A DNA stretch of 64,000 nt, from positions 480,001 through 544,000 of the forward strand of contig JAHQWG010000016.1 of assembly GCA_029856045.1 (NCBI GenBank), in the 5' to 3' direction. The position numbers were made by a program, and so were the translations under genes. This DNA comes from Promethearchaeia archaeon (GTDB lineage Archaea; Asgardarchaeota; Lokiarchaeia; Sigyniarchaeales; SOKP01). Below the pieces are notes generated by a model, which did no database searches, was not told the DNA's origin, and saw nothing but the letters and a program-made list of their open reading frames with translations. Of the stretch, positions 1 to 64,000 are shown piece by piece (within the stretch, counting starts at the first letter, position 1; every line of letters starts with the position of its first letter).

Positions 1-133
1 AACTTTATTACCTATTTTAATTGATAAGTTTGAATTCTAAATTAATATAAATATTATATTTAAAGAAGAAAAAAAATAAAATATTATATTTTAATTAAAA
101 AAAATTTTGTAAAATTAATTCATATTAATTTTT

Positions 134-799
134 TTAAGACATCTCGGAAGGTAATCCAGCATGTCTAATTTTTTCTCGTTCGGAAATGTTTTGAGAAAGT
201 CGCTTTCTTAAATCAGCTAATTTATCTTCATTTTCTTTAATGTTTTTTTCTTTATCCAATACATCTTTTTTCTCGGCTAATAATTCTTTATGTAGCTTTA
301 AATATTCACTTTCGGCTTTTAATATCTGTTCTTGTGGTTTTTTCGCTTTCACAGCTTTTACATAAGCTAGCTGTTTTTTAGCTAAATTTTCTCGTCCTTT
401 TGCTACATCCATTTTCTCATCAGCTAATTTTCCTCTATCTTTTGAAATACTTTCCTCAGATTCAGCGATTTTTCGGTTGGTTTCTGCAATTTTCTTTTGG
501 ACTTTCGCAACTTGTTCGAAATAAATTGCAGTTTTTTTTTGACTATTTAATTCACCCTCTGTAAACTTTAGAATATCTTTAACCTTATTTTTTCTCTCTA
601 CTAAATTTTTATTTTTTTCTGCCAATGTTTCTCTAGCTTCTGCTAATTCTATTTCCTTTTTACACAAGTGCTCTCGCGCTTTTGCTCGTTCAAATTCTAA
701 TTTTGCTGCAGATTTCAACTTCTGCGCAAGATCTTTTATTTCTCTTGCCAATGCTGAATTTTCGCTAGCCATTCTTTCTACATTTTCAACTTCAACCAT
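134..799 (-). CDS. Hypothetical long coiled-coil protein
   Basis: 221 aa, K/E/A-rich with strict heptad periodicity; SD GGTGGTGA 4 nt before ATG. Confidence 0.75.
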   Translation of the reverse strand: MVEVENVERMASENSALAREIKDLAQKLKSAAKLEFERAKAREHLCKKEIELAEARETLAEKNKNLVERKNKVKDILKFTEGELNSQKKTAIYFEQVAKVQKKIAETNRKIAESEESISKDRGKLADEKMDVAKGRENLAKKQLAYVKAVKAKKPQEQILKAESEYLKLHKELLAEKKDVLDKEKNIKENEDKLADLRKRLSQNISEREKIRHAGLPSEMS

Positions 800-1194
800 A
801 ATTTCACCACCTCTTATAACTAAAAATATTTATTTTTAATTTTTCTGTGCCAAATTTTTTAAAAATTATACTTATTCTTAAATATTGCATTTAATAAGTA
901 AGATTACTTACTATTTAAAAATTAAAATTAGAAAAAAATAAAGGAAAAATTTTTTTAAAAAAGTTGAATTTAATTAATAAAAATAGAATTTATTAAGATA
1001 CTGCAGAAATAATTAAAAAGTTAGGATAAGAACTCGAATTTGAACAATATATGACGCTTCTTCGAAAATCCAGGCTTTAATAAGAGAAATCTTTTTTAGG
1101 AAATATTATATTTTAGGATCACAAATTTTTTAAATTAGCAAATTCAAATTATTTTTAATTTTATTTAATTATTACAAATTGGTGAACTCGTTCA

Positions 1195-1914
1195 ATGGAT
1201 AAAAAGAGAGTATTGATAATTTCTGGTTTAATAAACATAATTGTTTTAATTATTATTTTAATAAATATAATAATAATTTTTCCTCTAACTTATGAAACTT
1301 TATGGATCTATGGATTTTACATTGTCATCGCTGGTTTAATTACATATCTAACAGGAATATTTCTCACAGATAAATACTACTTAGAATTTATTGGAACATT
1401 TATTGTGATAATCGGAGAAATATTCATTATTATTTATTTTGCAGTAGCTCAACCTTTGTGGGCTAATTGGATTAGTATTTATTTTATTTTTCCAACGACA
1501 ACTTTTTTTACAATGATGATTATCGCTTATTATAATGGAAGAGACGATTTAGAAAATAAGAGAGCTTTAAATGTTGGTCTTATGTTGGTCTCTGGTTCAT
1601 TCTTCTCATTGATGGTTGAATCTGCAATAAAAATACCTGAACTGTTCCAATCGGTGAATGTTCCAATCTGGGCTATAATTATTATCGTTGGTGGATTAAT
1701 GCTATATGCTTTTACCACTTGGAAAATATTTGAAGGAGGAAGTTACATAATGGCTTTAACTGGTGCTTTTATTGTAAATATTGGTGTAATAATGCTTGAA
1801 TTATTTTATAGAATTCACGAAATTACTGGTATTTTTACACTCTTGTTTTTACCTCCAGCTGGAATTTTCTTTCTTTTGATTTTCATTAATTACAAAATCT
1901 CCCCCTACGATTAA
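1195..1914 (+). CDS. Hypothetical multi-pass membrane protein
   Basis: About 8 hydrophobic segments; GGTGA upstream of ATG. Confidence 0.75.
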   Translation: MDKKRVLIISGLINIIVLIIILINIIIIFPLTYETLWIYGFYIVIAGLITYLTGIFLTDKYYLEFIGTFIVIIGEIFIIIYFAVAQPLWANWISIYFIFPTTTFFTMMIIAYYNGRDDLENKRALNVGLMLVSGSFFSLMVESAIKIPELFQSVNVPIWAIIIIVGGLMLYAFTTWKIFEGGSYIMALTGAFIVNIGVIMLELFYRIHEITGIFTLLFLPPAGIFFLLIFINYKISPYD

Positions 1915-2705
1915 TTAAGCTCTTAATAACTTTGAAAATCTTACATACCTCTTTTTTTTATTAAATACTCTCAATTTAAATTTAGCTTTAATCAAAACAT
2001 CGCTCTTTATTATGAATTTTTTAGATCTCTAATATCTTTTAAACGAATTCAAGTCTTAATTTACCATTTAGTCAAAATTATATACTTGTATTGTCAAAAA
2101 AAGATAATAAATTTATATCCTTATATGTTTTAAAAGAATTCTGACCAGTTAATTTTTTAAGTTATTCTTTCTCTATTGTATTATGTTTTTTTTACTATTG
2201 GCGATATTAATTTAAATGAATTGAAATAGTAGTACAATTTAATTGTTTCTAGATGTATAATGGGGAAAAAAAAATCTAAAAGTAAAGACAAAAAGAAGTA
2301 ATTTTTTCACTATCAAATTTTATTGGAGTAAAAAAAGTAGGTAAAATTCTCGAACAAATAGAAGAAGAGCTTGAAAATTATCCAATAATAGAGACCTTTC
2401 TCAAAATTCTTGATTTAAAAAGGGAAAATATCTCATCAAAAAAATTTATTCACTATTTAAAAGAAGTAATTTAGATTATTGTTTATCCTATATAATAGGA
2501 TTTAAAGAGTTGATTAAAAAAAAATTATCTCTAATTTAATTTTAAAAATTGCAATATTTCTAAAATTTTTTAATTTGAAAATATAAATTTATATATATTT
2601 AATCTCCTTAATAAAAAATTATAAAACGACTTAGATTTTAACTTATTATGCAGAAAAATTTCACATTATATCCAAAATAAAAAAATTTTTGAAAAGGAAT
2701 AAAAT

Positions 2706-3533
2706 TTGGCTGTAAAATCTCATAAAAAACTTAAAGGAATTAATCTATTTCAAACTGTTAAATATCCGTTATTTATTATTGTTATTTTTTTTCTTATTAT
2801 TATTCAGTTCCATTGGGTTCTTTCTATTCGCAACATTCAAATTTCATACGATTTAAGTAATTATACTAAACAAGAACTGAAAGTAACTAATTTGAATGAT
2901 TTTTTTGAAGCTAAATTTGCTTATATGAAGGAAAACCCGATTAATTTAACTACTGCTTCCGAAAAGGTTCTTGAAAATGAAACTTTAATGTATCAGATTG
3001 AATCTCGGTTAAATAGCTCAGTTACATCAGTTCAAGAAATTTATAATGCTTATCTAAATGGTTCTTTGGATAACTTAATTATCGATTTCTTTCGAGAAAT
3101 GTGGCATTATGCTTTTACTGAATTAATTCCAGAAGAATACTATAAACCAGCATTTATAAATCTCACAAACCAAGGATGGGCATCAATTAATAATATTACT
3201 GTTTATGGTGATTTTTTATTAGAGAATAAATCAGCAAGGTTTTTAAAAAGTATTACTAATATTTTAAGTTTTAATGAACCATTGATTCTGGAAATATCAC
3301 TCGCTAATCTAATTAATGCAATCGCAAATATCACATATGATATTCTTATTGATCTTACCATAACTCTTTTAGAAAATAATCATATTGTTAATGAAACAGT
3401 TTTAGCATATTTTAAAGAATTGATTAAAAATTTTCAGCTAAGTGTTTCGCTTTATGTAAATGGAAGATGTGGGTTTGTTATTACCACTTTAGATTTGAAA
3501 ATTGATTTAAATTTTATAATAAAGAACTTATGA
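2706..3533 (+). CDS. Hypothetical membrane-anchored protein
   Basis: One N-terminal TM helix followed by an Asn-rich soluble domain; TTG start. Confidence 0.65.
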   Translation: MAVKSHKKLKGINLFQTVKYPLFIIVIFFLIIIQFHWVLSIRNIQISYDLSNYTKQELKVTNLNDFFEAKFAYMKENPINLTTASEKVLENETLMYQIESRLNSSVTSVQEIYNAYLNGSLDNLIIDFFREMWHYAFTELIPEEYYKPAFINLTNQGWASINNITVYGDFLLENKSARFLKSITNILSFNEPLILEISLANLINAIANITYDILIDLTITLLENNHIVNETVLAYFKELIKNFQLSVSLYVNGRCGFVITTLDLKIDLNFIIKNL

Positions 3534-3551
3534 ATATTAAATAAGGGAAAA

Positions 3552-5192
3552 ATGAAATTATTCTATCTTAATATTAAAAAAGGTAAAGTTATTGCCATTA
3601 TTGGAGGCTTAATTCTATTAATTTTCCTAGCAATAATAATTTTCATAAGATTGCTTAGCAATATTATGCCAATAGTTGATGATTTTACAAAAAGTTTTAA
3701 ATTTATAATTTTAGGAATCGAGATGACCTATATTGAAATCTTTCTTATGGTCTTTTTATTTTTATTTTATGAAGCAATTGATGCCTATGTTGAAGGATTC
3801 ATTATGGTTTTGATAAAAATTTTTTTTATACTTTTTATTTTCTTTATTATTTTTCAGGCAGGAAAATTGCCAATTATTTTTATTTTTGACTTCTTTGAAT
3901 TAAATCTTGTTTTTGATTTTTCTTTTATTTTTCAAATTCTGCTTTTAATATATTGTTGGGTTTTATTCTGTGAAATTTGTATATTTTTCATAAGATTGAA
4001 ATCTCCTTTACCTGAAATTTTAACTACTTCGGAAATAAGAAAACAACTTCTTCTAAATAGAAAGAAAGTTGATAAAGAAAAACCAAAATTATTTCAAATT
4101 GCTGAAAAAGATTTAATAAAGAAAAAAGAATGGGTCAATCGTGATGAAGATAAAATTATTATTAAAAAAGAAGAATCTATTTTATTAAATAATTGGACAT
4201 ATGTGAATGCTTTAAATAAAGAATCGAAATTTAACTTTTATTTTTTAAATTCTGCAGCTTTAATCTTTGGTGGTTTTATTTATGGTTTAATCCAATATTT
4301 TCTTTTTGATATACCTGCTGAAGGAAATTATTTTAATAATTTTGTATTAGGTTTATTTTTCCCCATCTGGTCAATATTAATAACTTCTTTTTTATCGATT
4401 AGACATTACATTAGAGGATTTGGTTTTTTGGTTTTAATTCTAATCGTACAAACAACACTGAGAGAAAATGGAATTATAACTGTAGAAGGATACTTCTTTT
4501 TATCAATAATTCTTAAGATTACTAACATATTTTACCCCGAATTTTCAAATTTCTTAAATGACTTAACGACAGAACAACTTTTGGATCTAAATTTAAATAT
4601 TTTTGGAATTATCATGCAAATACAGTTTTTCTTACTTCTGATAAAATTAATTATAGATTATCTTAAGAAAAAAAGATCAGCAATGGAAATTCTTATATCG
4701 AATAGATATTTATATTTAAGGCAAATTGAAACTTTCAATAGTTGGAACATGCTCTTTGATCTTATTAATATAGGTATTTGGCCTTTCAATCCAATCAATT
4801 GGAAAGATTTTATACAAAAATTAAGATATAAGAGAAAATCAATACAAGAAGGGTGGTTCCATAGCTATGGTCGGTTATCTTATCTAAAAGCTATAAAAAA
4901 AATAAAGAGATCTATACATCCCAGGGATATAACATACATAGGAGCAATATTATTATTAATTTTAGGAATTATTACATCTAGATATCTTTTTGGCTATGTA
5001 TTTATAATAATTGCATTTATAAAAATTTGGACTATTATAAAGATTAAGAAGGGTCCAAAAATAAAATTATTATATCGTAGAAGTAAAGCAGAAGGTTCTG
5101 CATTTATGTTAGGATATAGTGATATTCTAATATTATTTGATATTTCTGAAAATGTAGCAAATTTATTATCTTCTCTAAAAATAAATCAATAA
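3552..5192 (+). CDS. Hypothetical multi-pass membrane protein
   Basis: 546 aa with many TM segments and basic loops; 18 nt after the previous ORF. Confidence 0.7.
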   Translation: MKLFYLNIKKGKVIAIIGGLILLIFLAIIIFIRLLSNIMPIVDDFTKSFKFIILGIEMTYIEIFLMVFLFLFYEAIDAYVEGFIMVLIKIFFILFIFFIIFQAGKLPIIFIFDFFELNLVFDFSFIFQILLLIYCWVLFCEICIFFIRLKSPLPEILTTSEIRKQLLLNRKKVDKEKPKLFQIAEKDLIKKKEWVNRDEDKIIIKKEESILLNNWTYVNALNKESKFNFYFLNSAALIFGGFIYGLIQYFLFDIPAEGNYFNNFVLGLFFPIWSILITSFLSIRHYIRGFGFLVLILIVQTTLRENGIITVEGYFFLSIILKITNIFYPEFSNFLNDLTTEQLLDLNLNIFGIIMQIQFFLLLIKLIIDYLKKKRSAMEILISNRYLYLRQIETFNSWNMLFDLINIGIWPFNPINWKDFIQKLRYKRKSIQEGWFHSYGRLSYLKAIKKIKRSIHPRDITYIGAILLLILGIITSRYLFGYVFIIIAFIKIWTIIKIKKGPKIKLLYRRSKAEGSAFMLGYSDILILFDISENVANLLSSLKINQ

Positions 5193-5694
5193 ATAATAAG
5201 ATTAAAATATTTAGAATTTTTTCTCTAAAAAAATAAATGAAATTTGTTTAACTTGTGAAATTTATAAAATTTTTCTATTCTATATAATATACACGACAAA
5301 TCAATCTAAGAAATATACTATAATATCAAATCCGAATCCGTTTTTTCTTTTCTCTTTATAGAAAAATTGTACTACGTTATTTATTCTTTCTAATTAAAAA
5401 TAATAAAAGCATTATTTTAGAATTAAAGATATCTTTTATAAAAATTTATTAGCAAAATTATCTCTTTACTTACATATCTAAATTCTTACAAAATTGTAGA
5501 AAAACCAAATTTTTCCTGTTATATATTAATCCATTAAACAATTGGGAAAAATATAAAAAATAAAATTAGTAAAATAATCTCGAGATCGTTTGTTTTTGTT
5601 ATAGATTATCAATATAGTTAAATAATTTTTTTAAAAACAATTATATTATTTAAATATATCACAATTTAAAGTAATTTAAAAATACTTTTTAAAA

Positions 5695-6759
5695 ATGCCC
5701 AAATTAATTAAAAAAATATCAAAAAAAAGTGGTTTGCCACCCGGTACTCTTGAATACACAGGAGAGAAAATATCAAGAAAGGTTAAAATCACTGTAATTG
5801 ACTATAATGAAAAAAATTTTCAAATGAAAGAAGTTTCAAAAATCGATCAAGAATTAATAAATTTAGAAAAATCAACAGTTAGATGGATTAATGTCGACAA
5901 TATTAGTCTTAAAGATATTGTAGAGGAAATTGGAAACCAATTTGAACTCCATCCTCTTCTTCTTGAAGATGTTATGAATCCAGAACAACGACCTAAAGTT
6001 GATGATTTTGAAAGGTACCTCTTTATTACCATAAAAATGTTGAATTGGGATCAAGAAAAAAGAGAGATACTTAGTGAGCAAGTTAGTTTAATTTTAGGTC
6101 CAAATTATGTAATAAGTTTTCAGGAACGTGAGTTAGATATGTTTGATCCAATTCTGGAAAGATTAAAAACAAGAAAAGGACAGATTAGGAAAATGGGTTC
6201 AGATTACCTTACTTATACTTTAATTGATTATATTATTGATAATTATTTCATAATCTTGGAAAATATTGGAGATATAATAGAAGATATGGAAGAAGAACTT
6301 ATAACAAATCCGTCACCTGTAACTCTACAATCAATTCATAATTTAAAAAGAGAGATCATCACACTTCGTAAATCAGTTTGGCCTTTAAGAGAAGTCATAA
6401 ATAAATTACAGAGAATAGAAGTCCCTATTATAAAAAATACAACGAAAATTTATATGCGAGATGTTTACGATCACACAATACAAATTATTGATACAATAGA
6501 AAGTTACCGAGATATAATTTCTGGAATGCTTGACATTTATCTTTCAAGTATAAGCAATAAAATGAATGAAATTATGAAGGTTTTAACAATAATTTCTACA
6601 ATATTTATACCTTTAACTTTTCTTGCAGGCGTTTACGGGATGAATTTTAAATATATGCCAGAAATTGAATCCACTTTAGGTTATCCCTTAATTTGGCTAA
6701 TAATGGTTATTATAACAGTTATAATGATAATTTTTTTTAAGAAAAAAAACTGGTTATGA
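5695..6759 (+). CDS. corA: Magnesium/cobalt transporter CorA
   Basis: N-terminal GLPPGTL, LHPLLLED, QRPK; C-terminal YGMNF..MPE signature with two TM helices. Confidence 0.97.
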   Translation: MPKLIKKISKKSGLPPGTLEYTGEKISRKVKITVIDYNEKNFQMKEVSKIDQELINLEKSTVRWINVDNISLKDIVEEIGNQFELHPLLLEDVMNPEQRPKVDDFERYLFITIKMLNWDQEKREILSEQVSLILGPNYVISFQERELDMFDPILERLKTRKGQIRKMGSDYLTYTLIDYIIDNYFIILENIGDIIEDMEEELITNPSPVTLQSIHNLKREIITLRKSVWPLREVINKLQRIEVPIIKNTTKIYMRDVYDHTIQIIDTIESYRDIISGMLDIYLSSISNKMNEIMKVLTIISTIFIPLTFLAGVYGMNFKYMPEIESTLGYPLIWLIMVIITVIMIIFFKKKNWL

Positions 6760-6779
6760 AAGAAAACAATTTTATCTTT

Positions 6780-7208
6780 TTATTTTTTATTGTCTTCTTC
6801 TTTTTCTTCAAAGCTTTTCATTTCCAATTCTGCTTTATCCATATCGATTAATTCTTCAATTCTTGATAAGTAACGTTTAATAGCATTTAATTTTAAATCT
6901 TTATCTTCTTCTTTCTTGAAAAAGAGGCCTAAATTACTATTCTCTCCAAGTTTTATGATAATGAGAGATATATTTTCAGTTTCGAAAATCAATTTTTTAT
7001 AATCGACTAAATCAAAATTACATATTTCATAGAGTTTTTGCACGTGACTTAACATCTTAGCAATATTTTCACCTAATTTAGGTATATTTATATCTTGTTC
7101 AAACGTAGTTTGGAAAATTATTCCATTGTTATAAAACATTACAATATGTAAGACTTCAGGTAAAGCGGTTTGAATCCGTTTAATATTTTTAAATACCATT
7201 TTTTTCAC
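6780..7208 (-). CDS. Roadblock/LC7 (LAMTOR/MglB-like) domain protein
   Basis: Helix-strand-strand(NNGII)-helix-three strands-helix pattern in about 125 aa; start overlaps the permease stop. Confidence 0.6.
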   Translation of the reverse strand: MKKMVFKNIKRIQTALPEVLHIVMFYNNGIIFQTTFEQDINIPKLGENIAKMLSHVQKLYEICNFDLVDYKKLIFETENISLIIIKLGENSNLGLFFKKEEDKDLKLNAIKRYLSRIEELIDMDKAELEMKSFEEKEEDNKK

Positions 7209-8650
7209 TTAATTATTATGTTTTTAAATTTAGTTATAATTTTATCTATTTTTATTTTCATGCTATTGGGTCCATATTTTTGAAGCAAATAAAAAATTGC
7301 AATCATTATTGAAATGGTTATAATGATTACCATCCCAATTATAAATTGAAATATTAATGTGAAATAAATTGTTACTATTATCAATTGATAAATTGTAGTG
7401 CAAAATCCTAATTTAAAAAATTGTTTAAAACTAATAGGACGATTATTTTGTTCAGCAAGATTAATAACAAGAATATTATCTCCCAATGGAGTTAAATTAT
7501 CTCCCCAATTAGCACCTATGGAGAGACTATAAAACAATTGGTTTTTATCTATTAAAGAAACACCTTCCGACATACTACCTATAACAGGGGTTAATACTTT
7601 CGTTATTGGAATATTGTCAATGGAGCTACTTAAAAAGGCGGAAATCCACAAGACCATTATTATCTGTAAAAATAAATTCCCAGCTCCTAAGTTTGATAAT
7701 ATTATTCCGAAAGAGCTAACAATCCCCGTTATTTCTAGCCCTCCTGAAATAATAAAAATCCCTAACAAATAGAAAATTAGTTCGAAGTCAATTTTTTTGA
7801 TCAATTCTTTTGGGTCCAATCCACTTATTATTATTAATATGATTGCGATACTTAACGCAATCATATCAGATGTAATTAAAGAAGATGGAACAAAAATAAA
7901 CAAAATAATTAAAGTTATAATTGATATAATAGATTGGAATAATAACCTCTTATTTTGTACAAAATTCCAAATATTAAATTCCTTTAAAACTTTAAAACCT
8001 TCTTCTGGAAAACTCAATTCTTTTTTAAATAAAAAAATAAAAAAGAGTGAAGTAAATGGGAAAATAATCAAAGATATTAAACCCACATTCAAGAAAAATT
8101 CCAAGAATGATATTCCAGCATAAGTTGTTATTAATATATTAGGAATAGAGGAAATTGAAAAGAATGTGCCACCAATATTTACTAAAACAGCTTGAGTTAA
8201 TATATAAGGAGATGGATTAATATTTAAAATACGTGATACTGTGATTGTAAGTGGAATAAGAATAATAACAGTCAAAATATTATTTAATATTGCTGAAATT
8301 AAAATTGTTATTATACAAAATAGAATCAATAATAATACAGGTTTCCCCCTTGATAATTTAATTAATCTTATTGCAAGAAATTGAAATGTACCTGCTTCAT
8401 GTGAAATTTGAACAATAATCATCATTCCAATAATTAATACCAATGAATGTAAATTCACATAACCTTCATCTTGAGAACTAAACAAAAGATCAACAATTAT
8501 TGAGAAATCTAACCCTTCAATAAAAATTAATACAAAATATGTGATTATTGCACCCGCAAGAGAAGCAATGGCTCGATTTAACTTATCTGTCAAGATAAGA
8601 ATAATTACACCAATAAAACAAGAGGAAATAATAATTGTACTGATGATTAT
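7205..8650 (-). CDS. ArsB/NhaD/SLC13-like (P-protein type) anion permease
   Basis: SAILNN, NIGG..S.ISSIPN, SSSIDNIP, GANWGDNLTPLG motifs. ORF track starts at 8593 (TTG); the frame stays open to ATA at 8650, which adds the expected first TM helix. Confidence 0.85.
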   Translation of the reverse strand: MIISTIIISSCFIGVIILILTDKLNRAIASLAGAIITYFVLIFIEGLDFSIIVDLLFSSQDEGYVNLHSLVLIIGMMIIVQISHEAGTFQFLAIRLIKLSRGKPVLLLILFCIITILISAILNNILTVIILIPLTITVSRILNINPSPYILTQAVLVNIGGTFFSISSIPNILITTYAGISFLEFFLNVGLISLIIFPFTSLFFIFLFKKELSFPEEGFKVLKEFNIWNFVQNKRLLFQSIISIITLIILFIFVPSSLITSDMIALSIAIILIIISGLDPKELIKKIDFELIFYLLGIFIISGGLEITGIVSSFGIILSNLGAGNLFLQIIMVLWISAFLSSSIDNIPITKVLTPVIGSMSEGVSLIDKNQLFYSLSIGANWGDNLTPLGDNILVINLAEQNNRPISFKQFFKLGFCTTIYQLIIVTIYFTLIFQFIIGMVIIITISIMIAIFYLLQKYGPNSMKIKIDKIITKFKNIIIK

Positions 8651-8980
8651 TTTGATTCACCTTATTATGCTAAATATGTAATTTGATAATAGAATTGTTA
8701 AAAATTTATTGTTTAAATTCTTTAAAACATTTATATTTTTTTAATATCTATTCCAAATTATGATTTTAAATCGATATATTTTGCTTTTCCTTTTCTTAGT
8801 AACTATTTCCTTGTTTCATTCATTATTAGGATAAACGCTGGACCCAAAAAAATTATTAATTAATTATACCATTGATTAATAGGAATGATATTAAAAACAA
8901 TAATTAAAGATAAATTGTAAGTTAATTTTACAAAAGGAAAAAAAGGGGAAAATATTTAAAATAGTTAAAAATTAACTGTA

Positions 8981-9793
8981 TTACTGAATTTGGCGTAAAA
9001 TTTCTGGCGTACTTATGTCTATATCGTATTTTTTGAATGTATCAAAAACCGCTCTATATAGATTTCCTTCAATTCTTTTAATTCTTTTAATTTCTCTAAT
9101 ATAAACGTACAATCTGTATTCAACGGCGAAATTTAAAAAATTTGTCATCATAACATATGGTTTAGGCTCCTTTAATATAGCAGGAACGGTTACTGCTGCC
9201 TCCAATAATGCCCTTTCGACTTTATTAGGGTCTTCATCATATCCTGCTGAAATTACTACTTGTCTTCTAATCACTTTAGTCTTACCTAAAGATTTAATCG
9301 ATTCTGTTAATAATTTCTGATTAGGAACAGAAATTTTTACTCCATCCAAATCAATCAATACTGTATAAATTAATTTGATCTCAATTACATCCGTCAGTGA
9401 GTCATCAAATATTATTCGATCTCCCTTAACAAAAGGTTTGCTAGACATTATAATAAGACCAGCTATAACGTTTCCTAGAGTGTTCATAGATGCAAATCCA
9501 ATTATTGTTCCAAGCGATAGAGTTAAAAAACCAGCAATTAAACCAATGGCTTCGGTAAATTGAGAAAAGATCATTAGTACAATTATAATTATGAAAATAT
9601 ATTTAAAGAATTTCAAGATTAATTTTCCTGTACGCTCATCTATCTTTCCATGTTCTGTTCTTTTGGTAATTTGTCTTTTTAAGATTTTGTAAATAATATA
9701 TCCAACAATTATTGTTGCGAAAATGAATATTAATGTCCAAAAATTAGTAATAAACCAATTAATTAAGTCATCTAAAAAAGTTTGCATTATCAT
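8981..9793 (-). CDS. mscS: Small-conductance mechanosensitive channel
   Basis: Three TMs, IGFAS..TLGNVIAG, PFVKGDRI, VPN motif. Confidence 0.92.
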   Translation of the reverse strand: MIMQTFLDDLINWFITNFWTLIFIFATIIVGYIIYKILKRQITKRTEHGKIDERTGKLILKFFKYIFIIIIVLMIFSQFTEAIGLIAGFLTLSLGTIIGFASMNTLGNVIAGLIIMSSKPFVKGDRIIFDDSLTDVIEIKLIYTVLIDLDGVKISVPNQKLLTESIKSLGKTKVIRRQVVISAGYDEDPNKVERALLEAAVTVPAILKEPKPYVMMTNFLNFAVEYRLYVYIREIKRIKRIEGNLYRAVFDTFKKYDIDISTPEILRQIQ

Positions 9794-9873
9794 TTTTTTT
9801 ACACCTTTTATTATAGAACAAAATTTAATTTAAATTTACTTTGCATTATTTTAATATTTTTTTTTTTAAAAAA

Positions 9874-10941
9874 TTATATGTATTTCTTAGCAATTAAATA
9901 TTCAGCTGATAAAACCCCTCCCCTCCCAGCTCCTAATTCTGTGTTATGACTTAAAACGGTAAATTTTATACCATTAGGAAAATTCGTTTTTTCAAGTCCT
10001 CCGACGTAAGTAATCATCCCTGCTTTCTCATTCCCTTTATTCTCAAGGTCAATTCTGGGTTGAGGTCGGTAAGGGTCATCAAAAACCTTTATTGGGTGTT
10101 CAGGAGCATTTGGCAAATCTAGACCGGCTGTTTGTCCTTCAAAATCTCTCAATGTTTGTTTAACTTCTTCAATATCCTCAAATTCATTTACAGTTTCTAT
10201 AAAAACACTTTCCATATGACCATTTATTGAGGGTACTCGATTACACTTACAATCGATTAAAAATTCAATATTTTGTATTTTATCCTCAATTATTGTACCA
10301 AAAATCTTTTTAATCTCTCTCATTACTTTTTTTTCTTCCCTCTCTATATGAGGAACAATATTTGCAACTATATCATAACTGGGAACGCCAGGATAACCTG
10401 CTCCTGTAATTGCTTGCATGGAAACCATATGAACACTTTTAATACCATATTTTTTTAAAATAGGATATAATGAAATTGCCAATCCGATAGCTGTGCAATT
10501 AGGACCAGGAACAATAAAACCTTTCCACCCACGTTTCTTTTTTTGTATATCTAAAATTCTATAATGCTCTCCATTAACAATAGGTAAAAATATTGGAACA
10601 TCTTCTTCATATCTATAAGTAGCTGCTGTACTTACCACAGGTTTACTTGTTGCAATTTCACCCTCAATCTCTCGAGCATACCCTGAAGGAATTGCAGAAA
10701 AAACAATGTCAATTGAATTTAGATCTAAATCTTTAATATCCGTAACTGTCATTTCTTTTATTTCCTCTGGATATTTATAACTCGTAAAGCCCCTGATTGA
10801 TTCCCCAAATTTTTTGCCAATCGAGGCGTGTCCATGCAATGACATGATTTCAAACCAAGAGTGTCCTATTAGTGCTTCCATAAACTGTTGTCCCGCCATT
10901 CCAGTAGCTCCAATTACGCTCGCTCTATATTTTTTAGGCAT
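9874..10941 (-). CDS. asd: Aspartate-semialdehyde dehydrogenase (archaeal type)
   Basis: GATGMAGQ Rossmann motif, PNCT catalytic Cys, MQAITGAG, RPQPR, SHN..GA. Confidence 0.93.
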   Translation of the reverse strand: MPKKYRASVIGATGMAGQQFMEALIGHSWFEIMSLHGHASIGKKFGESIRGFTSYKYPEEIKEMTVTDIKDLDLNSIDIVFSAIPSGYAREIEGEIATSKPVVSTAATYRYEEDVPIFLPIVNGEHYRILDIQKKKRGWKGFIVPGPNCTAIGLAISLYPILKKYGIKSVHMVSMQAITGAGYPGVPSYDIVANIVPHIEREEKKVMREIKKIFGTIIEDKIQNIEFLIDCKCNRVPSINGHMESVFIETVNEFEDIEEVKQTLRDFEGQTAGLDLPNAPEHPIKVFDDPYRPQPRIDLENKGNEKAGMITYVGGLEKTNFPNGIKFTVLSHNTELGAGRGGVLSAEYLIAKKYI

Positions 10942-11126
10942 AATTCTTCTCTACTCAAATTTGAACATAATGAAATTTAAAAAATACTATATTATTTTAT
11001 TTTTGAAGAAAATATTTAAAACTTATTTTCTATTTATATTATTAGCAAAAATTTCTAACTGGGTTAAATTAAATCTCTTAAAAATTTTCCCAATTTAGAG
11101 TAAATTTTTGAAGGATTGAGGTATAG

Positions 11127-11651
11127 GTGATAAAGATAGTAGATTCCATAGCACTTCTTGAATCACAAGCTGAAGAATTTGAAAATAAAGCAAAAATAGA
11201 GATGAGAAAAAAGAATTACGGAGAAGCCATCTTATTTTTTGAAGAGGCTGTAGATATCTATCTCAAATTAAGGTGGGATGGAAAAATTAAGATGTTAGAA
11301 AAAACAATTAAACGGCTTCAAAACGTTATTGGGTTTGAAAACAACAATCACGTAAACTCTGATTTTGTCAATATTAAGCAAGAAATGGAGCATAAATCCA
11401 ATAATCTAACCATAAAAAAAGAAGTACCGGAAGAAATTAAAAATAAACTTGTAAAAATCGAAATGCTCGAAAGAAAAGCAGATAATGATGAGATACAAGG
11501 AAATGTGAAAAGAAGTTTTGATAGGTATCAAATAATCTTGGAATTAACAACTGATATAAATTCTTTAGAACAATTTAATTTTGAAAATAAAATTGTAGGA
11601 ATTAAAGAGAAAATAAATAAATTGACTGAAAGATTAAAGTCCAATTTATAA
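11127..11651 (+). CDS. Hypothetical helical protein (two TPR/MIT-like helical units)
   Basis: A..E...NYGEAI..FEEA pattern, with a second similar unit near the C-terminus. Confidence 0.6.
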   Translation: MIKIVDSIALLESQAEEFENKAKIEMRKKNYGEAILFFEEAVDIYLKLRWDGKIKMLEKTIKRLQNVIGFENNNHVNSDFVNIKQEMEHKSNNLTIKKEVPEEIKNKLVKIEMLERKADNDEIQGNVKRSFDRYQIILELTTDINSLEQFNFENKIVGIKEKINKLTERLKSNL

Positions 11652-11692
11652 AAAAAAATTTATTCTTTGTGTTCTTTAACATTTTAGATATA

Positions 11693-12721
11693 ATGAATAA
11701 TCCTTTCGCAAATTTTTATCGTGTACCGACATCTTTAGAACTCCTAGATATTGCTTTTAGTAGAGCTATGAAAAGCAGTGCTCAAGTATCTAAAAATGCA
11801 CCTAAAATATTAAAAGCAAGAAAAAAGGAAATTAAAAGAATTCAAGTCGCAATCAAAGAAATTATAGATAGAATATTAAAAATTATTAAAATGGTTCCGA
11901 TTATTGAGGAAATACCCGAATTCTATCGAGAATTGGCTTCATTAATCGTTAATACTGATGAATTAAGACTAACTCTAGGGAAATTAAATGGTATATTGCC
12001 TATCTTAAGTAAAATTGAAAGAGAATATAAAACTCGAATTAAAAAAACAGAAATACCCAAAGAAGCTGTGAAATATAGACGAGAAGTATTTGGAAGAATA
12101 TCTTCAATAATAAACAAACAAAAGCATAATCTCGACTATTTAAATGAAATTAGAGGAGAATTAAGAAGAATCCCTTCTATTGATTATGAAATTCCTTCAA
12201 TTGTTATTGCTGGCTATCCTAATGTGGGAAAAAGTAGTCTTGTAAGTTTAATTTCCACAGTAAAACCAGAAATTCAACCATATCCTTTCACTACGAAGAA
12301 AATTATTATCGGACATCATATAGTAGAAAAAAATTATGATAAGATGAAACTCCAAATAATTGATACCCCCGGAATCTTAGATAGACCTATGTCAAAAAGA
12401 AATAAGATTGAACTGCAAGCAATATTAGCTCTTAACTTGATTTCTGATTTAATAGTCTTCATATTTGACCCTACTCCAGCTTGTGGATATGATATTGATT
12501 GTCAGGTGGATTTATATTATGAAATTTGTAATAATTTCTCTAAAGATGGCAAAATTCCAATTATCATCGTTTTAAATAAAATGGATCTAGCTAATGAGGA
12601 GGAAGTTCAATTTATAAAGAATAAATTAAATTTAAATGAAGATGATTTTTTTCTAATTAATGCTTTAAATGGAAAAAATGTAAAGGAACTACTTGAATTC
12701 GTAATAAATAAGTTGATATAA
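11693..12721 (+). CDS. NOG1-family (OBG-class) GTPase
   Basis: GYPNVGKSS, YPFTT, DTPG, NKMD motifs with an N-terminal helical domain; ATG at 11693 preferred over GTG at 11669. Confidence 0.93.
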   Translation: MNNPFANFYRVPTSLELLDIAFSRAMKSSAQVSKNAPKILKARKKEIKRIQVAIKEIIDRILKIIKMVPIIEEIPEFYRELASLIVNTDELRLTLGKLNGILPILSKIEREYKTRIKKTEIPKEAVKYRREVFGRISSIINKQKHNLDYLNEIRGELRRIPSIDYEIPSIVIAGYPNVGKSSLVSLISTVKPEIQPYPFTTKKIIIGHHIVEKNYDKMKLQIIDTPGILDRPMSKRNKIELQAILALNLISDLIVFIFDPTPACGYDIDCQVDLYYEICNNFSKDGKIPIIIVLNKMDLANEEEVQFIKNKLNLNEDDFFLINALNGKNVKELLEFVINKLI

Positions 12722-12853
12722 TCTTACTCTTCATATTTAAGATATTATTGATTTTTGTCTATTTTTTTAAAAAAAAATAAGGTAAAGCTATATATATGAG
12801 AAAAATAAATGTATTTTCGTTAATACAAAATACCTATATTTATCTATAAAACA

Positions 12854-14101
12854 ATGCAATTAGAAATTAAATCACTTTACACAAATTTTTTTAATTTTGT
12901 TATATGGGATGTCATTAAACCATTATTTAGTGGATTATCAATTAATATTCCTTATAATGAATTAAAAAAATCTGTTGGTAAGGTTTTTGTGAAGGGAGCT
13001 TTACATTATAAAGTCAATTACGACAATATTTTGAAAATATTAAAGAAATCTAATCTCCCAAGTGCTATTATAGATTATATTATTGATTTATTATCAAAAT
13101 TTGCTAATCAATTAGATAGTTACTTCTTAAAAAACGTAAATGATATAAAGTCAGTATATAAAGGTGAAGAACTCGAGAATATTTTACATGATTTTAATAA
13201 TATTATCAATGAATACATCTTAATTTCCTATTTCGATTTAATCGTATTAAAACAAGCAACTTCTTTACTCGTTTATGCATCTGATCTTTCATTAGCAGAT
13301 ATATATCAATGCAGAATGGAATTTACAGAGCTACTTAGATCAGCATTAGTTAAAGATTCATCTTTGAAAATTGCAGAACTACTAGAATCGATAAGAGAAA
13401 AATTGAGTAGTATTACTGATAACGAAAAAATAATTAATTTAATTATGATTCAATTAGCTAGTTTCTTTGAGTGGTTAGTATCTTCTGATGATTTTGAGAC
13501 AATTATTCCTATAATGAAGGAAATTCTCTCGCATGAAGTTATTAATTACCATCAAGTTTCTTCCTTAATTCCATCTAATAATGTAAATATTATAACTGAA
13601 TGGTTTAAACAACAGGTAATTGAAATACCAATAATTCTTTTAAAAAAATCATTATCTAATGATTTCACATATGAATGTGAGAACTTAAAACATGAGATTT
13701 TAGAGATTTTCAAATTATTTTTAAACGGAACCATAACATATGATATTCTCGAAAAGAGATTACAAGAAATTGGAAAAAAATTAGGTTTGGAAAAATTATA
13801 TAAAATTGAAGAAAATATTTTTGAATTTTTAGAATTAGACCAATCCCTAGATTTAGTGAAATCTTACCCTCTTCAAAAGATACATACAAAATTCAACTTT
13901 AATTTACCAAAATTTCAAAAACGAGAAAATGATCAAAAATATATTGAACAAGTAAATTTAATTATTCTTTATCAAATTTATAATAACAGTTTAACCTACT
14001 GTAAGTTTATTGAAGAAGAAAAAGCCATTGACCCATCATTAAAAAGATTAATCCAATATATTAAGAGCAAGATTCAAATTACCGAGACTTTATATATCTA
14101 G
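12854..14101 (+). CDS. Hypothetical all-helical protein
   Basis: 415-aa ORF with no recognised motif. Confidence 0.7.
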   Translation: MQLEIKSLYTNFFNFVIWDVIKPLFSGLSINIPYNELKKSVGKVFVKGALHYKVNYDNILKILKKSNLPSAIIDYIIDLLSKFANQLDSYFLKNVNDIKSVYKGEELENILHDFNNIINEYILISYFDLIVLKQATSLLVYASDLSLADIYQCRMEFTELLRSALVKDSSLKIAELLESIREKLSSITDNEKIINLIMIQLASFFEWLVSSDDFETIIPIMKEILSHEVINYHQVSSLIPSNNVNIITEWFKQQVIEIPIILLKKSLSNDFTYECENLKHEILEIFKLFLNGTITYDILEKRLQEIGKKLGLEKLYKIEENIFEFLELDQSLDLVKSYPLQKIHTKFNFNLPKFQKRENDQKYIEQVNLIILYQIYNNSLTYCKFIEEEKAIDPSLKRLIQYIKSKIQITETLYI

Positions 14102-14175
14102 ATGATGATTCTTTTTTTAATTTCACTAAGTCTTTAAAAAATTATAATATTTTATGAGAATAGTTAAAAATATAT

Positions 14176-15258
14176 ATGACAGACAAGACATATTTGCTAG
14201 GACTTGACATTGGAGGGGCAAATTCTAAAGCTGCGTTAGTGGAATTTGATAATAAAAAGTTAAACAAAATTCGCACTGCTATTAGGTATTACCCATTTTG
14301 GGAAAAAAATATAAAAGAATTCCCTAAAATGCTAAGAAATTTAAGCACACAACTGTTAGGAGAGAGTAATATTGATTTCAATGATATAAATAAAATTGCA
14401 GTTACTATTACGGCCGAGTTATCTGACGCTTTCCAGACTAAAAAGGAAGGGATTCAAACCATCTTAGAGGTGCTAAAAAAAGTCTTCGAGTCAGATAAAA
14501 TCATGGTGATCAACAATCAAAATGTATTCTTTAAAGTTCAAGACGCGTTGGAAAATTATCTAAATGTTGCTGGAGCAAATTGGGTTGCAACAGCTCTATT
14601 TCTCGGCTCATATAAACCGGACTGTATTTTAATTGATGCTGGTTCAACAACTATTGACCTTATCCCTATAAAAGATGGAAAACCTCAAACAATTGGTAAA
14701 GATGATGTTTCAAGAATAATGAATCACGAATTAATTTATACTGGTGCTTTAAGAGCTACCATTCCCTCAATAACTCATTTTGTTCCATTTAAGAGGAAAA
14801 ATTGTAGAATTTCATTTGAAAAGTTTGCATTAATTGCAGATGTTCATCGTATTTTGGGGCATATTACCGAACAGGAATATTCTTGTGATACTGCAGATAA
14901 TCGCTCAAAATCCTTTTATAATTGCTATGCTCGGCTTTCACGTATTATATGCGGTGATTTAGAGCAATTAACAAAAGATGAGTTGAATATAATTGCTAAC
15001 TATATATATCAAACTCAACTTAAAATTATTATGAGTGAAATTCAGTTGTTTATAGAACAAACATCTTATAGACTGCCAGATTTAACGCAAAATCCATTAT
15101 TTATTACAACGGGTTTAGGTGAGAAATTTTTAATAAATACTGCGCTAAAAAATTTGGGATATAATAATATAGTAAGCTTTTCAGACGTAATCAAGTTTCC
15201 AGATAACGTGATATCCTCCGCTATTGCTGTTGCGGGGGCATTAAATCTATTTATATAA
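14176..15258 (+). CDS. mfnF: Hydantoinase/oxoprolinase-family C1-transfer protein, MfnF-like (methanofuran biosynthesis)
   Basis: GLDIGGANSK, TAELSDAF..K.EG, ANW.AT, DAGSTTIDLIP, ELIYTG.LR motifs. Confidence 0.8.
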   Translation: MTDKTYLLGLDIGGANSKAALVEFDNKKLNKIRTAIRYYPFWEKNIKEFPKMLRNLSTQLLGESNIDFNDINKIAVTITAELSDAFQTKKEGIQTILEVLKKVFESDKIMVINNQNVFFKVQDALENYLNVAGANWVATALFLGSYKPDCILIDAGSTTIDLIPIKDGKPQTIGKDDVSRIMNHELIYTGALRATIPSITHFVPFKRKNCRISFEKFALIADVHRILGHITEQEYSCDTADNRSKSFYNCYARLSRIICGDLEQLTKDELNIIANYIYQTQLKIIMSEIQLFIEQTSYRLPDLTQNPLFITTGLGEKFLINTALKNLGYNNIVSFSDVIKFPDNVISSAIAVAGALNLFI

Positions 15259-15277
15259 AAAATGTTGATATTTATAG

Positions 15278-16045
15278 ATGATTGATGATGTTCTTTTATT
15301 TAAAATCGGAGGAAAAATAATCGATCACAAGCCTGATTTAGATAATACTATCTCCCAATTACGTGCCATTAAAGAAATTAAACCATCGATAAAATCAATA
15401 ATTTTAATAGCTGGAGGGGGCTCTAATGTTGATCAAATTCGAAAATCCTATAAAAGAGGAGAAATCAATGATGAGGTTGCGCATTGGCAAGCAATTAAAA
15501 TTATGGATCTGAATGCTATAAAAATTCAAGATCTCAATAAAGATTTTACTCTTACTGATTCATTCATTGAATTAACAAGGTTAGTGTCGTCATCTGGACA
15601 GTTTAAAATAATTAATTTTCCAACCTTTAAATATCTAAAAAGAAATGATGAGCTTCCCCATAACTGGAATACTACTTCAGATTCGATTTCATATTTTATA
15701 GCCAGTAAATTGAATCTCTTAAAATGTTTTTTAATTAAAGATATGGATGGAATTTATCTCAAAGACGGTAAAAAAATAATAAAGAATTTATCAATAAATG
15801 ATTTTCAAAAATTACAAAAAAACGATCAATTATTCAATCCCATAAAAATTAACAGAATTACTGGAATACCTATATTTAAAAAAAAATCTACGCCAATAGA
15901 TTCTTACTTATTAAACCTGATAAAAAAAAATAAATTAAATTGTATTATATTAAATGGAAAAATGCCATCTACAAATATTACAAAATATTTTCAATCTATA
16001 AACGAATATGAGAAAGTTTATACAAAATTATACTGCAACGCTTAA
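15278..16045 (+). CDS. mfnE: Amino-acid-kinase family protein, MfnE-like
   Basis: KIGG, AGGG, AHW.AI..MD, LPHNW.TTSDSI, KD.DG motifs; adjacent to the mfnF-like gene. Confidence 0.72.
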   Translation: MIDDVLLFKIGGKIIDHKPDLDNTISQLRAIKEIKPSIKSIILIAGGGSNVDQIRKSYKRGEINDEVAHWQAIKIMDLNAIKIQDLNKDFTLTDSFIELTRLVSSSGQFKIINFPTFKYLKRNDELPHNWNTTSDSISYFIASKLNLLKCFLIKDMDGIYLKDGKKIIKNLSINDFQKLQKNDQLFNPIKINRITGIPIFKKKSTPIDSYLLNLIKKNKLNCIILNGKMPSTNITKYFQSINEYEKVYTKLYCNA

Positions 16046-16070
16046 AGGTAGTGAAGCTATCACGCATAGA

Positions 16071-16472
16071 TCAAACCGAAGGATTAATCTTTTTAAAGCA
16101 TTGACAGCAAGGAATCCCTATAATAATTTTATTTTTATAATTTTTTGGTTTATGCATTAATTTTAACAAATTTTCTTTTAATTTTTTCGCAAATTCAGTT
16201 TCTTCAAAATAAAATCTCATTAAATCATCTTTATGATTTTCTCCTTTACAAATAGGACAAATAGAATAAAATTCTAAGAAATTATCACAAATTTTCTTTT
16301 CTTCATCAGATAAGGCTTCATAGTCTTGATTAACAGCATATGTATCTTCAAATAATATTTCTTGTATTCTTTCAATATCTGCTAGCATTTGCTCTCTAAT
16401 CCAAGTTATGGTATCAATATCTCCCTCATGATTTTCCTCTGATTCAAATGGATTCGAAGAAAAATAAGACAT
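16071..16472 (-). CDS. Small putative Zn-binding protein
   Basis: CPIC and CCQC pairs; acidic N-terminus. Confidence 0.65.
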   Translation of the reverse strand: MSYFSSNPFESEENHEGDIDTITWIREQMLADIERIQEILFEDTYAVNQDYEALSDEEKKICDNFLEFYSICPICKGENHKDDLMRFYFEETEFAKKLKENLLKLMHKPKNYKNKIIIGIPCCQCFKKINPSV

Positions 16473-16540
16473 ATCTATATCTTAGAAAATAATTTAATTA
16501 AATAAACTTTAGTTTCCCTTTTCTTTATTCAAATCGGGAG

Positions 16541-17671
16541 CTACTTTTTTTTTCCTTTTTTTAATTCTTGCTTTATTTTTTCAATCTTTCGGTCTTTTAT
16601 CCAATAACGAATTTTTTGATTCGATAATAATGATTGAACTCGATCATTTAATTTTTGGAATATTTTCTTGTCAGCTTCAGATAATTGCGGGATCTTCTCT
16701 AAAGAATAATCTTCTTCAGAAGGAATGATTTGTTCTTCTTCAGGAAAAGGAATCGTTATCTGCTTTTTTTTATCCAATAACTTCTCTCTTAAAATTCTCT
16801 TGATATTTCTTCCCCACCCTTGTATCCATGGAAAATTCTCAGAATCTTTTGGGTCCTCGATTTCAATGTCAAAACGTTTAACTATTATTAGATCTTCAGG
16901 ACAACTGTTTTGGCATGCTCCACAATATATACAATCATCATCTTTCACTGCAATTTTCCCATATTTTTTAACATCCTCGGCAGTTTCAGGAATAAAAAAG
17001 GATTCAGTCGGACAGATATTAACACAGGCCTTGCAACCTGTCGGATCGCATCGATGAAGCATATTTTGTTTAATTATAACCTCTCCTTTAATCGGAGATT
17101 CTATTTTAAAGCATTTTGTTGGACATTCTTTTTGAATTTTTAAAAAATCTTTAATAAAATTTCCTTCCCTGACTTTTAAACATAAGTTACATATCTCATT
17201 TTTAGTGTCCTTAATGCATTTCTCAAAATCAATCTTATAAAAAGGTTTAAGTTTTGGATACTGGGCTAAAATTATTTGTTCTTCAGGTTTTATAGTCGTT
17301 TCATATACATCATTTATACAAACAACAGGACATAACATGCAATAACAACATTTATCATAATCAATTATGATATAAGGTGCATTTTCTATAATACCTTGTG
17401 CGATTTCGGGAACTGGACCTAATTCAATTGCGTCTGTGGGGCAAACTAATTTACAAAAACTGCATCCAACACATTTATTCAAATCATAAATTAATTTTTT
17501 ATTAACATCTTTAAATTTCCAAGAAAAAACTAAGTTTGCGCCTTCAACATCTGAGGCTTTTAATATATCATCGATTTGCTCTTCATGAGCATTTAAATCT
17601 TTAGCTTCTTTATCGTTAGATCTCGAAATTATAATCAGAGTCCAATCGTTTATGAAATTTACCAGTTCCAA
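16541..17671 (-). CDS. Polyferredoxin, FwdF-like
   Basis: Several CxxCxxCxxxC(P) motifs; CVGC..C..VCP.DAIELGP..EIA.G....P...ID..KC pattern of FwdF; start position uncertain. Confidence 0.8.
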   Translation of the reverse strand: MELVNFINDWTLIIISRSNDKEAKDLNAHEEQIDDILKASDVEGANLVFSWKFKDVNKKLIYDLNKCVGCSFCKLVCPTDAIELGPVPEIAQGIIENAPYIIIDYDKCCYCMLCPVVCINDVYETTIKPEEQIILAQYPKLKPFYKIDFEKCIKDTKNEICNLCLKVREGNFIKDFLKIQKECPTKCFKIESPIKGEVIIKQNMLHRCDPTGCKACVNICPTESFFIPETAEDVKKYGKIAVKDDDCIYCGACQNSCPEDLIIVKRFDIEIEDPKDSENFPWIQGWGRNIKRILREKLLDKKKQITIPFPEEEQIIPSEEDYSLEKIPQLSEADKKIFQKLNDRVQSLLSNQKIRYWIKDRKIEKIKQELKKGKKK

Positions 17672-17796
17672 TTAAAATATAATATTTACTAAATAAAAAT
17701 TTCACTTCTATAAATTTTTAATTAGCCGCACTAAATAAGCTTCTTAAAATTATGTTTTTAGTAGCATCGAATAAGTAAAACTAATTTTTTTTCTAA

Positions 17797-18564
17797 TTAA
17801 AAATCAAAAAACCAATCATTTTCATCTTCTTTCCATAGAAAATCCATCAGTTTTGACATGTCTTCAAGTAAGATTTTAACAGATAACTTATTTTGGGCTC
17901 TCTGAATCCTAGGAATCTCTTGAAAAAACATCTCATCAATTAGTTCTTCAATACTGAATCTCCCAAAAAATTTATCTGTATTGAAAAAGAAAGTTGTTAA
18001 AATTTCCGTACTTTGATTTTTATATTCTCCTAATTCGTCTTTGTAACTTTTTTCTAAATTTTTCTTAATTTGTCTTAATAAACATTCTTTTCGTATAATC
18101 AGTTGATTTCTTTTTTCATCAAAATCTCTTAGTTGCTTATCTATTTTTTTAATTTCTGAACCTAAATAATGAATTTTTTCCGATTCATCTTTTAATCCCT
18201 CTAAATCAGCACAAATTTCTGAAAATTGTGTCTTAATTAAATTTTCACTTTCTTTTTCTAAATTGTGTTTAATATTAAAATAATTAGGGGAAATATCAAT
18301 ACTCAGTGATATATTATCTTTTATTTTATATCCTTTGCCCCTTTTATTTAGAATATCAACCTCCTCTATGAGATCAAAGATTTTAAGCACCTCTATTTGA
18401 GAATGAACCGCTTGTCTAGATATATTTAGCACTTTTGCTAATTCTGCAATTGATAATGGAACTTTTGAAATTTTACTCAAAATAGATCTTCTTGTTGGGT
18501 TTCCGATAATTTCTAAGAAATCATCAAGATTTCTTTTAATTTTATTTTTTATTATTTTAGACAC
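17797..18564 (-). CDS. ArsR-family HTH regulator, HSR1/Phr-like heat-shock regulator
   Basis: IGNPTRRSIL..ELAK.L.ISRQAV..Q wHTH plus coiled coil; same operon as cdc48 and hsp20. Confidence 0.82.
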   Translation of the reverse strand: MSKIIKNKIKRNLDDFLEIIGNPTRRSILSKISKVPLSIAELAKVLNISRQAVHSQIEVLKIFDLIEEVDILNKRGKGYKIKDNISLSIDISPNYFNIKHNLEKESENLIKTQFSEICADLEGLKDESEKIHYLGSEIKKIDKQLRDFDEKRNQLIIRKECLLRQIKKNLEKSYKDELGEYKNQSTEILTTFFFNTDKFFGRFSIEELIDEMFFQEIPRIQRAQNKLSVKILLEDMSKLMDFLWKEDENDWFFDF

Positions 18565-18594
18565 TATCTTTCTCCTCCAATCTCTTTTATAATT

Positions 18595-20832
18595 TTATCC
18601 ATATAAAGATTCTTCTGGACCCGCCGTTTTCTTAGATCTCATATAAGATTTCGTATGTTCATCTGCCCGCTTTAAAATTTTATTAATAGCTTCTTCAAAA
18701 TGTTTTTTTTCAATATTAATAGTTTCGATTTTTTCCAGTTCTTCATTAAATATTTGCTTTTGTAAAACTGCTTCTCTAATGGCCAGTAATGTAGCTTCTT
18801 CACTTATAGCTTGAACATCTGCACCAGTATAACCATCTAATTTTTCCGCTAATTCTTCTAGATTTACATCTTCACCAGTTGGCTTTTCTTTTAAATGGAT
18901 TTTAAAGATTTCAATAAGCGCTTCCTTATCCGGTAAATCAATTTGAACATGTCTCCCAAATCTACCTGCTCTTAATAGAGCTGGGTCTAACATATCTGGT
19001 CTGTTCGTGGCTGCAACTAATACAACGTCCCTTAATTCTTCTAAACCATCCATTTCAGTTAAAAGTTGAGAAATCACTTGTTCAGTTACCTGAGAACCTA
19101 TATGCATACCTCTTATACCCGCAATTGCATCGATTTCATCGAAAAATACTATACAAGGAGCTGCCATTCTTGCCTTTCTAAAGGTCTCTCTAACGGCTTT
19201 TTCGCTCTCTCCAACCCATTTTGATAAAAATTCAGGACCTTTTACGGAAATAAAATTTACTTCACTCTCGTGAGCTAAAGCTCTTGCTAATAATGTTTTG
19301 CCTGTTCCAGGTGGGCCAAATAGTAATATTCCATTTGGTGGTTTTGAATTCATATGCTTATATAAGTTTGGATATTTAAGTGGCCATTCAATAATCTCTT
19401 TTAATTGCTGTTTTGCATCTTCTAATCCGCCAACATCATCCCAAGTTTCTTTAGGCGTAGATATTAATACTTCCCTTAATGCCGATGGTTCAATACTAGT
19501 GAGTGCTTGATTAAAATTCTCCATCGTAATCTGAATTTTATCTAAAATCTCTGCTGGTATTGGTTTCTCCATATCTATTTCGGGTAGAATACGTCTTAAA
19601 CTTAACATAGCTGATTCTTTAGCTAATGCTTCAATATCTGCTCCCACAAATCCATGGGTTCTATCTGCTAATTCTTCTAAGTCAACATCCTTATATAAGG
19701 GCATTCCTCTTGTATGAATTTGCAAGATCTCATACCGTCCATCTCTATTTGGAACACCAATAACGATTTCTCTATCAAACCTTCCAGGACGCCTTAATGC
19801 TTCGTCAATATCGTTCACTCTATTTGTAGCTCCAATAACAATTATTTCTCCTCTTGATTCTAAACCATCCATAAGAGATAACAATTGAGCAACAACCCTT
19901 CTCTCAACTTCCCCAGTAACTTCCCCTCTCTTGGGAGCAATAGAATCTAATTCATCAATAAAAATAATCGAAGGAGCATTTTTTTTCGCGTCTTCAAATA
20001 TATTTCTCAAATTTTCTTCACTTTGCCCATAAAATTTACTCATTATCTCTGGACCTGAAATAGTTATGAAATGTGCATCTGTTTCATAAGCAACTGCTCT
20101 TGCTAATAACGTTTTACCCGTTCCTGGTGGTCCATGCAATAGAACTCCTTTTGGTGGAGATATGCCCGCTCTTTTAAATAATTCTGGATGTCTCATCGGT
20201 AACTCAATCATTTCTCTAATTTTTCTAATCTCTTCATTTAACCCACCGATATCTTCATAGGTTACTTGTTGTTTCTCAGCAGCCTCGACCTCCTCTATGG
20301 TCTTCTCTGAAACTATAATTTTGGTTCTAGAATGAATTCTAACTGCCTCAGCTTGAGGAGTAAATTTCATAATCATAAAATCAAATCTTTGTCCCATTGC
20401 ATAAAAACTAATGATATCTCCTTTTGTAACTACACGATTATCTAATAAATTGGCTAATGCTTTTGAATCCCTTATAACTACGGGCCTTCCAATTGAAGCA
20501 AATGTTATACTCTCTGCGAGTTTCGCTTCTATTTTTCTTATAATAACCCAATCATCAATAGAAGCGCTAAGATTTCTCCTTAATGAACTGTCTAATCTAA
20601 TGATACTCGATCCAACATCTTCTTTTCGGCCAGGATATAATAATCCAGATGTTCTCTTGTCCTTATATTCATTATAAACTTCAATTACATCTCCTGTTCC
20701 TAAATTGTGTTTTCTAGCTATCATTGGATCTATACGTAAAATCCCACGACCAACATCTTCTTTTAATGCATCAGCAATCCTTAGATAATCCTTCGCTTTA
20801 TTTTTATTTGATATTGAACTCAAAATTTTCAC
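18595..20832 (-). CDS. cdc48: CDC48/VCP/p97 AAA+ ATPase (VAT)
   Basis: N-domain plus two AAA modules (GPPGTGKT twice, DELD/DEID, RPGRFDR/RAGRF). Confidence 0.97.
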
Positions 20833-20947
20833 CTATAATATGATCTTTTAGATTAATTTAATTAAATTTCTTGTTAAGATTTAAATAAATATTAATTATA
20901 AAAAAAAATAATTTTCCTATTTTTTCTCAAATTTTTTAATTTTACTT

Positions 20948-21577
20948 CTATTTTTTACGTTTCAACTTTAAAGATGCAATACCATTCTTTAATTCTAAAG
21001 TATAATCATTGATATCAAGATTTATAGGCAATTTAATTTCCTTATAAAACTTTCTACCATCTCTCTTAGCCTCTACTGTTAATTCTTCTCCTTTCTCATC
21101 AAAATTCAACTTAAGATCTTCCTTTTCAACGCCTGGAAGCTCTAAACAAATTTCAATTTGATCTTCAAAATCCGTAATTTCTATATATGGTTCGATATCT
21201 TCTTTCATTTTTTGACTGGCTTTTAACTCTCTTCTCTCTTCCTTACTTTCAGGTACTAATGATATTCCCTTTATCGTAGGTCGTTCTGTAATGAATTTCG
21301 GAATCCCTTTTAAGAATTTAGAAAGTGTCTCATCATCAACATCACCCTGTACTCTGATCTCAGGCTTATCCATTCCCGTCTGATAATTATATGATATAGA
21401 ATACGACTTGGTATCATTATTCTTGAAATTAAGATCATTATTAAAATCTATACTCGGAAACTCTGAGAAATCCATAAAACCGAAATTTTTATCAAAAAAA
21501 TCTGAAAAACCTTCAACTAAATTACGAAGTCTTTTCGTAAATCTCTTATAATTCTCATCAAATATATCATCATTCAT
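20948..21577 (-). CDS. hsp20: Small heat-shock protein (archaeal Hsp20)
   Basis: C-terminal alpha-crystallin domain (ELPGVEKED, LP, NG.A); SD GGAGGT. Confidence 0.9.
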   Translation of the reverse strand: MNDDIFDENYKRFTKRLRNLVEGFSDFFDKNFGFMDFSEFPSIDFNNDLNFKNNDTKSYSISYNYQTGMDKPEIRVQGDVDDETLSKFLKGIPKFITERPTIKGISLVPESKEERRELKASQKMKEDIEPYIEITDFEDQIEICLELPGVEKEDLKLNFDEKGEELTVEAKRDGRKFYKEIKLPINLDINDYTLELKNGIASLKLKRKK

Positions 21578-21614
21578 AGTTGTTTACCTCCATTTTTTTA
21601 TTTTTCAAATTCTC

Positions 21615-21637
21615 ATTGTCAATAAAGGATTGACAAT
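21615..21637. promoter_or_regulatory. Perfect inverted repeat ATTGTCAAT-N5-ATTGACAAT; probable heat-shock operator
   Basis: 9-bp arms with a 5-bp spacer, lying between the TATA box and the hsp20 SD. Confidence 0.75.
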
Positions 21638-21663
21638 CACTAATTATCAAATAATCAACTATA

Positions 21664-21671
21664 TATTTAAA
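21664..21671 (-). promoter_or_regulatory. Putative TATA box of the hsp20-cdc48 operon
   Basis: TTTAAATA on the minus strand, about 27 nt upstream of the operator. Confidence 0.5.
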
Positions 21672-21872
21672 TCTTATGATTATATTTAGAAAAATTCTAA
21701 AAGGATAAATTGGGTCAATTAATTTAAGTTCAATTACAAAAAAATCAAGATTATATAAATATTTCTACAATTCAGCATGAATTTTTAATAAAAATTCAGA
21801 GAGAGAGCTTTTAAAAAAATATAAATCTTCGAAAAATGATTATAATTTTAAGAAGAAAATGTCAATAGCGTC

Positions 21873-22736
21873 TTATTTTTTTTCCTTCAATTCTAGTATA
21901 AATCTATAAACAGAACCCCACATATAATCATCTTCTCTTTCTTTTACTTCGAAGTTATTGGTATGTAACCAGTTTTTTAAAGCTTTCTTTGTTTTATTAT
22001 CATAATCTCCAGTGATTTCTCCTTCATAGAATCTATCGCCTTTTAGTATCTCTTTTACGATTTTCAGTACTTCTCCCTCTAACTTGATAATGTCGTTGGG
22101 ATCATCTCTTTGAAGCAAGCACATATCATAAATCTCAAATACTTTTCGCAGCTCACGGATAGGATTAGGGTGCTCATCAACTCGAATGTCAATATATCTA
22201 TCTGTACCTCCATCATATGCTCCTTTTTCTTTTACTATTAGAATTGCAGCTGATTCTCGACCTCTCTTATCACCACCCTGTTCTTGTCCGGCTTCTAATG
22301 TGGCTAATAGTTTTTCTATCAAATCACCCTTAGTCTCCAGAAATGCCTTTGACATTGCTGATACGACCTTTTCTGAAGCCAAAATATTTCCTTGGCATGC
22401 ATGGTTTTTTCCGATTATATGTCCAGCCCAATCAAAGCATTCTTTTCCTGTAAATGATGCTGTGTTACCATAAGAATCTGCAACACCTACCTGTCTTTGT
22501 TCTTTTAAATCATCATGCTCAATCAATTTTTCAATCGTTTCTTCAGCTGTGAGACCCTCTATAAGTAAAGATAATCCCTTAGGACCATAACTGGTATTAG
22601 CATAAGCTTGAGTTGCAATTGCTCCAACACCTGCCTTTGCAAATGGGACTATTGCTCCTACAGCAACAAATTTTGATTGAACTGCAACACCCCATTCATT
22701 ATTTTTTGGGTCATATGCCACAATTGAAAATGTCAT
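21873..22736 (-). CDS. DUF1028 (Ntn-hydrolase-like) protein with C-terminal PG-binding-like domain
   Basis: MTFSIVA, GVAVQSK, GAIATQ, QGNIL, GGDKRG.ESAA, DIRVDEH motifs. Confidence 0.9.
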   Translation of the reverse strand: MTFSIVAYDPKNNEWGVAVQSKFVAVGAIVPFAKAGVGAIATQAYANTSYGPKGLSLLIEGLTAEETIEKLIEHDDLKEQRQVGVADSYGNTASFTGKECFDWAGHIIGKNHACQGNILASEKVVSAMSKAFLETKGDLIEKLLATLEAGQEQGGDKRGRESAAILIVKEKGAYDGGTDRYIDIRVDEHPNPIRELRKVFEIYDMCLLQRDDPNDIIKLEGEVLKIVKEILKGDRFYEGEITGDYDNKTKKALKNWLHTNNFEVKEREDDYMWGSVYRFILELKEKK

Positions 22737-22899
22737 AATAAATTTCAGTTATTTTATTAGATCATATTTTAAAAATGAAATTATACTTTAAAGAAGTAGC
22801 AATAAATAATGGTTATAAGTTTTTTTGATGAATTTTAATAATATCAATATAGAAAACTAAATATTTACTATTAATTATTTTATCTTTGGAGTGACTTAG

Positions 22900-23772
22900 A
22901 TGGAGATATATTTCCGAGCATTAAAAATTGAAGATATTCCTGCTATCAAAGATATTAGCAAATATATCTGGGAAGGTGATGATTATATCCCAAATGTTAT
23001 AGAAGAGTGGCTTCAACAAAAGGAATGTATGAATTACGGAGCTTTTAAAGATGAAGAAAAAAATAATTTAATTGGATTTGGGAGGATTAAAATATTGTCA
23101 AAAGATTTAGTGTGGTTGGAAGGTGGGCGAGTAAAATTTTTACTTCAACACCAGGGGATTGGCAAGGCGATGATAAAATATGCATTAGAATATGCTAAAC
23201 AAATTAAGGCAAAAACCGCTCAATATAGTACTTGGTCTAAAAATTTTGGTTCAATTTCGCTTGCTAAAAAATTTGGATTTCAAAAAAAGGAGATAATGGA
23301 TATCCTTGAATCAGATATAAAGACTCTCAAGCTAATTAACAAACCCTCTTCAGAAGTTGAGAATATCTCAGCAAAAGAAGCATTAAAAATTTATAGAATT
23401 ATACCAAATGGTCCAGGAGATGAATTGTGTGTTGGTTGGTCCTATATCCCCTTAAAATTAGAATATCTTGTGAATAATAACTGGCATTGGATAAAAAATT
23501 CTAGAGCAATTTTACAAATAATTGAATTTAAAAGAACACACTTTCAAGAAGATCCAAAAAATAATGAAATTTGGATGATTGTGTATGGAGAACCAACAGC
23601 AGTTCGCGAGTTATTACAACATATTATTCAAAATGAGCTTCAAACTAAAGATTTTGAAAAAATCATGGTTTTTTGTCATCCTAAAATTACAGCAATAATT
23701 AAAGAAATTGGATTCTCATATTATGACGGCGATCTCTCCGGTGTGTTATTGTTTGAAAAACATTTGGGCTAA
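22900..23772 (+). CDS. GNAT-family acetyltransferase
   Basis: WLEGGRV...QHQGIG acetyl-CoA motif A; N..SI.LA.KFGF. Confidence 0.85.
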   Translation: MEIYFRALKIEDIPAIKDISKYIWEGDDYIPNVIEEWLQQKECMNYGAFKDEEKNNLIGFGRIKILSKDLVWLEGGRVKFLLQHQGIGKAMIKYALEYAKQIKAKTAQYSTWSKNFGSISLAKKFGFQKKEIMDILESDIKTLKLINKPSSEVENISAKEALKIYRIIPNGPGDELCVGWSYIPLKLEYLVNNNWHWIKNSRAILQIIEFKRTHFQEDPKNNEIWMIVYGEPTAVRELLQHIIQNELQTKDFEKIMVFCHPKITAIIKEIGFSYYDGDLSGVLLFEKHLG

Positions 23773-23917
23773 AAAAAACAATTTCTCTATTTCAACTTTT
23801 AGTGAATGCTTTATTATAAGTGAAATAATTAAAATCACCTACAATATAAAGAACTTACGTAGTATCACATAGAAGTATTAGATATATAATGAAAATTTTA
23901 GAAAAATAAAAGAAGAA

Positions 23918-25651
23918 TTACATTTTTCTTAAGACTTTCTTATCTACTTTACCCACGGAAGTTAAAGGCATCTGTTCAAGAATTTTTATTATCCTAGGTA
24001 CCTTATATTTGGCTAAATTATCTTCCGCAAATTTTAAAATATCTACTTTTATTTCTTCAGAGTCTTTATATCCTTCTTTTAGAAGTACAAATAATTTTAC
24101 TATTTCAGAGCCTGGACGATCTGGGTCAGGAATGCCAACGGTAGATGCAAGTTCAATTGCTGGATGTTTATTTATTTTATCGTCAACCTCAACACTGAAA
24201 ACTTTATAGCCGCTAACTATTATCATATCTTTTGTACGGTCAACTATTCTTATATAACCATCCTCGTCCATTACCCCTACATCTCCAGAATAAAACCAAC
24301 CCTCTTTTAGAGCATTTCTTGTCTCCTCTGGTTTATTCCAATAACCCTTAAAAATTTGGGGGCCCCTTATAACAATCTCACCAGCCTTACCAATAGGTAC
24401 TTCTTTTTCTCTATCACTAACATCTACTAATTTTACTTCTGTATTTGGAAGAGGAACACCAACAGTTCCAATTTTTTTTTCCCCAAGATAAGGGTTCATA
24501 GTAACACCGGGAGATGCCTCTGTCATACCATAAGCTTCTAAAACTTTGCCTTTACCAACTAACCCTTCAAATTCATTGATACTTTCTGTTGCAAAAGGAG
24601 CTGCGCCAGAAATAAAACCTTTGATAGAACTGAAATCTAACTTTTTAAATTTTCGATTGGTTAAAAGCATCAAATAAAGAGTGGGAACGTTATATGCTAA
24701 GGAAATTTTACCTTCATATTCTTTCATTTTATTTGCAATATAAGCCGTATCCCTGGGATTAGCTACTAAGATTTGAGCTGCTGCGTTATATACTGTCTGT
24801 AAATTGAATTGTAATCCCGCTAAATGAAAGAAAGGAAATCCAGAAATATAATAATCATCTCCTGGATTAGCAACTGGTTCAAACCAATGATAAACCAGTT
24901 GCATCATCGATATCATATTTTCATGTGTAAGTATTGCTCCCTTTGGAGGACCGGTGGTTCCGCCTGTATATTGAAGTAATGCGATGTCTTTTTTTGGATC
25001 AATTTTAATTTCAGGAGTTTTTTCACTTGAATAATTTGCTAAAATTTCTTTAAAGGTAAAAAATTTTATACCTTCTATTGGTACGACTTCACCACAAGGA
25101 ATTTTACCGATTTTTATTAATTTTTCTTTCATTTCTGGCTCTAAATCTAAAGTATCTGCAATATTTGTTGTTATCACGATTTTAACATCTGTCCCTCCCA
25201 TAGAAAGAGCTTCACGCACATTTTCTTCATAAAAAGAATCCATTGTTATTAGAGCAACTGCTCCGCTGTCTTTTAATTGATAAGCTATTTCATTTGATTT
25301 CAAGAGAAAATTCATCCCACTTTGAACACATCCAGCATAAAAGGTTCCAAATAAGGCTATAATATATTGAGGGCAATTAGGTAGATTTATTACAACTCTA
25401 TCGCCCTTTTTAACGCCATTCTCTACAAGAAAATTAGCAAAACTAATAATTAATTTTTCTGCTTCCTGAAATGTTTTACAATCTCCTTGAAAATCGTAAC
25501 AAAGGCTCTTTGGAAATTGTCTTGCTGTTTTCTTCATCATATCAGCCAAAGACATTAACTCTAAATCAATCTCTGGCTTTACATGCTCATCATAAGATTT
25601 TAACCATATTTTTGAAGCATAGGGACTTTTTTCGTTAGAATTTTTACTCAT
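23918..25651 (-). CDS. Long-chain acyl-CoA synthetase (AMP-forming)
   Basis: YTGGTTGPPKG, YGMTE, SGD.G, DR.KD, GKV..K motifs. Confidence 0.93.
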   Translation of the reverse strand: MSKNSNEKSPYASKIWLKSYDEHVKPEIDLELMSLADMMKKTARQFPKSLCYDFQGDCKTFQEAEKLIISFANFLVENGVKKGDRVVINLPNCPQYIIALFGTFYAGCVQSGMNFLLKSNEIAYQLKDSGAVALITMDSFYEENVREALSMGGTDVKIVITTNIADTLDLEPEMKEKLIKIGKIPCGEVVPIEGIKFFTFKEILANYSSEKTPEIKIDPKKDIALLQYTGGTTGPPKGAILTHENMISMMQLVYHWFEPVANPGDDYYISGFPFFHLAGLQFNLQTVYNAAAQILVANPRDTAYIANKMKEYEGKISLAYNVPTLYLMLLTNRKFKKLDFSSIKGFISGAAPFATESINEFEGLVGKGKVLEAYGMTEASPGVTMNPYLGEKKIGTVGVPLPNTEVKLVDVSDREKEVPIGKAGEIVIRGPQIFKGYWNKPEETRNALKEGWFYSGDVGVMDEDGYIRIVDRTKDMIIVSGYKVFSVEVDDKINKHPAIELASTVGIPDPDRPGSEIVKLFVLLKEGYKDSEEIKVDILKFAEDNLAKYKVPRIIKILEQMPLTSVGKVDKKVLRKM

Positions 25652-25750
25652 TTTTGATCAATTCAAAAAAAAAAATTATTGATTTTGATTAATTCTAATA
25701 ATAAGATTTGCGATAAATTAATATTTAAAATTAACTAACTTTGAAGTTCG

Positions 25751-27553
25751 TTATACGGAATAATATTTAGAAATAAGTTCTTCTATTATTTTTTCATTTA
25801 AATCAAATAAAGTAAAAATTAATTTATCAATATCTCTTTTATATAATTCTATTTTCCCTAAATCTTGCAAGGAATTAGCAATTAAATCTCTTGAAAGTTT
25901 CCGAATAGTTTTATAAATATCCCTTTTTTTTTGAGTTTTAAGATTCTCAAAACTAATAATGGGTATCTCATTTTCAAGTTTACTTTTGGATCTTTTAATT
26001 TCTAATCCTTTTGCATAAAAAATGAACCTCATCAATTTAGAATTTAAATAAGCAATTAAAAAAAGATAATCCGCTTTCTTTCCATCATTGTGTAAAAAAT
26101 AGGTATCTGATGTTGCATAAAAAGGGTTTTTTGTAAATCCAAAAATATTTTCCTTTGAAATATAAGAAAAAAATATTTTTAGTTGGTTTTCATAATAAGG
26201 TTCTAAGTATTCAATTCCACTTTCATTTCTCAAGTTATGAATTTTAAAACCACGTCTCGGAAATAACCAATTTCCTGGAGATTCTTTGCATTTAATTAAG
26301 GTATTTTTCAGGTCATCTTCAAATTGATATAAATATCTCATTAAAACCGGGTATTTTTTATCTGGGTCAAAATTATCAGATTCAATTTCATTCTTATCAA
26401 AAAATATCATCCATCCTAAATATTCATCTTCATTAAAACCATACTGATGAATAGATCTCCCTTTATATATTTTCTTCAAGCGATTTTTTTCAAATTCATT
26501 TAGTTTTAAATGATCTTTTTCAATTTTGAGGAAAAAATCTCCATTTTTTCTAATAATATTCTCATTTTCCTTTAAAATAAATATATTATCTTTAATGGAA
26601 ATTATACCATTTCTTATTTGAAAAAAATCTTTTAGATATATAATTCTCCCACTATCATTTTTACATGTATTTTCGATTTTATCTATAATTACTTTTACGT
26701 CCTCAGGAAAAAGAAGATTCCAACTCCCATTTTTTTTCAAACATTGATTTGTTATCGCGCTATCATATGATATAGAATTAAAATCAACAAATTGAAAAAT
26801 AGAATTACAATTTTGAAATTTCGAGTGTTTCTTGAATTGAATAATTCTAATTTTTTTCTCCGTTTTATTTCTTTTTTCCTCGTTGTTTTTCTTTTGTAAG
26901 ATGAAAATACAATTATGCTGCCCCGGAGCGTCTTTAAAAACTTTCAAATTTGTTAAATCTACATAAGTTTTGAGAAAGCATTCTTCTATAATATGGGGTT
27001 TTAATTTTGCTACACCTGTTTTTTCTCCCTTTTTTATCCAATAATTCGTTGTAATGAAGCATAATAAACCTCCAGGTCTTAATTTTCGAATACCTAAATG
27101 AAGAAACCAGTAAAATAAATCCATATTTCCACAAAAAAACTCTTTACAAATTGGATATTTACGAATATAACCTTGGAATATTTCTGAAGCATAATTTTGT
27201 CCAAGATATGGAGGGTTTCCTATTATTAAATCATATTTTTCATCTTCATTTGATTCTAAAAAATTAGAATTTTTTAATTTTATATTATCTCCAAATTTTT
27301 TTTTTAGCAGATTATAATAATACTTATCAATCTCAAACGCTGTAATGTTTTTATAACCATATTCGATGAGTGTTTTAAGAAAAGCACCATCGCCAGCAGC
27401 AGGTTCTAAAAGAGATAAATTTAAAACTTTAAAATCATCCAAGTTATTATCCTCTTTAAACACTTTCATAACTAAATTTACCATAAACTCGGTAATAGAA
27501 GTAGAGGTAAAATATTGACCAAAGTTTTGTTTTTGACAGGGTTTTAAAGTCAT
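25751..27553 (-). CDS. N6-adenine DNA methyltransferase, gamma class (TaqI/Eco57I-like), apparently orphan
   Basis: GQYFT motif X, LEPAAGDGAF motif I, IIGNPPY motif IV, C-terminal TRD with YLNS. Confidence 0.88.
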   Translation of the reverse strand: MTLKPCQKQNFGQYFTSTSITEFMVNLVMKVFKEDNNLDDFKVLNLSLLEPAAGDGAFLKTLIEYGYKNITAFEIDKYYYNLLKKKFGDNIKLKNSNFLESNEDEKYDLIIGNPPYLGQNYASEIFQGYIRKYPICKEFFCGNMDLFYWFLHLGIRKLRPGGLLCFITTNYWIKKGEKTGVAKLKPHIIEECFLKTYVDLTNLKVFKDAPGQHNCIFILQKKNNEEKRNKTEKKIRIIQFKKHSKFQNCNSIFQFVDFNSISYDSAITNQCLKKNGSWNLLFPEDVKVIIDKIENTCKNDSGRIIYLKDFFQIRNGIISIKDNIFILKENENIIRKNGDFFLKIEKDHLKLNEFEKNRLKKIYKGRSIHQYGFNEDEYLGWMIFFDKNEIESDNFDPDKKYPVLMRYLYQFEDDLKNTLIKCKESPGNWLFPRRGFKIHNLRNESGIEYLEPYYENQLKIFFSYISKENIFGFTKNPFYATSDTYFLHNDGKKADYLFLIAYLNSKLMRFIFYAKGLEIKRSKSKLENEIPIISFENLKTQKKRDIYKTIRKLSRDLIANSLQDLGKIELYKRDIDKLIFTLFDLNEKIIEELISKYYSV

Positions 27554-27845
27554 ATTTGCATTTTATTTATTTTATTCCTTTTAAAATATTGAAAATATCT
27601 TCATATGATACTAAAAAAATCTATACGATCTATTAGAGTTCTAAAATTCTTTAAGATTAAATATATAATTATATGAATTTTTACTATATTTTTTTAATTC
27701 TATAGTTTATACACAATAAGTAAAATCTTTTTAAGCTATAGGTCTTTTTTATTAATGATAATACTAAATTCTAAAAAAGTCATACTAGATATTGAAATGT
27801 TTTTTTACTCAAGGGAAAAAGAAAACTTATGTTTAAACTATTAAA

Positions 27846-29858
27846 ATGACACATTATAAAGCATATCCTTTTACTGCTATTGTTGGACAAGATTTAATGA
27901 AATTAGCTTTGTTATTAAATGCTATAAATCCAAAAATCAGTGGAGTTTTAATAAAAGGCACAAAAGGAACTGGAAAATCTACGGCAGTAAGGGCATTAGC
28001 AGATCTACTCCCAGAAATTGAAGTTATAAAAGATTGTCCATTTAATTGCAATCCTTACAATTTAAAAGAAGCATGCCATGCATGTCAGGACAGAATAATT
28101 GCTGAAAATTTAAAGGAAAAAGATACAGAATTTCGAAAAATGCAAGTGATAAATCTTCCAATTAATGCTACTGAAGATAGAGTTATAGGCACAATAGATA
28201 TTAAGAAAGCTTTAGAGGAAGGTTTAAAAGCTTTAGAGCCCGGAATTTTAGCAGAAGCAAATAGGAATATATTATATATTGATGAAGTTAATCTTCTTGC
28301 CGATAATGTAGCTGATGTTCTGTTAGATAGTGCAGCAATGGGAATTAATATAATTGAAAGGGAAGGAATAAGCCTTCATCACCCATCAACTTTTATTTTG
28401 GTAGGTACGATGAATCCTGAAGAAGGAAATTTAAGACCTCAGCTTCTAGATCGTTTTGGATTAAGCATTGATGTGGAAAGAATTGAAGATATCGATAAGA
28501 GGGTTCTCATCACGAAATATGCAGAAGAATATCAAAATGATCCTAATTTATTCTATAAAAAATTCAAAAAAAAGCAAAAAGAATTAAAAAATAAAATAGT
28601 AAATGCTCGAAAAATTTTACACTCAGTAGAAATTTCAGATAACCAGCTAAAACAAACAAGTAAGATCTGTGTAAAATTAAAAGTTGACGGTCATAGAGCA
28701 GATATTACAATAAGTAGAACTGCTAAATCAATTGCTGCATTCCATGGTCGAAAATTTGTAGAGGATGATGATATTAAGACCGCAGCAAAATTAGCTTTAT
28801 CACATCGCTTAAGACGATTACCCTTTGAAGATAAAACATTAGATGAGAGCGAACTCGAAAACTTATTTGATAATAAAGAAGATGAAGTAAAAAAAGAATC
28901 AAATGATATCCAACAAGAAAAAAAACAGTTAGAAGTGGAGCCTAATCAAATTGATAACAATCTGTTAAATAATATACAGAATGATAATCAAACTTATAAT
29001 TTACGGGAAGAAACATTTGAAATTAAAGAAAATGTTATAGCCGATCAAATCATAAAGAATAAAAAAATAAGAGAGGTTATGAATACTTCTGGAAAAAGAG
29101 TTATACACCCAACATATAGCCCTCATGGGAAATATGTAGGTTCTGAGAAAAAAAGAGAAATAAATATGCCTAATTCTACGGATATTGCCTTCAATGAGAC
29201 ATTAAATGAAGCTGCATTGGACGCTTTTAAAAATGGTAATAAATTAGAAATAAAAGGAGAGCACATTCACATTAAAAAAAGAATGGGAAAATCTAGTTAT
29301 TTAATTATTTTCTGTGTAGATGCTTCAGGATCTATGGGTATTAAGGACCGAATGGAAACTGTTAAAGGAGCAATTTATTCTATTTTACAAACTAACTATA
29401 TTCATCGTGATAAAGTTTCTCTTATTGTGTTTCGTCAAGATAGGGCTGAAACTATTTTACCACCCACCAGAAGTACTGACTTAGCTTATAAGTTATTAAA
29501 AGATATTCCGACAGGAGGGACTACACCTCTAGCAGCAGGATTGCTAAAGGCGTTGGATGTAGCTAAAGAAGAAATTCGAAAAAAAAGTGGTTATATCCCT
29601 TTAATTATATTATTAACTGATGCAAGAGGCAACGTCTATTTTAAAGATGCAATTGAAGATGTATTAAAAATTGGTAAGGAAATTGCTCAACAAGAAATAA
29701 ATTTAATTGTTATGGATACAGAATTTTCAGATGTAAAATTGGATTTCTCTAAAAAATTAGCAAATGTTGCAAACGCCGTATATTACCATATAGATCATCT
29801 AGATCAGGAAGATTTAAATGAAATTTTAACCATTGAAGGAATTTTTGAAAATATTTAA
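27846..29858 (+). CDS. Class I chelatase ATPase subunit (ChlI-like AAA+ fused to ChlD-like vWA)
   Basis: [37 protein letters not shown]; charged linker; DASGSM MIDAS, GGTTPL, TD.R.N. Confidence 0.93.
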
Positions 29859-29877
29859 CTTTTTTTAGTGCATTATT

Positions 29878-32800
29878 ATGGGAAAAAAAATTAATATTGA
29901 TAGAAAAATCCCAAAAATTACACTTATTTCAGCTAGTATTTTTATGAAACATATAACTGATGGTATTCAAGAAATCTATAATGAATTAGGCAAAATTTTT
30001 GAATTTAAGAGTTATTTTTTAAATGATGTAGATTCTGGAAAAGTCAAAAAAGAAGACTTTATCAAAAAAATCTATGAATCAGAGGTTATGCTTATTGACA
30101 TTCGTGGAAATTGCCCTACTGTTGAGATTTTAGTTGAAACATACGATAAAATGGAAAGAGAAAACCCTGAACTCTTCCAAGAAAAAACTATTGTTGCGCT
30201 TGTCGGAGGAAACAGTGAAATAAGGAGGCTTACTCAAATGGGTCCCTTTTTGGCGCGAAAAATACCTGCTCCTAAAAGCACAGAATATGGAACCGATGAG
30301 ATACCCGATTTGACTACCGCGGTAAGGTTTGGGCAAAAAATGACCGAAATGATGAGGTTCTTAGGAAGAATATTGCCAATTAAATCACTTAGGCACGCGC
30401 GTTATTGGGTTCTTATGATGAATTATTGGACTTATGGCTTTGCAGGGATGGCATCAAATCATAAAAATATGATTTTATTTCTTTTAAAACATTATTTAGG
30501 ACACAAGGATTTAGATGTATCTAAACCGGCAAAAATTCCATCATATGGAATTTATGATGTTAAAATGAATAAATATTTTGATAAATTAGATGATTACTTA
30601 ATTGAAAAACCTTTAAACGCGAATAAACAAACAATTGGCCTTTTTTATTATGGAGGTCTTTATTTTGAACAATCATTACCTATTGTTGAGGAATTTACTA
30701 ATTATTTATCAGATTATAATATAATTCCCGTGTTTTCAGATATTTTGACTAATGTGGAAGCACATGAGAAATTCTTTTTTAAAAAAGGATTAAAAATTGT
30801 TAGCCTAATCATAAATCTTCAATATTTTCAACTAAATGGCGGACCTTTGGGAGGTGATGGCTCAGTTACATTGGAATTATTCAAAAAAATGGATATACCA
30901 CATTTCAATCCAATTATTCAATTTGATATGTCTTACGAGGAATATCAAAATTCACAAGAAGGAATTATTCCAATTAATCAAATCATTGCGGTGGTAATGC
31001 CCGAATTGGACGGACGATTCGAAATGCTAACAGTTGGATGCATGAAAAATTTAGGTTATTCAGAAGAGATACATTCAGATGTCTTAGAAGTGGCACCATT
31101 AACAGAAAATATTAAATTCACAACTGAAAGAATAAGAAAATGGCTTAATTTACGAGAAAAATTAAATTCCGAAAAAAAAATTGCAATTATTATCTATAAT
31201 TACCCCCCAGGAGAAGATAAAATAGGAAATGCTGCATATTTAGATGTTTCAGAGTCATTGAGAAATTTATTAAACACTTTAAAAAAAGAAGGATATGCTA
31301 TAGAAAGTTTGCCCGAAGATAAAAACCTTGCAGAAATTTTTCTCAAAAATGGTTCTGTTAATAGTCCAAAATATACAAGTGTAGATAATTTTAATGGTAC
31401 ACTCTTAAGTAAAGGCAAATATTTAGAGTATTTTAATAGTTTGTCTAATAAGCTTCAACAAGAAATCATAGAATTTTGGGGTGAACCAATTGGAAAGATC
31501 ATGGTTGAAAATTCAAGCATAAAATTGCCAATTACTCAACTTAAAAATATTTATATCTGTTTACAGCCTTCCAGAAGCACTGTTTCAGGTGATCCTAATG
31601 ATTATCACAATAAAAATTTACCTCCTCATCATCAATATCTCGCCTTTTATAGATATATTGAAGATATAATAAAAGCTGACGCGATAATTCACATTGGAAC
31701 TCATGGAACAGAAGAATTTTTACCAGGAAAGGAATGTGCTGGAAGCTTTAATGATTATAATCTTAATTTATTAGGGTCCTTACCGAACATATATTATTAT
31801 CATATAACTAATACAAGCGAATCAGCCATTGCGAAAAGAAGGGCAAATGCACTAATAATTAATCATGCAGGACCTTCTTTTAAAAATTCTGATTTATATG
31901 AAGATCTTGAAAGACTCGAATCTTTAATCGTAGAATATCAAAATCAGTTTTCATTAGGTTCTTCTAGCTCCGTTGAATCAGTTAAATCAGAAAGAATTCG
32001 AGATCTAGAAAAAGAAATAGACGAAATTGCAAAAGACTTAAATTTAGAATACAGGAGTATTTCAGAGCTTGAAGATCTCTTGTATAGATATAAAATCTCA
32101 ATAATCCCAATGGGATTGCATGTTTTAGGAAAAAATTATAATTTGGAAGAAAAGTTCGATTTAATACGAATGATTCTGATAAATTCTGGTGAAATACCTC
32201 CTGCTATCGAAAATATTGTTTCAAAATTTGGAACTAATGAAAGAGAGCAATCGGAGAATATCAAAGAGTATCTAATGGATATTATTAGAAAATTATCCTT
32301 ATTTGTTGAGATTAATAAGAATGTAGTTAAAAAAATTAGTAAGGAATTGGAAACTGAATATGATTTAACTCAAGAAGACCACAATTTAATGATTGAATGG
32401 ATAGGAAATCTCTTGGATAGAATGGATAATTCAATGGAAATGAGTAACATTATCCATGCATTAGAAGGGGGTTATATCGAACCGGGACTTGGAGGAGACC
32501 CAATAAGATCACCTCACATTTTTCCAACAGGTAGAAATTCTTTTGGCTTTGATCCGCGACTTATACCTAATACAACTGCTTATCGGCGTGGAGGGGAAAT
32601 CGCTGAAAAATTGATTCAAAATTATAAAAAAGAAAATAATAAATGGCCTCAAACTGTAAGTGTAGTTTTATGGGCTTTTGAAACCATGAAAACCGGTGGT
32701 GAGACAGTCGGGCAAATATTTAATTACTTAGGCGTGAGAGCTGTTAAAAATAAATCAATTTGGACTACTGAACTCGAGGTAATACCGCTTGAAGAATTGA

Positions 32801-33699
32801 ATCATCCTCGAATTAACGTTATAACAACTATTTGTGGCATCTTTCGAGACACATTCCCATACATTTTAGATTTAATAAATCATGCAGTTGAATTGGTTGT
32901 TGATTTGGATGAACCTTTAGAGCAAAATTATGTAAAGAAATCAGCAATGGAATTAAAAGAGCAAGGTGCTGAAAATCCAGAAGCAAGAGTTTTTGGTCCA
33001 CCTCCAGGCAAATATAATACAAATTTAACTAATATTATTTCTGCTGGTCAATGGGAAAATGAAAAAGAACTAATCGATGATTACCTTAATAATATGAGCT
33101 ATGCATATATGCGAAATCAAAAAGTAAAGAGGAGTGTCAAGGCATTTTCTGAAAATATAAGAAAAATAAACCTTATGAGTCAAATTCGGGATTCAAGTGA
33201 ATATCATATAACGGATTTAGACCATTATTATGAATTTACCGGTGGATTAGCCAGAACCTATGAAGAACTAAGTGGTAAAAAGGCTAATATCTATATTGCG
33301 GATACCTCCAGTAAAAAAATTAAAGTTGACGCCATAGAAAAAAGCATAAAAGAAGGGGCAATTACAAGAACTTTAAATCCTCGCTGGATTAAAGGGTTGT
33401 TAGTTCATAAATACCATGGAGGACAAAAAATTGCAGAAAAAGTTGAAAACATATTAGGTTTGGCTGCAACAACACATAGTGTGGATAATTGGATTTGGGA
33501 TAAATCATATGAACAATACTTCGAAAATGAAGAAATACGAGAGGCTTTGATTGAAAATAATAGGTTTGCTATGATGGATATTATAAAAAATATGCTCCAA
33601 GCGGACCAAAGAGGTTATTGGGATGCACCTGAGGAAAAGATTGATAACCTAAAGAAGCTATTCCTTGAACTAGAAAATTGGGTTGAAATGATGTATTAA
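29878..33699 (+). CDS. CobN/ChlH-family chelatase large subunit
   Basis: PELDG, YNYPP, PHHQYLAFY, HIGTHG..EFLPGK, AKRR, PTGRN, LNPRWI motifs. Confidence 0.93.
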   Translation: MGKKINIDRKIPKITLISASIFMKHITDGIQEIYNELGKIFEFKSYFLNDVDSGKVKKEDFIKKIYESEVMLIDIRGNCPTVEILVETYDKMERENPELFQEKTIVALVGGNSEIRRLTQMGPFLARKIPAPKSTEYGTDEIPDLTTAVRFGQKMTEMMRFLGRILPIKSLRHARYWVLMMNYWTYGFAGMASNHKNMILFLLKHYLGHKDLDVSKPAKIPSYGIYDVKMNKYFDKLDDYLIEKPLNANKQTIGLFYYGGLYFEQSLPIVEEFTNYLSDYNIIPVFSDILTNVEAHEKFFFKKGLKIVSLIINLQYFQLNGGPLGGDGSVTLELFKKMDIPHFNPIIQFDMSYEEYQNSQEGIIPINQIIAVVMPELDGRFEMLTVGCMKNLGYSEEIHSDVLEVAPLTENIKFTTERIRKWLNLREKLNSEKKIAIIIYNYPPGEDKIGNAAYLDVSESLRNLLNTLKKEGYAIESLPEDKNLAEIFLKNGSVNSPKYTSVDNFNGTLLSKGKYLEYFNSLSNKLQQEIIEFWGEPIGKIMVENSSIKLPITQLKNIYICLQPSRSTVSGDPNDYHNKNLPPHHQYLAFYRYIEDIIKADAIIHIGTHGTEEFLPGKECAGSFNDYNLNLLGSLPNIYYYHITNTSESAIAKRRANALIINHAGPSFKNSDLYEDLERLESLIVEYQNQFSLGSSSSVESVKSERIRDLEKEIDEIAKDLNLEYRSISELEDLLYRYKISIIPMGLHVLGKNYNLEEKFDLIRMILINSGEIPPAIENIVSKFGTNEREQSENIKEYLMDIIRKLSLFVEINKNVVKKISKELETEYDLTQEDHNLMIEWIGNLLDRMDNSMEMSNIIHALEGGYIEPGLGGDPIRSPHIFPTGRNSFGFDPRLIPNTTAYRRGGEIAEKLIQNYKKENNKWPQTVSVVLWAFETMKTGGETVGQIFNYLGVRAVKNKSIWTTELEVIPLEELNHPRINVITTICGIFRDTFPYILDLINHAVELVVDLDEPLEQNYVKKSAMELKEQGAENPEARVFGPPPGKYNTNLTNIISAGQWENEKELIDDYLNNMSYAYMRNQKVKRSVKAFSENIRKINLMSQIRDSSEYHITDLDHYYEFTGGLARTYEELSGKKANIYIADTSSKKIKVDAIEKSIKEGAITRTLNPRWIKGLLVHKYHGGQKIAEKVENILGLAATTHSVDNWIWDKSYEQYFENEEIREALIENNRFAMMDIIKNMLQADQRGYWDAPEEKIDNLKKLFLELENWVEMMY

Positions 33700-33714
33700 G
33701 TTAGGAGTAAAAAA

Positions 33715-34056
33715 TTATGTTAATTTTTTAAAAAGAGCTTGGAATTCTGCTTTTACATTTGATAATCCTAGGGTTCCAAGTAAATGTATAGTCTTTTTAT
33801 TTAAAGAATAGAAAGAGCGTAGTTCATTACGCTTATATTCTTTTCTCTTTTCATTTCTAATGAAGTTCTTTTCTCTTAGTATTTTTAGATGATAATTTAA
33901 TTTATTTTCTTGGACAGATGATAACAATTTTTTTAATTGGCTGAAAGATAAAGATTGTTCACTTGCGAAGAGAGTTAGAAGAATTTTATATCTTGTTTTT
34001 TCGGAAATGATTTCTAAATCTTTTCTCACATTCTCAAAGTTTTTGGGGGTCTGTAT
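33715..34056 (-). CDS. ArsR-family winged-helix regulator
   Basis: R..IL..L.....LSFSQL...L.YHL..L motif. Track start GTG 34029; alternative ATA at 34056 follows SD GGAGTGA. Confidence 0.78.
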   Translation of the reverse strand: MQTPKNFENVRKDLEIISEKTRYKILLTLFASEQSLSFSQLKKLLSSVQENKLNYHLKILREKNFIRNEKRKEYKRNELRSFYSLNKKTIHLLGTLGLSNVKAEFQALFKKLT

Positions 34057-34203
34057 TTTTTCTCACTCCTATTTAAAGTTATTTTTTTTTTTAATCTAAT
34101 TAATAAATATTTTAAAATATTATTTTAACTACTTAGAAAATTTTTAAAAATTAATTTATCATTCAATTACACTAAATTAAATAATGACAAAGGTAGTTAA
34201 AAA

Positions 34204-35013
34204 ATGCCAAAAAAAGTTAAATATATTGATTTATCAATCCCCATAGCTAATGATACTTTATGTGATCCTCCACTCACGACGCCTAAAATTGAATATGGTG
34301 ATCATATTAGAGGGGCTGAAGAAATGGCTTTCGCATTTCCAAAACTGAAACCTGAAGAGCACTTACCCGATGGAAAAGGATGGGTTACCGAATCAATTAC
34401 TCTATCAACTCATAGCGGATCCCATATGGACGCTCCATGGCATTATGCTCCTGTGCAAGATAGAGAGATTGGGGAAAGAAAGGCAATGACAATCGATGAA
34501 ATTCCATTGGAATGGTGTGTAGGACCTTTAATTGTTCTTGATTGTACTAATTTTGAAGAAGGTTATGTAATGACATCTGAGGATATAGATCACAAATTAA
34601 ATCAAATAAATCATAAATTACAGGAAGGAGATATCCTTTGTGTTCATACTAATGCTCCGAAATATTTCGGGACTAGAGAATATATTAATCATGGAGTAGG
34701 CGTTGGAAAAGAAGCAACATTACATATTATTAGACAAGGCGTTCACGTAGTTGGAATCGATGCTTGGAGTTGGGACGCTCCGTTTTTGATTACAGCGAAA
34801 AAATGGAAGAAATCAGTTAAAGAAAAAAAACCAAACCCAAGCATTATTTGGGAGGGTCATTTTGCTGGTATCGAATTAGGATACTTCCAAATGGAAAAAC
34901 TAACAAACTTAGATAAGGTTTCTCCCGTTGGAGCTACAATTTATTGCTTTCCTATAAAAATAACTGGTGCTAGCGGAGGATGGGTGCGTGCGGTAGCAAC
35001 ATTGCCCCAATAA
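34204..35013 (+). CDS. Cyclase-family (kynurenine formamidase-like) metal hydrolase
   Basis: IDLS, HSGSHMDAP.H, VGID..SWD, E.L.NLD, G.SGGWVRAVA motifs. Confidence 0.9.
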   Translation: MPKKVKYIDLSIPIANDTLCDPPLTTPKIEYGDHIRGAEEMAFAFPKLKPEEHLPDGKGWVTESITLSTHSGSHMDAPWHYAPVQDREIGERKAMTIDEIPLEWCVGPLIVLDCTNFEEGYVMTSEDIDHKLNQINHKLQEGDILCVHTNAPKYFGTREYINHGVGVGKEATLHIIRQGVHVVGIDAWSWDAPFLITAKKWKKSVKEKKPNPSIIWEGHFAGIELGYFQMEKLTNLDKVSPVGATIYCFPIKITGASGGWVRAVATLPQ

Positions 35014-35099
35014 TTCCATAAAAAAAGTTTTTATATTAATCAAATTTCAAAAAACTTTTGATATATTTTTTAATTCAGTTATTTCATTTTTACTTTAAA
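34799..35099 (+). repeat. 301-bp direct repeat, copy 1 (cyclase 3' end plus downstream spacer)
   Basis: Matches 37268-37568 with 5 substitutions by eye. Confidence 0.95.
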
Positions 35100-35190
35100 C
35101 GGAGGTATTTCTTGGTCAATTTCAATATCATTTGGATTTTTACTTTTCAATTTCATCTATCACCAGCCAATTTAATAAAAAATTCATGAT
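35086..35190 (-). pseudogene. Remnant of the tandem MaoC genes with an internal deletion
   Basis: Matches 38942-39046 (2 substitutions). Preceded by a copy of about 38549-38579, joined through ATTTT microhomology (about 367 bp deleted). Confidence 0.9.
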
Positions 35191-35270
35191 CATTATAATT
35201 TGATCACATTTCGAAATTCTGTAATCGAATAGAATACCCATTATAATGGGAATTAAAAAAAAAAGGGAAA

Positions 35271-36071
35271 TTAAAATTTGGTTTTTTTCTGAAAAATTAT
35301 AATTCCTAGGATTATGAATATAAGAGTAAATCCAAAAATAATTAGAACTCCACCCCAGATAGGGATTGGAATTGCCTCGGCAGTATATCCAATCAAGGAG
35401 CTACTATATAATTGCTCTTCTAACCCATGACCCATCACTGTGATTTGCATATAAACTTGTTTTGCCCAATATGGAGGTGTAAAATAAACTATTGGACTTT
35501 CAAATGGCATAAGGGAACCTGAAATGAAAAGGATTGGTAAATAATACATCAACGAAAAACCATTTGCGATTTGTGGGGTTTTTGAAACGCTAGCGATTAT
35601 AATACCCATACCAACCGCAGAAATACCAAATAAAAGCGAAACCAAAAACCCTATCAATAAACCTAACAAATTATTGAAGTAAACTCCAAGAATAACATAC
35701 CCTAGGACGAACATAATGATTATTTGAAGCGTCAATGTTATAGATTCAGAGATTAAAGATCCGAGGAAGACATTCTTCCTACCCGTTGGCATTGTATCTA
35801 ATCTCTCGAGCATACCTGAACTTTTATCTGATGCAAATCCAATTGCCGCACTTACGGTTCCAACGCTCGTTGCATATATTATCATCCCAGGAAAACCATA
35901 ATCAAAGGACGATAAACCATTAGAAATTCCTTGACTGCCAAGAATGAAATAGAACAAGAATGTAAACATAATTGGAAATCCGAGGGAAAAAAGGTAATAT
36001 TCCCAGCGACGGAATGAATCTTTTAAATTCTTGATAGCAATAACAATCATCTTTTTATCTAATATATCCAT
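35271..36071 (-). CDS. ABC-2 type exporter permease
   Basis: Six TMs, G.LERL..MP motif, SG.L.P. Confidence 0.9.
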   Translation of the reverse strand: MDILDKKMIVIAIKNLKDSFRRWEYYLFSLGFPIMFTFLFYFILGSQGISNGLSSFDYGFPGMIIYATSVGTVSAAIGFASDKSSGMLERLDTMPTGRKNVFLGSLISESITLTLQIIIMFVLGYVILGVYFNNLLGLLIGFLVSLLFGISAVGMGIIIASVSKTPQIANGFSLMYYLPILFISGSLMPFESPIVYFTPPYWAKQVYMQITVMGHGLEEQLYSSSLIGYTAEAIPIPIWGGVLIIFGFTLIFIILGIIIFQKKTKF

Positions 36072-37043
36072 TTAATCTCTCAACCTCCTTCCAGTTAAAT
36101 TTAGAAATACATCTTCGAGAGTGTTTTGACGGAAATTCATGGTTTCGACATCATTAATATTTTCAACGAGAATTAGTTTTTGGAAAATTTCTATAAAATT
36201 CTTCATACCACCCTTAAACGAAATCAAAAGAGTTCTTTCACCAATTACATTATAATTATTTACGGATGATATATTATCACACTGATTTTTGACGATATTC
36301 AAATCCTCTTTCTCAGAAAAAGTAATTTCTATCACATTTTCACTTCCATGCTTTTCTTTTAACTCAGTTGGTGAACCTTGAGCAATAATTTTCCCGTGAT
36401 CTATAATTGCAACATGATCACTGAGAGAATCAGCCTCGATCATGTCGTGTGTCATGAGAACAATTGTAACACCCTTATTCTTTAAATCACGAATAAAATC
36501 CCAAACAATTCGCCTTGCTTGAGGATCTAATCCAGCTGTGGGTTCATCAAGAAAGAGAATTTCAGGTTCATGAACTAGAGCCATTATCAGGTTTAAACGA
36601 CGTTTCATGCCGCCTGAAAATTTTTTCGCCCAAATCTTTCGACCACCAATATCCAATTTTTCTAACAAGGTTTTAGCTTTCTCTTTTGCCTTCTTAAAAG
36701 GAATATCGTGCATTTGAGCGACGAAAATAACATTTTCTTCAGCTGTTAATATGTCATAAATTACAATTTCTTGAGGACAGACGCCAATTAACTTAATAAT
36801 ACTACTTTTCCCTGTTTTAATACTATGTCCCTTAATTGTTGCATCACCCGATGTTGGTGTCAGAACAGTTGTTAATAGTCGAGCTAATGTTGATTTTCCA
36901 GCACCATTTGGACCTAGAATGCTAAACAATTCTCCTTTCTGGATATTTAAAGACACACCATCAACTGCTTTAATATCTTTAAAATGCTTTTTGATATTCT
37001 GAATTTCAATAACAGTAGATTTTTCAATAACAGTATTACTCAT
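36072..37043 (-). CDS. ABC exporter ATP-binding protein (DrrA/NodI-like)
   Basis: GPNGAGKST, FSGGMKRR, LDEPTAGLDP, C-terminal TLEDVFL.LTG. Confidence 0.95.
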   Translation of the reverse strand: MSNTVIEKSTVIEIQNIKKHFKDIKAVDGVSLNIQKGELFSILGPNGAGKSTLARLLTTVLTPTSGDATIKGHSIKTGKSSIIKLIGVCPQEIVIYDILTAEENVIFVAQMHDIPFKKAKEKAKTLLEKLDIGGRKIWAKKFSGGMKRRLNLIMALVHEPEILFLDEPTAGLDPQARRIVWDFIRDLKNKGVTIVLMTHDMIEADSLSDHVAIIDHGKIIAQGSPTELKEKHGSENVIEITFSEKEDLNIVKNQCDNISSVNNYNVIGERTLLISFKGGMKNFIEIFQKLILVENINDVETMNFRQNTLEDVFLNLTGRRLRD

Positions 37044-37267
37044 ATTATGACATCATATTTTAAAGAAGTGAATTTTAATATATTTAGTATATTCAAGGCT
37101 CTCTTTTTATTTTTTATTTTTTACTTTTTATTTTTTATTTTATTTAACTATTTGTAATAAATTTTTTTAAAACTATATGTAGATTAAGTTTTTAATATTA
37201 GATAATTTATTTTCATCATTATTTAATTTGAATAGAGTTTTAAATCATAAATTAATCGCTTTCTTAT

Positions 37268-37568
37268 AAAAATGGAAGAAATCAGTTAAAGAAGAAAAAC
37301 CAAACCCAAGCATTATTTGGGAGGGTCATTTTGCTGGTATCGAATTAGGATACTTCCAAATGGAAAAACTAACAAACTTAGACAAGGTTCCTCCCGTTGG
37401 AGCTATAATTTATTGCTTTCCTATAAAAATAACTGGTGCTAGCGGAGGATGGGTGCGTGCGGTAGCAAAATTGCCCCAATAATTCCATAAAAAAAGTTTT
37501 TATATTAATCAAATTTCAAAAAACTTTTGATATATTTTTTAATTCAGTTATTTCATTTTTACTTTAAA
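37268..37568 (+). repeat. 301-bp direct repeat, copy 2 (5'-truncated cyclase fragment)
   Basis: Encodes the cyclase C-terminus (KWKKSVKEEKPNP...AVAKLPQ*) without its 5' part. Confidence 0.95.
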
Positions 37569-37809
37569 TACTCAATTAACAATAAAAAAAAAATATCAAG
37601 AACCCTTTTGTTTGAGAAGAAAAGACTTCTTTACAAAATACTTACTTCAAAATGGATATATTTCTTTTGTATTTTAAAAAAAAAGCGTAATAAATTATGT
37701 TTAATTTTGAAAAAGCTATAAATACCTCTTATAATAATTATCTAATTGGTTTAATAAAACTAGAATAACAATAAAAAAGTCCTTAAACATATGTAAAAAG
37801 GTTGGAAAA

Positions 37810-38502
37810 TTGAAAAAATATATAAAAATTAATCTAACTTTCATTTTAATAATATTCCAATTCTTGTTGGTTTTTTATATACCTGTGAATGCCCAAGTAA
37901 ATAAATCCTTCTATCCAGTTGCCGATTCATATGTCAGAGATCATTATCAAGAAAATAATTATGGAAATTTAGATTACCTAATGATTGCCAACTATACAGA
38001 TAAAATAGCTTTCAGCTTCATTATGTTTGATCTTTCTGATCTTCCTAATGATGCTTATATAAATTTGGGAACTTTAAAACTAAAATCAAAATATATCGGT
38101 CGAGGTCTTATAAAATATGACCTTCTTTCCCCTAATTCTATTGGAGTTTGCAAATCAGAAAATATTACTTGGATAGAAACTGATATCAATTGGAATAACA
38201 AACCTGAGTTCTCCCAAGAAACAATCTCAATAGATGGTGTTTACAGTCCTGATACTTGGGGAACTTGGAAGATAACCGAAGTTATTATACCAGGGGAAAA
38301 ATTAACAATAGTATTGAAAGCATATCATGAAGAAACTGGTTTTTATTCGAGGGAATCAGATTATTGCCCTGAGTTAGAGATAGAATATCTAGAAAGGGGT
38401 TTCATAATTATAGTTCAAATAATAGTAGCAGTAAGTGCAATTAGTGTAATAATACTCGTAAGTTTTATATATATGCGTCGGAGAAGAAGCAAAAAAAAAT
38501 AA
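37810..38502 (+). CDS. Surface protein with DNRLRE/CBM96-like domain and C-terminal membrane anchor
   Basis: Signal peptide, ADSYV....NYG, FDLS.LP, W.E..INWNNKP, FYSRES...PELEI, C-terminal TM plus basic tail. Confidence 0.8.
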   Translation: MKKYIKINLTFILIIFQFLLVFYIPVNAQVNKSFYPVADSYVRDHYQENNYGNLDYLMIANYTDKIAFSFIMFDLSDLPNDAYINLGTLKLKSKYIGRGLIKYDLLSPNSIGVCKSENITWIETDINWNNKPEFSQETISIDGVYSPDTWGTWKITEVIIPGEKLTIVLKAYHEETGFYSRESDYCPELEIEYLERGFIIIVQIIVAVSAISVIILVSFIYMRRRRSKKK

Positions 38503-38577
38503 ATTCTTATGCTATTTTTACTATTAGCCAAATTTCTATAAAATTTTTAATATATTTTTTAATTTAGTTATTTCATT

Positions 38578-39012
38578 TTATCTATTTTTTATAAAAATAA
38601 GATTTATAATACCATTCATTACTGTTTCCCCACTTAATTTTTCAACTAAATACTTGCAGATTATTATCTTTTTATTACCAATATTCTGGATCTCCACAAC
38701 TTTTCCCTTACAAACTATTTCCTCATCAATATAAACGGGTTTTCCAAATTGCATGGTAATATTTTTTATTAATTTTATATCAACAACCCAATCAATTATC
38801 CACTTGGTTATAAAAGAAAATAAAAAATTACCAGCAATAACAATATTATCAAAACCCAATTTTTTAGCATAATTTAAATTAAAATGAAGAGGATTAATCT
38901 CATGAATCAATCTATTATACTTTCCGTATACTTTTTTTTCAATTTTTGCTTTAAACGGAGGTATTTCTTGGCCAATTTCAATATCATTTGGATTTTTACT
39001 TTTCAATTTCAT
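38578..39012 (-). CDS. MaoC-like hot-dog fold dehydratase
   Basis: NPLH....AK..GF..IVIAG, F.KPV motifs; the canonical Asp/His positions are partly diverged. Confidence 0.8.
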   Translation of the reverse strand: MKLKSKNPNDIEIGQEIPPFKAKIEKKVYGKYNRLIHEINPLHFNLNYAKKLGFDNIVIAGNFLFSFITKWIIDWVVDIKLIKNITMQFGKPVYIDEEIVCKGKVVEIQNIGNKKIIICKYLVEKLSGETVMNGIINLIFIKNR

Positions 39013-39512
39013 CTATCACCAGCCAATTTAATAAAAAATTCATGATTATCTATCGCATAAATTGTATCATTCTCGCCTAAAACAGATGTTTTAAAAATAA
39101 CAGAATAATAAGTTCCTTTTTTACCTGTTTTTTTAACCGGTTCCGTTAAATCAATTTTTACTTTATATTTTTTATTCAATAACATTGGACTATAAAATTC
39201 AACTTCCGAACTTGTATGTATAACTCCAATAGCTAATTTTTGATAAAATTCAGGTCCTATTATAATAAAGAATTGATTTATTGCCCTGTTAGTTATGCTC
39301 ATAAAATAACCCGGTGGAATTAATCTACCTTGATAACCCTTTTTTATTGCTACTGCATCATCTAGGTAAATTGGATTATTATCATCAATCAACTCACAGA
39401 ATTTATTAATTTCTCTTTCATCTATGTTAATCTCTTGAGTTCCCATTTCTCTTACTACTTCTTTTATTCGAATCTTAAATTTTTTTACTAATTGAGTTTT
39501 ACTTCCCGCCAT
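39009..39512 (-). CDS. MaoC/FAS1-like dehydratase (N-terminal-type subunit)
   Basis: F...IDD.NPIY.D...A...GY...IPP, IH....EF..P; overlaps its partner by ATGA. Confidence 0.8.
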   Translation of the reverse strand: MAGSKTQLVKKFKIRIKEVVREMGTQEINIDEREINKFCELIDDNNPIYLDDAVAIKKGYQGRLIPPGYFMSITNRAINQFFIIIGPEFYQKLAIGVIHTSSEVEFYSPMLLNKKYKVKIDLTEPVKKTGKKGTYYSVIFKTSVLGENDTIYAIDNHEFFIKLAGDR

Positions 39513-39684
39513 TATTTTACTTCTGTTAAATAATTGGATAATTTAATAAAAGTTAAATTTAGATATTTAAAAAAATTCTTTATCTAACTTATTTGATAAA
39601 TGGATTCTATAGAATTTTTTTATTTAATATTTATACGTTTTTTTCTAAAATATAAATATATAATTAAGAAAAAAGAAAAAAAAT

Positions 39685-40872
39685 ATGTTTGATGTAATAG
39701 TTTCAGGAGCAGGACCAGCAGGGTCAAAGTGTGCCGAAATCTTGGCTAAAAATGGTTTTAAAGTAGCCCTAATTGAAAAAGATATTAATTGGCGAAAACC
39801 TGGTGGCGGAGGTTCAAGTGTAAGGCTTTTTAAATATTACCCCCAATTAAGAAGCTTGAATCTTCATAAAAAACATACAATTAAGATGTATTCCGCTGAT
39901 TTTCATAAATTGGAATATAAATATAAAGGGTTTGAGGATTACTCAGTAGTAATTGATCGATTGGAATTAGATAATTTGATGAGAGAAGTAGCAGTTAACG
40001 CTGGTGCAGAACTCTTTGATAAAAATCTTTCATTTGATTTTATAACTAAAAACCAACAGAAAATTGGAATTAAAACAAAAACCTCTTCAGGGATGAAAGA
40101 ATATTTTGGAAAAGTGATTATCATTGCTGATGGGATGAGTTCTAAATTAGCAATAAAATCTGGTTTAAGAAAACGTTGGAAAACCGAAGAATTAGGTATA
40201 TCAAAATGTGCGATAATGGAAGGGGAAAATTCAATGGATATTAATACCGTATATTTTTTTTACAAACCATTTTATGGTTATGGCTGGATTTTTCCTATTG
40301 ATCAAAAACGTTTCAACATTGGCGTTATCACATTCTATGAAGATAATTATAATCATAATCTAAATAAACTTTATAATGATTTCTTAAAAGAACCGAAAGT
40401 AAAAAAGCTATTATTTAAATCAGATTATAAACAAATTTGGATGAGTTCCTATCCTTTACCAAGTACAGGAGTGTTAGAGAAAAGCTTATATGGAAATAAT
40501 TTAATGATCGTGGGTGATGCTGCAGGTTTTACATCTCCAATAAGTGGAGAAGGGCTACATGCTTGTGTAGTATCTGGAAAGGTTGCAGCTGAAACAGCGA
40601 TTAATGCTTTTAAAATAGAGGATTTCTCCGAAAAGGCACTAAAAAAATACAAGTTTAATGCAAATATAAAAAAAATAATTAGGAGTTTTAAATTAAAGCG
40701 CTCGCTTGCAGATTTTTTTTATGAACAAGGGGGCATTAATCTAAATATAATTTTTAAATTGGCTGAAAACGATTCAAAATTTAGAAAAACGACAACGGAT
40801 ATCTTTTTATTTAACGCAACTCCTCCAAAAGACTTTTTTTCAAGAATTAAAAAAGCAAATTTTAAATTTTAA
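39685..40872 (+). CDS. Geranylgeranyl reductase family flavoprotein
   Basis: GAGPAG, ADG, YGWIFP, GDAAG...P.SGEG motifs. Confidence 0.9.
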   Translation: MFDVIVSGAGPAGSKCAEILAKNGFKVALIEKDINWRKPGGGGSSVRLFKYYPQLRSLNLHKKHTIKMYSADFHKLEYKYKGFEDYSVVIDRLELDNLMREVAVNAGAELFDKNLSFDFITKNQQKIGIKTKTSSGMKEYFGKVIIIADGMSSKLAIKSGLRKRWKTEELGISKCAIMEGENSMDINTVYFFYKPFYGYGWIFPIDQKRFNIGVITFYEDNYNHNLNKLYNDFLKEPKVKKLLFKSDYKQIWMSSYPLPSTGVLEKSLYGNNLMIVGDAAGFTSPISGEGLHACVVSGKVAAETAINAFKIEDFSEKALKKYKFNANIKKIIRSFKLKRSLADFFYEQGGINLNIIFKLAENDSKFRKTTTDIFLFNATPPKDFFSRIKKANFKF

Positions 40873-40903
40873 TTTTTTTTTATTAAAAAAAAGTAATAAT
40901 AAT

Positions 40904-41135
40904 TCAACTAATTTCTCGTAATAATTCATCAATTAAGTCTAAACCAGCTAATAAGTGTTCCTTTTTGGTACCAATACCGATGCGGATATAACTATCCATC
41001 CCGAAACAGTCTCCTGCCACTATGAAAACATCCTTCTCTTCTCTGAGTTTATTAGAGAGTTCTGTGGAATTGATTTTCATATTATATCGCAAGAACGCCA
41101 GACCTCCTGCACTAGGCGGAACGAATTGAAAGAGA
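40904..41135 (-). pseudogene. 3' fragment of a diverged allele of the aminotransferase at 45923-47035
   Basis: Encodes LFQFVPPSAGGLAFLRYNMKINSTEL...DELLREIS*, co-linear with the C-terminus of the full gene; 5' part missing. Confidence 0.9.
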
Positions 41136-41168
41136 TTTTATCTTAGTTAATAATAATTTAAGGGTTTT

Positions 41169-42149
41169 TCAATCTTTACTAGTCTGTTCTGTTCTTAAAA
41201 TCTCCTGAAACAAGGAGTTTTCAATATTTCCTCCACTCACCACGGCCACCACATTCTTTTTTGCGAATTTCCGCTTTTCTTCAAGGATGTGGGCAATGAC
41301 CGTTGCTCCCGCTCCTTCAACGATCTGCCCCTCTTTCTTCCATAAAAGGCGGATTGCTTCTTCGATACTTTTCTCCTTGACTAAGACCAACTCATCTACA
41401 TACTTTTGTACCAATTCCAAGGTGATAGCTTCGGGATCAAGACCACCCAATAAGCCTTCCGCTAATGTATGATACTCTTCAACTTTTACCACTTTTCTAG
41501 CTTTCCAAGATTCATACATTGTGGAAGCTCCCTCCGTTTGAACCCCTATTATCTCGACATTAGGGTTCAAAGATTTTACTGCGATGGCAATTCCAGAAAT
41601 TAAGCTTCCTCCACCAACAGGAACAATAATTAAATCTACCCGTCCAATCTCTTCATAAATCTCAAGACCTATTGTTCCTTGACCCGCTATAACCTCCAGA
41701 TCATTGTATGAACTGATGTAGGGTATATTTTTGCTTATAGATATCTCTCTTGCTTTTGTATAGATCTCTTCAAAGTCTCCTTCTTGAATAACTTTGATAT
41801 CATACTCCTTCATCTTGTTTAGCTTGGCTTTTGATACATTCGTTGGAACTACAATTATGGCAAAGATACCTAAATGTTTTGCAGCTAAGGATACTGCCAA
41901 TGCATGATTCCCTGATGAAGCGGTAACAACACCACGAGACCTCTCTTCTGTACTTAATTGCATCATTAGGTTAAATGCTCCTCGTATCTTGAAAGAGTTG
42001 GTAATTTGTTGATTCTCCAACTTGAGATAGATTGTGCCATTACATAGCTCACTAAAAAACTCTGAATAGACAAGAGGTGTTCTCTTGACAAACTCGTTGA
42101 TTCTCTTTTGCGCATCCTTTATTTTTTTTAGATTAATTATTTCAGATAT
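41169..42149 (-). CDS. Threonine/serine dehydratase (PLP fold II; IlvA catalytic domain/EutB/serine racemase-like)
   Basis: SFKIRGA, SSGNHA, PVGGGSL, SGGN motifs. The conserved N-terminus (AQKRI..FVKRTPL...LKLEN) lies upstream of the track start and is reachable only from ATA/ATH codons such as 42149. Confidence 0.92.
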   Translation of the reverse strand: MSEIINLKKIKDAQKRINEFVKRTPLVYSEFFSELCNGTIYLKLENQQITNSFKIRGAFNLMMQLSTEERSRGVVTASSGNHALAVSLAAKHLGIFAIIVVPTNVSKAKLNKMKEYDIKVIQEGDFEEIYTKAREISISKNIPYISSYNDLEVIAGQGTIGLEIYEEIGRVDLIIVPVGGGSLISGIAIAVKSLNPNVEIIGVQTEGASTMYESWKARKVVKVEEYHTLAEGLLGGLDPEAITLELVQKYVDELVLVKEKSIEEAIRLLWKKEGQIVEGAGATVIAHILEEKRKFAKKNVVAVVSGGNIENSLFQEILRTEQTSKD

Positions 42150-42457
42150 ATGAAACCACCATCTGATTATGAATTTAGTTATTTCTTAATAATTAACTCT
42201 AACAATTTTACTTCTTATAAATTTTTTTACAGATACAAATCATGGAAAGTCAAGTTATCGGCAAATTAATCCCTTTACTACAGGTTTTAATTTAATAATA
42301 AAATTTGGGTATAACCTATCTTCAAACCTATTACTACTTGTTTTATCTAACGTTATAAAAAAAAATATTAAAATTTAGAAATACTTTTAAGATTACCTTG
42401 ATAACTAGAAACTCCGTGTGCTCATTTTACTCAATAATACATAGATTATTTGACTAA

Positions 42458-43234
42458 CTATACTCCAGGAATACTTGTCCGTTTGTGGATGAAGTCCAGT
42501 GCCTTGGAGACAATTGTGATCAGAGCTAGAAAAATGAGAGCGATAAAAACATATGTGGTGAGTGTGCGAAATGTATTTGCAACGATAAAATGTGCCTCGC
42601 CAAAGAGGTCCACCACTCCAATGAAAAATACAACAACGGTGTACTTCGGAAGATAAGCAGCTTCGTTGGACCACGCAGGAATAACACGACGCAGAGCCTG
42701 CGGTAACACGACATGACGAATGGCAGCCAGGCGAGACATACCCAGCGATTGGGCAGCCAATAATTGTCCAGTTCCAACAGACTTAATGGCTCCACGGATG
42801 TATTCAGCCTGATAGGCTGCACTATTAAGACCTAACGTGAGGAGACCGACAAGCATTCGGTGATCAAAGATGGTGTAAGTAATAATCCGGTCTAGGATTA
42901 TGATGTCGGTCTGGATATTCCACTTCCCAATGGGTATGGGGGAAAGACCTTGTGCCTCCAAAATAGAATTCATGCTGTAGGGGAGAAAGTAGATGAAGAA
43001 CAACTGCGCGAGTAAGGGTGTACCACGTATAATTTCAATGTACCCAGTAGCAATCCGTGAAAGAATTATCCCTCCATACTGGCGGAGAAGAGCGAGCAGA
43101 AGACCAAGGAAAAAACCCATCACAAGTGCCCCTCCATACAATTCCATCGTAGTCAGGAACCCTGCGAGGATATGATCCCAGTATTCCAGTACGCGGAGAA
43201 TGTCCTCTATCGGTTGAGGGAGTACTTGGAACAT
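42458..43234 (-). CDS. Polar amino acid ABC transporter permease
   Basis: [29 protein letters not shown] motifs. Confidence 0.93.
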   Translation of the reverse strand: MFQVLPQPIEDILRVLEYWDHILAGFLTTMELYGGALVMGFFLGLLLALLRQYGGIILSRIATGYIEIIRGTPLLAQLFFIYFLPYSMNSILEAQGLSPIPIGKWNIQTDIIILDRIITYTIFDHRMLVGLLTLGLNSAAYQAEYIRGAIKSVGTGQLLAAQSLGMSRLAAIRHVVLPQALRRVIPAWSNEAAYLPKYTVVVFFIGVVDLFGEAHFIVANTFRTLTTYVFIALIFLALITIVSKALDFIHKRTSIPGV

Positions 43235-44013
43235 CACTTGCTTTCCTCCTCGTTTGAACGCTTCAGAAGTTCTTTATGGCTTCCGTATAAAATATCAAGC
43301 TGTTTGAGAAAGTGTTTCACCCGCTCGGATTTGGGCGAGACGAAGAAGTGCTGGGGGGTCCCCCGTTCTACAATGATTCCATTATCGAGGAAGAGCATTT
43401 CTGATGCTACGGCTTTAGCAAATCCCATTTCGTGAGTTACGACTATCATTGTAGTACCAGATTTAGCGATGTCTAACATCACTTGAAGCACTTCGCCGAT
43501 CAGTTCGGGATCCAAGGCAGATGTAGGCTCATCAAATAAAATTACATCTGGCTTCATGGACAAAGCACGTGCAATACCCACACGTTGTTGTTGACCACCA
43601 GATAATTGTGCAGGATAGTGGTCTGCCCACTTCGCCATTTTGACACGACCCAACATCTCTAATGCCTTTGCTCGAGCCTCTTCCTTTGGTAACTTTTTTA
43701 CCCGGCGAAGACCAATACTGACATTATCTATCGCTTTGAGGTGGGCAAACAAGTTAAAATGCTGGAATACCATGCCGATTCTCGCCCGCATCATATTAGG
43801 ATTGACTCCAGGTGCTATAAGATTCTGTTCGTGGAGATATACTTCACCCTTGTCTAGTGGGTCCAGCATATTTATGCAACGAAGCAACGTGCTCTTGCCA
43901 GAGCCACTTGGCCCAAAGATGACCTTGACCTCTTGCTCCCCCACCTCGAATGAGACTCCCTTAAGGACCTGTAAATCCCCATATGACTTCCAACCATCAA
44001 CTATACGTATCAC
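43234..44013 (-). CDS. Polar amino acid ABC transporter ATPase (GlnQ-like)
   Basis: [36 protein letters not shown]. Confidence 0.95.
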
Positions 44014-44027
44014 AGATTTAACGATAT

Positions 44028-44714
44028 CTAATCCCCTCCCATTCCCAACTTCTTAAGTTTCTTGGTTTGTCGTTCGCCAAACATCTTTGTTATAGGGAAA
44101 GTAAAGATAAAGTATATAATCGCAACAACAACCATCGTTGGAGCCCAGAGCAGCGGATAATTAGCAGATACACGAAATGCCACCTTTAGCATCTCAATAA
44201 TTCCAAATCCATAGGCGTAGGACGAATCCTTGATGACCACCGCATATTCATTAGACCAGCTGGGTATTGCCAACCGTAGGGCTTGGGGCAACACAATGTG
44301 TCGAAAAGCTTGAAACTGGTTCATACCTAGTGCACGAGCAGCCATCATCTGCCCTGGGTCCACGGATAAGATAGCCCCGCGAAAAAGTTGAGATTGGTAA
44401 GCCCCACTGCGAAGGCCAAGCGCCAAAATTACGCCGAAAAACGGTCTCATAAGAGGGTCTATAAACCAAAATATACCCGGTATTCCAAAGACGAAGATGC
44501 TTATCAAAATCAGAAGTGGGATGCCGCGCAACACTTTCTCGTAAGCGCTCGCTATCCAACCGAGTTCTATACCGCCGTAGACACGCATTATTGCCAGCGA
44601 TAGACCTAGCACAAACCCCCCCAACAGACCTAGGGCAGTGAGTAATAAGGTTGTAGGCAATCCATTCACAAGAATATAAAAAAAAATAGAAGGGAGATCT
44701 GGCGTCTCCACCAT
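44028..44714 (-). CDS. Polar amino acid ABC transporter permease
   Basis: [34 protein letters not shown] motifs. Confidence 0.93.
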
Positions 44715-44724
44715 CACTCACCCC

Positions 44725-45510
44725 CTAAAACCACTTTGCGATGAGAGTATCCATCGTCCCGTCTTTAAAGGCTTCAAGCAGGGCTTTATTGATTGTCGCC
44801 ATCAATTCTGGTTCTTCCCATTTACACCATAATGCTGTAGGCTCAGCTGGTACTATAAAAATGGACTTGAAGCCGTATGCCGAATACTGGCCTAAGACTG
44901 GCTCGTCTATGAATGCTACATCGATACCACCAGCGTCTAAGTCGGCGAGCATTAAAAGTGCGCTAACGTATGACGCATAATCTACATTAGCGTCTGTTAA
45001 CTCTTCCTCTTGGGTGGTCCCCGCTTGACAACCGACCGATTTGTCGGGAAGAGCTGCTAAATCCTCTAATTTAGTAATTGTAAGGCTTGAATCACCCCTA
45101 ACAATGATTAATTCGTTTACACGAATGTAGGGCACGGAATGCGCGAGAACCTCTGCGCGTTTTGGAGTGACCATTATTGCGGCTGCAATCATATCGATTG
45201 TGCCTCCAGTACAAGCACCAACCAGCAAGTCAAAATCCATGTCTTTCCATTGGATAGTAACATTGAGTTCTGCTGCAACCAATTCTGATATGTCAATGTC
45301 GAAGCCTTCCAACTCTTCTGTTGTTGTATTGTAAATCTCGAAGGGTGGCCAATCAGAACTAGTTCCAACAATGATATAACCTCGCGCCTTAATCTGATCA
45401 ACTAGCGATACGCGTGTTACCCCAGCAAGAAATGGGGAAAAAAGCCATCCAGCTGCGAACCCTGCCACAACGCAGACTATTATCACTATTGCTGTAATTC
45501 CTTTCCTCAT
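44725..45510 (-). CDS. Polar amino acid ABC substrate-binding protein (family 3)
   Basis: N-terminal anchor, VGTS.DWPPFE, GFDID, T.KR...FS.PY-like motif, Q.GTTQE. Confidence 0.92.
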   Translation of the reverse strand: MRKGITAIVIIVCVVAGFAAGWLFSPFLAGVTRVSLVDQIKARGYIIVGTSSDWPPFEIYNTTTEELEGFDIDISELVAAELNVTIQWKDMDFDLLVGACTGGTIDMIAAAIMVTPKRAEVLAHSVPYIRVNELIIVRGDSSLTITKLEDLAALPDKSVGCQAGTTQEEELTDANVDYASYVSALLMLADLDAGGIDVAFIDEPVLGQYSAYGFKSIFIVPAEPTALWCKWEEPELMATINKALLEAFKDGTMDTLIAKWF

Positions 45511-45782
45511 TTTATTTCATTTCTTTTTATTTTATTTTAATTTATTTTATTAAATTTAATTTTTTTTATATAAATATTATATAAATATATAAAGATTTCG
45601 TTCTTTATTTATTAACTGTGAATTATCTTTAATCTCAAAATTTTTATTGCTCACCAACAAGATGTAGTATAAAACGTTAATTCATTAATTGCAACAGTAT
45701 TATAAAATATTAGATTGCATTATCATATATTTTGAGTATAAATCTAGATAAAAATGCTTAAAATCCCAATACGATGATTGGG

Positions 45783-45886
45783 AAAAAACAGTAACAGATA
45801 TCTTTTTATTTAACGCAACTCCTCCAAAAGATTTTTTTTCAAGAATAAAAAATGCAAATAGAAATAAGCTAGAATTAAATAAATAA
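45783..45886 (+). pseudogene. 3' fragment of a diverged allele of the GGR-family gene
   Basis: Encodes KTVTDIFLFNATPPKDFFSRIKNANRNKLELNK*, versus KTTTDIFLFNATPPKDFFSRIKKANFKF* in 39685-40872. Confidence 0.88.
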
Positions 45887-45922
45887 AAATGAAAATTCTT
45901 TCTCCATCTTCTTTATAATAAT

Positions 45923-47035
45923 TCAACTAATTTCTCGCAACAATTCATCAATTAGGTCTAAACCAGCTAAAAAATATTTTTTTTCAGAACCAATACCAAG
46001 GCGTATATAGTTGTCCATCCCGAAACAGTCGCCGGCTACAACAAAAACATCCTTTTCTTCCCTGAGTTTAGTGGAGAGCTCTGTGGAATTGATTTTTATA
46101 TTATACCGCAAAAATGCCATACCTCCTGCATGCGGGGGTATGAAATGAAAGAGCTCCTTATGATTTTTAACCCATTCCACTAATGTACCTAGATTTCCAC
46201 TCAATAATTTCCGATTACGACTTAATACTTTCTTTCTTAATTCGGGTTGCAAAACTAAAGTTGCAACACGTTGGCTAATAAGATTTGTAGCAATAGTTGT
46301 ATAATCACTATAACTCCATGCTTTCTCAATAAACTTTTTTAGTCCAACCAACCAACCAATCCTTAAACCTTGAAGCGCATAGGCTTTAGCGAGTCCGCCG
46401 TTTACAATAACTTTTTCATATTGTCCCCAAAAAGTAGGTGTTTCCTTACCACTTAATTCTGCACCACGGTATATTTCATCAACATATAACCAAACATTTG
46501 CCTTTCTCGCTAAATAAACAATAGATTTCATTGCTTCTTCACTTAATACAGCCCCTGTGGGATTATTCGGATTGCAGATGGCTATCATTTTTGTTTTGGG
46601 TGTTATTTGAGATTTTAATTCTTCGATATCAGGTTGCCAATTCAAATCTTCTTTTAGATGAAAGGGTTTAATTTTGACCCCAAAAGAACGAGCAAGTCCA
46701 AAAATTTGCATGTAGTTTGGCAACATGAATATTAATTCATCATTTGGTTCTAAAAGGCTCCAAATAGTTAAAAAATTTGCTTCAGCAGAACCATTTGTCA
46801 CTAAAACATTATCTATATCTGCCCCCAGATATAAAGAACTGATTGTTTTTCTTAATTCTACGGGACCATTTGTCTGACCATATCCAAGTCGCATGGAAAG
46901 TATTTTTTCTAATTCATCCTCGTTTAATAACTCTTTTAGTGAATAAGGGTGAACACCACTTTCAGTCAAATTGTATTTAACTGTATTTTCCCATAATGAT
47001 TGGGTTCTTTCAAGCATAAATTCTTCTAATTTCAT
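45923..47035 (-). CDS. Class I/II PLP-dependent aminotransferase
   Basis: NPNNPTG, DEIY, LAKAYALQGLRIGW (PLP Lys). Confidence 0.92.
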   Translation of the reverse strand: MKLEEFMLERTQSLWENTVKYNLTESGVHPYSLKELLNEDELEKILSMRLGYGQTNGPVELRKTISSLYLGADIDNVLVTNGSAEANFLTIWSLLEPNDELIFMLPNYMQIFGLARSFGVKIKPFHLKEDLNWQPDIEELKSQITPKTKMIAICNPNNPTGAVLSEEAMKSIVYLARKANVWLYVDEIYRGAELSGKETPTFWGQYEKVIVNGGLAKAYALQGLRIGWLVGLKKFIEKAWSYSDYTTIATNLISQRVATLVLQPELRKKVLSRNRKLLSGNLGTLVEWVKNHKELFHFIPPHAGGMAFLRYNIKINSTELSTKLREEKDVFVVAGDCFGMDNYIRLGIGSEKKYFLAGLDLIDELLREIS

Positions 47036-47085
47036 GAAATTTTCTCTTTTTTATCAATTTGATTTATTATAAAATTTTATCACTC

Positions 47086-48054
47086 CTAACTAGTAGATGG
47101 TAAAGATTCATATATTGCTTTTGAAATTTGAATATCTTGAACAGCCACTCCGGTTAAATCTGCAACGGTAATTTCTTCATCTGAAGCACGTTGCAATGTT
47201 TTATTAGAAATCATAACTCCTAATTCAATTAAATCTTCCTTATTAATCATACCATTTTTAATTGCACGAAAACATTCCCCACGTGATTGAGACTGATCGA
47301 TGCTGTCAACTATTACCCTATCTGCTTTTTTTAAGATTGCAGAATCTAACTCTTGTTTTTCGGGAGTATCCGATCCCATAGCTGTGATATGAGTACCTTT
47401 CTGAATTTGATCCGCATATATCAACGGAGTCTTTGAAGGTGTGCATGTGACGACAAAATTACAAGTCGAAGTTACATCCTCTGTATTTAAAGTCGTTTTA
47501 ATATTATAACCTAATAGGTCCATATCTTTTTTATATGCATCTAATTCCTGTTGCGTTATCCCACAGGCAATAACATCCTTACAATCTATAATAGTTTTTA
47601 AATATTGTAGCTGCATTCTTCCCTGAACGCCAGGACCAATAATTCCTATTCGATGAACCTTTTTTGGAGCCATATATTTAGCTACAACTGCACCCGCAGC
47701 CGCAGTTCTCACATTGGTAAGATGCCCCTCATCAAGTAAGATGCAAACTAATTCTCCTGTTTTTTGACTAAACAACAGCATAAGCCCACTATATCCAGGA
47801 AGCCCTATTTTTGGATTATCGTAAAACCCAGCAGCAATTTTAATAATATAATAATCATCTCCTTTAATGTATCCGTATTTAATATGGCAATCGCCCGGAG
47901 GATTCTCAAAAATCATTTCACCAATCGGGGGTACTACTACTTTACCCTGAGAATAAGCAACAAATCCTTCTTCAATTTTTTGTATCGGATCAATTGATTT
48001 CAAAATTTCTTTAATTTGTTCTAATTTTATTATTTTACTCATTTTTTTATTCAT
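47086..48054 (-). CDS. Ornithine cyclodeaminase/mu-crystallin family protein (EutC/imine-reductase-like)
   Basis: GFYDNP..GLP, LT.VRTAAAG, G.G.QG, HITAMGSD, DLTGVAVQD motifs. Confidence 0.9.
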   Translation of the reverse strand: MNKKMSKIIKLEQIKEILKSIDPIQKIEEGFVAYSQGKVVVPPIGEMIFENPPGDCHIKYGYIKGDDYYIIKIAAGFYDNPKIGLPGYSGLMLLFSQKTGELVCILLDEGHLTNVRTAAAGAVVAKYMAPKKVHRIGIIGPGVQGRMQLQYLKTIIDCKDVIACGITQQELDAYKKDMDLLGYNIKTTLNTEDVTSTCNFVVTCTPSKTPLIYADQIQKGTHITAMGSDTPEKQELDSAILKKADRVIVDSIDQSQSRGECFRAIKNGMINKEDLIELGVMISNKTLQRASDEEITVADLTGVAVQDIQISKAIYESLPSTS

Positions 48055-48773
48055 ATATTTCTCTCTTTTTAAGGGGATTTAAATATTATTATCAATATCA
48101 ATTTAAATTTTTTAAGATTATAAATCTACCAGAATGAATTTATTAAACTAGTTATAATTATATAAATTGATTTTTCTTCTATTGTATTCCTTAAAATAAA
48201 GTATAATTGAAATTATAAATTGTTTTTCTAGTTTCATATATTACCATTTTTAAAAACATCAATGAATATTTTTGATCTTGATCAATAAAAAAACTAACAT
48301 TTATGCAATTTTTAGGAAAAATGGTTTTAAAAAAATCTAAAAAGAATATTCTTCATTCCGATTTCATTTCTCTTTCCTTACTTTTTTGACTAATTTGGGA
48401 ATAATTTCATATATATTGAAATTTTTTTGGAATAATTTTTCAATACCACAATTTTCCCATTATGACAATTTCTATTAAATTCAATTTGAATATTCTTATT
48501 TTCCCATTTAACGATGTATCAAGTTATAATTCAACGATTTTATTAGTATTCAATCTTATTTTGTAAGGTAAACCTGTTTGATATGTGGATTTTCAAAAAT
48601 ACGAAATTCTTATACAAAAAAATTAAATTATGGAAATGAAAAAGTAAAAAATGTGAATGAAAAAGGAATAAAAATTAAGAAATTTCATGATTTATCTAAA
48701 ATCAATCAATTTTCTGCTCCAAAAGCTTTAAATACTTGATTGTTGTTAATAATTTTAAATAATAAAAAAAATT

Positions 48774-49127
48774 ATGAGTGAAAAAAATATGAGTCAAAAA
48801 GTTGAACCAAAAATTGAAAGTGTTTTAACTGAAATTCAGAAAGTTAAAATTTTCAATTTGGTTAGATATGTTTCAAAAAACACTTGCGAACGAGTTTGTC
48901 CTGAAATCTTAGATATGCTTTTAAATAGTGAAAAAGGAAAGTTAAAAAGCAACTTAGGTAAAACTATATTTCATTTACAGCGAGTAGAAAGACTTAACTC
49001 AACTATTGGGTTAGAAAGATTAATTGAAGCAGGATTATTAGTTGATACTGATGGACTTCTCAAAATTTTAGAATCATCTGAGCAAGATGCAAAAGACTTA
49101 GCAAGTGAAATGAGAGAAATTCTCTAA
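48774..49127 (+). CDS. Hypothetical protein
   Basis: 117-aa ORF, predicted helical, no recognised motif. Confidence 0.7.
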   Translation: MSEKNMSQKVEPKIESVLTEIQKVKIFNLVRYVSKNTCERVCPEILDMLLNSEKGKLKSNLGKTIFHLQRVERLNSTIGLERLIEAGLLVDTDGLLKILESSEQDAKDLASEMREIL

Positions 49128-49211
49128 TAATAAACAAAATTTTTTTAATTTCTTTTACATTTTTATCTTTAATTTTAGATCTACTATTTAAAAAATTAAA
49201 GGAGTATTGAA

Positions 49212-49778
49212 ATGTTTCAGGGATTTAATGAACAAATGTCAGCTTTAGTTTCACCTGTTAGATTTGATACATTTTCATCTTCTATCTTGTGTGAACTTAA
49301 AATAAAAAGTTCTGAGCAAATTAATCTTAATAAAGGTGATTTTGTTAAAATTTTTGGAAAAAAAAGGGTAACTGTATGCAAGATTAAAAAAATATCATAT
49401 GAACATAAAGATAATATTATATGCATTCCATATAAGATAAGAAATAAGTATGGCATTAATCTAAATGATTTCATACGAATTCAAACTTTTCCTAAAAAGA
49501 CTGCTAAATATGTCAAGATAACTCCAGTAGGTTTGGATTTTAAATCCACAAAAAAAATAATTAAATATATTAGAAAAAAGCTTTTAGACATGCCATTGGT
49601 AAAAAATGATATAATCTCTATTAATATTGGTTTTAGAAGACATATTGATTTCGAAGTTTTGAATATTCAACCCACAAGTCCTGCACAAATATCTACAGGT
49701 ACTGTTTTTGATATGGTTTTATCATATCATCAAGAAAAGAAAATTAAGGAAAAACTAATTTTAACTCTAACTATTTAA
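49212..49778 (+). CDS. Stand-alone CDC48 N-domain-like protein (no ATPase)
   Basis: Aligns by eye with the local CDC48 N-domain: L..GD.V.I, I.I...IR...GI...D.IRI, A..V...P, L...P...NDII, F.V....P...QI...T. Confidence 0.72.
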   Translation: MFQGFNEQMSALVSPVRFDTFSSSILCELKIKSSEQINLNKGDFVKIFGKKRVTVCKIKKISYEHKDNIICIPYKIRNKYGINLNDFIRIQTFPKKTAKYVKITPVGLDFKSTKKIIKYIRKKLLDMPLVKNDIISINIGFRRHIDFEVLNIQPTSPAQISTGTVFDMVLSYHQEKKIKEKLILTLTI

Positions 49779-50716
49779 ACATTTTTTAATTGCCAAATTT
49801 TAATTGTTTTGTCTAAACTCCCGCTTATTATATAATATTTAGGAGCTTGAGTTTTGTATTGTTCAATTTTAATTAATTTTATTGATTCAATTTTATCCTC
49901 ATGAGCAGGAATTTTCAATATTTCTTGAACTGGTGAAATTGAATAAATATATAAATTGGTACCTCCTAATATTAAAAAAAATCTTCCATCATTTTGAAAT
50001 ATCTCTAACGAATTTAAAGGTTCTTCAAGTTGTTTGGAAAATAATAATTTAATATTGTTGATATCCCAGCCAAATATCCCTCCATAATTATCAATTCCAA
50101 CTAGGAGATTTTGATTCGATATAAATTTAAGATCCATAATTGGACCTTCTCCTCTTAGAAACATTTTCTCTTCATTCATTTTCAAGTCCCATAGTATTAT
50201 TTTAGAGTCAAAAGTTCCTAAAAATAACGTTAATTCGTTTTCTGTGCAAGAAATTGAAAGAATAGGAGAATTATATTCATCAATACTTGATAAGATGTGG
50301 AAATATTTAAGATCCCAAAATATAATTTGACAATCAAATCCAGTCGAAATTAATTGATTCGATTTTTCAAGATAAAAAAGTTTTTGAACATAATCTAAAT
50401 GACTTTCTAAAGATAAATCACAATACAATGTATTTGCCTTATTCTCCCAGATTTTTATAGTCTTATCTAAGCTAGATGAAAAAAGAGTCGAATATTTCTT
50501 AATAAACAGTATATCGGTTATCCATTTCTTATGTGCATTGATAGAATTTAATAGTTTTGGTGTTCCAATAGAATTATCTTTATTTATATTTAAATCCCAA
50601 ATTTTTATCGTTTTATCTAATGATCCACTATATAAAATCCCCTTTTCTTCATCATAAGCTAAAGAACTTATCCCTAATGCATGTTCCTGTAATTGATAAA
50701 TTTGAGATAACTCCAT
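49775..50716 (-). CDS. WD40-repeat beta-propeller protein
   Basis: About 7 repeats of H...I......SGS.D.TIKIW(D). Confidence 0.92.
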   Translation of the reverse strand: MELSQIYQLQEHALGISSLAYDEEKGILYSGSLDKTIKIWDLNINKDNSIGTPKLLNSINAHKKWITDILFIKKYSTLFSSSLDKTIKIWENKANTLYCDLSLESHLDYVQKLFYLEKSNQLISTGFDCQIIFWDLKYFHILSSIDEYNSPILSISCTENELTLFLGTFDSKIILWDLKMNEEKMFLRGEGPIMDLKFISNQNLLVGIDNYGGIFGWDINNIKLLFSKQLEEPLNSLEIFQNDGRFFLILGGTNLYIYSISPVQEILKIPAHEDKIESIKLIKIEQYKTQAPKYYIISGSLDKTIKIWQLKNV

Positions 50717-50748
50717 TTTAAACTTTATATTATTTTTTTTATAATGAA

Positions 50749-51549
50749 TTAATTGGAATTGTTAAATAGGTATTTTTTAATTAATAGATTTTTCTCATCA
50801 GGAAGAATTAAAAATAAACCATCGATCTCAAGAATACTTAAAAAATTTAAATATTCTTTTGCAAATTTTAAACTGACATTTAATTGATTTTCTGAATCTT
50901 TCATATCTTTTAATAATTCATCTGGAATATTTAAATTCAAAAATTTTTGAGCAAATTTTACCTGTTGCGCATCTAAAAAAACTCCAAGTTTGATAAATAC
51001 TGATAAATCTAATGATTTCGCCTCTTGGATGAAAGGAATGAAAATCGAGGGTTCATAATTTTCAGGTAAAAGGATAAAATCAAATCCTGCAATTTTTAAA
51101 TCGCTAAAGAACATTGTATCTTCGGTAATCTCATCAAAAGATAAACCAAAACAAATATTTGAGATGTCGCTTGTTAAATCCGATTTGATTTCTGATACTA
51201 TATCAAGTAAATCTTCATAATCATCCTTTTCAGAAAAAAATAATACTGTTTTTACACCTAACTCATTCGCAGTATAAATATTTGAAATAGCCACATTAAT
51301 ATCTCTATTATCTAAATTAATCTCATATATGAGATTTTTATAATCTTTAATAAGCAATTCAATAGTAGAAAGTGGAGCTAATAAAAACCGATTTTCTACA
51401 TTTTCATCTATTATTGCTATACCATCAACAGAATTTATGATTTTTTCAATTTGTTGAAGAAATATCTCTTGGTTATTTTTCTCTGGAGGATCCAGAAATT
51501 CTATAAGAACTAACTCTTCTCTTTCAGTTGCTAAATCATTTAGGTTGAT
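50749..51549 (-). CDS. Degenerate methylenetetrahydrofolate reductase (MetF)-fold protein
   Basis: Extended frame from ATC at 51549 gives IEF.DPP, VDGIAIID, RD.N, A..LGV..VL, AGFDFI, V.I.LG, ..IPDELL, DG...I, co-linear with MetF but lacking key motifs. Confidence 0.62.
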   Translation of the reverse strand: MNLNDLATEREELVLIEFLDPPEKNNQEIFLQQIEKIINSVDGIAIIDENVENRFLLAPLSTIELLIKDYKNLIYEINLDNRDINVAISNIYTANELGVKTVLFFSEKDDYEDLLDIVSEIKSDLTSDISNICFGLSFDEITEDTMFFSDLKIAGFDFILLPENYEPSIFIPFIQEAKSLDLSVFIKLGVFLDAQQVKFAQKFLNLNIPDELLKDMKDSENQLNVSLKFAKEYLNFLSILEIDGLFLILPDEKNLLIKKYLFNNSN

Positions 51550-51661
51550 CTATTTTTCACCAAATATAGAATTAATAAAAATTCAGAATTCAAATGTAAT
51601 TAATATTCAAGATAAATTAAATCTATTATTTTGCAAAAACAATACGAAAATAAAACATGGT

Positions 51662-52198
51662 TTAAATCTTATAATAATTGAATATTAAACCATCTTCAAT
51701 TGAACCCCAATGAGCCATAGGTACCTGAAATTTCCTTTTAAAAACAATATTGTTTTTAATTAATTGATTATTAACTTCTTCTAAATCTACATCGTACTCT
51801 TTAGTATGAGTTATATAATAAGATAGAAAACCTCCTATCTTTAAAAGACGATTAACTTCTTGTAAAAACAAATGCCGGTCCTCTTTATTTAAAAGGTGAA
51901 ACACATCATAAATTAAAATAACATTGAGCGAATTATTTTCCAAGGAAACTGGAATCTCACCAGTAGTCACAATAATTTCAATATTTTTTATTTTTAAAGA
52001 ATTGATCTTTCTTCTTAATTCCTTTATTTTTTCTCCATTCTTATCAAGAGCAAAAATTTTACCAGTAGAACCGACAATTTTTGACGCAATTATTGAATAT
52101 ATTCCTGAACCACACCCAAAATCCAATACCTTTTGTCCTTTCCTAATTCCTACTTGCTTAAGAATATTTTCTCCTTCTGATTTTAACCATTTTTCCAT
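51662..52198 (-). CDS. Class I SAM-dependent methyltransferase
   Basis: VLDFGCGSG, ALD, RLLK.GG motifs. Confidence 0.9.
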   Translation of the reverse strand: MEKWLKSEGENILKQVGIRKGQKVLDFGCGSGIYSIIASKIVGSTGKIFALDKNGEKIKELRRKINSLKIKNIEIIVTTGEIPVSLENNSLNVILIYDVFHLLNKEDRHLFLQEVNRLLKIGGFLSYYITHTKEYDVDLEEVNNQLIKNNIVFKRKFQVPMAHWGSIEDGLIFNYYKI

Positions 52199-52287
52199 AA
52201 TATTGACAAATCTTAAAAAATAATTATTTTTTCTATAAAGTTTAATAATGGAATAAAAATAAAAAATAAAAAATTTTAAAATCTTTA

Positions 52288-52734
52288 CTAAAAATTTCTA
52301 TCTTCCTTTATAGAGCGTAGAACCACACAAACACTTTCGACTTGTTCTATATCTCCTCTTGCCTTGAATGATTCGACTAAAGCATCTAATTCTGCTAAAT
52401 CCGAGACATTTACTTTAATTAATAACCCACATCTTCCCGCTAAAGAGAAAATCTCAGCCAATTCTGGATATGGTCTTATATCTCTTATTAAATCTTTTAA
52501 ATTCTCAGATTTAGGGATTAGCGTCAGAAATGCACTGATTTTTTTTTCATCAAGATCTTCAGCTAACATAATTGTGAATTTATCAATGACTCCTTCTTCT
52601 TGAAGTTTAATGACTCTCTTTCTCACTGTGGATTCCGAGAGACCCACTTCATCCGCAATCTCTCTATATGGTCTTCTGGAATCTTCCATTAGCATTGTGA
52701 TTATTTTTCTATCAGTTTTATCTAATTTTTTCAT
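52288..52734 (-). CDS. Lrp/AsnC-family transcriptional regulator
   Basis: LD..DR.I...L..DSR....EIA..VGLS..TV..RV..L...GVI plus RAM domain. Confidence 0.95.
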   Translation of the reverse strand: MKKLDKTDRKIITMLMEDSRRPYREIADEVGLSESTVRKRVIKLQEEGVIDKFTIMLAEDLDEKKISAFLTLIPKSENLKDLIRDIRPYPELAEIFSLAGRCGLLIKVNVSDLAELDALVESFKARGDIEQVESVCVVLRSIKEDRNF

Positions 52735-52783
52735 CTTCGAAATAAACGCTCTGTTTGCTTTAATCTTTTAATTTTTATTAGTT

Positions 52784-53716
52784 TTATCTAAATTCCTTCA
52801 GTAAGGGCTCAAATAAGCGTTCATAATGGACTGCCATACAATGAATTCCTGCCGCGGCTGTAGATTTCTTAATCTCACGAATAAATGGAACAAAGAATTC
52901 AAGGTTTATCTCATCGATTTTTACTTTTCTTTCCTTTTTATCCTTAATGTTTTTCTTCACATGCTTTAAATTTTTTAGTAAATCTTCTGGAACTGACACT
53001 CCTGGTATAAATTTGTCGAAGTACGAAGCAATACCGTAATTTTTTAATGGGAATAATCCTAATAAAATTGGACAATTATATCGTGACAATTCTTTAATAA
53101 AATCTTTTGCATCATCTATATCAAATGCAGTTTGAGTTTGTATATAATCTGCACCAACTGCTACTTTTCTTCCGACCTTAAGAATTTCTGCTTCTCTGGG
53201 ACTTGCATTTGGATTGGCTGCAATCCCTACATTCATCTCAACTTTTCCAGTTTCAATTTCATTTCCATATATATCCGTATTCTCATCAATCATTTTACCT
53301 AGTAGATAAACAAATTGGGTAGAATCCAAATCATATACGGACTTCGCGCCGGGATTATCACCTAAGGCACTGTGATCACCAGTTAGAGCAAGTACATTTT
53401 TAATTCCTACACAAGCGGCAGCTAAGATATCCCCAAATAATGCAATACGATTTCTATCACGAACAGTCATCTGATATACTGTTTCAAGACCAACCTTTTC
53501 TTGAACTAGATATGATGGGATTAAACTATTAATATATGCCATTCCTTGTGGACCGTCAGTAACATTAGCTGCCACAACATATTCTTTCATAGCTTCTGCC
53601 GAGTGAATGATTTCACTTATATCAACCATTTTGGTTGGTTCAAGCTCTCCAGTAAAGACAAATTTGCCAGTTTTTATTTCCTTCATCAGATTACTGAAAG
53701 CTGGACGATCTCCCAT
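52784..53716 (-). CDS. metF: Methylenetetrahydrofolate reductase MetF (copy 1)
   Basis: TGELEP, NVTD, QMTVRDRNR, LALTGDH, K...GADYIQTQ, GIH.M motifs. Confidence 0.9.
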   Translation of the reverse strand: MGDRPAFSNLMKEIKTGKFVFTGELEPTKMVDISEIIHSAEAMKEYVVAANVTDGPQGMAYINSLIPSYLVQEKVGLETVYQMTVRDRNRIALFGDILAAACVGIKNVLALTGDHSALGDNPGAKSVYDLDSTQFVYLLGKMIDENTDIYGNEIETGKVEMNVGIAANPNASPREAEILKVGRKVAVGADYIQTQTAFDIDDAKDFIKELSRYNCPILLGLFPLKNYGIASYFDKFIPGVSVPEDLLKNLKHVKKNIKDKKERKVKIDEINLEFFVPFIREIKKSTAAAGIHCMAVHYERLFEPLLKEFR

Positions 53717-53717
53717 T

Positions 53718-54413
53718 TTACTTCTCCACCTCCTCTTCTTCTATTGCATTGGTATATTCTTGGATTAACTCCAAATGACCAGGTGATGTCATTAATCGAT
53801 AATCCTTTGGGGGCCTAAATTTATTAAAAAGGTCCAACCTATTAAACTTTTTTAATCGTTCGTAAATTTGTATCCATGCACAAGGATATTTATATCCTCC
53901 TACTTCGCAAAAACCGTCAACTTGTCCACCGCATGGACCATTATGGAGCCCTTTCGCGCAACTAGCTACTGGACAAATTCCCGCTGTTTCACCAAGCAAA
54001 CATTCTCCACAAGTATCACAATATTGTTCATAACGATTATCCCCGTGATTTTCAGAAGCTCCAAACATACTATCTTGAGCTGGAAAGGTAAGTGTATCCT
54101 CAAAAATCCTATTGAGCATAGAAACACCTAATCCACATGCAAGTGATACAATTGCCTCATATTCATCTAGATAGGGTCTAACTGTTGAGCCTGCAATTCT
54201 GTCATCACATTGTCGTAGTACTGTCATTGCTTTCCATGTCAATTTTTTACCATTCATTTTTGATTTAAGTTCCAACATTTGGCCTAAAACTTTTGCTTCG
54301 TTTATACTTCTTGGAGGTTGACAACAACCATCACAACCTGCAATGAGGATCTTTGAATATGGTTTAATCATTTCATAGATCTCATCAATATCTTTTAGTT
54401 TTGTAATTATCAT
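53718..54413 (-). CDS. metV: MetV (MTHFR Fe-S/Zn small subunit, copy 1)
   Basis: GC.GC, RQCD, ACG.G, C..CG.C.L..T.GICP...CAKGL.NGPCGG...G.CEV, CAW..IYERL. Confidence 0.9.
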   Translation of the reverse strand: MIITKLKDIDEIYEMIKPYSKILIAGCDGCCQPPRSINEAKVLGQMLELKSKMNGKKLTWKAMTVLRQCDDRIAGSTVRPYLDEYEAIVSLACGLGVSMLNRIFEDTLTFPAQDSMFGASENHGDNRYEQYCDTCGECLLGETAGICPVASCAKGLHNGPCGGQVDGFCEVGGYKYPCAWIQIYERLKKFNRLDLFNKFRPPKDYRLMTSPGHLELIQEYTNAIEEEEVEK

Positions 54414-54511
54414 CTATCTACACATTTTTAGTTTTTTCTCACAACTTAATATTTTAAAATATATTATCTTTTTTGATTAAATTTTTTTACTTATAAAACA
54501 AATTAAATAAT

Positions 54512-55399
54512 TTAAATTTCTATTTTCAATTTTTCCAGTAATTTTCTTGGTTTAATTGCTCTTTTCATTATGTCCATATTTTCACTTTTTGGATTGATTC
54601 CAAATGCTAGAGCCATAATCTCTGGTAAATGGATAACTGGAATCTCCATCGGTTTATCTGATTTTCGTGCAATTTTTCTTCCATGTAAATCATATTGACT
54701 TGTACATGCTGGGCAGACTGTTATTAGAGCATCTATTTGATTTTTAACCAAATCATTAAATTTTATCTCGCATAAGTTATCTCCAATATCTTCATTTAAC
54801 CTTGCACAATAACCGCAACAAGTGACTTTTTCAGCATATTGTTTAACCTCAGCACCTAATGTCTTTAAAATTTTATCCATCACTTCAGGACGTTCGGGAT
54901 CATCGAATTCCAAAATTTTACTTGGTCGAATTAAATGACATCCTGGATGTGAAGCTAATGTTATGCCTTCCAATGGAACTTTTACCGAATCCTTTATTTT
55001 TTCTAACATTTTTTTATCCGAAAGAATTTCTGTGATATGATATACCTTAGATGTTCCTCTAAATTCATAACCAATTTTACCTAAAATTTCATTAACCATG
55101 TCAAAGTATCTTTTATCTCTTTTTAACATCACATGAACGGTTTTTAATGTTTCAAAACATCCTGAACAAATAGTCATCACATTCAATCCCATCTTTTCTG
55201 CAATACAAAGATTCCTTGCACCTATTGTTAACCATGTTTCTATTCCTAACGATTGGATGGCAACAGGATCTGGGCAACAACTTGCTCCGTGCATCTCTTT
55301 TAATCCTATGCCTAAAATCTCACAATCCTTTCTAGCTGCTGCTTCTAATTGTGGAGATCTTAAAGGTATCATACATCCTAAGAAAAATGCATAATCCAT
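54512..55399 (-). CDS. hdrB: Heterodisulfide reductase subunit B
   Basis: Two CCG domains: FLGC, CCP, C.GC; GCH, CCG, CP.C. Confidence 0.93.
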   Translation of the reverse strand: MDYAFFLGCMIPLRSPQLEAAARKDCEILGIGLKEMHGASCCPDPVAIQSLGIETWLTIGARNLCIAEKMGLNVMTICSGCFETLKTVHVMLKRDKRYFDMVNEILGKIGYEFRGTSKVYHITEILSDKKMLEKIKDSVKVPLEGITLASHPGCHLIRPSKILEFDDPERPEVMDKILKTLGAEVKQYAEKVTCCGYCARLNEDIGDNLCEIKFNDLVKNQIDALITVCPACTSQYDLHGRKIARKSDKPMEIPVIHLPEIMALAFGINPKSENMDIMKRAIKPRKLLEKLKIEI

Positions 55400-55953
55400 T
55401 ATGTCTTAACCTCCTTTTTTTTTCCTTTCTTAGCATCTTCAAGAATTTTTTTTAGCCCTGTCTCTTTAACAATAAATTCAATTTCTTCTAAATTTGGTGT
55501 AACAATCTCTGGTAAATTAAATTTTTCTCTGTTTCTATCAATAGATTTTTTCATCATTCCAGCATAAGGGACCGTGAATCCATGTTCTAGGAGATTATTT
55601 ATGGTTATTTCATATTCTGGTGGCATATTTCCCTCCTTTACAGCCATATTTCGTAACAATGCTAGTATAAATGAATAATCTACATTTTTTGGACACCGTT
55701 CGGTACAGCGATGACATAAAGAGCAATACCATATTGCGTTACTATTAAGGATTTTATCTTTTAAACCCAGCAATAGACAAGCAACAACTCTATGGGGCTG
55801 TAAATCTATATACTCCGATACTGTACAGCTACTACTACAGATACCACATTGAATGCATGCTAAAAGAGATTTAGCGCCAATCTGATTACTAATCTGGTAT
55901 CTTAAATCAGAAATTAAATCTGTTGATTTAATTATTTCTTGTGTTTTTTCCAT
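55399..55953 (-). CDS. hdrC: Heterodisulfide reductase subunit C
   Basis: CIQCGICSSSC and W.CSLCHRCTERCP 2x[4Fe-4S] motifs; TAATG coupling to hdrB. Confidence 0.93.
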   Translation of the reverse strand: MEKTQEIIKSTDLISDLRYQISNQIGAKSLLACIQCGICSSSCTVSEYIDLQPHRVVACLLLGLKDKILNSNAIWYCSLCHRCTERCPKNVDYSFILALLRNMAVKEGNMPPEYEITINNLLEHGFTVPYAGMMKKSIDRNREKFNLPEIVTPNLEEIEFIVKETGLKKILEDAKKGKKKEVKT

Positions 55954-55954
55954 T

Positions 55955-58900
55955 TTATGCCTTCACCTCCGGTGTTAAAGGACCTATTTCTTTAACTTTA
56001 TTTATAAATTCTTTCATAACCTCTGCAAATATTTTACCTTCACTCGCTGAAATCCATTCAAGCCGGAGTCTTTCAGTGTCAATACCTAATTTTGTAATTA
56101 TATTTTTAATCTCATTAACTCTCCTTAATGTATCATAATTTCCCGCAATATAATGGCAATCACCAATGTGACACCCACCAATAAATACCCCATCAGCTCC
56201 GTTCAAAAATGCTTGTAAAATGAAACTTTTAGGAAGGCGTCCAGAACACATTACTCTTATTGGTCTGACATTTGTTGGGTATTGAAATCTACTCACTCCG
56301 CATGTATCTGCACCTGCATAACTACACCAATTACAGAGAAAAGCTACAATTCTTGGGCGTTCATCTACAAAATCGCCTTTCACAGCTTCAATGATCATGG
56401 GCTCAATTTGTTCGTCACTAAAGTGGCTCATTGTAATTGCATCTGCTGGACATTCTGCAGAACAATCACCACACCCTTTGCATAATAGTGGATTTACTTC
56501 AGAAATCATCTTACTACCATCAAGAGGAACTCCTATTGCACCAAAACTGCAAACTTCAGCACATCTATTACAACCAATACATAACGCAGGATTCACATGA
56601 GAAATAATGGGCTCATTTTCTACTTCTCCTGTTATTAATGGAATTAATGCATGAGATGCTGCAGCTCGTCCTTGACTAATCGAATCAGCAATACCCTTTG
56701 GACCATGTGCAGTACCACATAAGAATATTCCATCCGTTGCAAAATCAATTGGTCTTAATTTGATATGTGCTTCAAAAAAGAATCCATGTTCATCAAGTGG
56801 AACTTTTAATAACTCTGCCAATCTTTTATTTCCTTCGTTTGGAATTAATGGTGCAGATAAAACGACTTTATCAGCCTTAATATGCAAATTTGTTTGAGTT
56901 AACATATCATGTACTTTTACAGTTATATTATCATCATTAAAATCCAACTCAGGATATTCTGAAAATCGAAGATAATTAATATTTTCTCTCGCTTTCCAAT
57001 AATATTGCTCTTCCTCAGTTCCAATTCTAATATCACGATATAATACAAAAATATTCGAATTAGGATAATTTTCTTTCACATACAATGCATGACGTATAGA
57101 TTCACTACAACATATGAGAGAACAATAAGTCCTTCCCGTTTCTTGTCTTGAACCGACACAGTGAATGAATACCAAAGTTTCTCCATCTTTTAATTCATTA
57201 TTGCGTAATTTCTCTGATAATTCTAATTGCGTAAAAACCCTTGGATCTTTCCCGTAATTATACCAATCCGTAGGTTTATATTCTGAAGCACCAGTTGAAA
57301 CTATAATAGCACCAACATTGACCTCTGTACGTTTTTTATCTGAATCTTCAATTGTGACTGTAAACTTACCGATTGATCCCTTTACATCAATGACATTTGA
57401 AGATAAATATACATTGATATTTTTCTTATCCTCATTAACCTCCTTGATAACTTTTGAAATAAATTCTCTGGAATCAATTCTATCAAAATTTATTTTGTAT
57501 ATAAGATTCAATTGACCTCCCAACTTATCCTCTTTTTCGACTAAATGAACTTTTAAACCGTGTTTTGCTATTTCTAAAGCTGCACTCATTCCACTTATAC
57601 CACCACCAATAACTAACGCTTCACGTACTACTTCTCCCTTAATTTTATACTCTGCACGTAAATTTCTAGCTCTTGCGACCCCCATTCTTATTAAATCTTT
57701 AGCCTTATCAGTCGCTTTTGCCATATCATTCATATGAACCCAAGAATCAAGTTCCCGAATACTCACGAAATTAAACAAATACGGATTTAACCCAACTTCA
57801 AGTAATGTATTTTGAAATAAGGGTTCGTGAGTTCTAGGAGTACAAGCGGCTACAATGACTCGATTTAAATTTTCTTCTACAATTTTTTCTTTTATTATCT
57901 CTTGTGTTTTTTCAGAACAACTATACATATTATACATTGCAAAAACAACATTAGGAAGCGTCTTTACATATTCTACAATTTCTTCAATATTCATATATCC
58001 CCCGATATTTGTGCCACATTCACATACAAAAACCCCAATTTTCGGTTCATCAAATGGAGAAATATATCTTAACGGGGGCAATTCTAATACTTTTTCCTCT
58101 TCAGGGATTGGAATTGCATACTGTGCAGCTAAAGCTGCAGCACCACTGGCTTTCGCTACTGAATTTGCAATATCATCTGGACTTTGACATGAACCTGTAA
58201 TAAATATACCTGGGATAGTAGATTTCAAATCTTCTAATGAATTTGCTGTTTTAAAGAATCCCAAATCATTAATTTCAATTCCAAGTATTTTGGCTAATTC
58301 TTTAGCATCTTTTCTTGGAATTACCGCGTTAGCCAAAATAACTAAATCAAACGTTTTTTCTTCTACTTCACCAGTATCTAAGTTTGCGTATTTAACTATT
58401 AAGTCATGAGTGATTGGGTCTTCTCTTATATCTCCGGGAATTCCCCGATTATATTTAACTCCATATTCCTCTTTTGCACGTTCAATAAATTCCTCTTGAT
58501 TTTTTCCAATAGTTCTTGTATCATTAAAGAATATTGTTGCAGAAACATCTGCAGCATGCTCTCTTGCAACAACGGATTCCTTGACCATATACATACAACA
58601 GAATTTAGAACAATATGCACAGATATCTACATTTCTTGAACCTACGCATGCAATAAATGCTAGATTTTTTGCGTGCTTTTTATCAGATATTCGAATTATC
58701 TCACCTCCAGTAGGTCCAGAAGCGCTTAATAATCGTTCAAACTGCATTCCAGTAATAATATTTTTATATTCACCGTAGTGATATCGAGCTAAAATACTCG
58801 GATCAATTAAATCAAAACCTGTTGCAACAATAATCGAAGCTATACCATATTCAATAATTTCATCTTTTTGTTCAAAATCGATTGCATCTGCAGTACATAC

Positions 58901-59401
58901 ATCAAGACATAGTTTACAAGCATTTTTTGTCAACCATAAACACTTTTCAGGGTCAACTGTTGCTTTTCGTGGAACCGCCTGAGGAAATGGAATGTATATA
59001 GCTCTTCTATCTCCCATACCTTCTTCAAATTCATTAGGTATTTTTCTCATTGGACATTTCTCAGAACACTCTTCACAGCCTGTGCATTTATCTACATCTA
59101 CATATCGTGCTTTTTTTATTACTTTCACTTTAAAATCTCCAACTTTCCCCGAAACTTCACTAACTTCTGAATATGTTAAAAGTTCAATATTAGGATGTCG
59201 CGCAACTTCAACCATTTTAGGAGCTAAAATGCAAATAGAACAGTCTAAAGTAGGAAATGTTTTATCCAATTGAGCCATTCTTCCTCCGACAGAAGGAGAT
59301 TTCTCCACTAATATCACGCGATATCCTTGTTCGGCTAAATCTAAAGATGCACTTATTCCCGAAATTCCACCACCAATAACTAAAATATTACTGCTTTTCA
59401 T
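55955..59401 (-). CDS. hdrA: Tandem HdrA-HdrA-MvhD fusion flavoprotein
   Basis: Two GGGISG FAD domains, two CVGSR...YCS..CC motifs, ferredoxin inserts, C-terminal MvhD (FLCNWCSYAGAD, RVMCSGR, GC..GDCHY, W.SASE). Confidence 0.93.
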   Translation of the reverse strand: MKSSNILVIGGGISGISASLDLAEQGYRVILVEKSPSVGGRMAQLDKTFPTLDCSICILAPKMVEVARHPNIELLTYSEVSEVSGKVGDFKVKVIKKARYVDVDKCTGCEECSEKCPMRKIPNEFEEGMGDRRAIYIPFPQAVPRKATVDPEKCLWLTKNACKLCLDVCTADAIDFEQKDEIIEYGIASIIVATGFDLIDPSILARYHYGEYKNIITGMQFERLLSASGPTGGEIIRISDKKHAKNLAFIACVGSRNVDICAYCSKFCCMYMVKESVVAREHAADVSATIFFNDTRTIGKNQEEFIERAKEEYGVKYNRGIPGDIREDPITHDLIVKYANLDTGEVEEKTFDLVILANAVIPRKDAKELAKILGIEINDLGFFKTANSLEDLKSTIPGIFITGSCQSPDDIANSVAKASGAAALAAQYAIPIPEEEKVLELPPLRYISPFDEPKIGVFVCECGTNIGGYMNIEEIVEYVKTLPNVVFAMYNMYSCSEKTQEIIKEKIVEENLNRVIVAACTPRTHEPLFQNTLLEVGLNPYLFNFVSIRELDSWVHMNDMAKATDKAKDLIRMGVARARNLRAEYKIKGEVVREALVIGGGISGMSAALEIAKHGLKVHLVEKEDKLGGQLNLIYKINFDRIDSREFISKVIKEVNEDKKNINVYLSSNVIDVKGSIGKFTVTIEDSDKKRTEVNVGAIIVSTGASEYKPTDWYNYGKDPRVFTQLELSEKLRNNELKDGETLVFIHCVGSRQETGRTYCSLICCSESIRHALYVKENYPNSNIFVLYRDIRIGTEEEQYYWKARENINYLRFSEYPELDFNDDNITVKVHDMLTQTNLHIKADKVVLSAPLIPNEGNKRLAELLKVPLDEHGFFFEAHIKLRPIDFATDGIFLCGTAHGPKGIADSISQGRAAASHALIPLITGEVENEPIISHVNPALCIGCNRCAEVCSFGAIGVPLDGSKMISEVNPLLCKGCGDCSAECPADAITMSHFSDEQIEPMIIEAVKGDFVDERPRIVAFLCNWCSYAGADTCGVSRFQYPTNVRPIRVMCSGRLPKSFILQAFLNGADGVFIGGCHIGDCHYIAGNYDTLRRVNEIKNIITKLGIDTERLRLEWISASEGKIFAEVMKEFINKVKEIGPLTPEVKA

Positions 59402-59472
59402 AATAACTCAATTTTTTTCAAGGTTTTTTAAAATTAAATCAAATTATTTAATAGTTAATACTAAATTAAATT

Positions 59473-59488
59473 AATTAAGTACTTAATT
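59473..59488. promoter_or_regulatory. Perfect 16-bp palindrome AATTAAGTACTTAATT upstream of hdrA
   Basis: Lies about 20 nt downstream of a minus-strand TTTAAATA (59509-59516), i.e. over the expected TSS. Confidence 0.4.
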
Positions 59489-59997
59489 TTATACAAGATC
59501 GTTAGTTATATTTAAAATTTATTCTTTTTTTTGTAAAATTTCGATTTTTTTAGTAATTCTTTTTCCTATTTTTGTATATAATTAATAAAAAGTATATTAT
59601 TGACTTATTAAAATGAGAAAAAAAATATGCTCTAATTTGATCTTTTATGATAAATTTAATGGCGAGATCTAAAAATAAAATTTAAAATCCTCGACATAAT
59701 TTTTAAATTATTTTAAAGATTGATTTATTAATCTCAAGGTTGATCTGTTAATTGCTAGAATGATATGTTTAATATTAGAATTATTAAATGTATATTATCA
59801 ATGATATAAAAATTAATTTCAAATATGACTCTTTTTTGAGTTTTTGAAATAAGATATTATTTGATCTTTTCCAAAATTGATCATTTTATTATCGTAACTT
59901 AAAATTAAAATTATCAAAAAACTTAAATTGACTATTTTATTTTCCTACATAGTTATTCTATTATAATTATAAAAAGAAAAAGAATATTGTCGTAAAT

Positions 59998-60663
59998 ATG
60001 ATTGTTACAACTAAAAAAGATTTTGAAGAAATTGAAGATGCACTAAAAAGCTATAACAATATTATGTTGATATATTGTGGTACATGTTCTGTTACTTCTC
60101 AATGTTCAGATGAAAAATCTGTAAATGAAATGTTGGAAAATCTCAAAAATGCAGGAAAAAACGTAGTTTATCATCAAGAGTTTAAAGAACCTTGCGATTT
60201 TAGACAGGATCTTCAAGATTGGAGGAATGTTCCACAAGAGGCCTTAGATAAAGTTGATGCATTTCTCATTTTATCTTGTGGAGCTGGTCTTCAAGCAATG
60301 CTTGATTTGTTTGATAGAAAAAACATTGCTAAGCCAATCTTTATAGGTTTAAATACGCATGGAATTGCTGAAACCGAACGTATCGGTCGTTTTCACGTAA
60401 AATGTGCTGGTTGTGGTGATTGTTTGTTAAATTACACCGGTGGAATATGTCCAGTAACCTCTTGCGCAAAAGGTCTAATGAACGGTCCTTGTGGCGGTCA
60501 ACTCGATGGCAAGTGCGAAGTAGGAAAATACGAAAAGGATTGCGGGTGGATTTTAATATATGAGCGTTTGAAAAAAATTGGGCGTTTGGATTTATTTGGA
60601 CAGCTTAGACCTGCTTTCAATTGGGCTGATAGAGGTCATCAAAAAAGTGTAGTATTTAGGTAG
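59998..60663 (+). CDS. metV: MetV (copy 2)
   Basis: CGTC, CD, SCGAG, CAGCGDC.L.YTGGICP...CAKGLMNGPCGG...GKCEV. Confidence 0.9.
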   Translation: MIVTTKKDFEEIEDALKSYNNIMLIYCGTCSVTSQCSDEKSVNEMLENLKNAGKNVVYHQEFKEPCDFRQDLQDWRNVPQEALDKVDAFLILSCGAGLQAMLDLFDRKNIAKPIFIGLNTHGIAETERIGRFHVKCAGCGDCLLNYTGGICPVTSCAKGLMNGPCGGQLDGKCEVGKYEKDCGWILIYERLKKIGRLDLFGQLRPAFNWADRGHQKSVVFR

Positions 60664-60677
60664 GAGGTTAGAAAAAA

Positions 60678-61610
60678 ATGGCAGAAAAAAAAGTTTATTC
60701 AAAATTGGGCGAAATGTTAGCTAAAGGAGAATTTATTTTAACTGGAGAATTGGAGCCAGAAAAAACTTGTGACCTCTCTCATACAATTCAGGAAGCTAAG
60801 GAAATGGCGCCTTATGTGGTAGCTGCAAATGTAACTGATAGTCCTTTAGGGATCGTTACAATTAATTCATTGGCAGCTTCTCATATCATCCAAAAGGAAG
60901 CAAATATTGAGGTTATTTGGCAATTAACCGTTAGAGATGTTAACAAGCTTGGCATTGCTGGCATGATCATGGGCGGACACGCTTTGGGGTTAAGAAATAT
61001 CCTCTCACTCACTGGGGATCATCCTAACATGGGTGACATGCCTGAAAGCAAACCAGTTTTTGACCTTGATTCCGCAACATTATGCATGCTTGTGAGGGAA
61101 ATGGTCGACAAGGGCACAATAAACGGTTACGAGATCGAGTCTCCTCCAAAGTTTCATGTTGGGGCTGCTGCAAACCCCAATTCGAACCCCATGGAGGCGG
61201 AAGTCTTGAAAATTGGGCGTAAGGTAGAGGCGGGATGCGAATTTATTCAAACCCAAGTTGCGTATGATCTCGAAAAAACAATAGAATTTCTTACCGCACT
61301 TAAAAAATATAACATTCCAGTGTTATTGGGCATCTTTCCAATGAAGTCGTACGCTATGGCAAAAGGTTTTGATACTTTTGTTCCTGGAGTTGATGTACCT
61401 AAGGACATTCTTGCGAAATGGAAATCCATCAAAAATGATTATAAAACGGACAAATCCAAGCAAAAAGAAATGTATGACCAAGCTAACTATGAATTTTTCA
61501 ACCCTTTCATAACAGAGCTCAAGAAAAAAGAATTATTAGGTGGCGTTCATTGTATGGCTGTTCATTATCCGCGCATATTTCCGAAATTAATAGAAGTAAT
61601 TAAGGATTAA
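60678..61610 (+). CDS. metF: Methylenetetrahydrofolate reductase MetF (copy 2)
   Basis: TGELEP, ANVTD, QLTVRD.N, LTGDH, FIQTQ, GVH.M; co-linear with copy 1. Confidence 0.9.
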   Translation: MAEKKVYSKLGEMLAKGEFILTGELEPEKTCDLSHTIQEAKEMAPYVVAANVTDSPLGIVTINSLAASHIIQKEANIEVIWQLTVRDVNKLGIAGMIMGGHALGLRNILSLTGDHPNMGDMPESKPVFDLDSATLCMLVREMVDKGTINGYEIESPPKFHVGAAANPNSNPMEAEVLKIGRKVEAGCEFIQTQVAYDLEKTIEFLTALKKYNIPVLLGIFPMKSYAMAKGFDTFVPGVDVPKDILAKWKSIKNDYKTDKSKQKEMYDQANYEFFNPFITELKKKELLGGVHCMAVHYPRIFPKLIEVIKD

Positions 61611-61800
61611 ACTCTTTTTTTTCTTTTTTTCCTAATCTATGAAAATTTAATGGAGATTTAAAGCTTGAAAAAAATTAAATTCTTTATTTTTAATCGATTC
61701 TTTCTCCGAAATTGAAAGTAGGTTTTATAAACTTTACCAAATCCTCCTTTCTGAGAAAAATCATTTATTTTATATATTTTGCAATATTCACCTAAATGTA

Positions 61801-63690
61801 ATGAAAGACTTTGATTTAGATAACCTAACTGAAACAACAAAAACCCTTTTATCTGAAGAAGATCTCCAAAAATTGGGTGCTCTTAAGAACCCAAAAATAT
61901 TTAAAATTGTAAATGAATTTGTAGATTTATTAAAACCAGCGAAAGTTACAGTAATTACTGATAATCCAAAAGAAATTGAATATGTCCGCCAAGGTGCGCT
62001 TAGGGAGGGGGAAGAAGAAAAGTTGACTATGGAAGGTCATACAATCCATTATGATGGGTATTATGACCAAGCCAGAGATGTAGGAAATACTGCTGTATTA
62101 ATACGGAAAGGAACTAAATTAAGTAAAGTAATTAATACAAAAAGTAGAGAAGAAGGATTAGATGAAATATTTCAGATTATGGATGGTTTAATGAGAGGTA
62201 AGGAAGTTCTTGTTCGTTTTTTTTGTCTTGGTCCAACAAATTCTCGTTTTTCAATATGTGCTCTCCAATTAACAGATTCATTTTATGTTGCTCATTCTGA
62301 AGATCTCTTATATAGAACAGGATATGAAGAGTTTAAACGTCTTAAAGGATCTGAAGACTTTTTTTATTTTATTCACTCAGCGGGACCTTTAGAAAAAAAT
62401 GTTTCAAAAAATATCGATGATAGAAGAATCTATATTGACTTAAAAGAAAGTCGTGTTTTATCTGTAAATAATCAATATGCAGGTAATAGCATAGGTTTGA
62501 AGAAGTTAGCATTAAGACTTGGAATATATAAAGCAAATCATGAGGATTGGTTAACAGAGCATATGTTTATTATGGGTGTAAAACCTGAGAGGAAAAATCG
62601 CATAACTTATTTTACTGGTGCTTATCCAAGTGCATGTGGGAAAACATCTACTGCAATGATTCCCGGACAACAAATTGTTGGAGATGATATTGCTTACATT
62701 AGAGAAGATAATGAAGGATATACTCGTGCAGTCAATATAGAGTCAGGAATTTTTGGAATTATAAGAGATGTTAATGAGATTGATGATCCATTAATTTTTA
62801 AAGCCTTAAAATCACCAAGAGAATTAATTTTTTCTAATGTGTTAATTAATGATGGAACTCCATATTGGCTTGGTGATGGTCGAAAACCGTTAAAATCGGG
62901 AACTAACCACTCTGGTGAATGGTTTGAAGGAAAGAAAGATAAAGAAGGAAATAAAATTCCTCTTGCGCATCCTAACGCTCGTTATACAATGAGAATAAAA
63001 GAGCTTGAAAATTTTGATCCCGCATTAAATGATCCAGACGGAATCAGAGTGAGCGGTATTTTATATGGGGGTAGAGATTCAGATACATCGGTACCAATTC
63101 TTGAAAGTCTTAATTGGGAGCATGGAGTATTTTATGGCGCAATTATTGAGTCTGAATCTACTTCTGCAACTCTTGGAAAGGTTGGGGTAAGAAAAGCGAG
63201 TCCGATGGCTAACTTAGATTTTATGGTTATTCCTTTAGGGTTATACCTTGAAAATCATCGAAAATTTGGAAATCGATTAACTCATTGTCCAAAAATTTTT
63301 GCCACAAATTATTTCTTAAAAAAAGATGGTAAATATTGTAATGGAATGCTTGATAAGAAAGTTTGGGTTTTATGGGCAGAGGGTAGGTGTCATGGTGAAT
63401 TTAATGCAATAAAAACACCCATAGGATTTATTCCAAAATATGAAGATTTAAAAGAACTCTTCCGAACTGTTCTAAATCAAAAATATAAAGAAGAAGATTA
63501 CAATTATCAATTCTCAATTCGCGTTTCTAAATGGTTAGAGAAATATGATCGAATGGAAAAAATGTATCAAGAAGAAATTCAAATACCTAAATTTTTCTGG
63601 AGATTATTAAAATCCCAAAAAAAGGAAATTCTTGAAATAAAACAGAAATTTAATTTGAATATTATTCCGCCAAATTACTATTCTAATTAA
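61801..63690 (+). CDS. pckG: Phosphoenolpyruvate carboxykinase (GTP)
   Basis: YAGNS.GLKK, EHM, AYPSACGKTS, VGDDIA, HPNARY, YGGR, NYF motifs. Confidence 0.95.
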   Translation: MKDFDLDNLTETTKTLLSEEDLQKLGALKNPKIFKIVNEFVDLLKPAKVTVITDNPKEIEYVRQGALREGEEEKLTMEGHTIHYDGYYDQARDVGNTAVLIRKGTKLSKVINTKSREEGLDEIFQIMDGLMRGKEVLVRFFCLGPTNSRFSICALQLTDSFYVAHSEDLLYRTGYEEFKRLKGSEDFFYFIHSAGPLEKNVSKNIDDRRIYIDLKESRVLSVNNQYAGNSIGLKKLALRLGIYKANHEDWLTEHMFIMGVKPERKNRITYFTGAYPSACGKTSTAMIPGQQIVGDDIAYIREDNEGYTRAVNIESGIFGIIRDVNEIDDPLIFKALKSPRELIFSNVLINDGTPYWLGDGRKPLKSGTNHSGEWFEGKKDKEGNKIPLAHPNARYTMRIKELENFDPALNDPDGIRVSGILYGGRDSDTSVPILESLNWEHGVFYGAIIESESTSATLGKVGVRKASPMANLDFMVIPLGLYLENHRKFGNRLTHCPKIFATNYFLKKDGKYCNGMLDKKVWVLWAEGRCHGEFNAIKTPIGFIPKYEDLKELFRTVLNQKYKEEDYNYQFSIRVSKWLEKYDRMEKMYQEEIQIPKFFWRLLKSQKKEILEIKQKFNLNIIPPNYYSN

Positions 63691-63728
63691 CCTAAATTTT
63701 TAATAAAAAAGAAAAAAAATAAAAAATT

Positions 63729-64000
63729 TTACATTCCACCAGGTGGCATACCTCCTGCTCCTGGTCCTTCCATTTTTTTAGAAGATATAATATTGTCAAT
63801 CCTAAGAATTAAGATGGCTAATTCTGTTGCACCCTTGAACAATTGTGATTTTATTGCTGCAGGTTCAATTATTCCTTTTTTAAAGTTATCTCCGATTTTC
63901 CCATCTGAAATATCAATACCGATGAACTCATTTCCCAGCTTGGCATGTGCAGCACTTAACTCGCCGATTACATTGATTTCATCCATTCCAGCATTCCTTA
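63729..64000 (-). CDS. Thermosome (group II chaperonin) subunit, C-terminal part; truncated by the window edge
   Basis: GIIEP...K......ATE.A..ILRID..I and a GGM-rich tail. Confidence 0.92.
   Translation of the reverse strand, partial: RNAGMDEINVIGELSAAHAKLGNEFIGIDISDGKIGDNFKKGIIEPAAIKSQLFKGATELAILILRIDNIISSKKMEGPGAGGMPPGGM

Follow-up and report, generated by a model that had tools for sequence, protein, structure and literature searches.

Results

Organization of the hdr-metVF locus

Within the window, a 64,000-nt stretch of Asgard archaeal DNA, ORF and domain searches resolved a minus-strand gene series in the order fused hdrA-hdrA-mvhD, hdrC, hdrB, metV, metF and lrp, and a divergent metV2-metF2 pair across a 596-nt spacer from hdrA (59998-61610, plus strand), which the initial annotation had missed. 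The features are as follows.

59401..55955, minus strand: hdrA-hdrA-mvhD fusion, a single 1148-aa ORF (NF040770 HdrA2, 1200 bits)
58082..59401, minus strand: first HdrA flavin domain of the fusion, residues 1-440 (alignment to HdrA of PDB 5ODC)
56387..58081, minus strand: second HdrA unit of the fusion, residues 441-1005 (alignment to 5ODC HdrA)
55955..56386, minus strand: MvhD/FlpD domain, C-terminal in the fusion, residues 1006-1148 plus stop codon (PF02662, 175 bits)
55399..55953, minus strand: hdrC, 184 aa, two [4Fe-4S] motifs (TIGR03290, 98 bits)
54512..55399, minus strand: hdrB, 295 aa, two CCG domains (TIGR03288, 270 bits)
54414..54511, minus strand: hdrB/metV spacer, 98 nt, AT-rich (sequence)
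53718..54413, minus strand: metV1, 231 aa, iron-sulfur subunit (PF12225, 104 bits)
52784..53716, minus strand: metF1, 310 aa, flavin TIM-barrel reductase subunit of the archaeal clade (PF02219, 106 bits; trees)
52288..52734, minus strand: lrp/asnC-family regulator (domain match; 3' of metF1 in every same-family locus inspected)
59402..59997, no strand: hdrA/metV2 divergent intergenic region, 596 nt, AT-rich (sequence)
59998..60663, plus strand: metV2, 221 aa, metV1 paralogue (41% identity to metV1)
60678..61610, plus strand: metF2, 310 aa, metF1 paralogue (47% identity to metF1)

The initial annotation had gene order and common strand right, but what it gave as hdrA(x2)-mvhD is one fused gene. 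Its description of hdrA/hdrC, hdrC/hdrB and metV/metF junctions within 1 nt, with lrp next, is borne out by the ORF coordinates (a 1-nt gap, a 1-nt overlap and a 1-nt gap, respectively); the hdrB/metV and metF/lrp junctions measure 98 and 49 nt. MetV is a Cys-rich DUF5981 protein encoded immediately 5' of metF, and no hydrogenase genes were found at the locus. An oligo-T run lies 3' of the lrp stop codon. The suggested origin, a probable Asgard archaeon, agrees with the names attached to MetF homologues at ~70% identity, namely Promethearchaeota, Lokiarchaeota and other Asgard lineages.

Domain structure and cofactor sites

The first HdrA domain is a thioredoxin-reductase-like FAD domain bearing an inserted ferredoxin domain; it matches positions 145-511 of 5ODC HdrA, and the N-terminal HdrA domain is absent from it in that alignment. 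It keeps a DCSIC motif, which holds the Cys194/Cys197 equivalents, and the two marker residues of a bifurcating flavin, E222 and the lysine of 'YMVKES', equivalent to the HdrA marker residues E356 and K409 (PMC9430772). In the second unit, the Cys-rich HdrA domain at the N-terminus precedes another FAD domain and a C-terminal ferredoxin domain (fusion residues 451-611 and 873-1000 match 5ODC HdrA 2-162 and 516-643, and residues 594-919 are similar to the sHdrA-like chain 6TJR). Its FAD domain has neither inserted ferredoxin domain nor DCSIC motif, and the marker lysine is replaced by arginine; the complete flavin site (E356/K409, Cys197, inserted ferredoxin domain) was found in copy 1 only. 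With copy 2 supplying the N-terminal domain, the fusion follows the pattern of the 'complementary' fused HdrA described previously (PMC9012536). The two HdrA units and MvhD cover all 1148 residues, and no match to a GltD-type NAD(P)H-binding insert was found in the fusion. Metal ligands are likewise retained in its partners: the MvhD domain (179 bits to the MvhD-related chain 8RVU_F) has five Cys invariant among 17 orthologues, HdrB retains 10/10 Cys of the two CCG non-cubane cluster motifs (218 bits in alignment to 5ODC_B), and MetV1 carries 12 Cys that are invariant in the alignment.

MetF is labelled as methylene-tetrahydrofolate reductase (MTHFR) by both Pfam and NCBIfam, and PDB MTHFR matches to it reach only E = 1e-6 to 1e-11. 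In trees with E. coli MetF as outgroup, on a very long branch, MetF1 and MetF2 group with Bathyarchaeota in an archaeal clade (SH-aLRT 94), set apart from Methanococcoides (Methanosarcinaceae), clostridial and E. coli sequences; the bacterial MetVF lineage, represented by Clostridioides, Calderihabitans, Brocadia and Thermodesulfobacteriota rather than by Moorella MetF, lies outside it. The nearest non-Asgard cluster to MetF1 is from Bathyarchaeota (52% identity), against only 33-41% identity to the bacterial representatives. Grouping with stand-alone NAD(P)H-dependent MTHFRs of the E. coli type (E. coli and Thermus MetF), raised at the outset as the outcome that would count against an Hdr-linked enzyme, is contradicted by these trees and by a TIGR00676 score of 57 bits (cut-off 294).

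Conservation of the cluster among Asgard genomes

Hdr genes lie directly 5' of metV1-metF1, with lrp 3', in 16/16 inspected genomes of the same family, these being the genomes with sufficient flank. The genomic tie between Hdr module and MetVF proposed at first sight thus holds across the family, and beyond it the same parts recur reordered: in a genome of another family, G025, the order is metV-metF-hdrAA::mvhD-hdrC-hdrB-mer-mer. It is nevertheless conceivable, if rather improbable, that adjacency here does not signify a complex, and that MetV1F1 uses ferredoxin without Hdr, as the clostridial MetFV dimer does, while Hdr is an independent Hdr2-like enzyme, co-regulated or a mere neighbour. 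The AT-rich spacer of 98 nt between hdrB and metV, which might hold an internal promoter, could be taken that way. In relatives of the same gene order this interval varies from 35 to 154 nt; in 4 of the 16 family loci, however, only 17-38 nt separate metV1 from a preceding hdrAA::mvhD paralogue. Some genomes have exchanged the HdrAA beside metV1 for a paralogue (45-50% vs ~70% identity), MetV2F2 lacks dedicated Hdr genes, and in several Asgard families no Hdr genes occur within 10 kb of metVF, all of which would suit independent enzymes, as would the S. ovata MetVF, which did not co-purify stably with Hdr (PMC9430772). Against this stand the linkage in 16/16 family loci, the rearranged G025 cluster, and the make-up of the locus itself: no other input module (hydrogenase, FrhB or Fdh) is present, although every other Hdr locus of the genome has one. 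As those other blocks carry partners as varied as FrhB, an NfnA-like protein and NiFe hydrogenases, MetVF fits as a further plug-in module.

The metV2-metF2 pair is the better conserved, with 74-85% identity of metF2 within the family compared to 64-71% for metF1. Among 40 family genomes, 7 lack the Hdr-linked pair and retain MetV2F2, so the Hdr-linked MetVF is not the sole candidate for the methylene-to-methyl step. From its gene context, MetV2F2 is probably an uncoupled isoenzyme.

One-carbon pathway of the genome and family

The source genome encodes an H4MPT branch with a single gap. FwdA (768 bits), Mch (365 bits), Mtd (359 bits), Ftr (interrupted by a contig end) and CODH/ACS (CdhC) are present, as are beta-RFAP synthase (312 bits) and CofH (453 bits), markers of H4MPT and F420 synthesis; the sole gap is canonical Mer, for which the best matches in the genome reach 134-150 bits, where the cut-offs are 276 and 349. 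Across the family, canonical Mer was found in 0/41 genomes, compared to MetV in 40/40 and Mch in 59/61. As Mer and MetVF occur together in many Asgard families, the latter is not a plain Mer replacement everywhere.

The low-scoring matches are two luciferase-family proteins that could represent divergent Mer. If they were the true methylene-H4MPT reductases, then Hdr-MetVF would be free for another role, such as oxidizing methyl groups from methylated or methoxylated compounds. Mer is the joint best NCBIfam match of both proteins, F420 biosynthesis and an F420-dependent Mtd are encoded, and Mer and MetVF do coexist elsewhere; still, with scores below half of the Mer cut-offs, only 28-29% identity to canonical Asgard Mer, and no methyltransferase system at the locus, we consider this very unlikely.

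The folate-dependent, THF-type Wood-Ljungdahl route originally proposed finds little in the genome to sustain it. Fhs was not found in an assembly rated 100% complete, leaving no formate entry into a THF branch, while the H4MPT complement described above is encoded. Of the remaining genes that had been singled out for checking, folD is present and mcr was not found; the absence of McrA from the genome upholds the accompanying view that the organism is no methanogen. Some folate-type chemistry may remain, since the genome encodes FolD (220 bits) as well as a pterin enzyme of the DHPS type that passes its cut-off (199 bits), and a complex acting as a methylene-THF reductase, as in Moorella and Sporomusa, might then serve a THF-type Wood-Ljungdahl pathway, methyl oxidation or anabolic supply of methyl-THF. 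The database labels of MetF would accord with such a role, as would reports that Methanosarcinaceae MetVF works with H4F in biosynthesis (PMC9012536) and that cultured Lokiarchaeia have fhs, folD and metF (PMC12222021). We regard it as unlikely, however, because the placement of MetF1 and MetF2 apart from the Methanosarcinaceae and clostridial representatives, the lack of clustering of metVF with folD or folP in the source genome, and the company that metVF keeps in other archaea all point elsewhere. Canonical mer lies 0.3-7.3 kb from metVF in 14 genomes of five other Asgard families, and on a Bathyarchaeota contig ftr adjoins metVF and a polyferredoxin::MvhD gene; these neighbours are mer or ftr, not fol genes. 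A purely anabolic step would, moreover, seem to need nothing as elaborate as an Hdr module. For the archaeal MetF clade that holds Bathyarchaeota, H4MPT has already been proposed as substrate (PMC9012536).

Discussion

Proposed function and mechanism

On balance we favor, with somewhat better than even confidence, a reading of the operon as an Hdr-coupled MetVF reductase that would interconvert methylene- and methyl-H4MPT in place of the F420-dependent Mer absent from the family. We infer H4MPT as substrate, a complex of MetVF with Hdr, ferredoxin and a disulfide as partners, and bifurcation. The MetF flavin would act on the C1-pterin, and the Fe-S clusters of MetV would pass electrons to the [2Fe-2S] center in the MvhD part of the fusion. 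The asymmetric double HdrA, with its one complete bifurcating-type flavin site and ferredoxin-docking insert, may then connect the C1 couple to ferredoxin and to a putative disulfide/dithiol at HdrBC. The methyl-/methylene-H4MPT couple lies at about -320 mV. Run reductively, as in acetogenesis, the enzyme could use reduced ferredoxin and a dithiol jointly to reduce methylene-H4MPT; run oxidatively, it could take methyl-H4MPT as a mid-potential donor and split its electrons between ferredoxin and a disulfide.

A more tentative possibility, suggested by the two gene pairs, is that the family performs the Mer step with two MetVF isoenzymes that together form a redox gearbox, in which MetV2F2 would run uncoupled and MetV1F1 would be Hdr-coupled, bifurcating between ferredoxin and a putative thiol/disulfide at the expense of the methyl-/methylene-H4MPT couple. 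If so, this would be a bifurcating enzyme of a kind new to biochemistry, and a candidate site of energy coupling in an archaeal lineage related to the eukaryotic host.

More broadly, Loki-type Asgard archaea have repeatedly been modelled as H2-dependent acetogens or syntrophs, with the methylene-to-methyl step assigned to Mer in some reconstructions and to MTHFR in others (10.1101/826495, PMC12222021, PMC11291895). An Hdr-MetVF operon in a family that lacks canonical Mer is a concrete candidate both for this step and for energy coupling in the pathway. An archaeal form with a ferredoxin-docking insert and no NADH site also narrows the hypotheses on the partner used by the bacterial Hdr-type MTHFR.

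Comparison with known systems

In Moorella thermoacetica and Sporomusa ovata an Hdr-type methylene-THF reductase of six subunits, MetFV-HdrCBA-MvhD, has been described (Mock et al., 2014, as given in PMC9430772, PMC8515935 and PMC6085437), and the operon is an archaeal variant of it. Since that enzyme kind is known from bacteria, and an earlier study (PMC9012536) discussed the exchange of Mer for MetF, with HdrA and MvhD nearby, in ANME-1 and Syntrophoarchaeum, the operon extends known work and does not found a new category. Shared with the bacterial systems are six co-directional functions with metV immediately 5' of metF, an enlarged HdrA with two flavin domains, and the cofactor motifs of HdrB, HdrC and MvhD. 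In the Asgard operon, by contrast, MvhD is fused to HdrA, and HdrA copy 1 has an inserted ferredoxin domain, which neither bacterial protein has in its HdrA-like C-terminal part; that of Moorella has an additional ferredoxin domain in its N-terminal part, and a GltD-type NAD(P)H domain that the Asgard HdrA lacks (PMC9430772). Further differences are the archaeal-clade MetF (33-41% identical to bacterial representatives), a genome context that points to H4MPT rather than THF, and the adjoining second metVF pair without dedicated Hdr genes. The label 'acetogen-like' originally given to the operon is therefore apt for its gene content, but not for the Bathyarchaeota affinity of MetF1 or for an HdrA without the GltD insert.

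Among archaea, MetF of the ANME-1/Bathyarchaeota/Asgard type has been proposed as a Mer substitute, and MetFV-HdrA-MvhD clusters occur in Ca. Syntrophoarchaeum (Chadwick et al., 2022, PMC9012536). The Asgard system shares with these the MetF clade, an adjacent MetV, the absence of Mer with the rest of the H4MPT branch kept, and a fused HdrA with complementary loss of Cys197 and of the N-terminal domain. It differs in that metF of ANME-1 lies apart from hdr genes, whereas the Asgard cluster includes hdrC and hdrB, conserved family-wide together with lrp, in an organism without Mcr. The heterodimeric, ferredoxin-dependent MetFV of Clostridium ljungdahlii, whose substrate is THF (PMC8515935, PMC8760232), provides a model for MetV2F2, as a metV-metF pair standing alone and without an NAD(P)H site, albeit from another MetF clade (the Clostridioides representative falls outside the archaeal one). 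With the methanogen MvhAGD-HdrABC complex (PDB 5ODC, 8RVU), finally, the likeness extends to HdrA (714 bits), HdrB (218 bits) and MvhD (~175 bits), and one half of the fused HdrA retains every cluster ligand and bifurcation marker. CoM-S-S-CoB is not expected in the Asgard organism, as Mcr is missing; here HdrA forms a fused pseudo-dimer, and in place of the hydrogenase genes mvhAG the locus has metVF.

Gene content and conservation of the Hdr-MetVF operon

The initial annotation, which read 52288-59401 as an acetogen-like, folate-dependent HdrABC-MvhD-MetVF operon, described the co-directional gene set and its junctions correctly, because ORFs, domain matches and junctions agree. Its taxonomic guess also holds, since the MetF homologues at about 70% identity carry Asgard names (Promethearchaeota, Lokiarchaeota and other Asgard lineages).

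Genes of the Hdr-MetVF locus and of the pair divergent from it
59401-52288, minus strand: six co-directional ORFs (ORF calling), comprising the following (Pfam, NCBIfam)
minus strand: hdrA-hdrA-mvhD, one gene for a 1148-aa protein in which two HdrA-like flavoprotein units are fused to an MvhD domain at the C-terminus
minus strand: hdrC and hdrB, downstream of the hdrA fusion
minus strand: metV (DUF5981) and metF (MTHFR), downstream of hdrB
minus strand: Lrp/AsnC regulator gene (lrp), after metF
59998-61610, plus strand: metV2-metF2, divergent from hdrA over 596 nt; absent from the initial annotation

Gaps of 1 nt separate hdrA from hdrC and metV from metF, hdrC overlaps hdrB by 1 nt, and longer spacers precede metV (98 nt) and lrp (49 nt); the hdrB-metV spacer measures 35-154 nt in relatives and is AT-rich throughout. 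Oligo-T runs lie 3' of lrp. A promoter and terminator scan, whose models are bacterial-type while the host is archaeal, showed no enrichment, with 38 matches against 41.7 expected, and no terminators; an Rfam scan of the 64-kb window gave no match. The source genome (G000; 3.34 Mb, 55 contigs, rated 100% complete, G+C about 29%), in which the window is C27:480001-544000, holds only these two metVF pairs, and HdrA-like genes at about 10 other loci.

Of 201 genomes sampled across the phylum, 102 carry MetV, as do all 40 from the window's own family; 33 of these 40 have a MetV1-type copy, that is, of the Hdr-linked type (63-97% identity), and most also a MetV2-type copy. When 20-kb regions were mapped with the window's proteins, synteny proved conserved: every family genome with enough flank (16/16) has Hdr genes directly 5' of metV1-metF1, and lrp 3'. 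Twelve of these loci share the window's gene order, and the other four read hdrC-hdrB-hdrA-hdrA::mvhD-hdrAA::mvhD-metV1-metF1-lrp, with mvhD 17-38 nt from metV1 and the adjoining double HdrA a paralogue (45-50% identity). The same arrangements recur in independent assemblies. Outside the family, the gene order in genome G025 is metV-metF-hdrAA::mvhD-hdrC-hdrB and then two copies of canonical mer, and HdrA::MvhD lies 3-8 kb from metVF in three more Asgard families; in several others there is no Hdr gene within 10 kb of metVF.

A second MetVF pair and the MetF phylogeny

The two pairs are 47% (MetF1 and MetF2) and 41% (MetV1 and MetV2) identical. MetV2F2 lacks Hdr genes of its own; its usual position is 5-15 kb away from the Hdr-linked pair, or else a separate contig. 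It is better conserved than MetV1F1, and the seven family genomes without an Hdr-linked pair all keep it. A GTP-dependent PEPCK gene (61801-63690, plus strand) lies 3' of metF2; eight relatives (loci L042, L048, L051, L053, L054, L056, L057 and L058) have a homologue of it (61-65% identity; 95% in a same-genus genome) at a distance of 1-2 kb from the Hdr-MetVF cluster, and loci L060 and L061 have one near MetV2F2.

Among 1.84 billion cluster representatives, few clusters match MetF at 48-52% identity, named Lokiarchaeota/Promethearchaeota and Bathyarchaeota, and the remainder fall at or below 43%. Trees were built with FastTree (187 rows) and IQ-TREE (LG+C20, quick search; 78 rows), their support being SH-like values only and their rows including no Moorella or Sporomusa sequences. 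MetF1 and MetF2 fall in an archaeal clade with Bathyarchaeota and most Asgard families (SH-aLRT 94), and do not group with stand-alone NAD(P)H enzymes. Outside that clade are representatives named Clostridioides, Calderihabitans, Brocadia, Thermodesulfobacteriota and Methanococcoides, and E. coli MetF, the outgroup, has a very long branch; MetF of Asgard family f7 groups with the bacterial/Methanosarcinaceae type. The trees agree with the placement by Chadwick et al. of Asgard sequences in the ANME-1-type MetF clade, proposed to act on H4MPT (PMC9012536). A recent tandem duplication as the origin of MetF1 and MetF2 is ruled out: the sister group of the MetF1 clade (support 100) unites MetF2 with MetF of the Asgard families f18 and f2 (SH-aLRT 97), and the duplication is therefore older than the family. 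Two representatives are elongated: P0129 (541 aa) has about 240 additional residues before MetF and is possibly a MetV-MetF fusion, and P0133 (1038 aa), in the clade of the Thermodesulfobacteriota representative, follows an N-terminal MetF with about 740 more residues.

A Bathyarchaeota contig (L074, JGI 3300014914) carries ftr, metF and metV and, divergently, a polyferredoxin::MvhD fusion with metV and metF, and another (L075, JGI 3300014887) has a NiFe-hydrogenase small subunit gene 3' of metF; MvhD-type adaptors beside archaeal MetVF therefore extend beyond Asgard archaea.

The C1 carrier and the missing Mer

The folate-dependent, THF-type Wood-Ljungdahl route first proposed is not supported by the source genome, in which Fhs was not found and the H4MPT branch is encoded; McrA was likewise not found there.

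H4MPT-branch and associated genes of the source genome
FwdA: 768 bits
Ftr: present, interrupted by a contig end
Mch: 365 bits
F420-dependent Mtd: 359 bits
Mer: the sole gap
CdhC: present
beta-RFAP synthase (committed step of H4MPT synthesis): 312 bits
CofH (F420 synthesis): 453 bits

A THF-type Wood-Ljungdahl branch is not encoded; FolD and a DHPS-type enzyme are, and a folate pool may exist, as in Methanosarcina. The best matches to canonical Mer in the source genome reach 134-150 bits, the cut-offs being 276 and 349; generic F420-dependent luciferase-like families fit them equally well, and their identity to a canonical Asgard Mer is 28-29%. In the phylum sample, 53 of 201 genomes carry canonical Mer, versus none of 41 in the window's family; Mch is present in 59 of 61 family genomes. 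That MetVF simply substitutes for Mer throughout Asgard archaea is ruled out, since many families carry both. Fourteen genomes from five other families have canonical mer at a distance of 0.3-7.3 kb from metVF, co-directionally in G025 and G038.

Two genes of the source genome are Mer-like members of the F420-type luciferase family (G000:C32:95569-96399 and C32:124822-125820). One of them (locus L007, G000:C32:123322-127320) immediately precedes hdrC-like and hdrB-like genes and may be a second case of a Mer-family enzyme connected with an Hdr-type thiol module. Separately, G038, a genome of another Asgard family, encodes a eukaryotic-type topoisomerase IB (Topoisom_I_N, Topoisom_I and C-terminal domains; L031:12933-14429, minus strand) 1.5 kb from its mer-metVF cluster.

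Hdr module and proposed mechanism

The fusion was aligned with HdrA from the solved structure of the Mvh-Hdr complex (5ODC). Residues 5-376 correspond to HdrA 145-511, with the FAD domain, the inserted ferredoxin domain and the DCSIC motif (Cys194/197), so placed that copy 1 is without the N-terminal domain; residues 451-611 correspond to that domain (2-162) and 873-1000 to the C-terminal ferredoxin domain. Neither an inserted ferredoxin domain nor a DCSIC motif is present in the other FAD domain (about residues 594-870). Of the bifurcating-flavin markers E356 and K409 (PMC9430772), both have equivalents in copy 1, and copy 2 has arginine for the lysine. Judged by sequence, the fused HdrA is a putative pseudo-dimer with one complete bifurcation-type site. 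The ten cysteines of the two non-cubane clusters are all present in HdrB, the MvhD domain matches solved MvhD chains at about 175-179 bits with five cysteines invariant across 17 orthologues, and MetV1 has 12 invariant cysteines in its orthologue alignment. A complex prediction for the MvhD domain and MetV1 from orthologue alignments scored 0.30 against a mark of 0.32, and gives no verdict.

No hydrogenase, FrhB or formate dehydrogenase module is present at this Hdr locus, and other Hdr loci of the genome have FrhB, an NfnA-like protein or NiFe hydrogenases alongside; MetVF would thus be the input module, which in methanogens is docked via MvhD. We infer that Hdr and MetVF form a bifurcating complex with three ports, in which MetF would take the C1-pterin, HdrB a disulfide, and HdrA copy 1, through its inserted ferredoxin domain, ferredoxin. 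At potentials of about -320 mV (methylene/methyl-H4MPT), -140 mV (CoM-S-S-CoB) and -500 mV (ferredoxin), reversible bifurcation/confurcation is thermodynamically balanced. Were THF the carrier instead, with a C1 couple at -200 mV (PMC8515935), that couple would become the high-potential acceptor.

Elsewhere in the genome, two more large Hdr blocks, at L076 (G000:C36:197000-216000) and L077 (G000:C44:45000-62000), combine a double HdrA with MvhD. One runs on into genes for polyferredoxins, FrhB and an NfnA/DHODB-like FAD/NAD protein; the other opens with two FrhB genes and an HdrBC fusion. The genome's Hdr modules thus appear modular, and the partner differs from one to the next.

Other features of the window

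A ChlD/ChlI-like AAA+/VWA protein gene and, next after it, that of a 1273-aa CobN-type chelatase (27846-33699, plus strand) suggest a cobalt (or nickel) chelatase for tetrapyrrole cofactors, which bears on the corrinoid protein of CODH/ACS. The region 41169-48054 (G+C 0.35-0.42 versus 0.22-0.33 in its surroundings) encodes a PLP enzyme, an aminotransferase, an ornithine cyclodeaminase and a four-gene amino-acid-type ABC transporter (permease, ATPase, permease, binding protein), and may be an acquired island for amino-acid uptake and catabolism. At 49212-50716, a CDC48-N-like protein gene (188 aa) is convergent with a 313-aa WD40 beta-propeller gene; this pair is typical "eukaryote-like" Asgard content, with no relation to the operon.

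Relation to known systems

No published description of the Asgard operon was found in the searchable literature, subscription papers lying outside that scope. A 2018 survey lists only a single archaeal case of this complex type (PMC6085437), and MetFV-HdrA-MvhD clusters have been described in Syntrophoarchaeum (Chadwick et al., 2022; PMC9012536). The MetF locus of Calderihabitans (Moorellaceae), considered as a bacterial Hdr-type example, was rejected: it holds another paralogue, which comes with a short MetV and a two-component system and lacks Hdr genes. The nearest characterised systems are the MetFV-HdrCBA-MvhD complexes of Moorella and Sporomusa, likened here by gene content; Moorella HdrA differs in its GltD-type NAD(P)H domain, which is unmatched in the 1148-aa fusion and for which the latter has no room.
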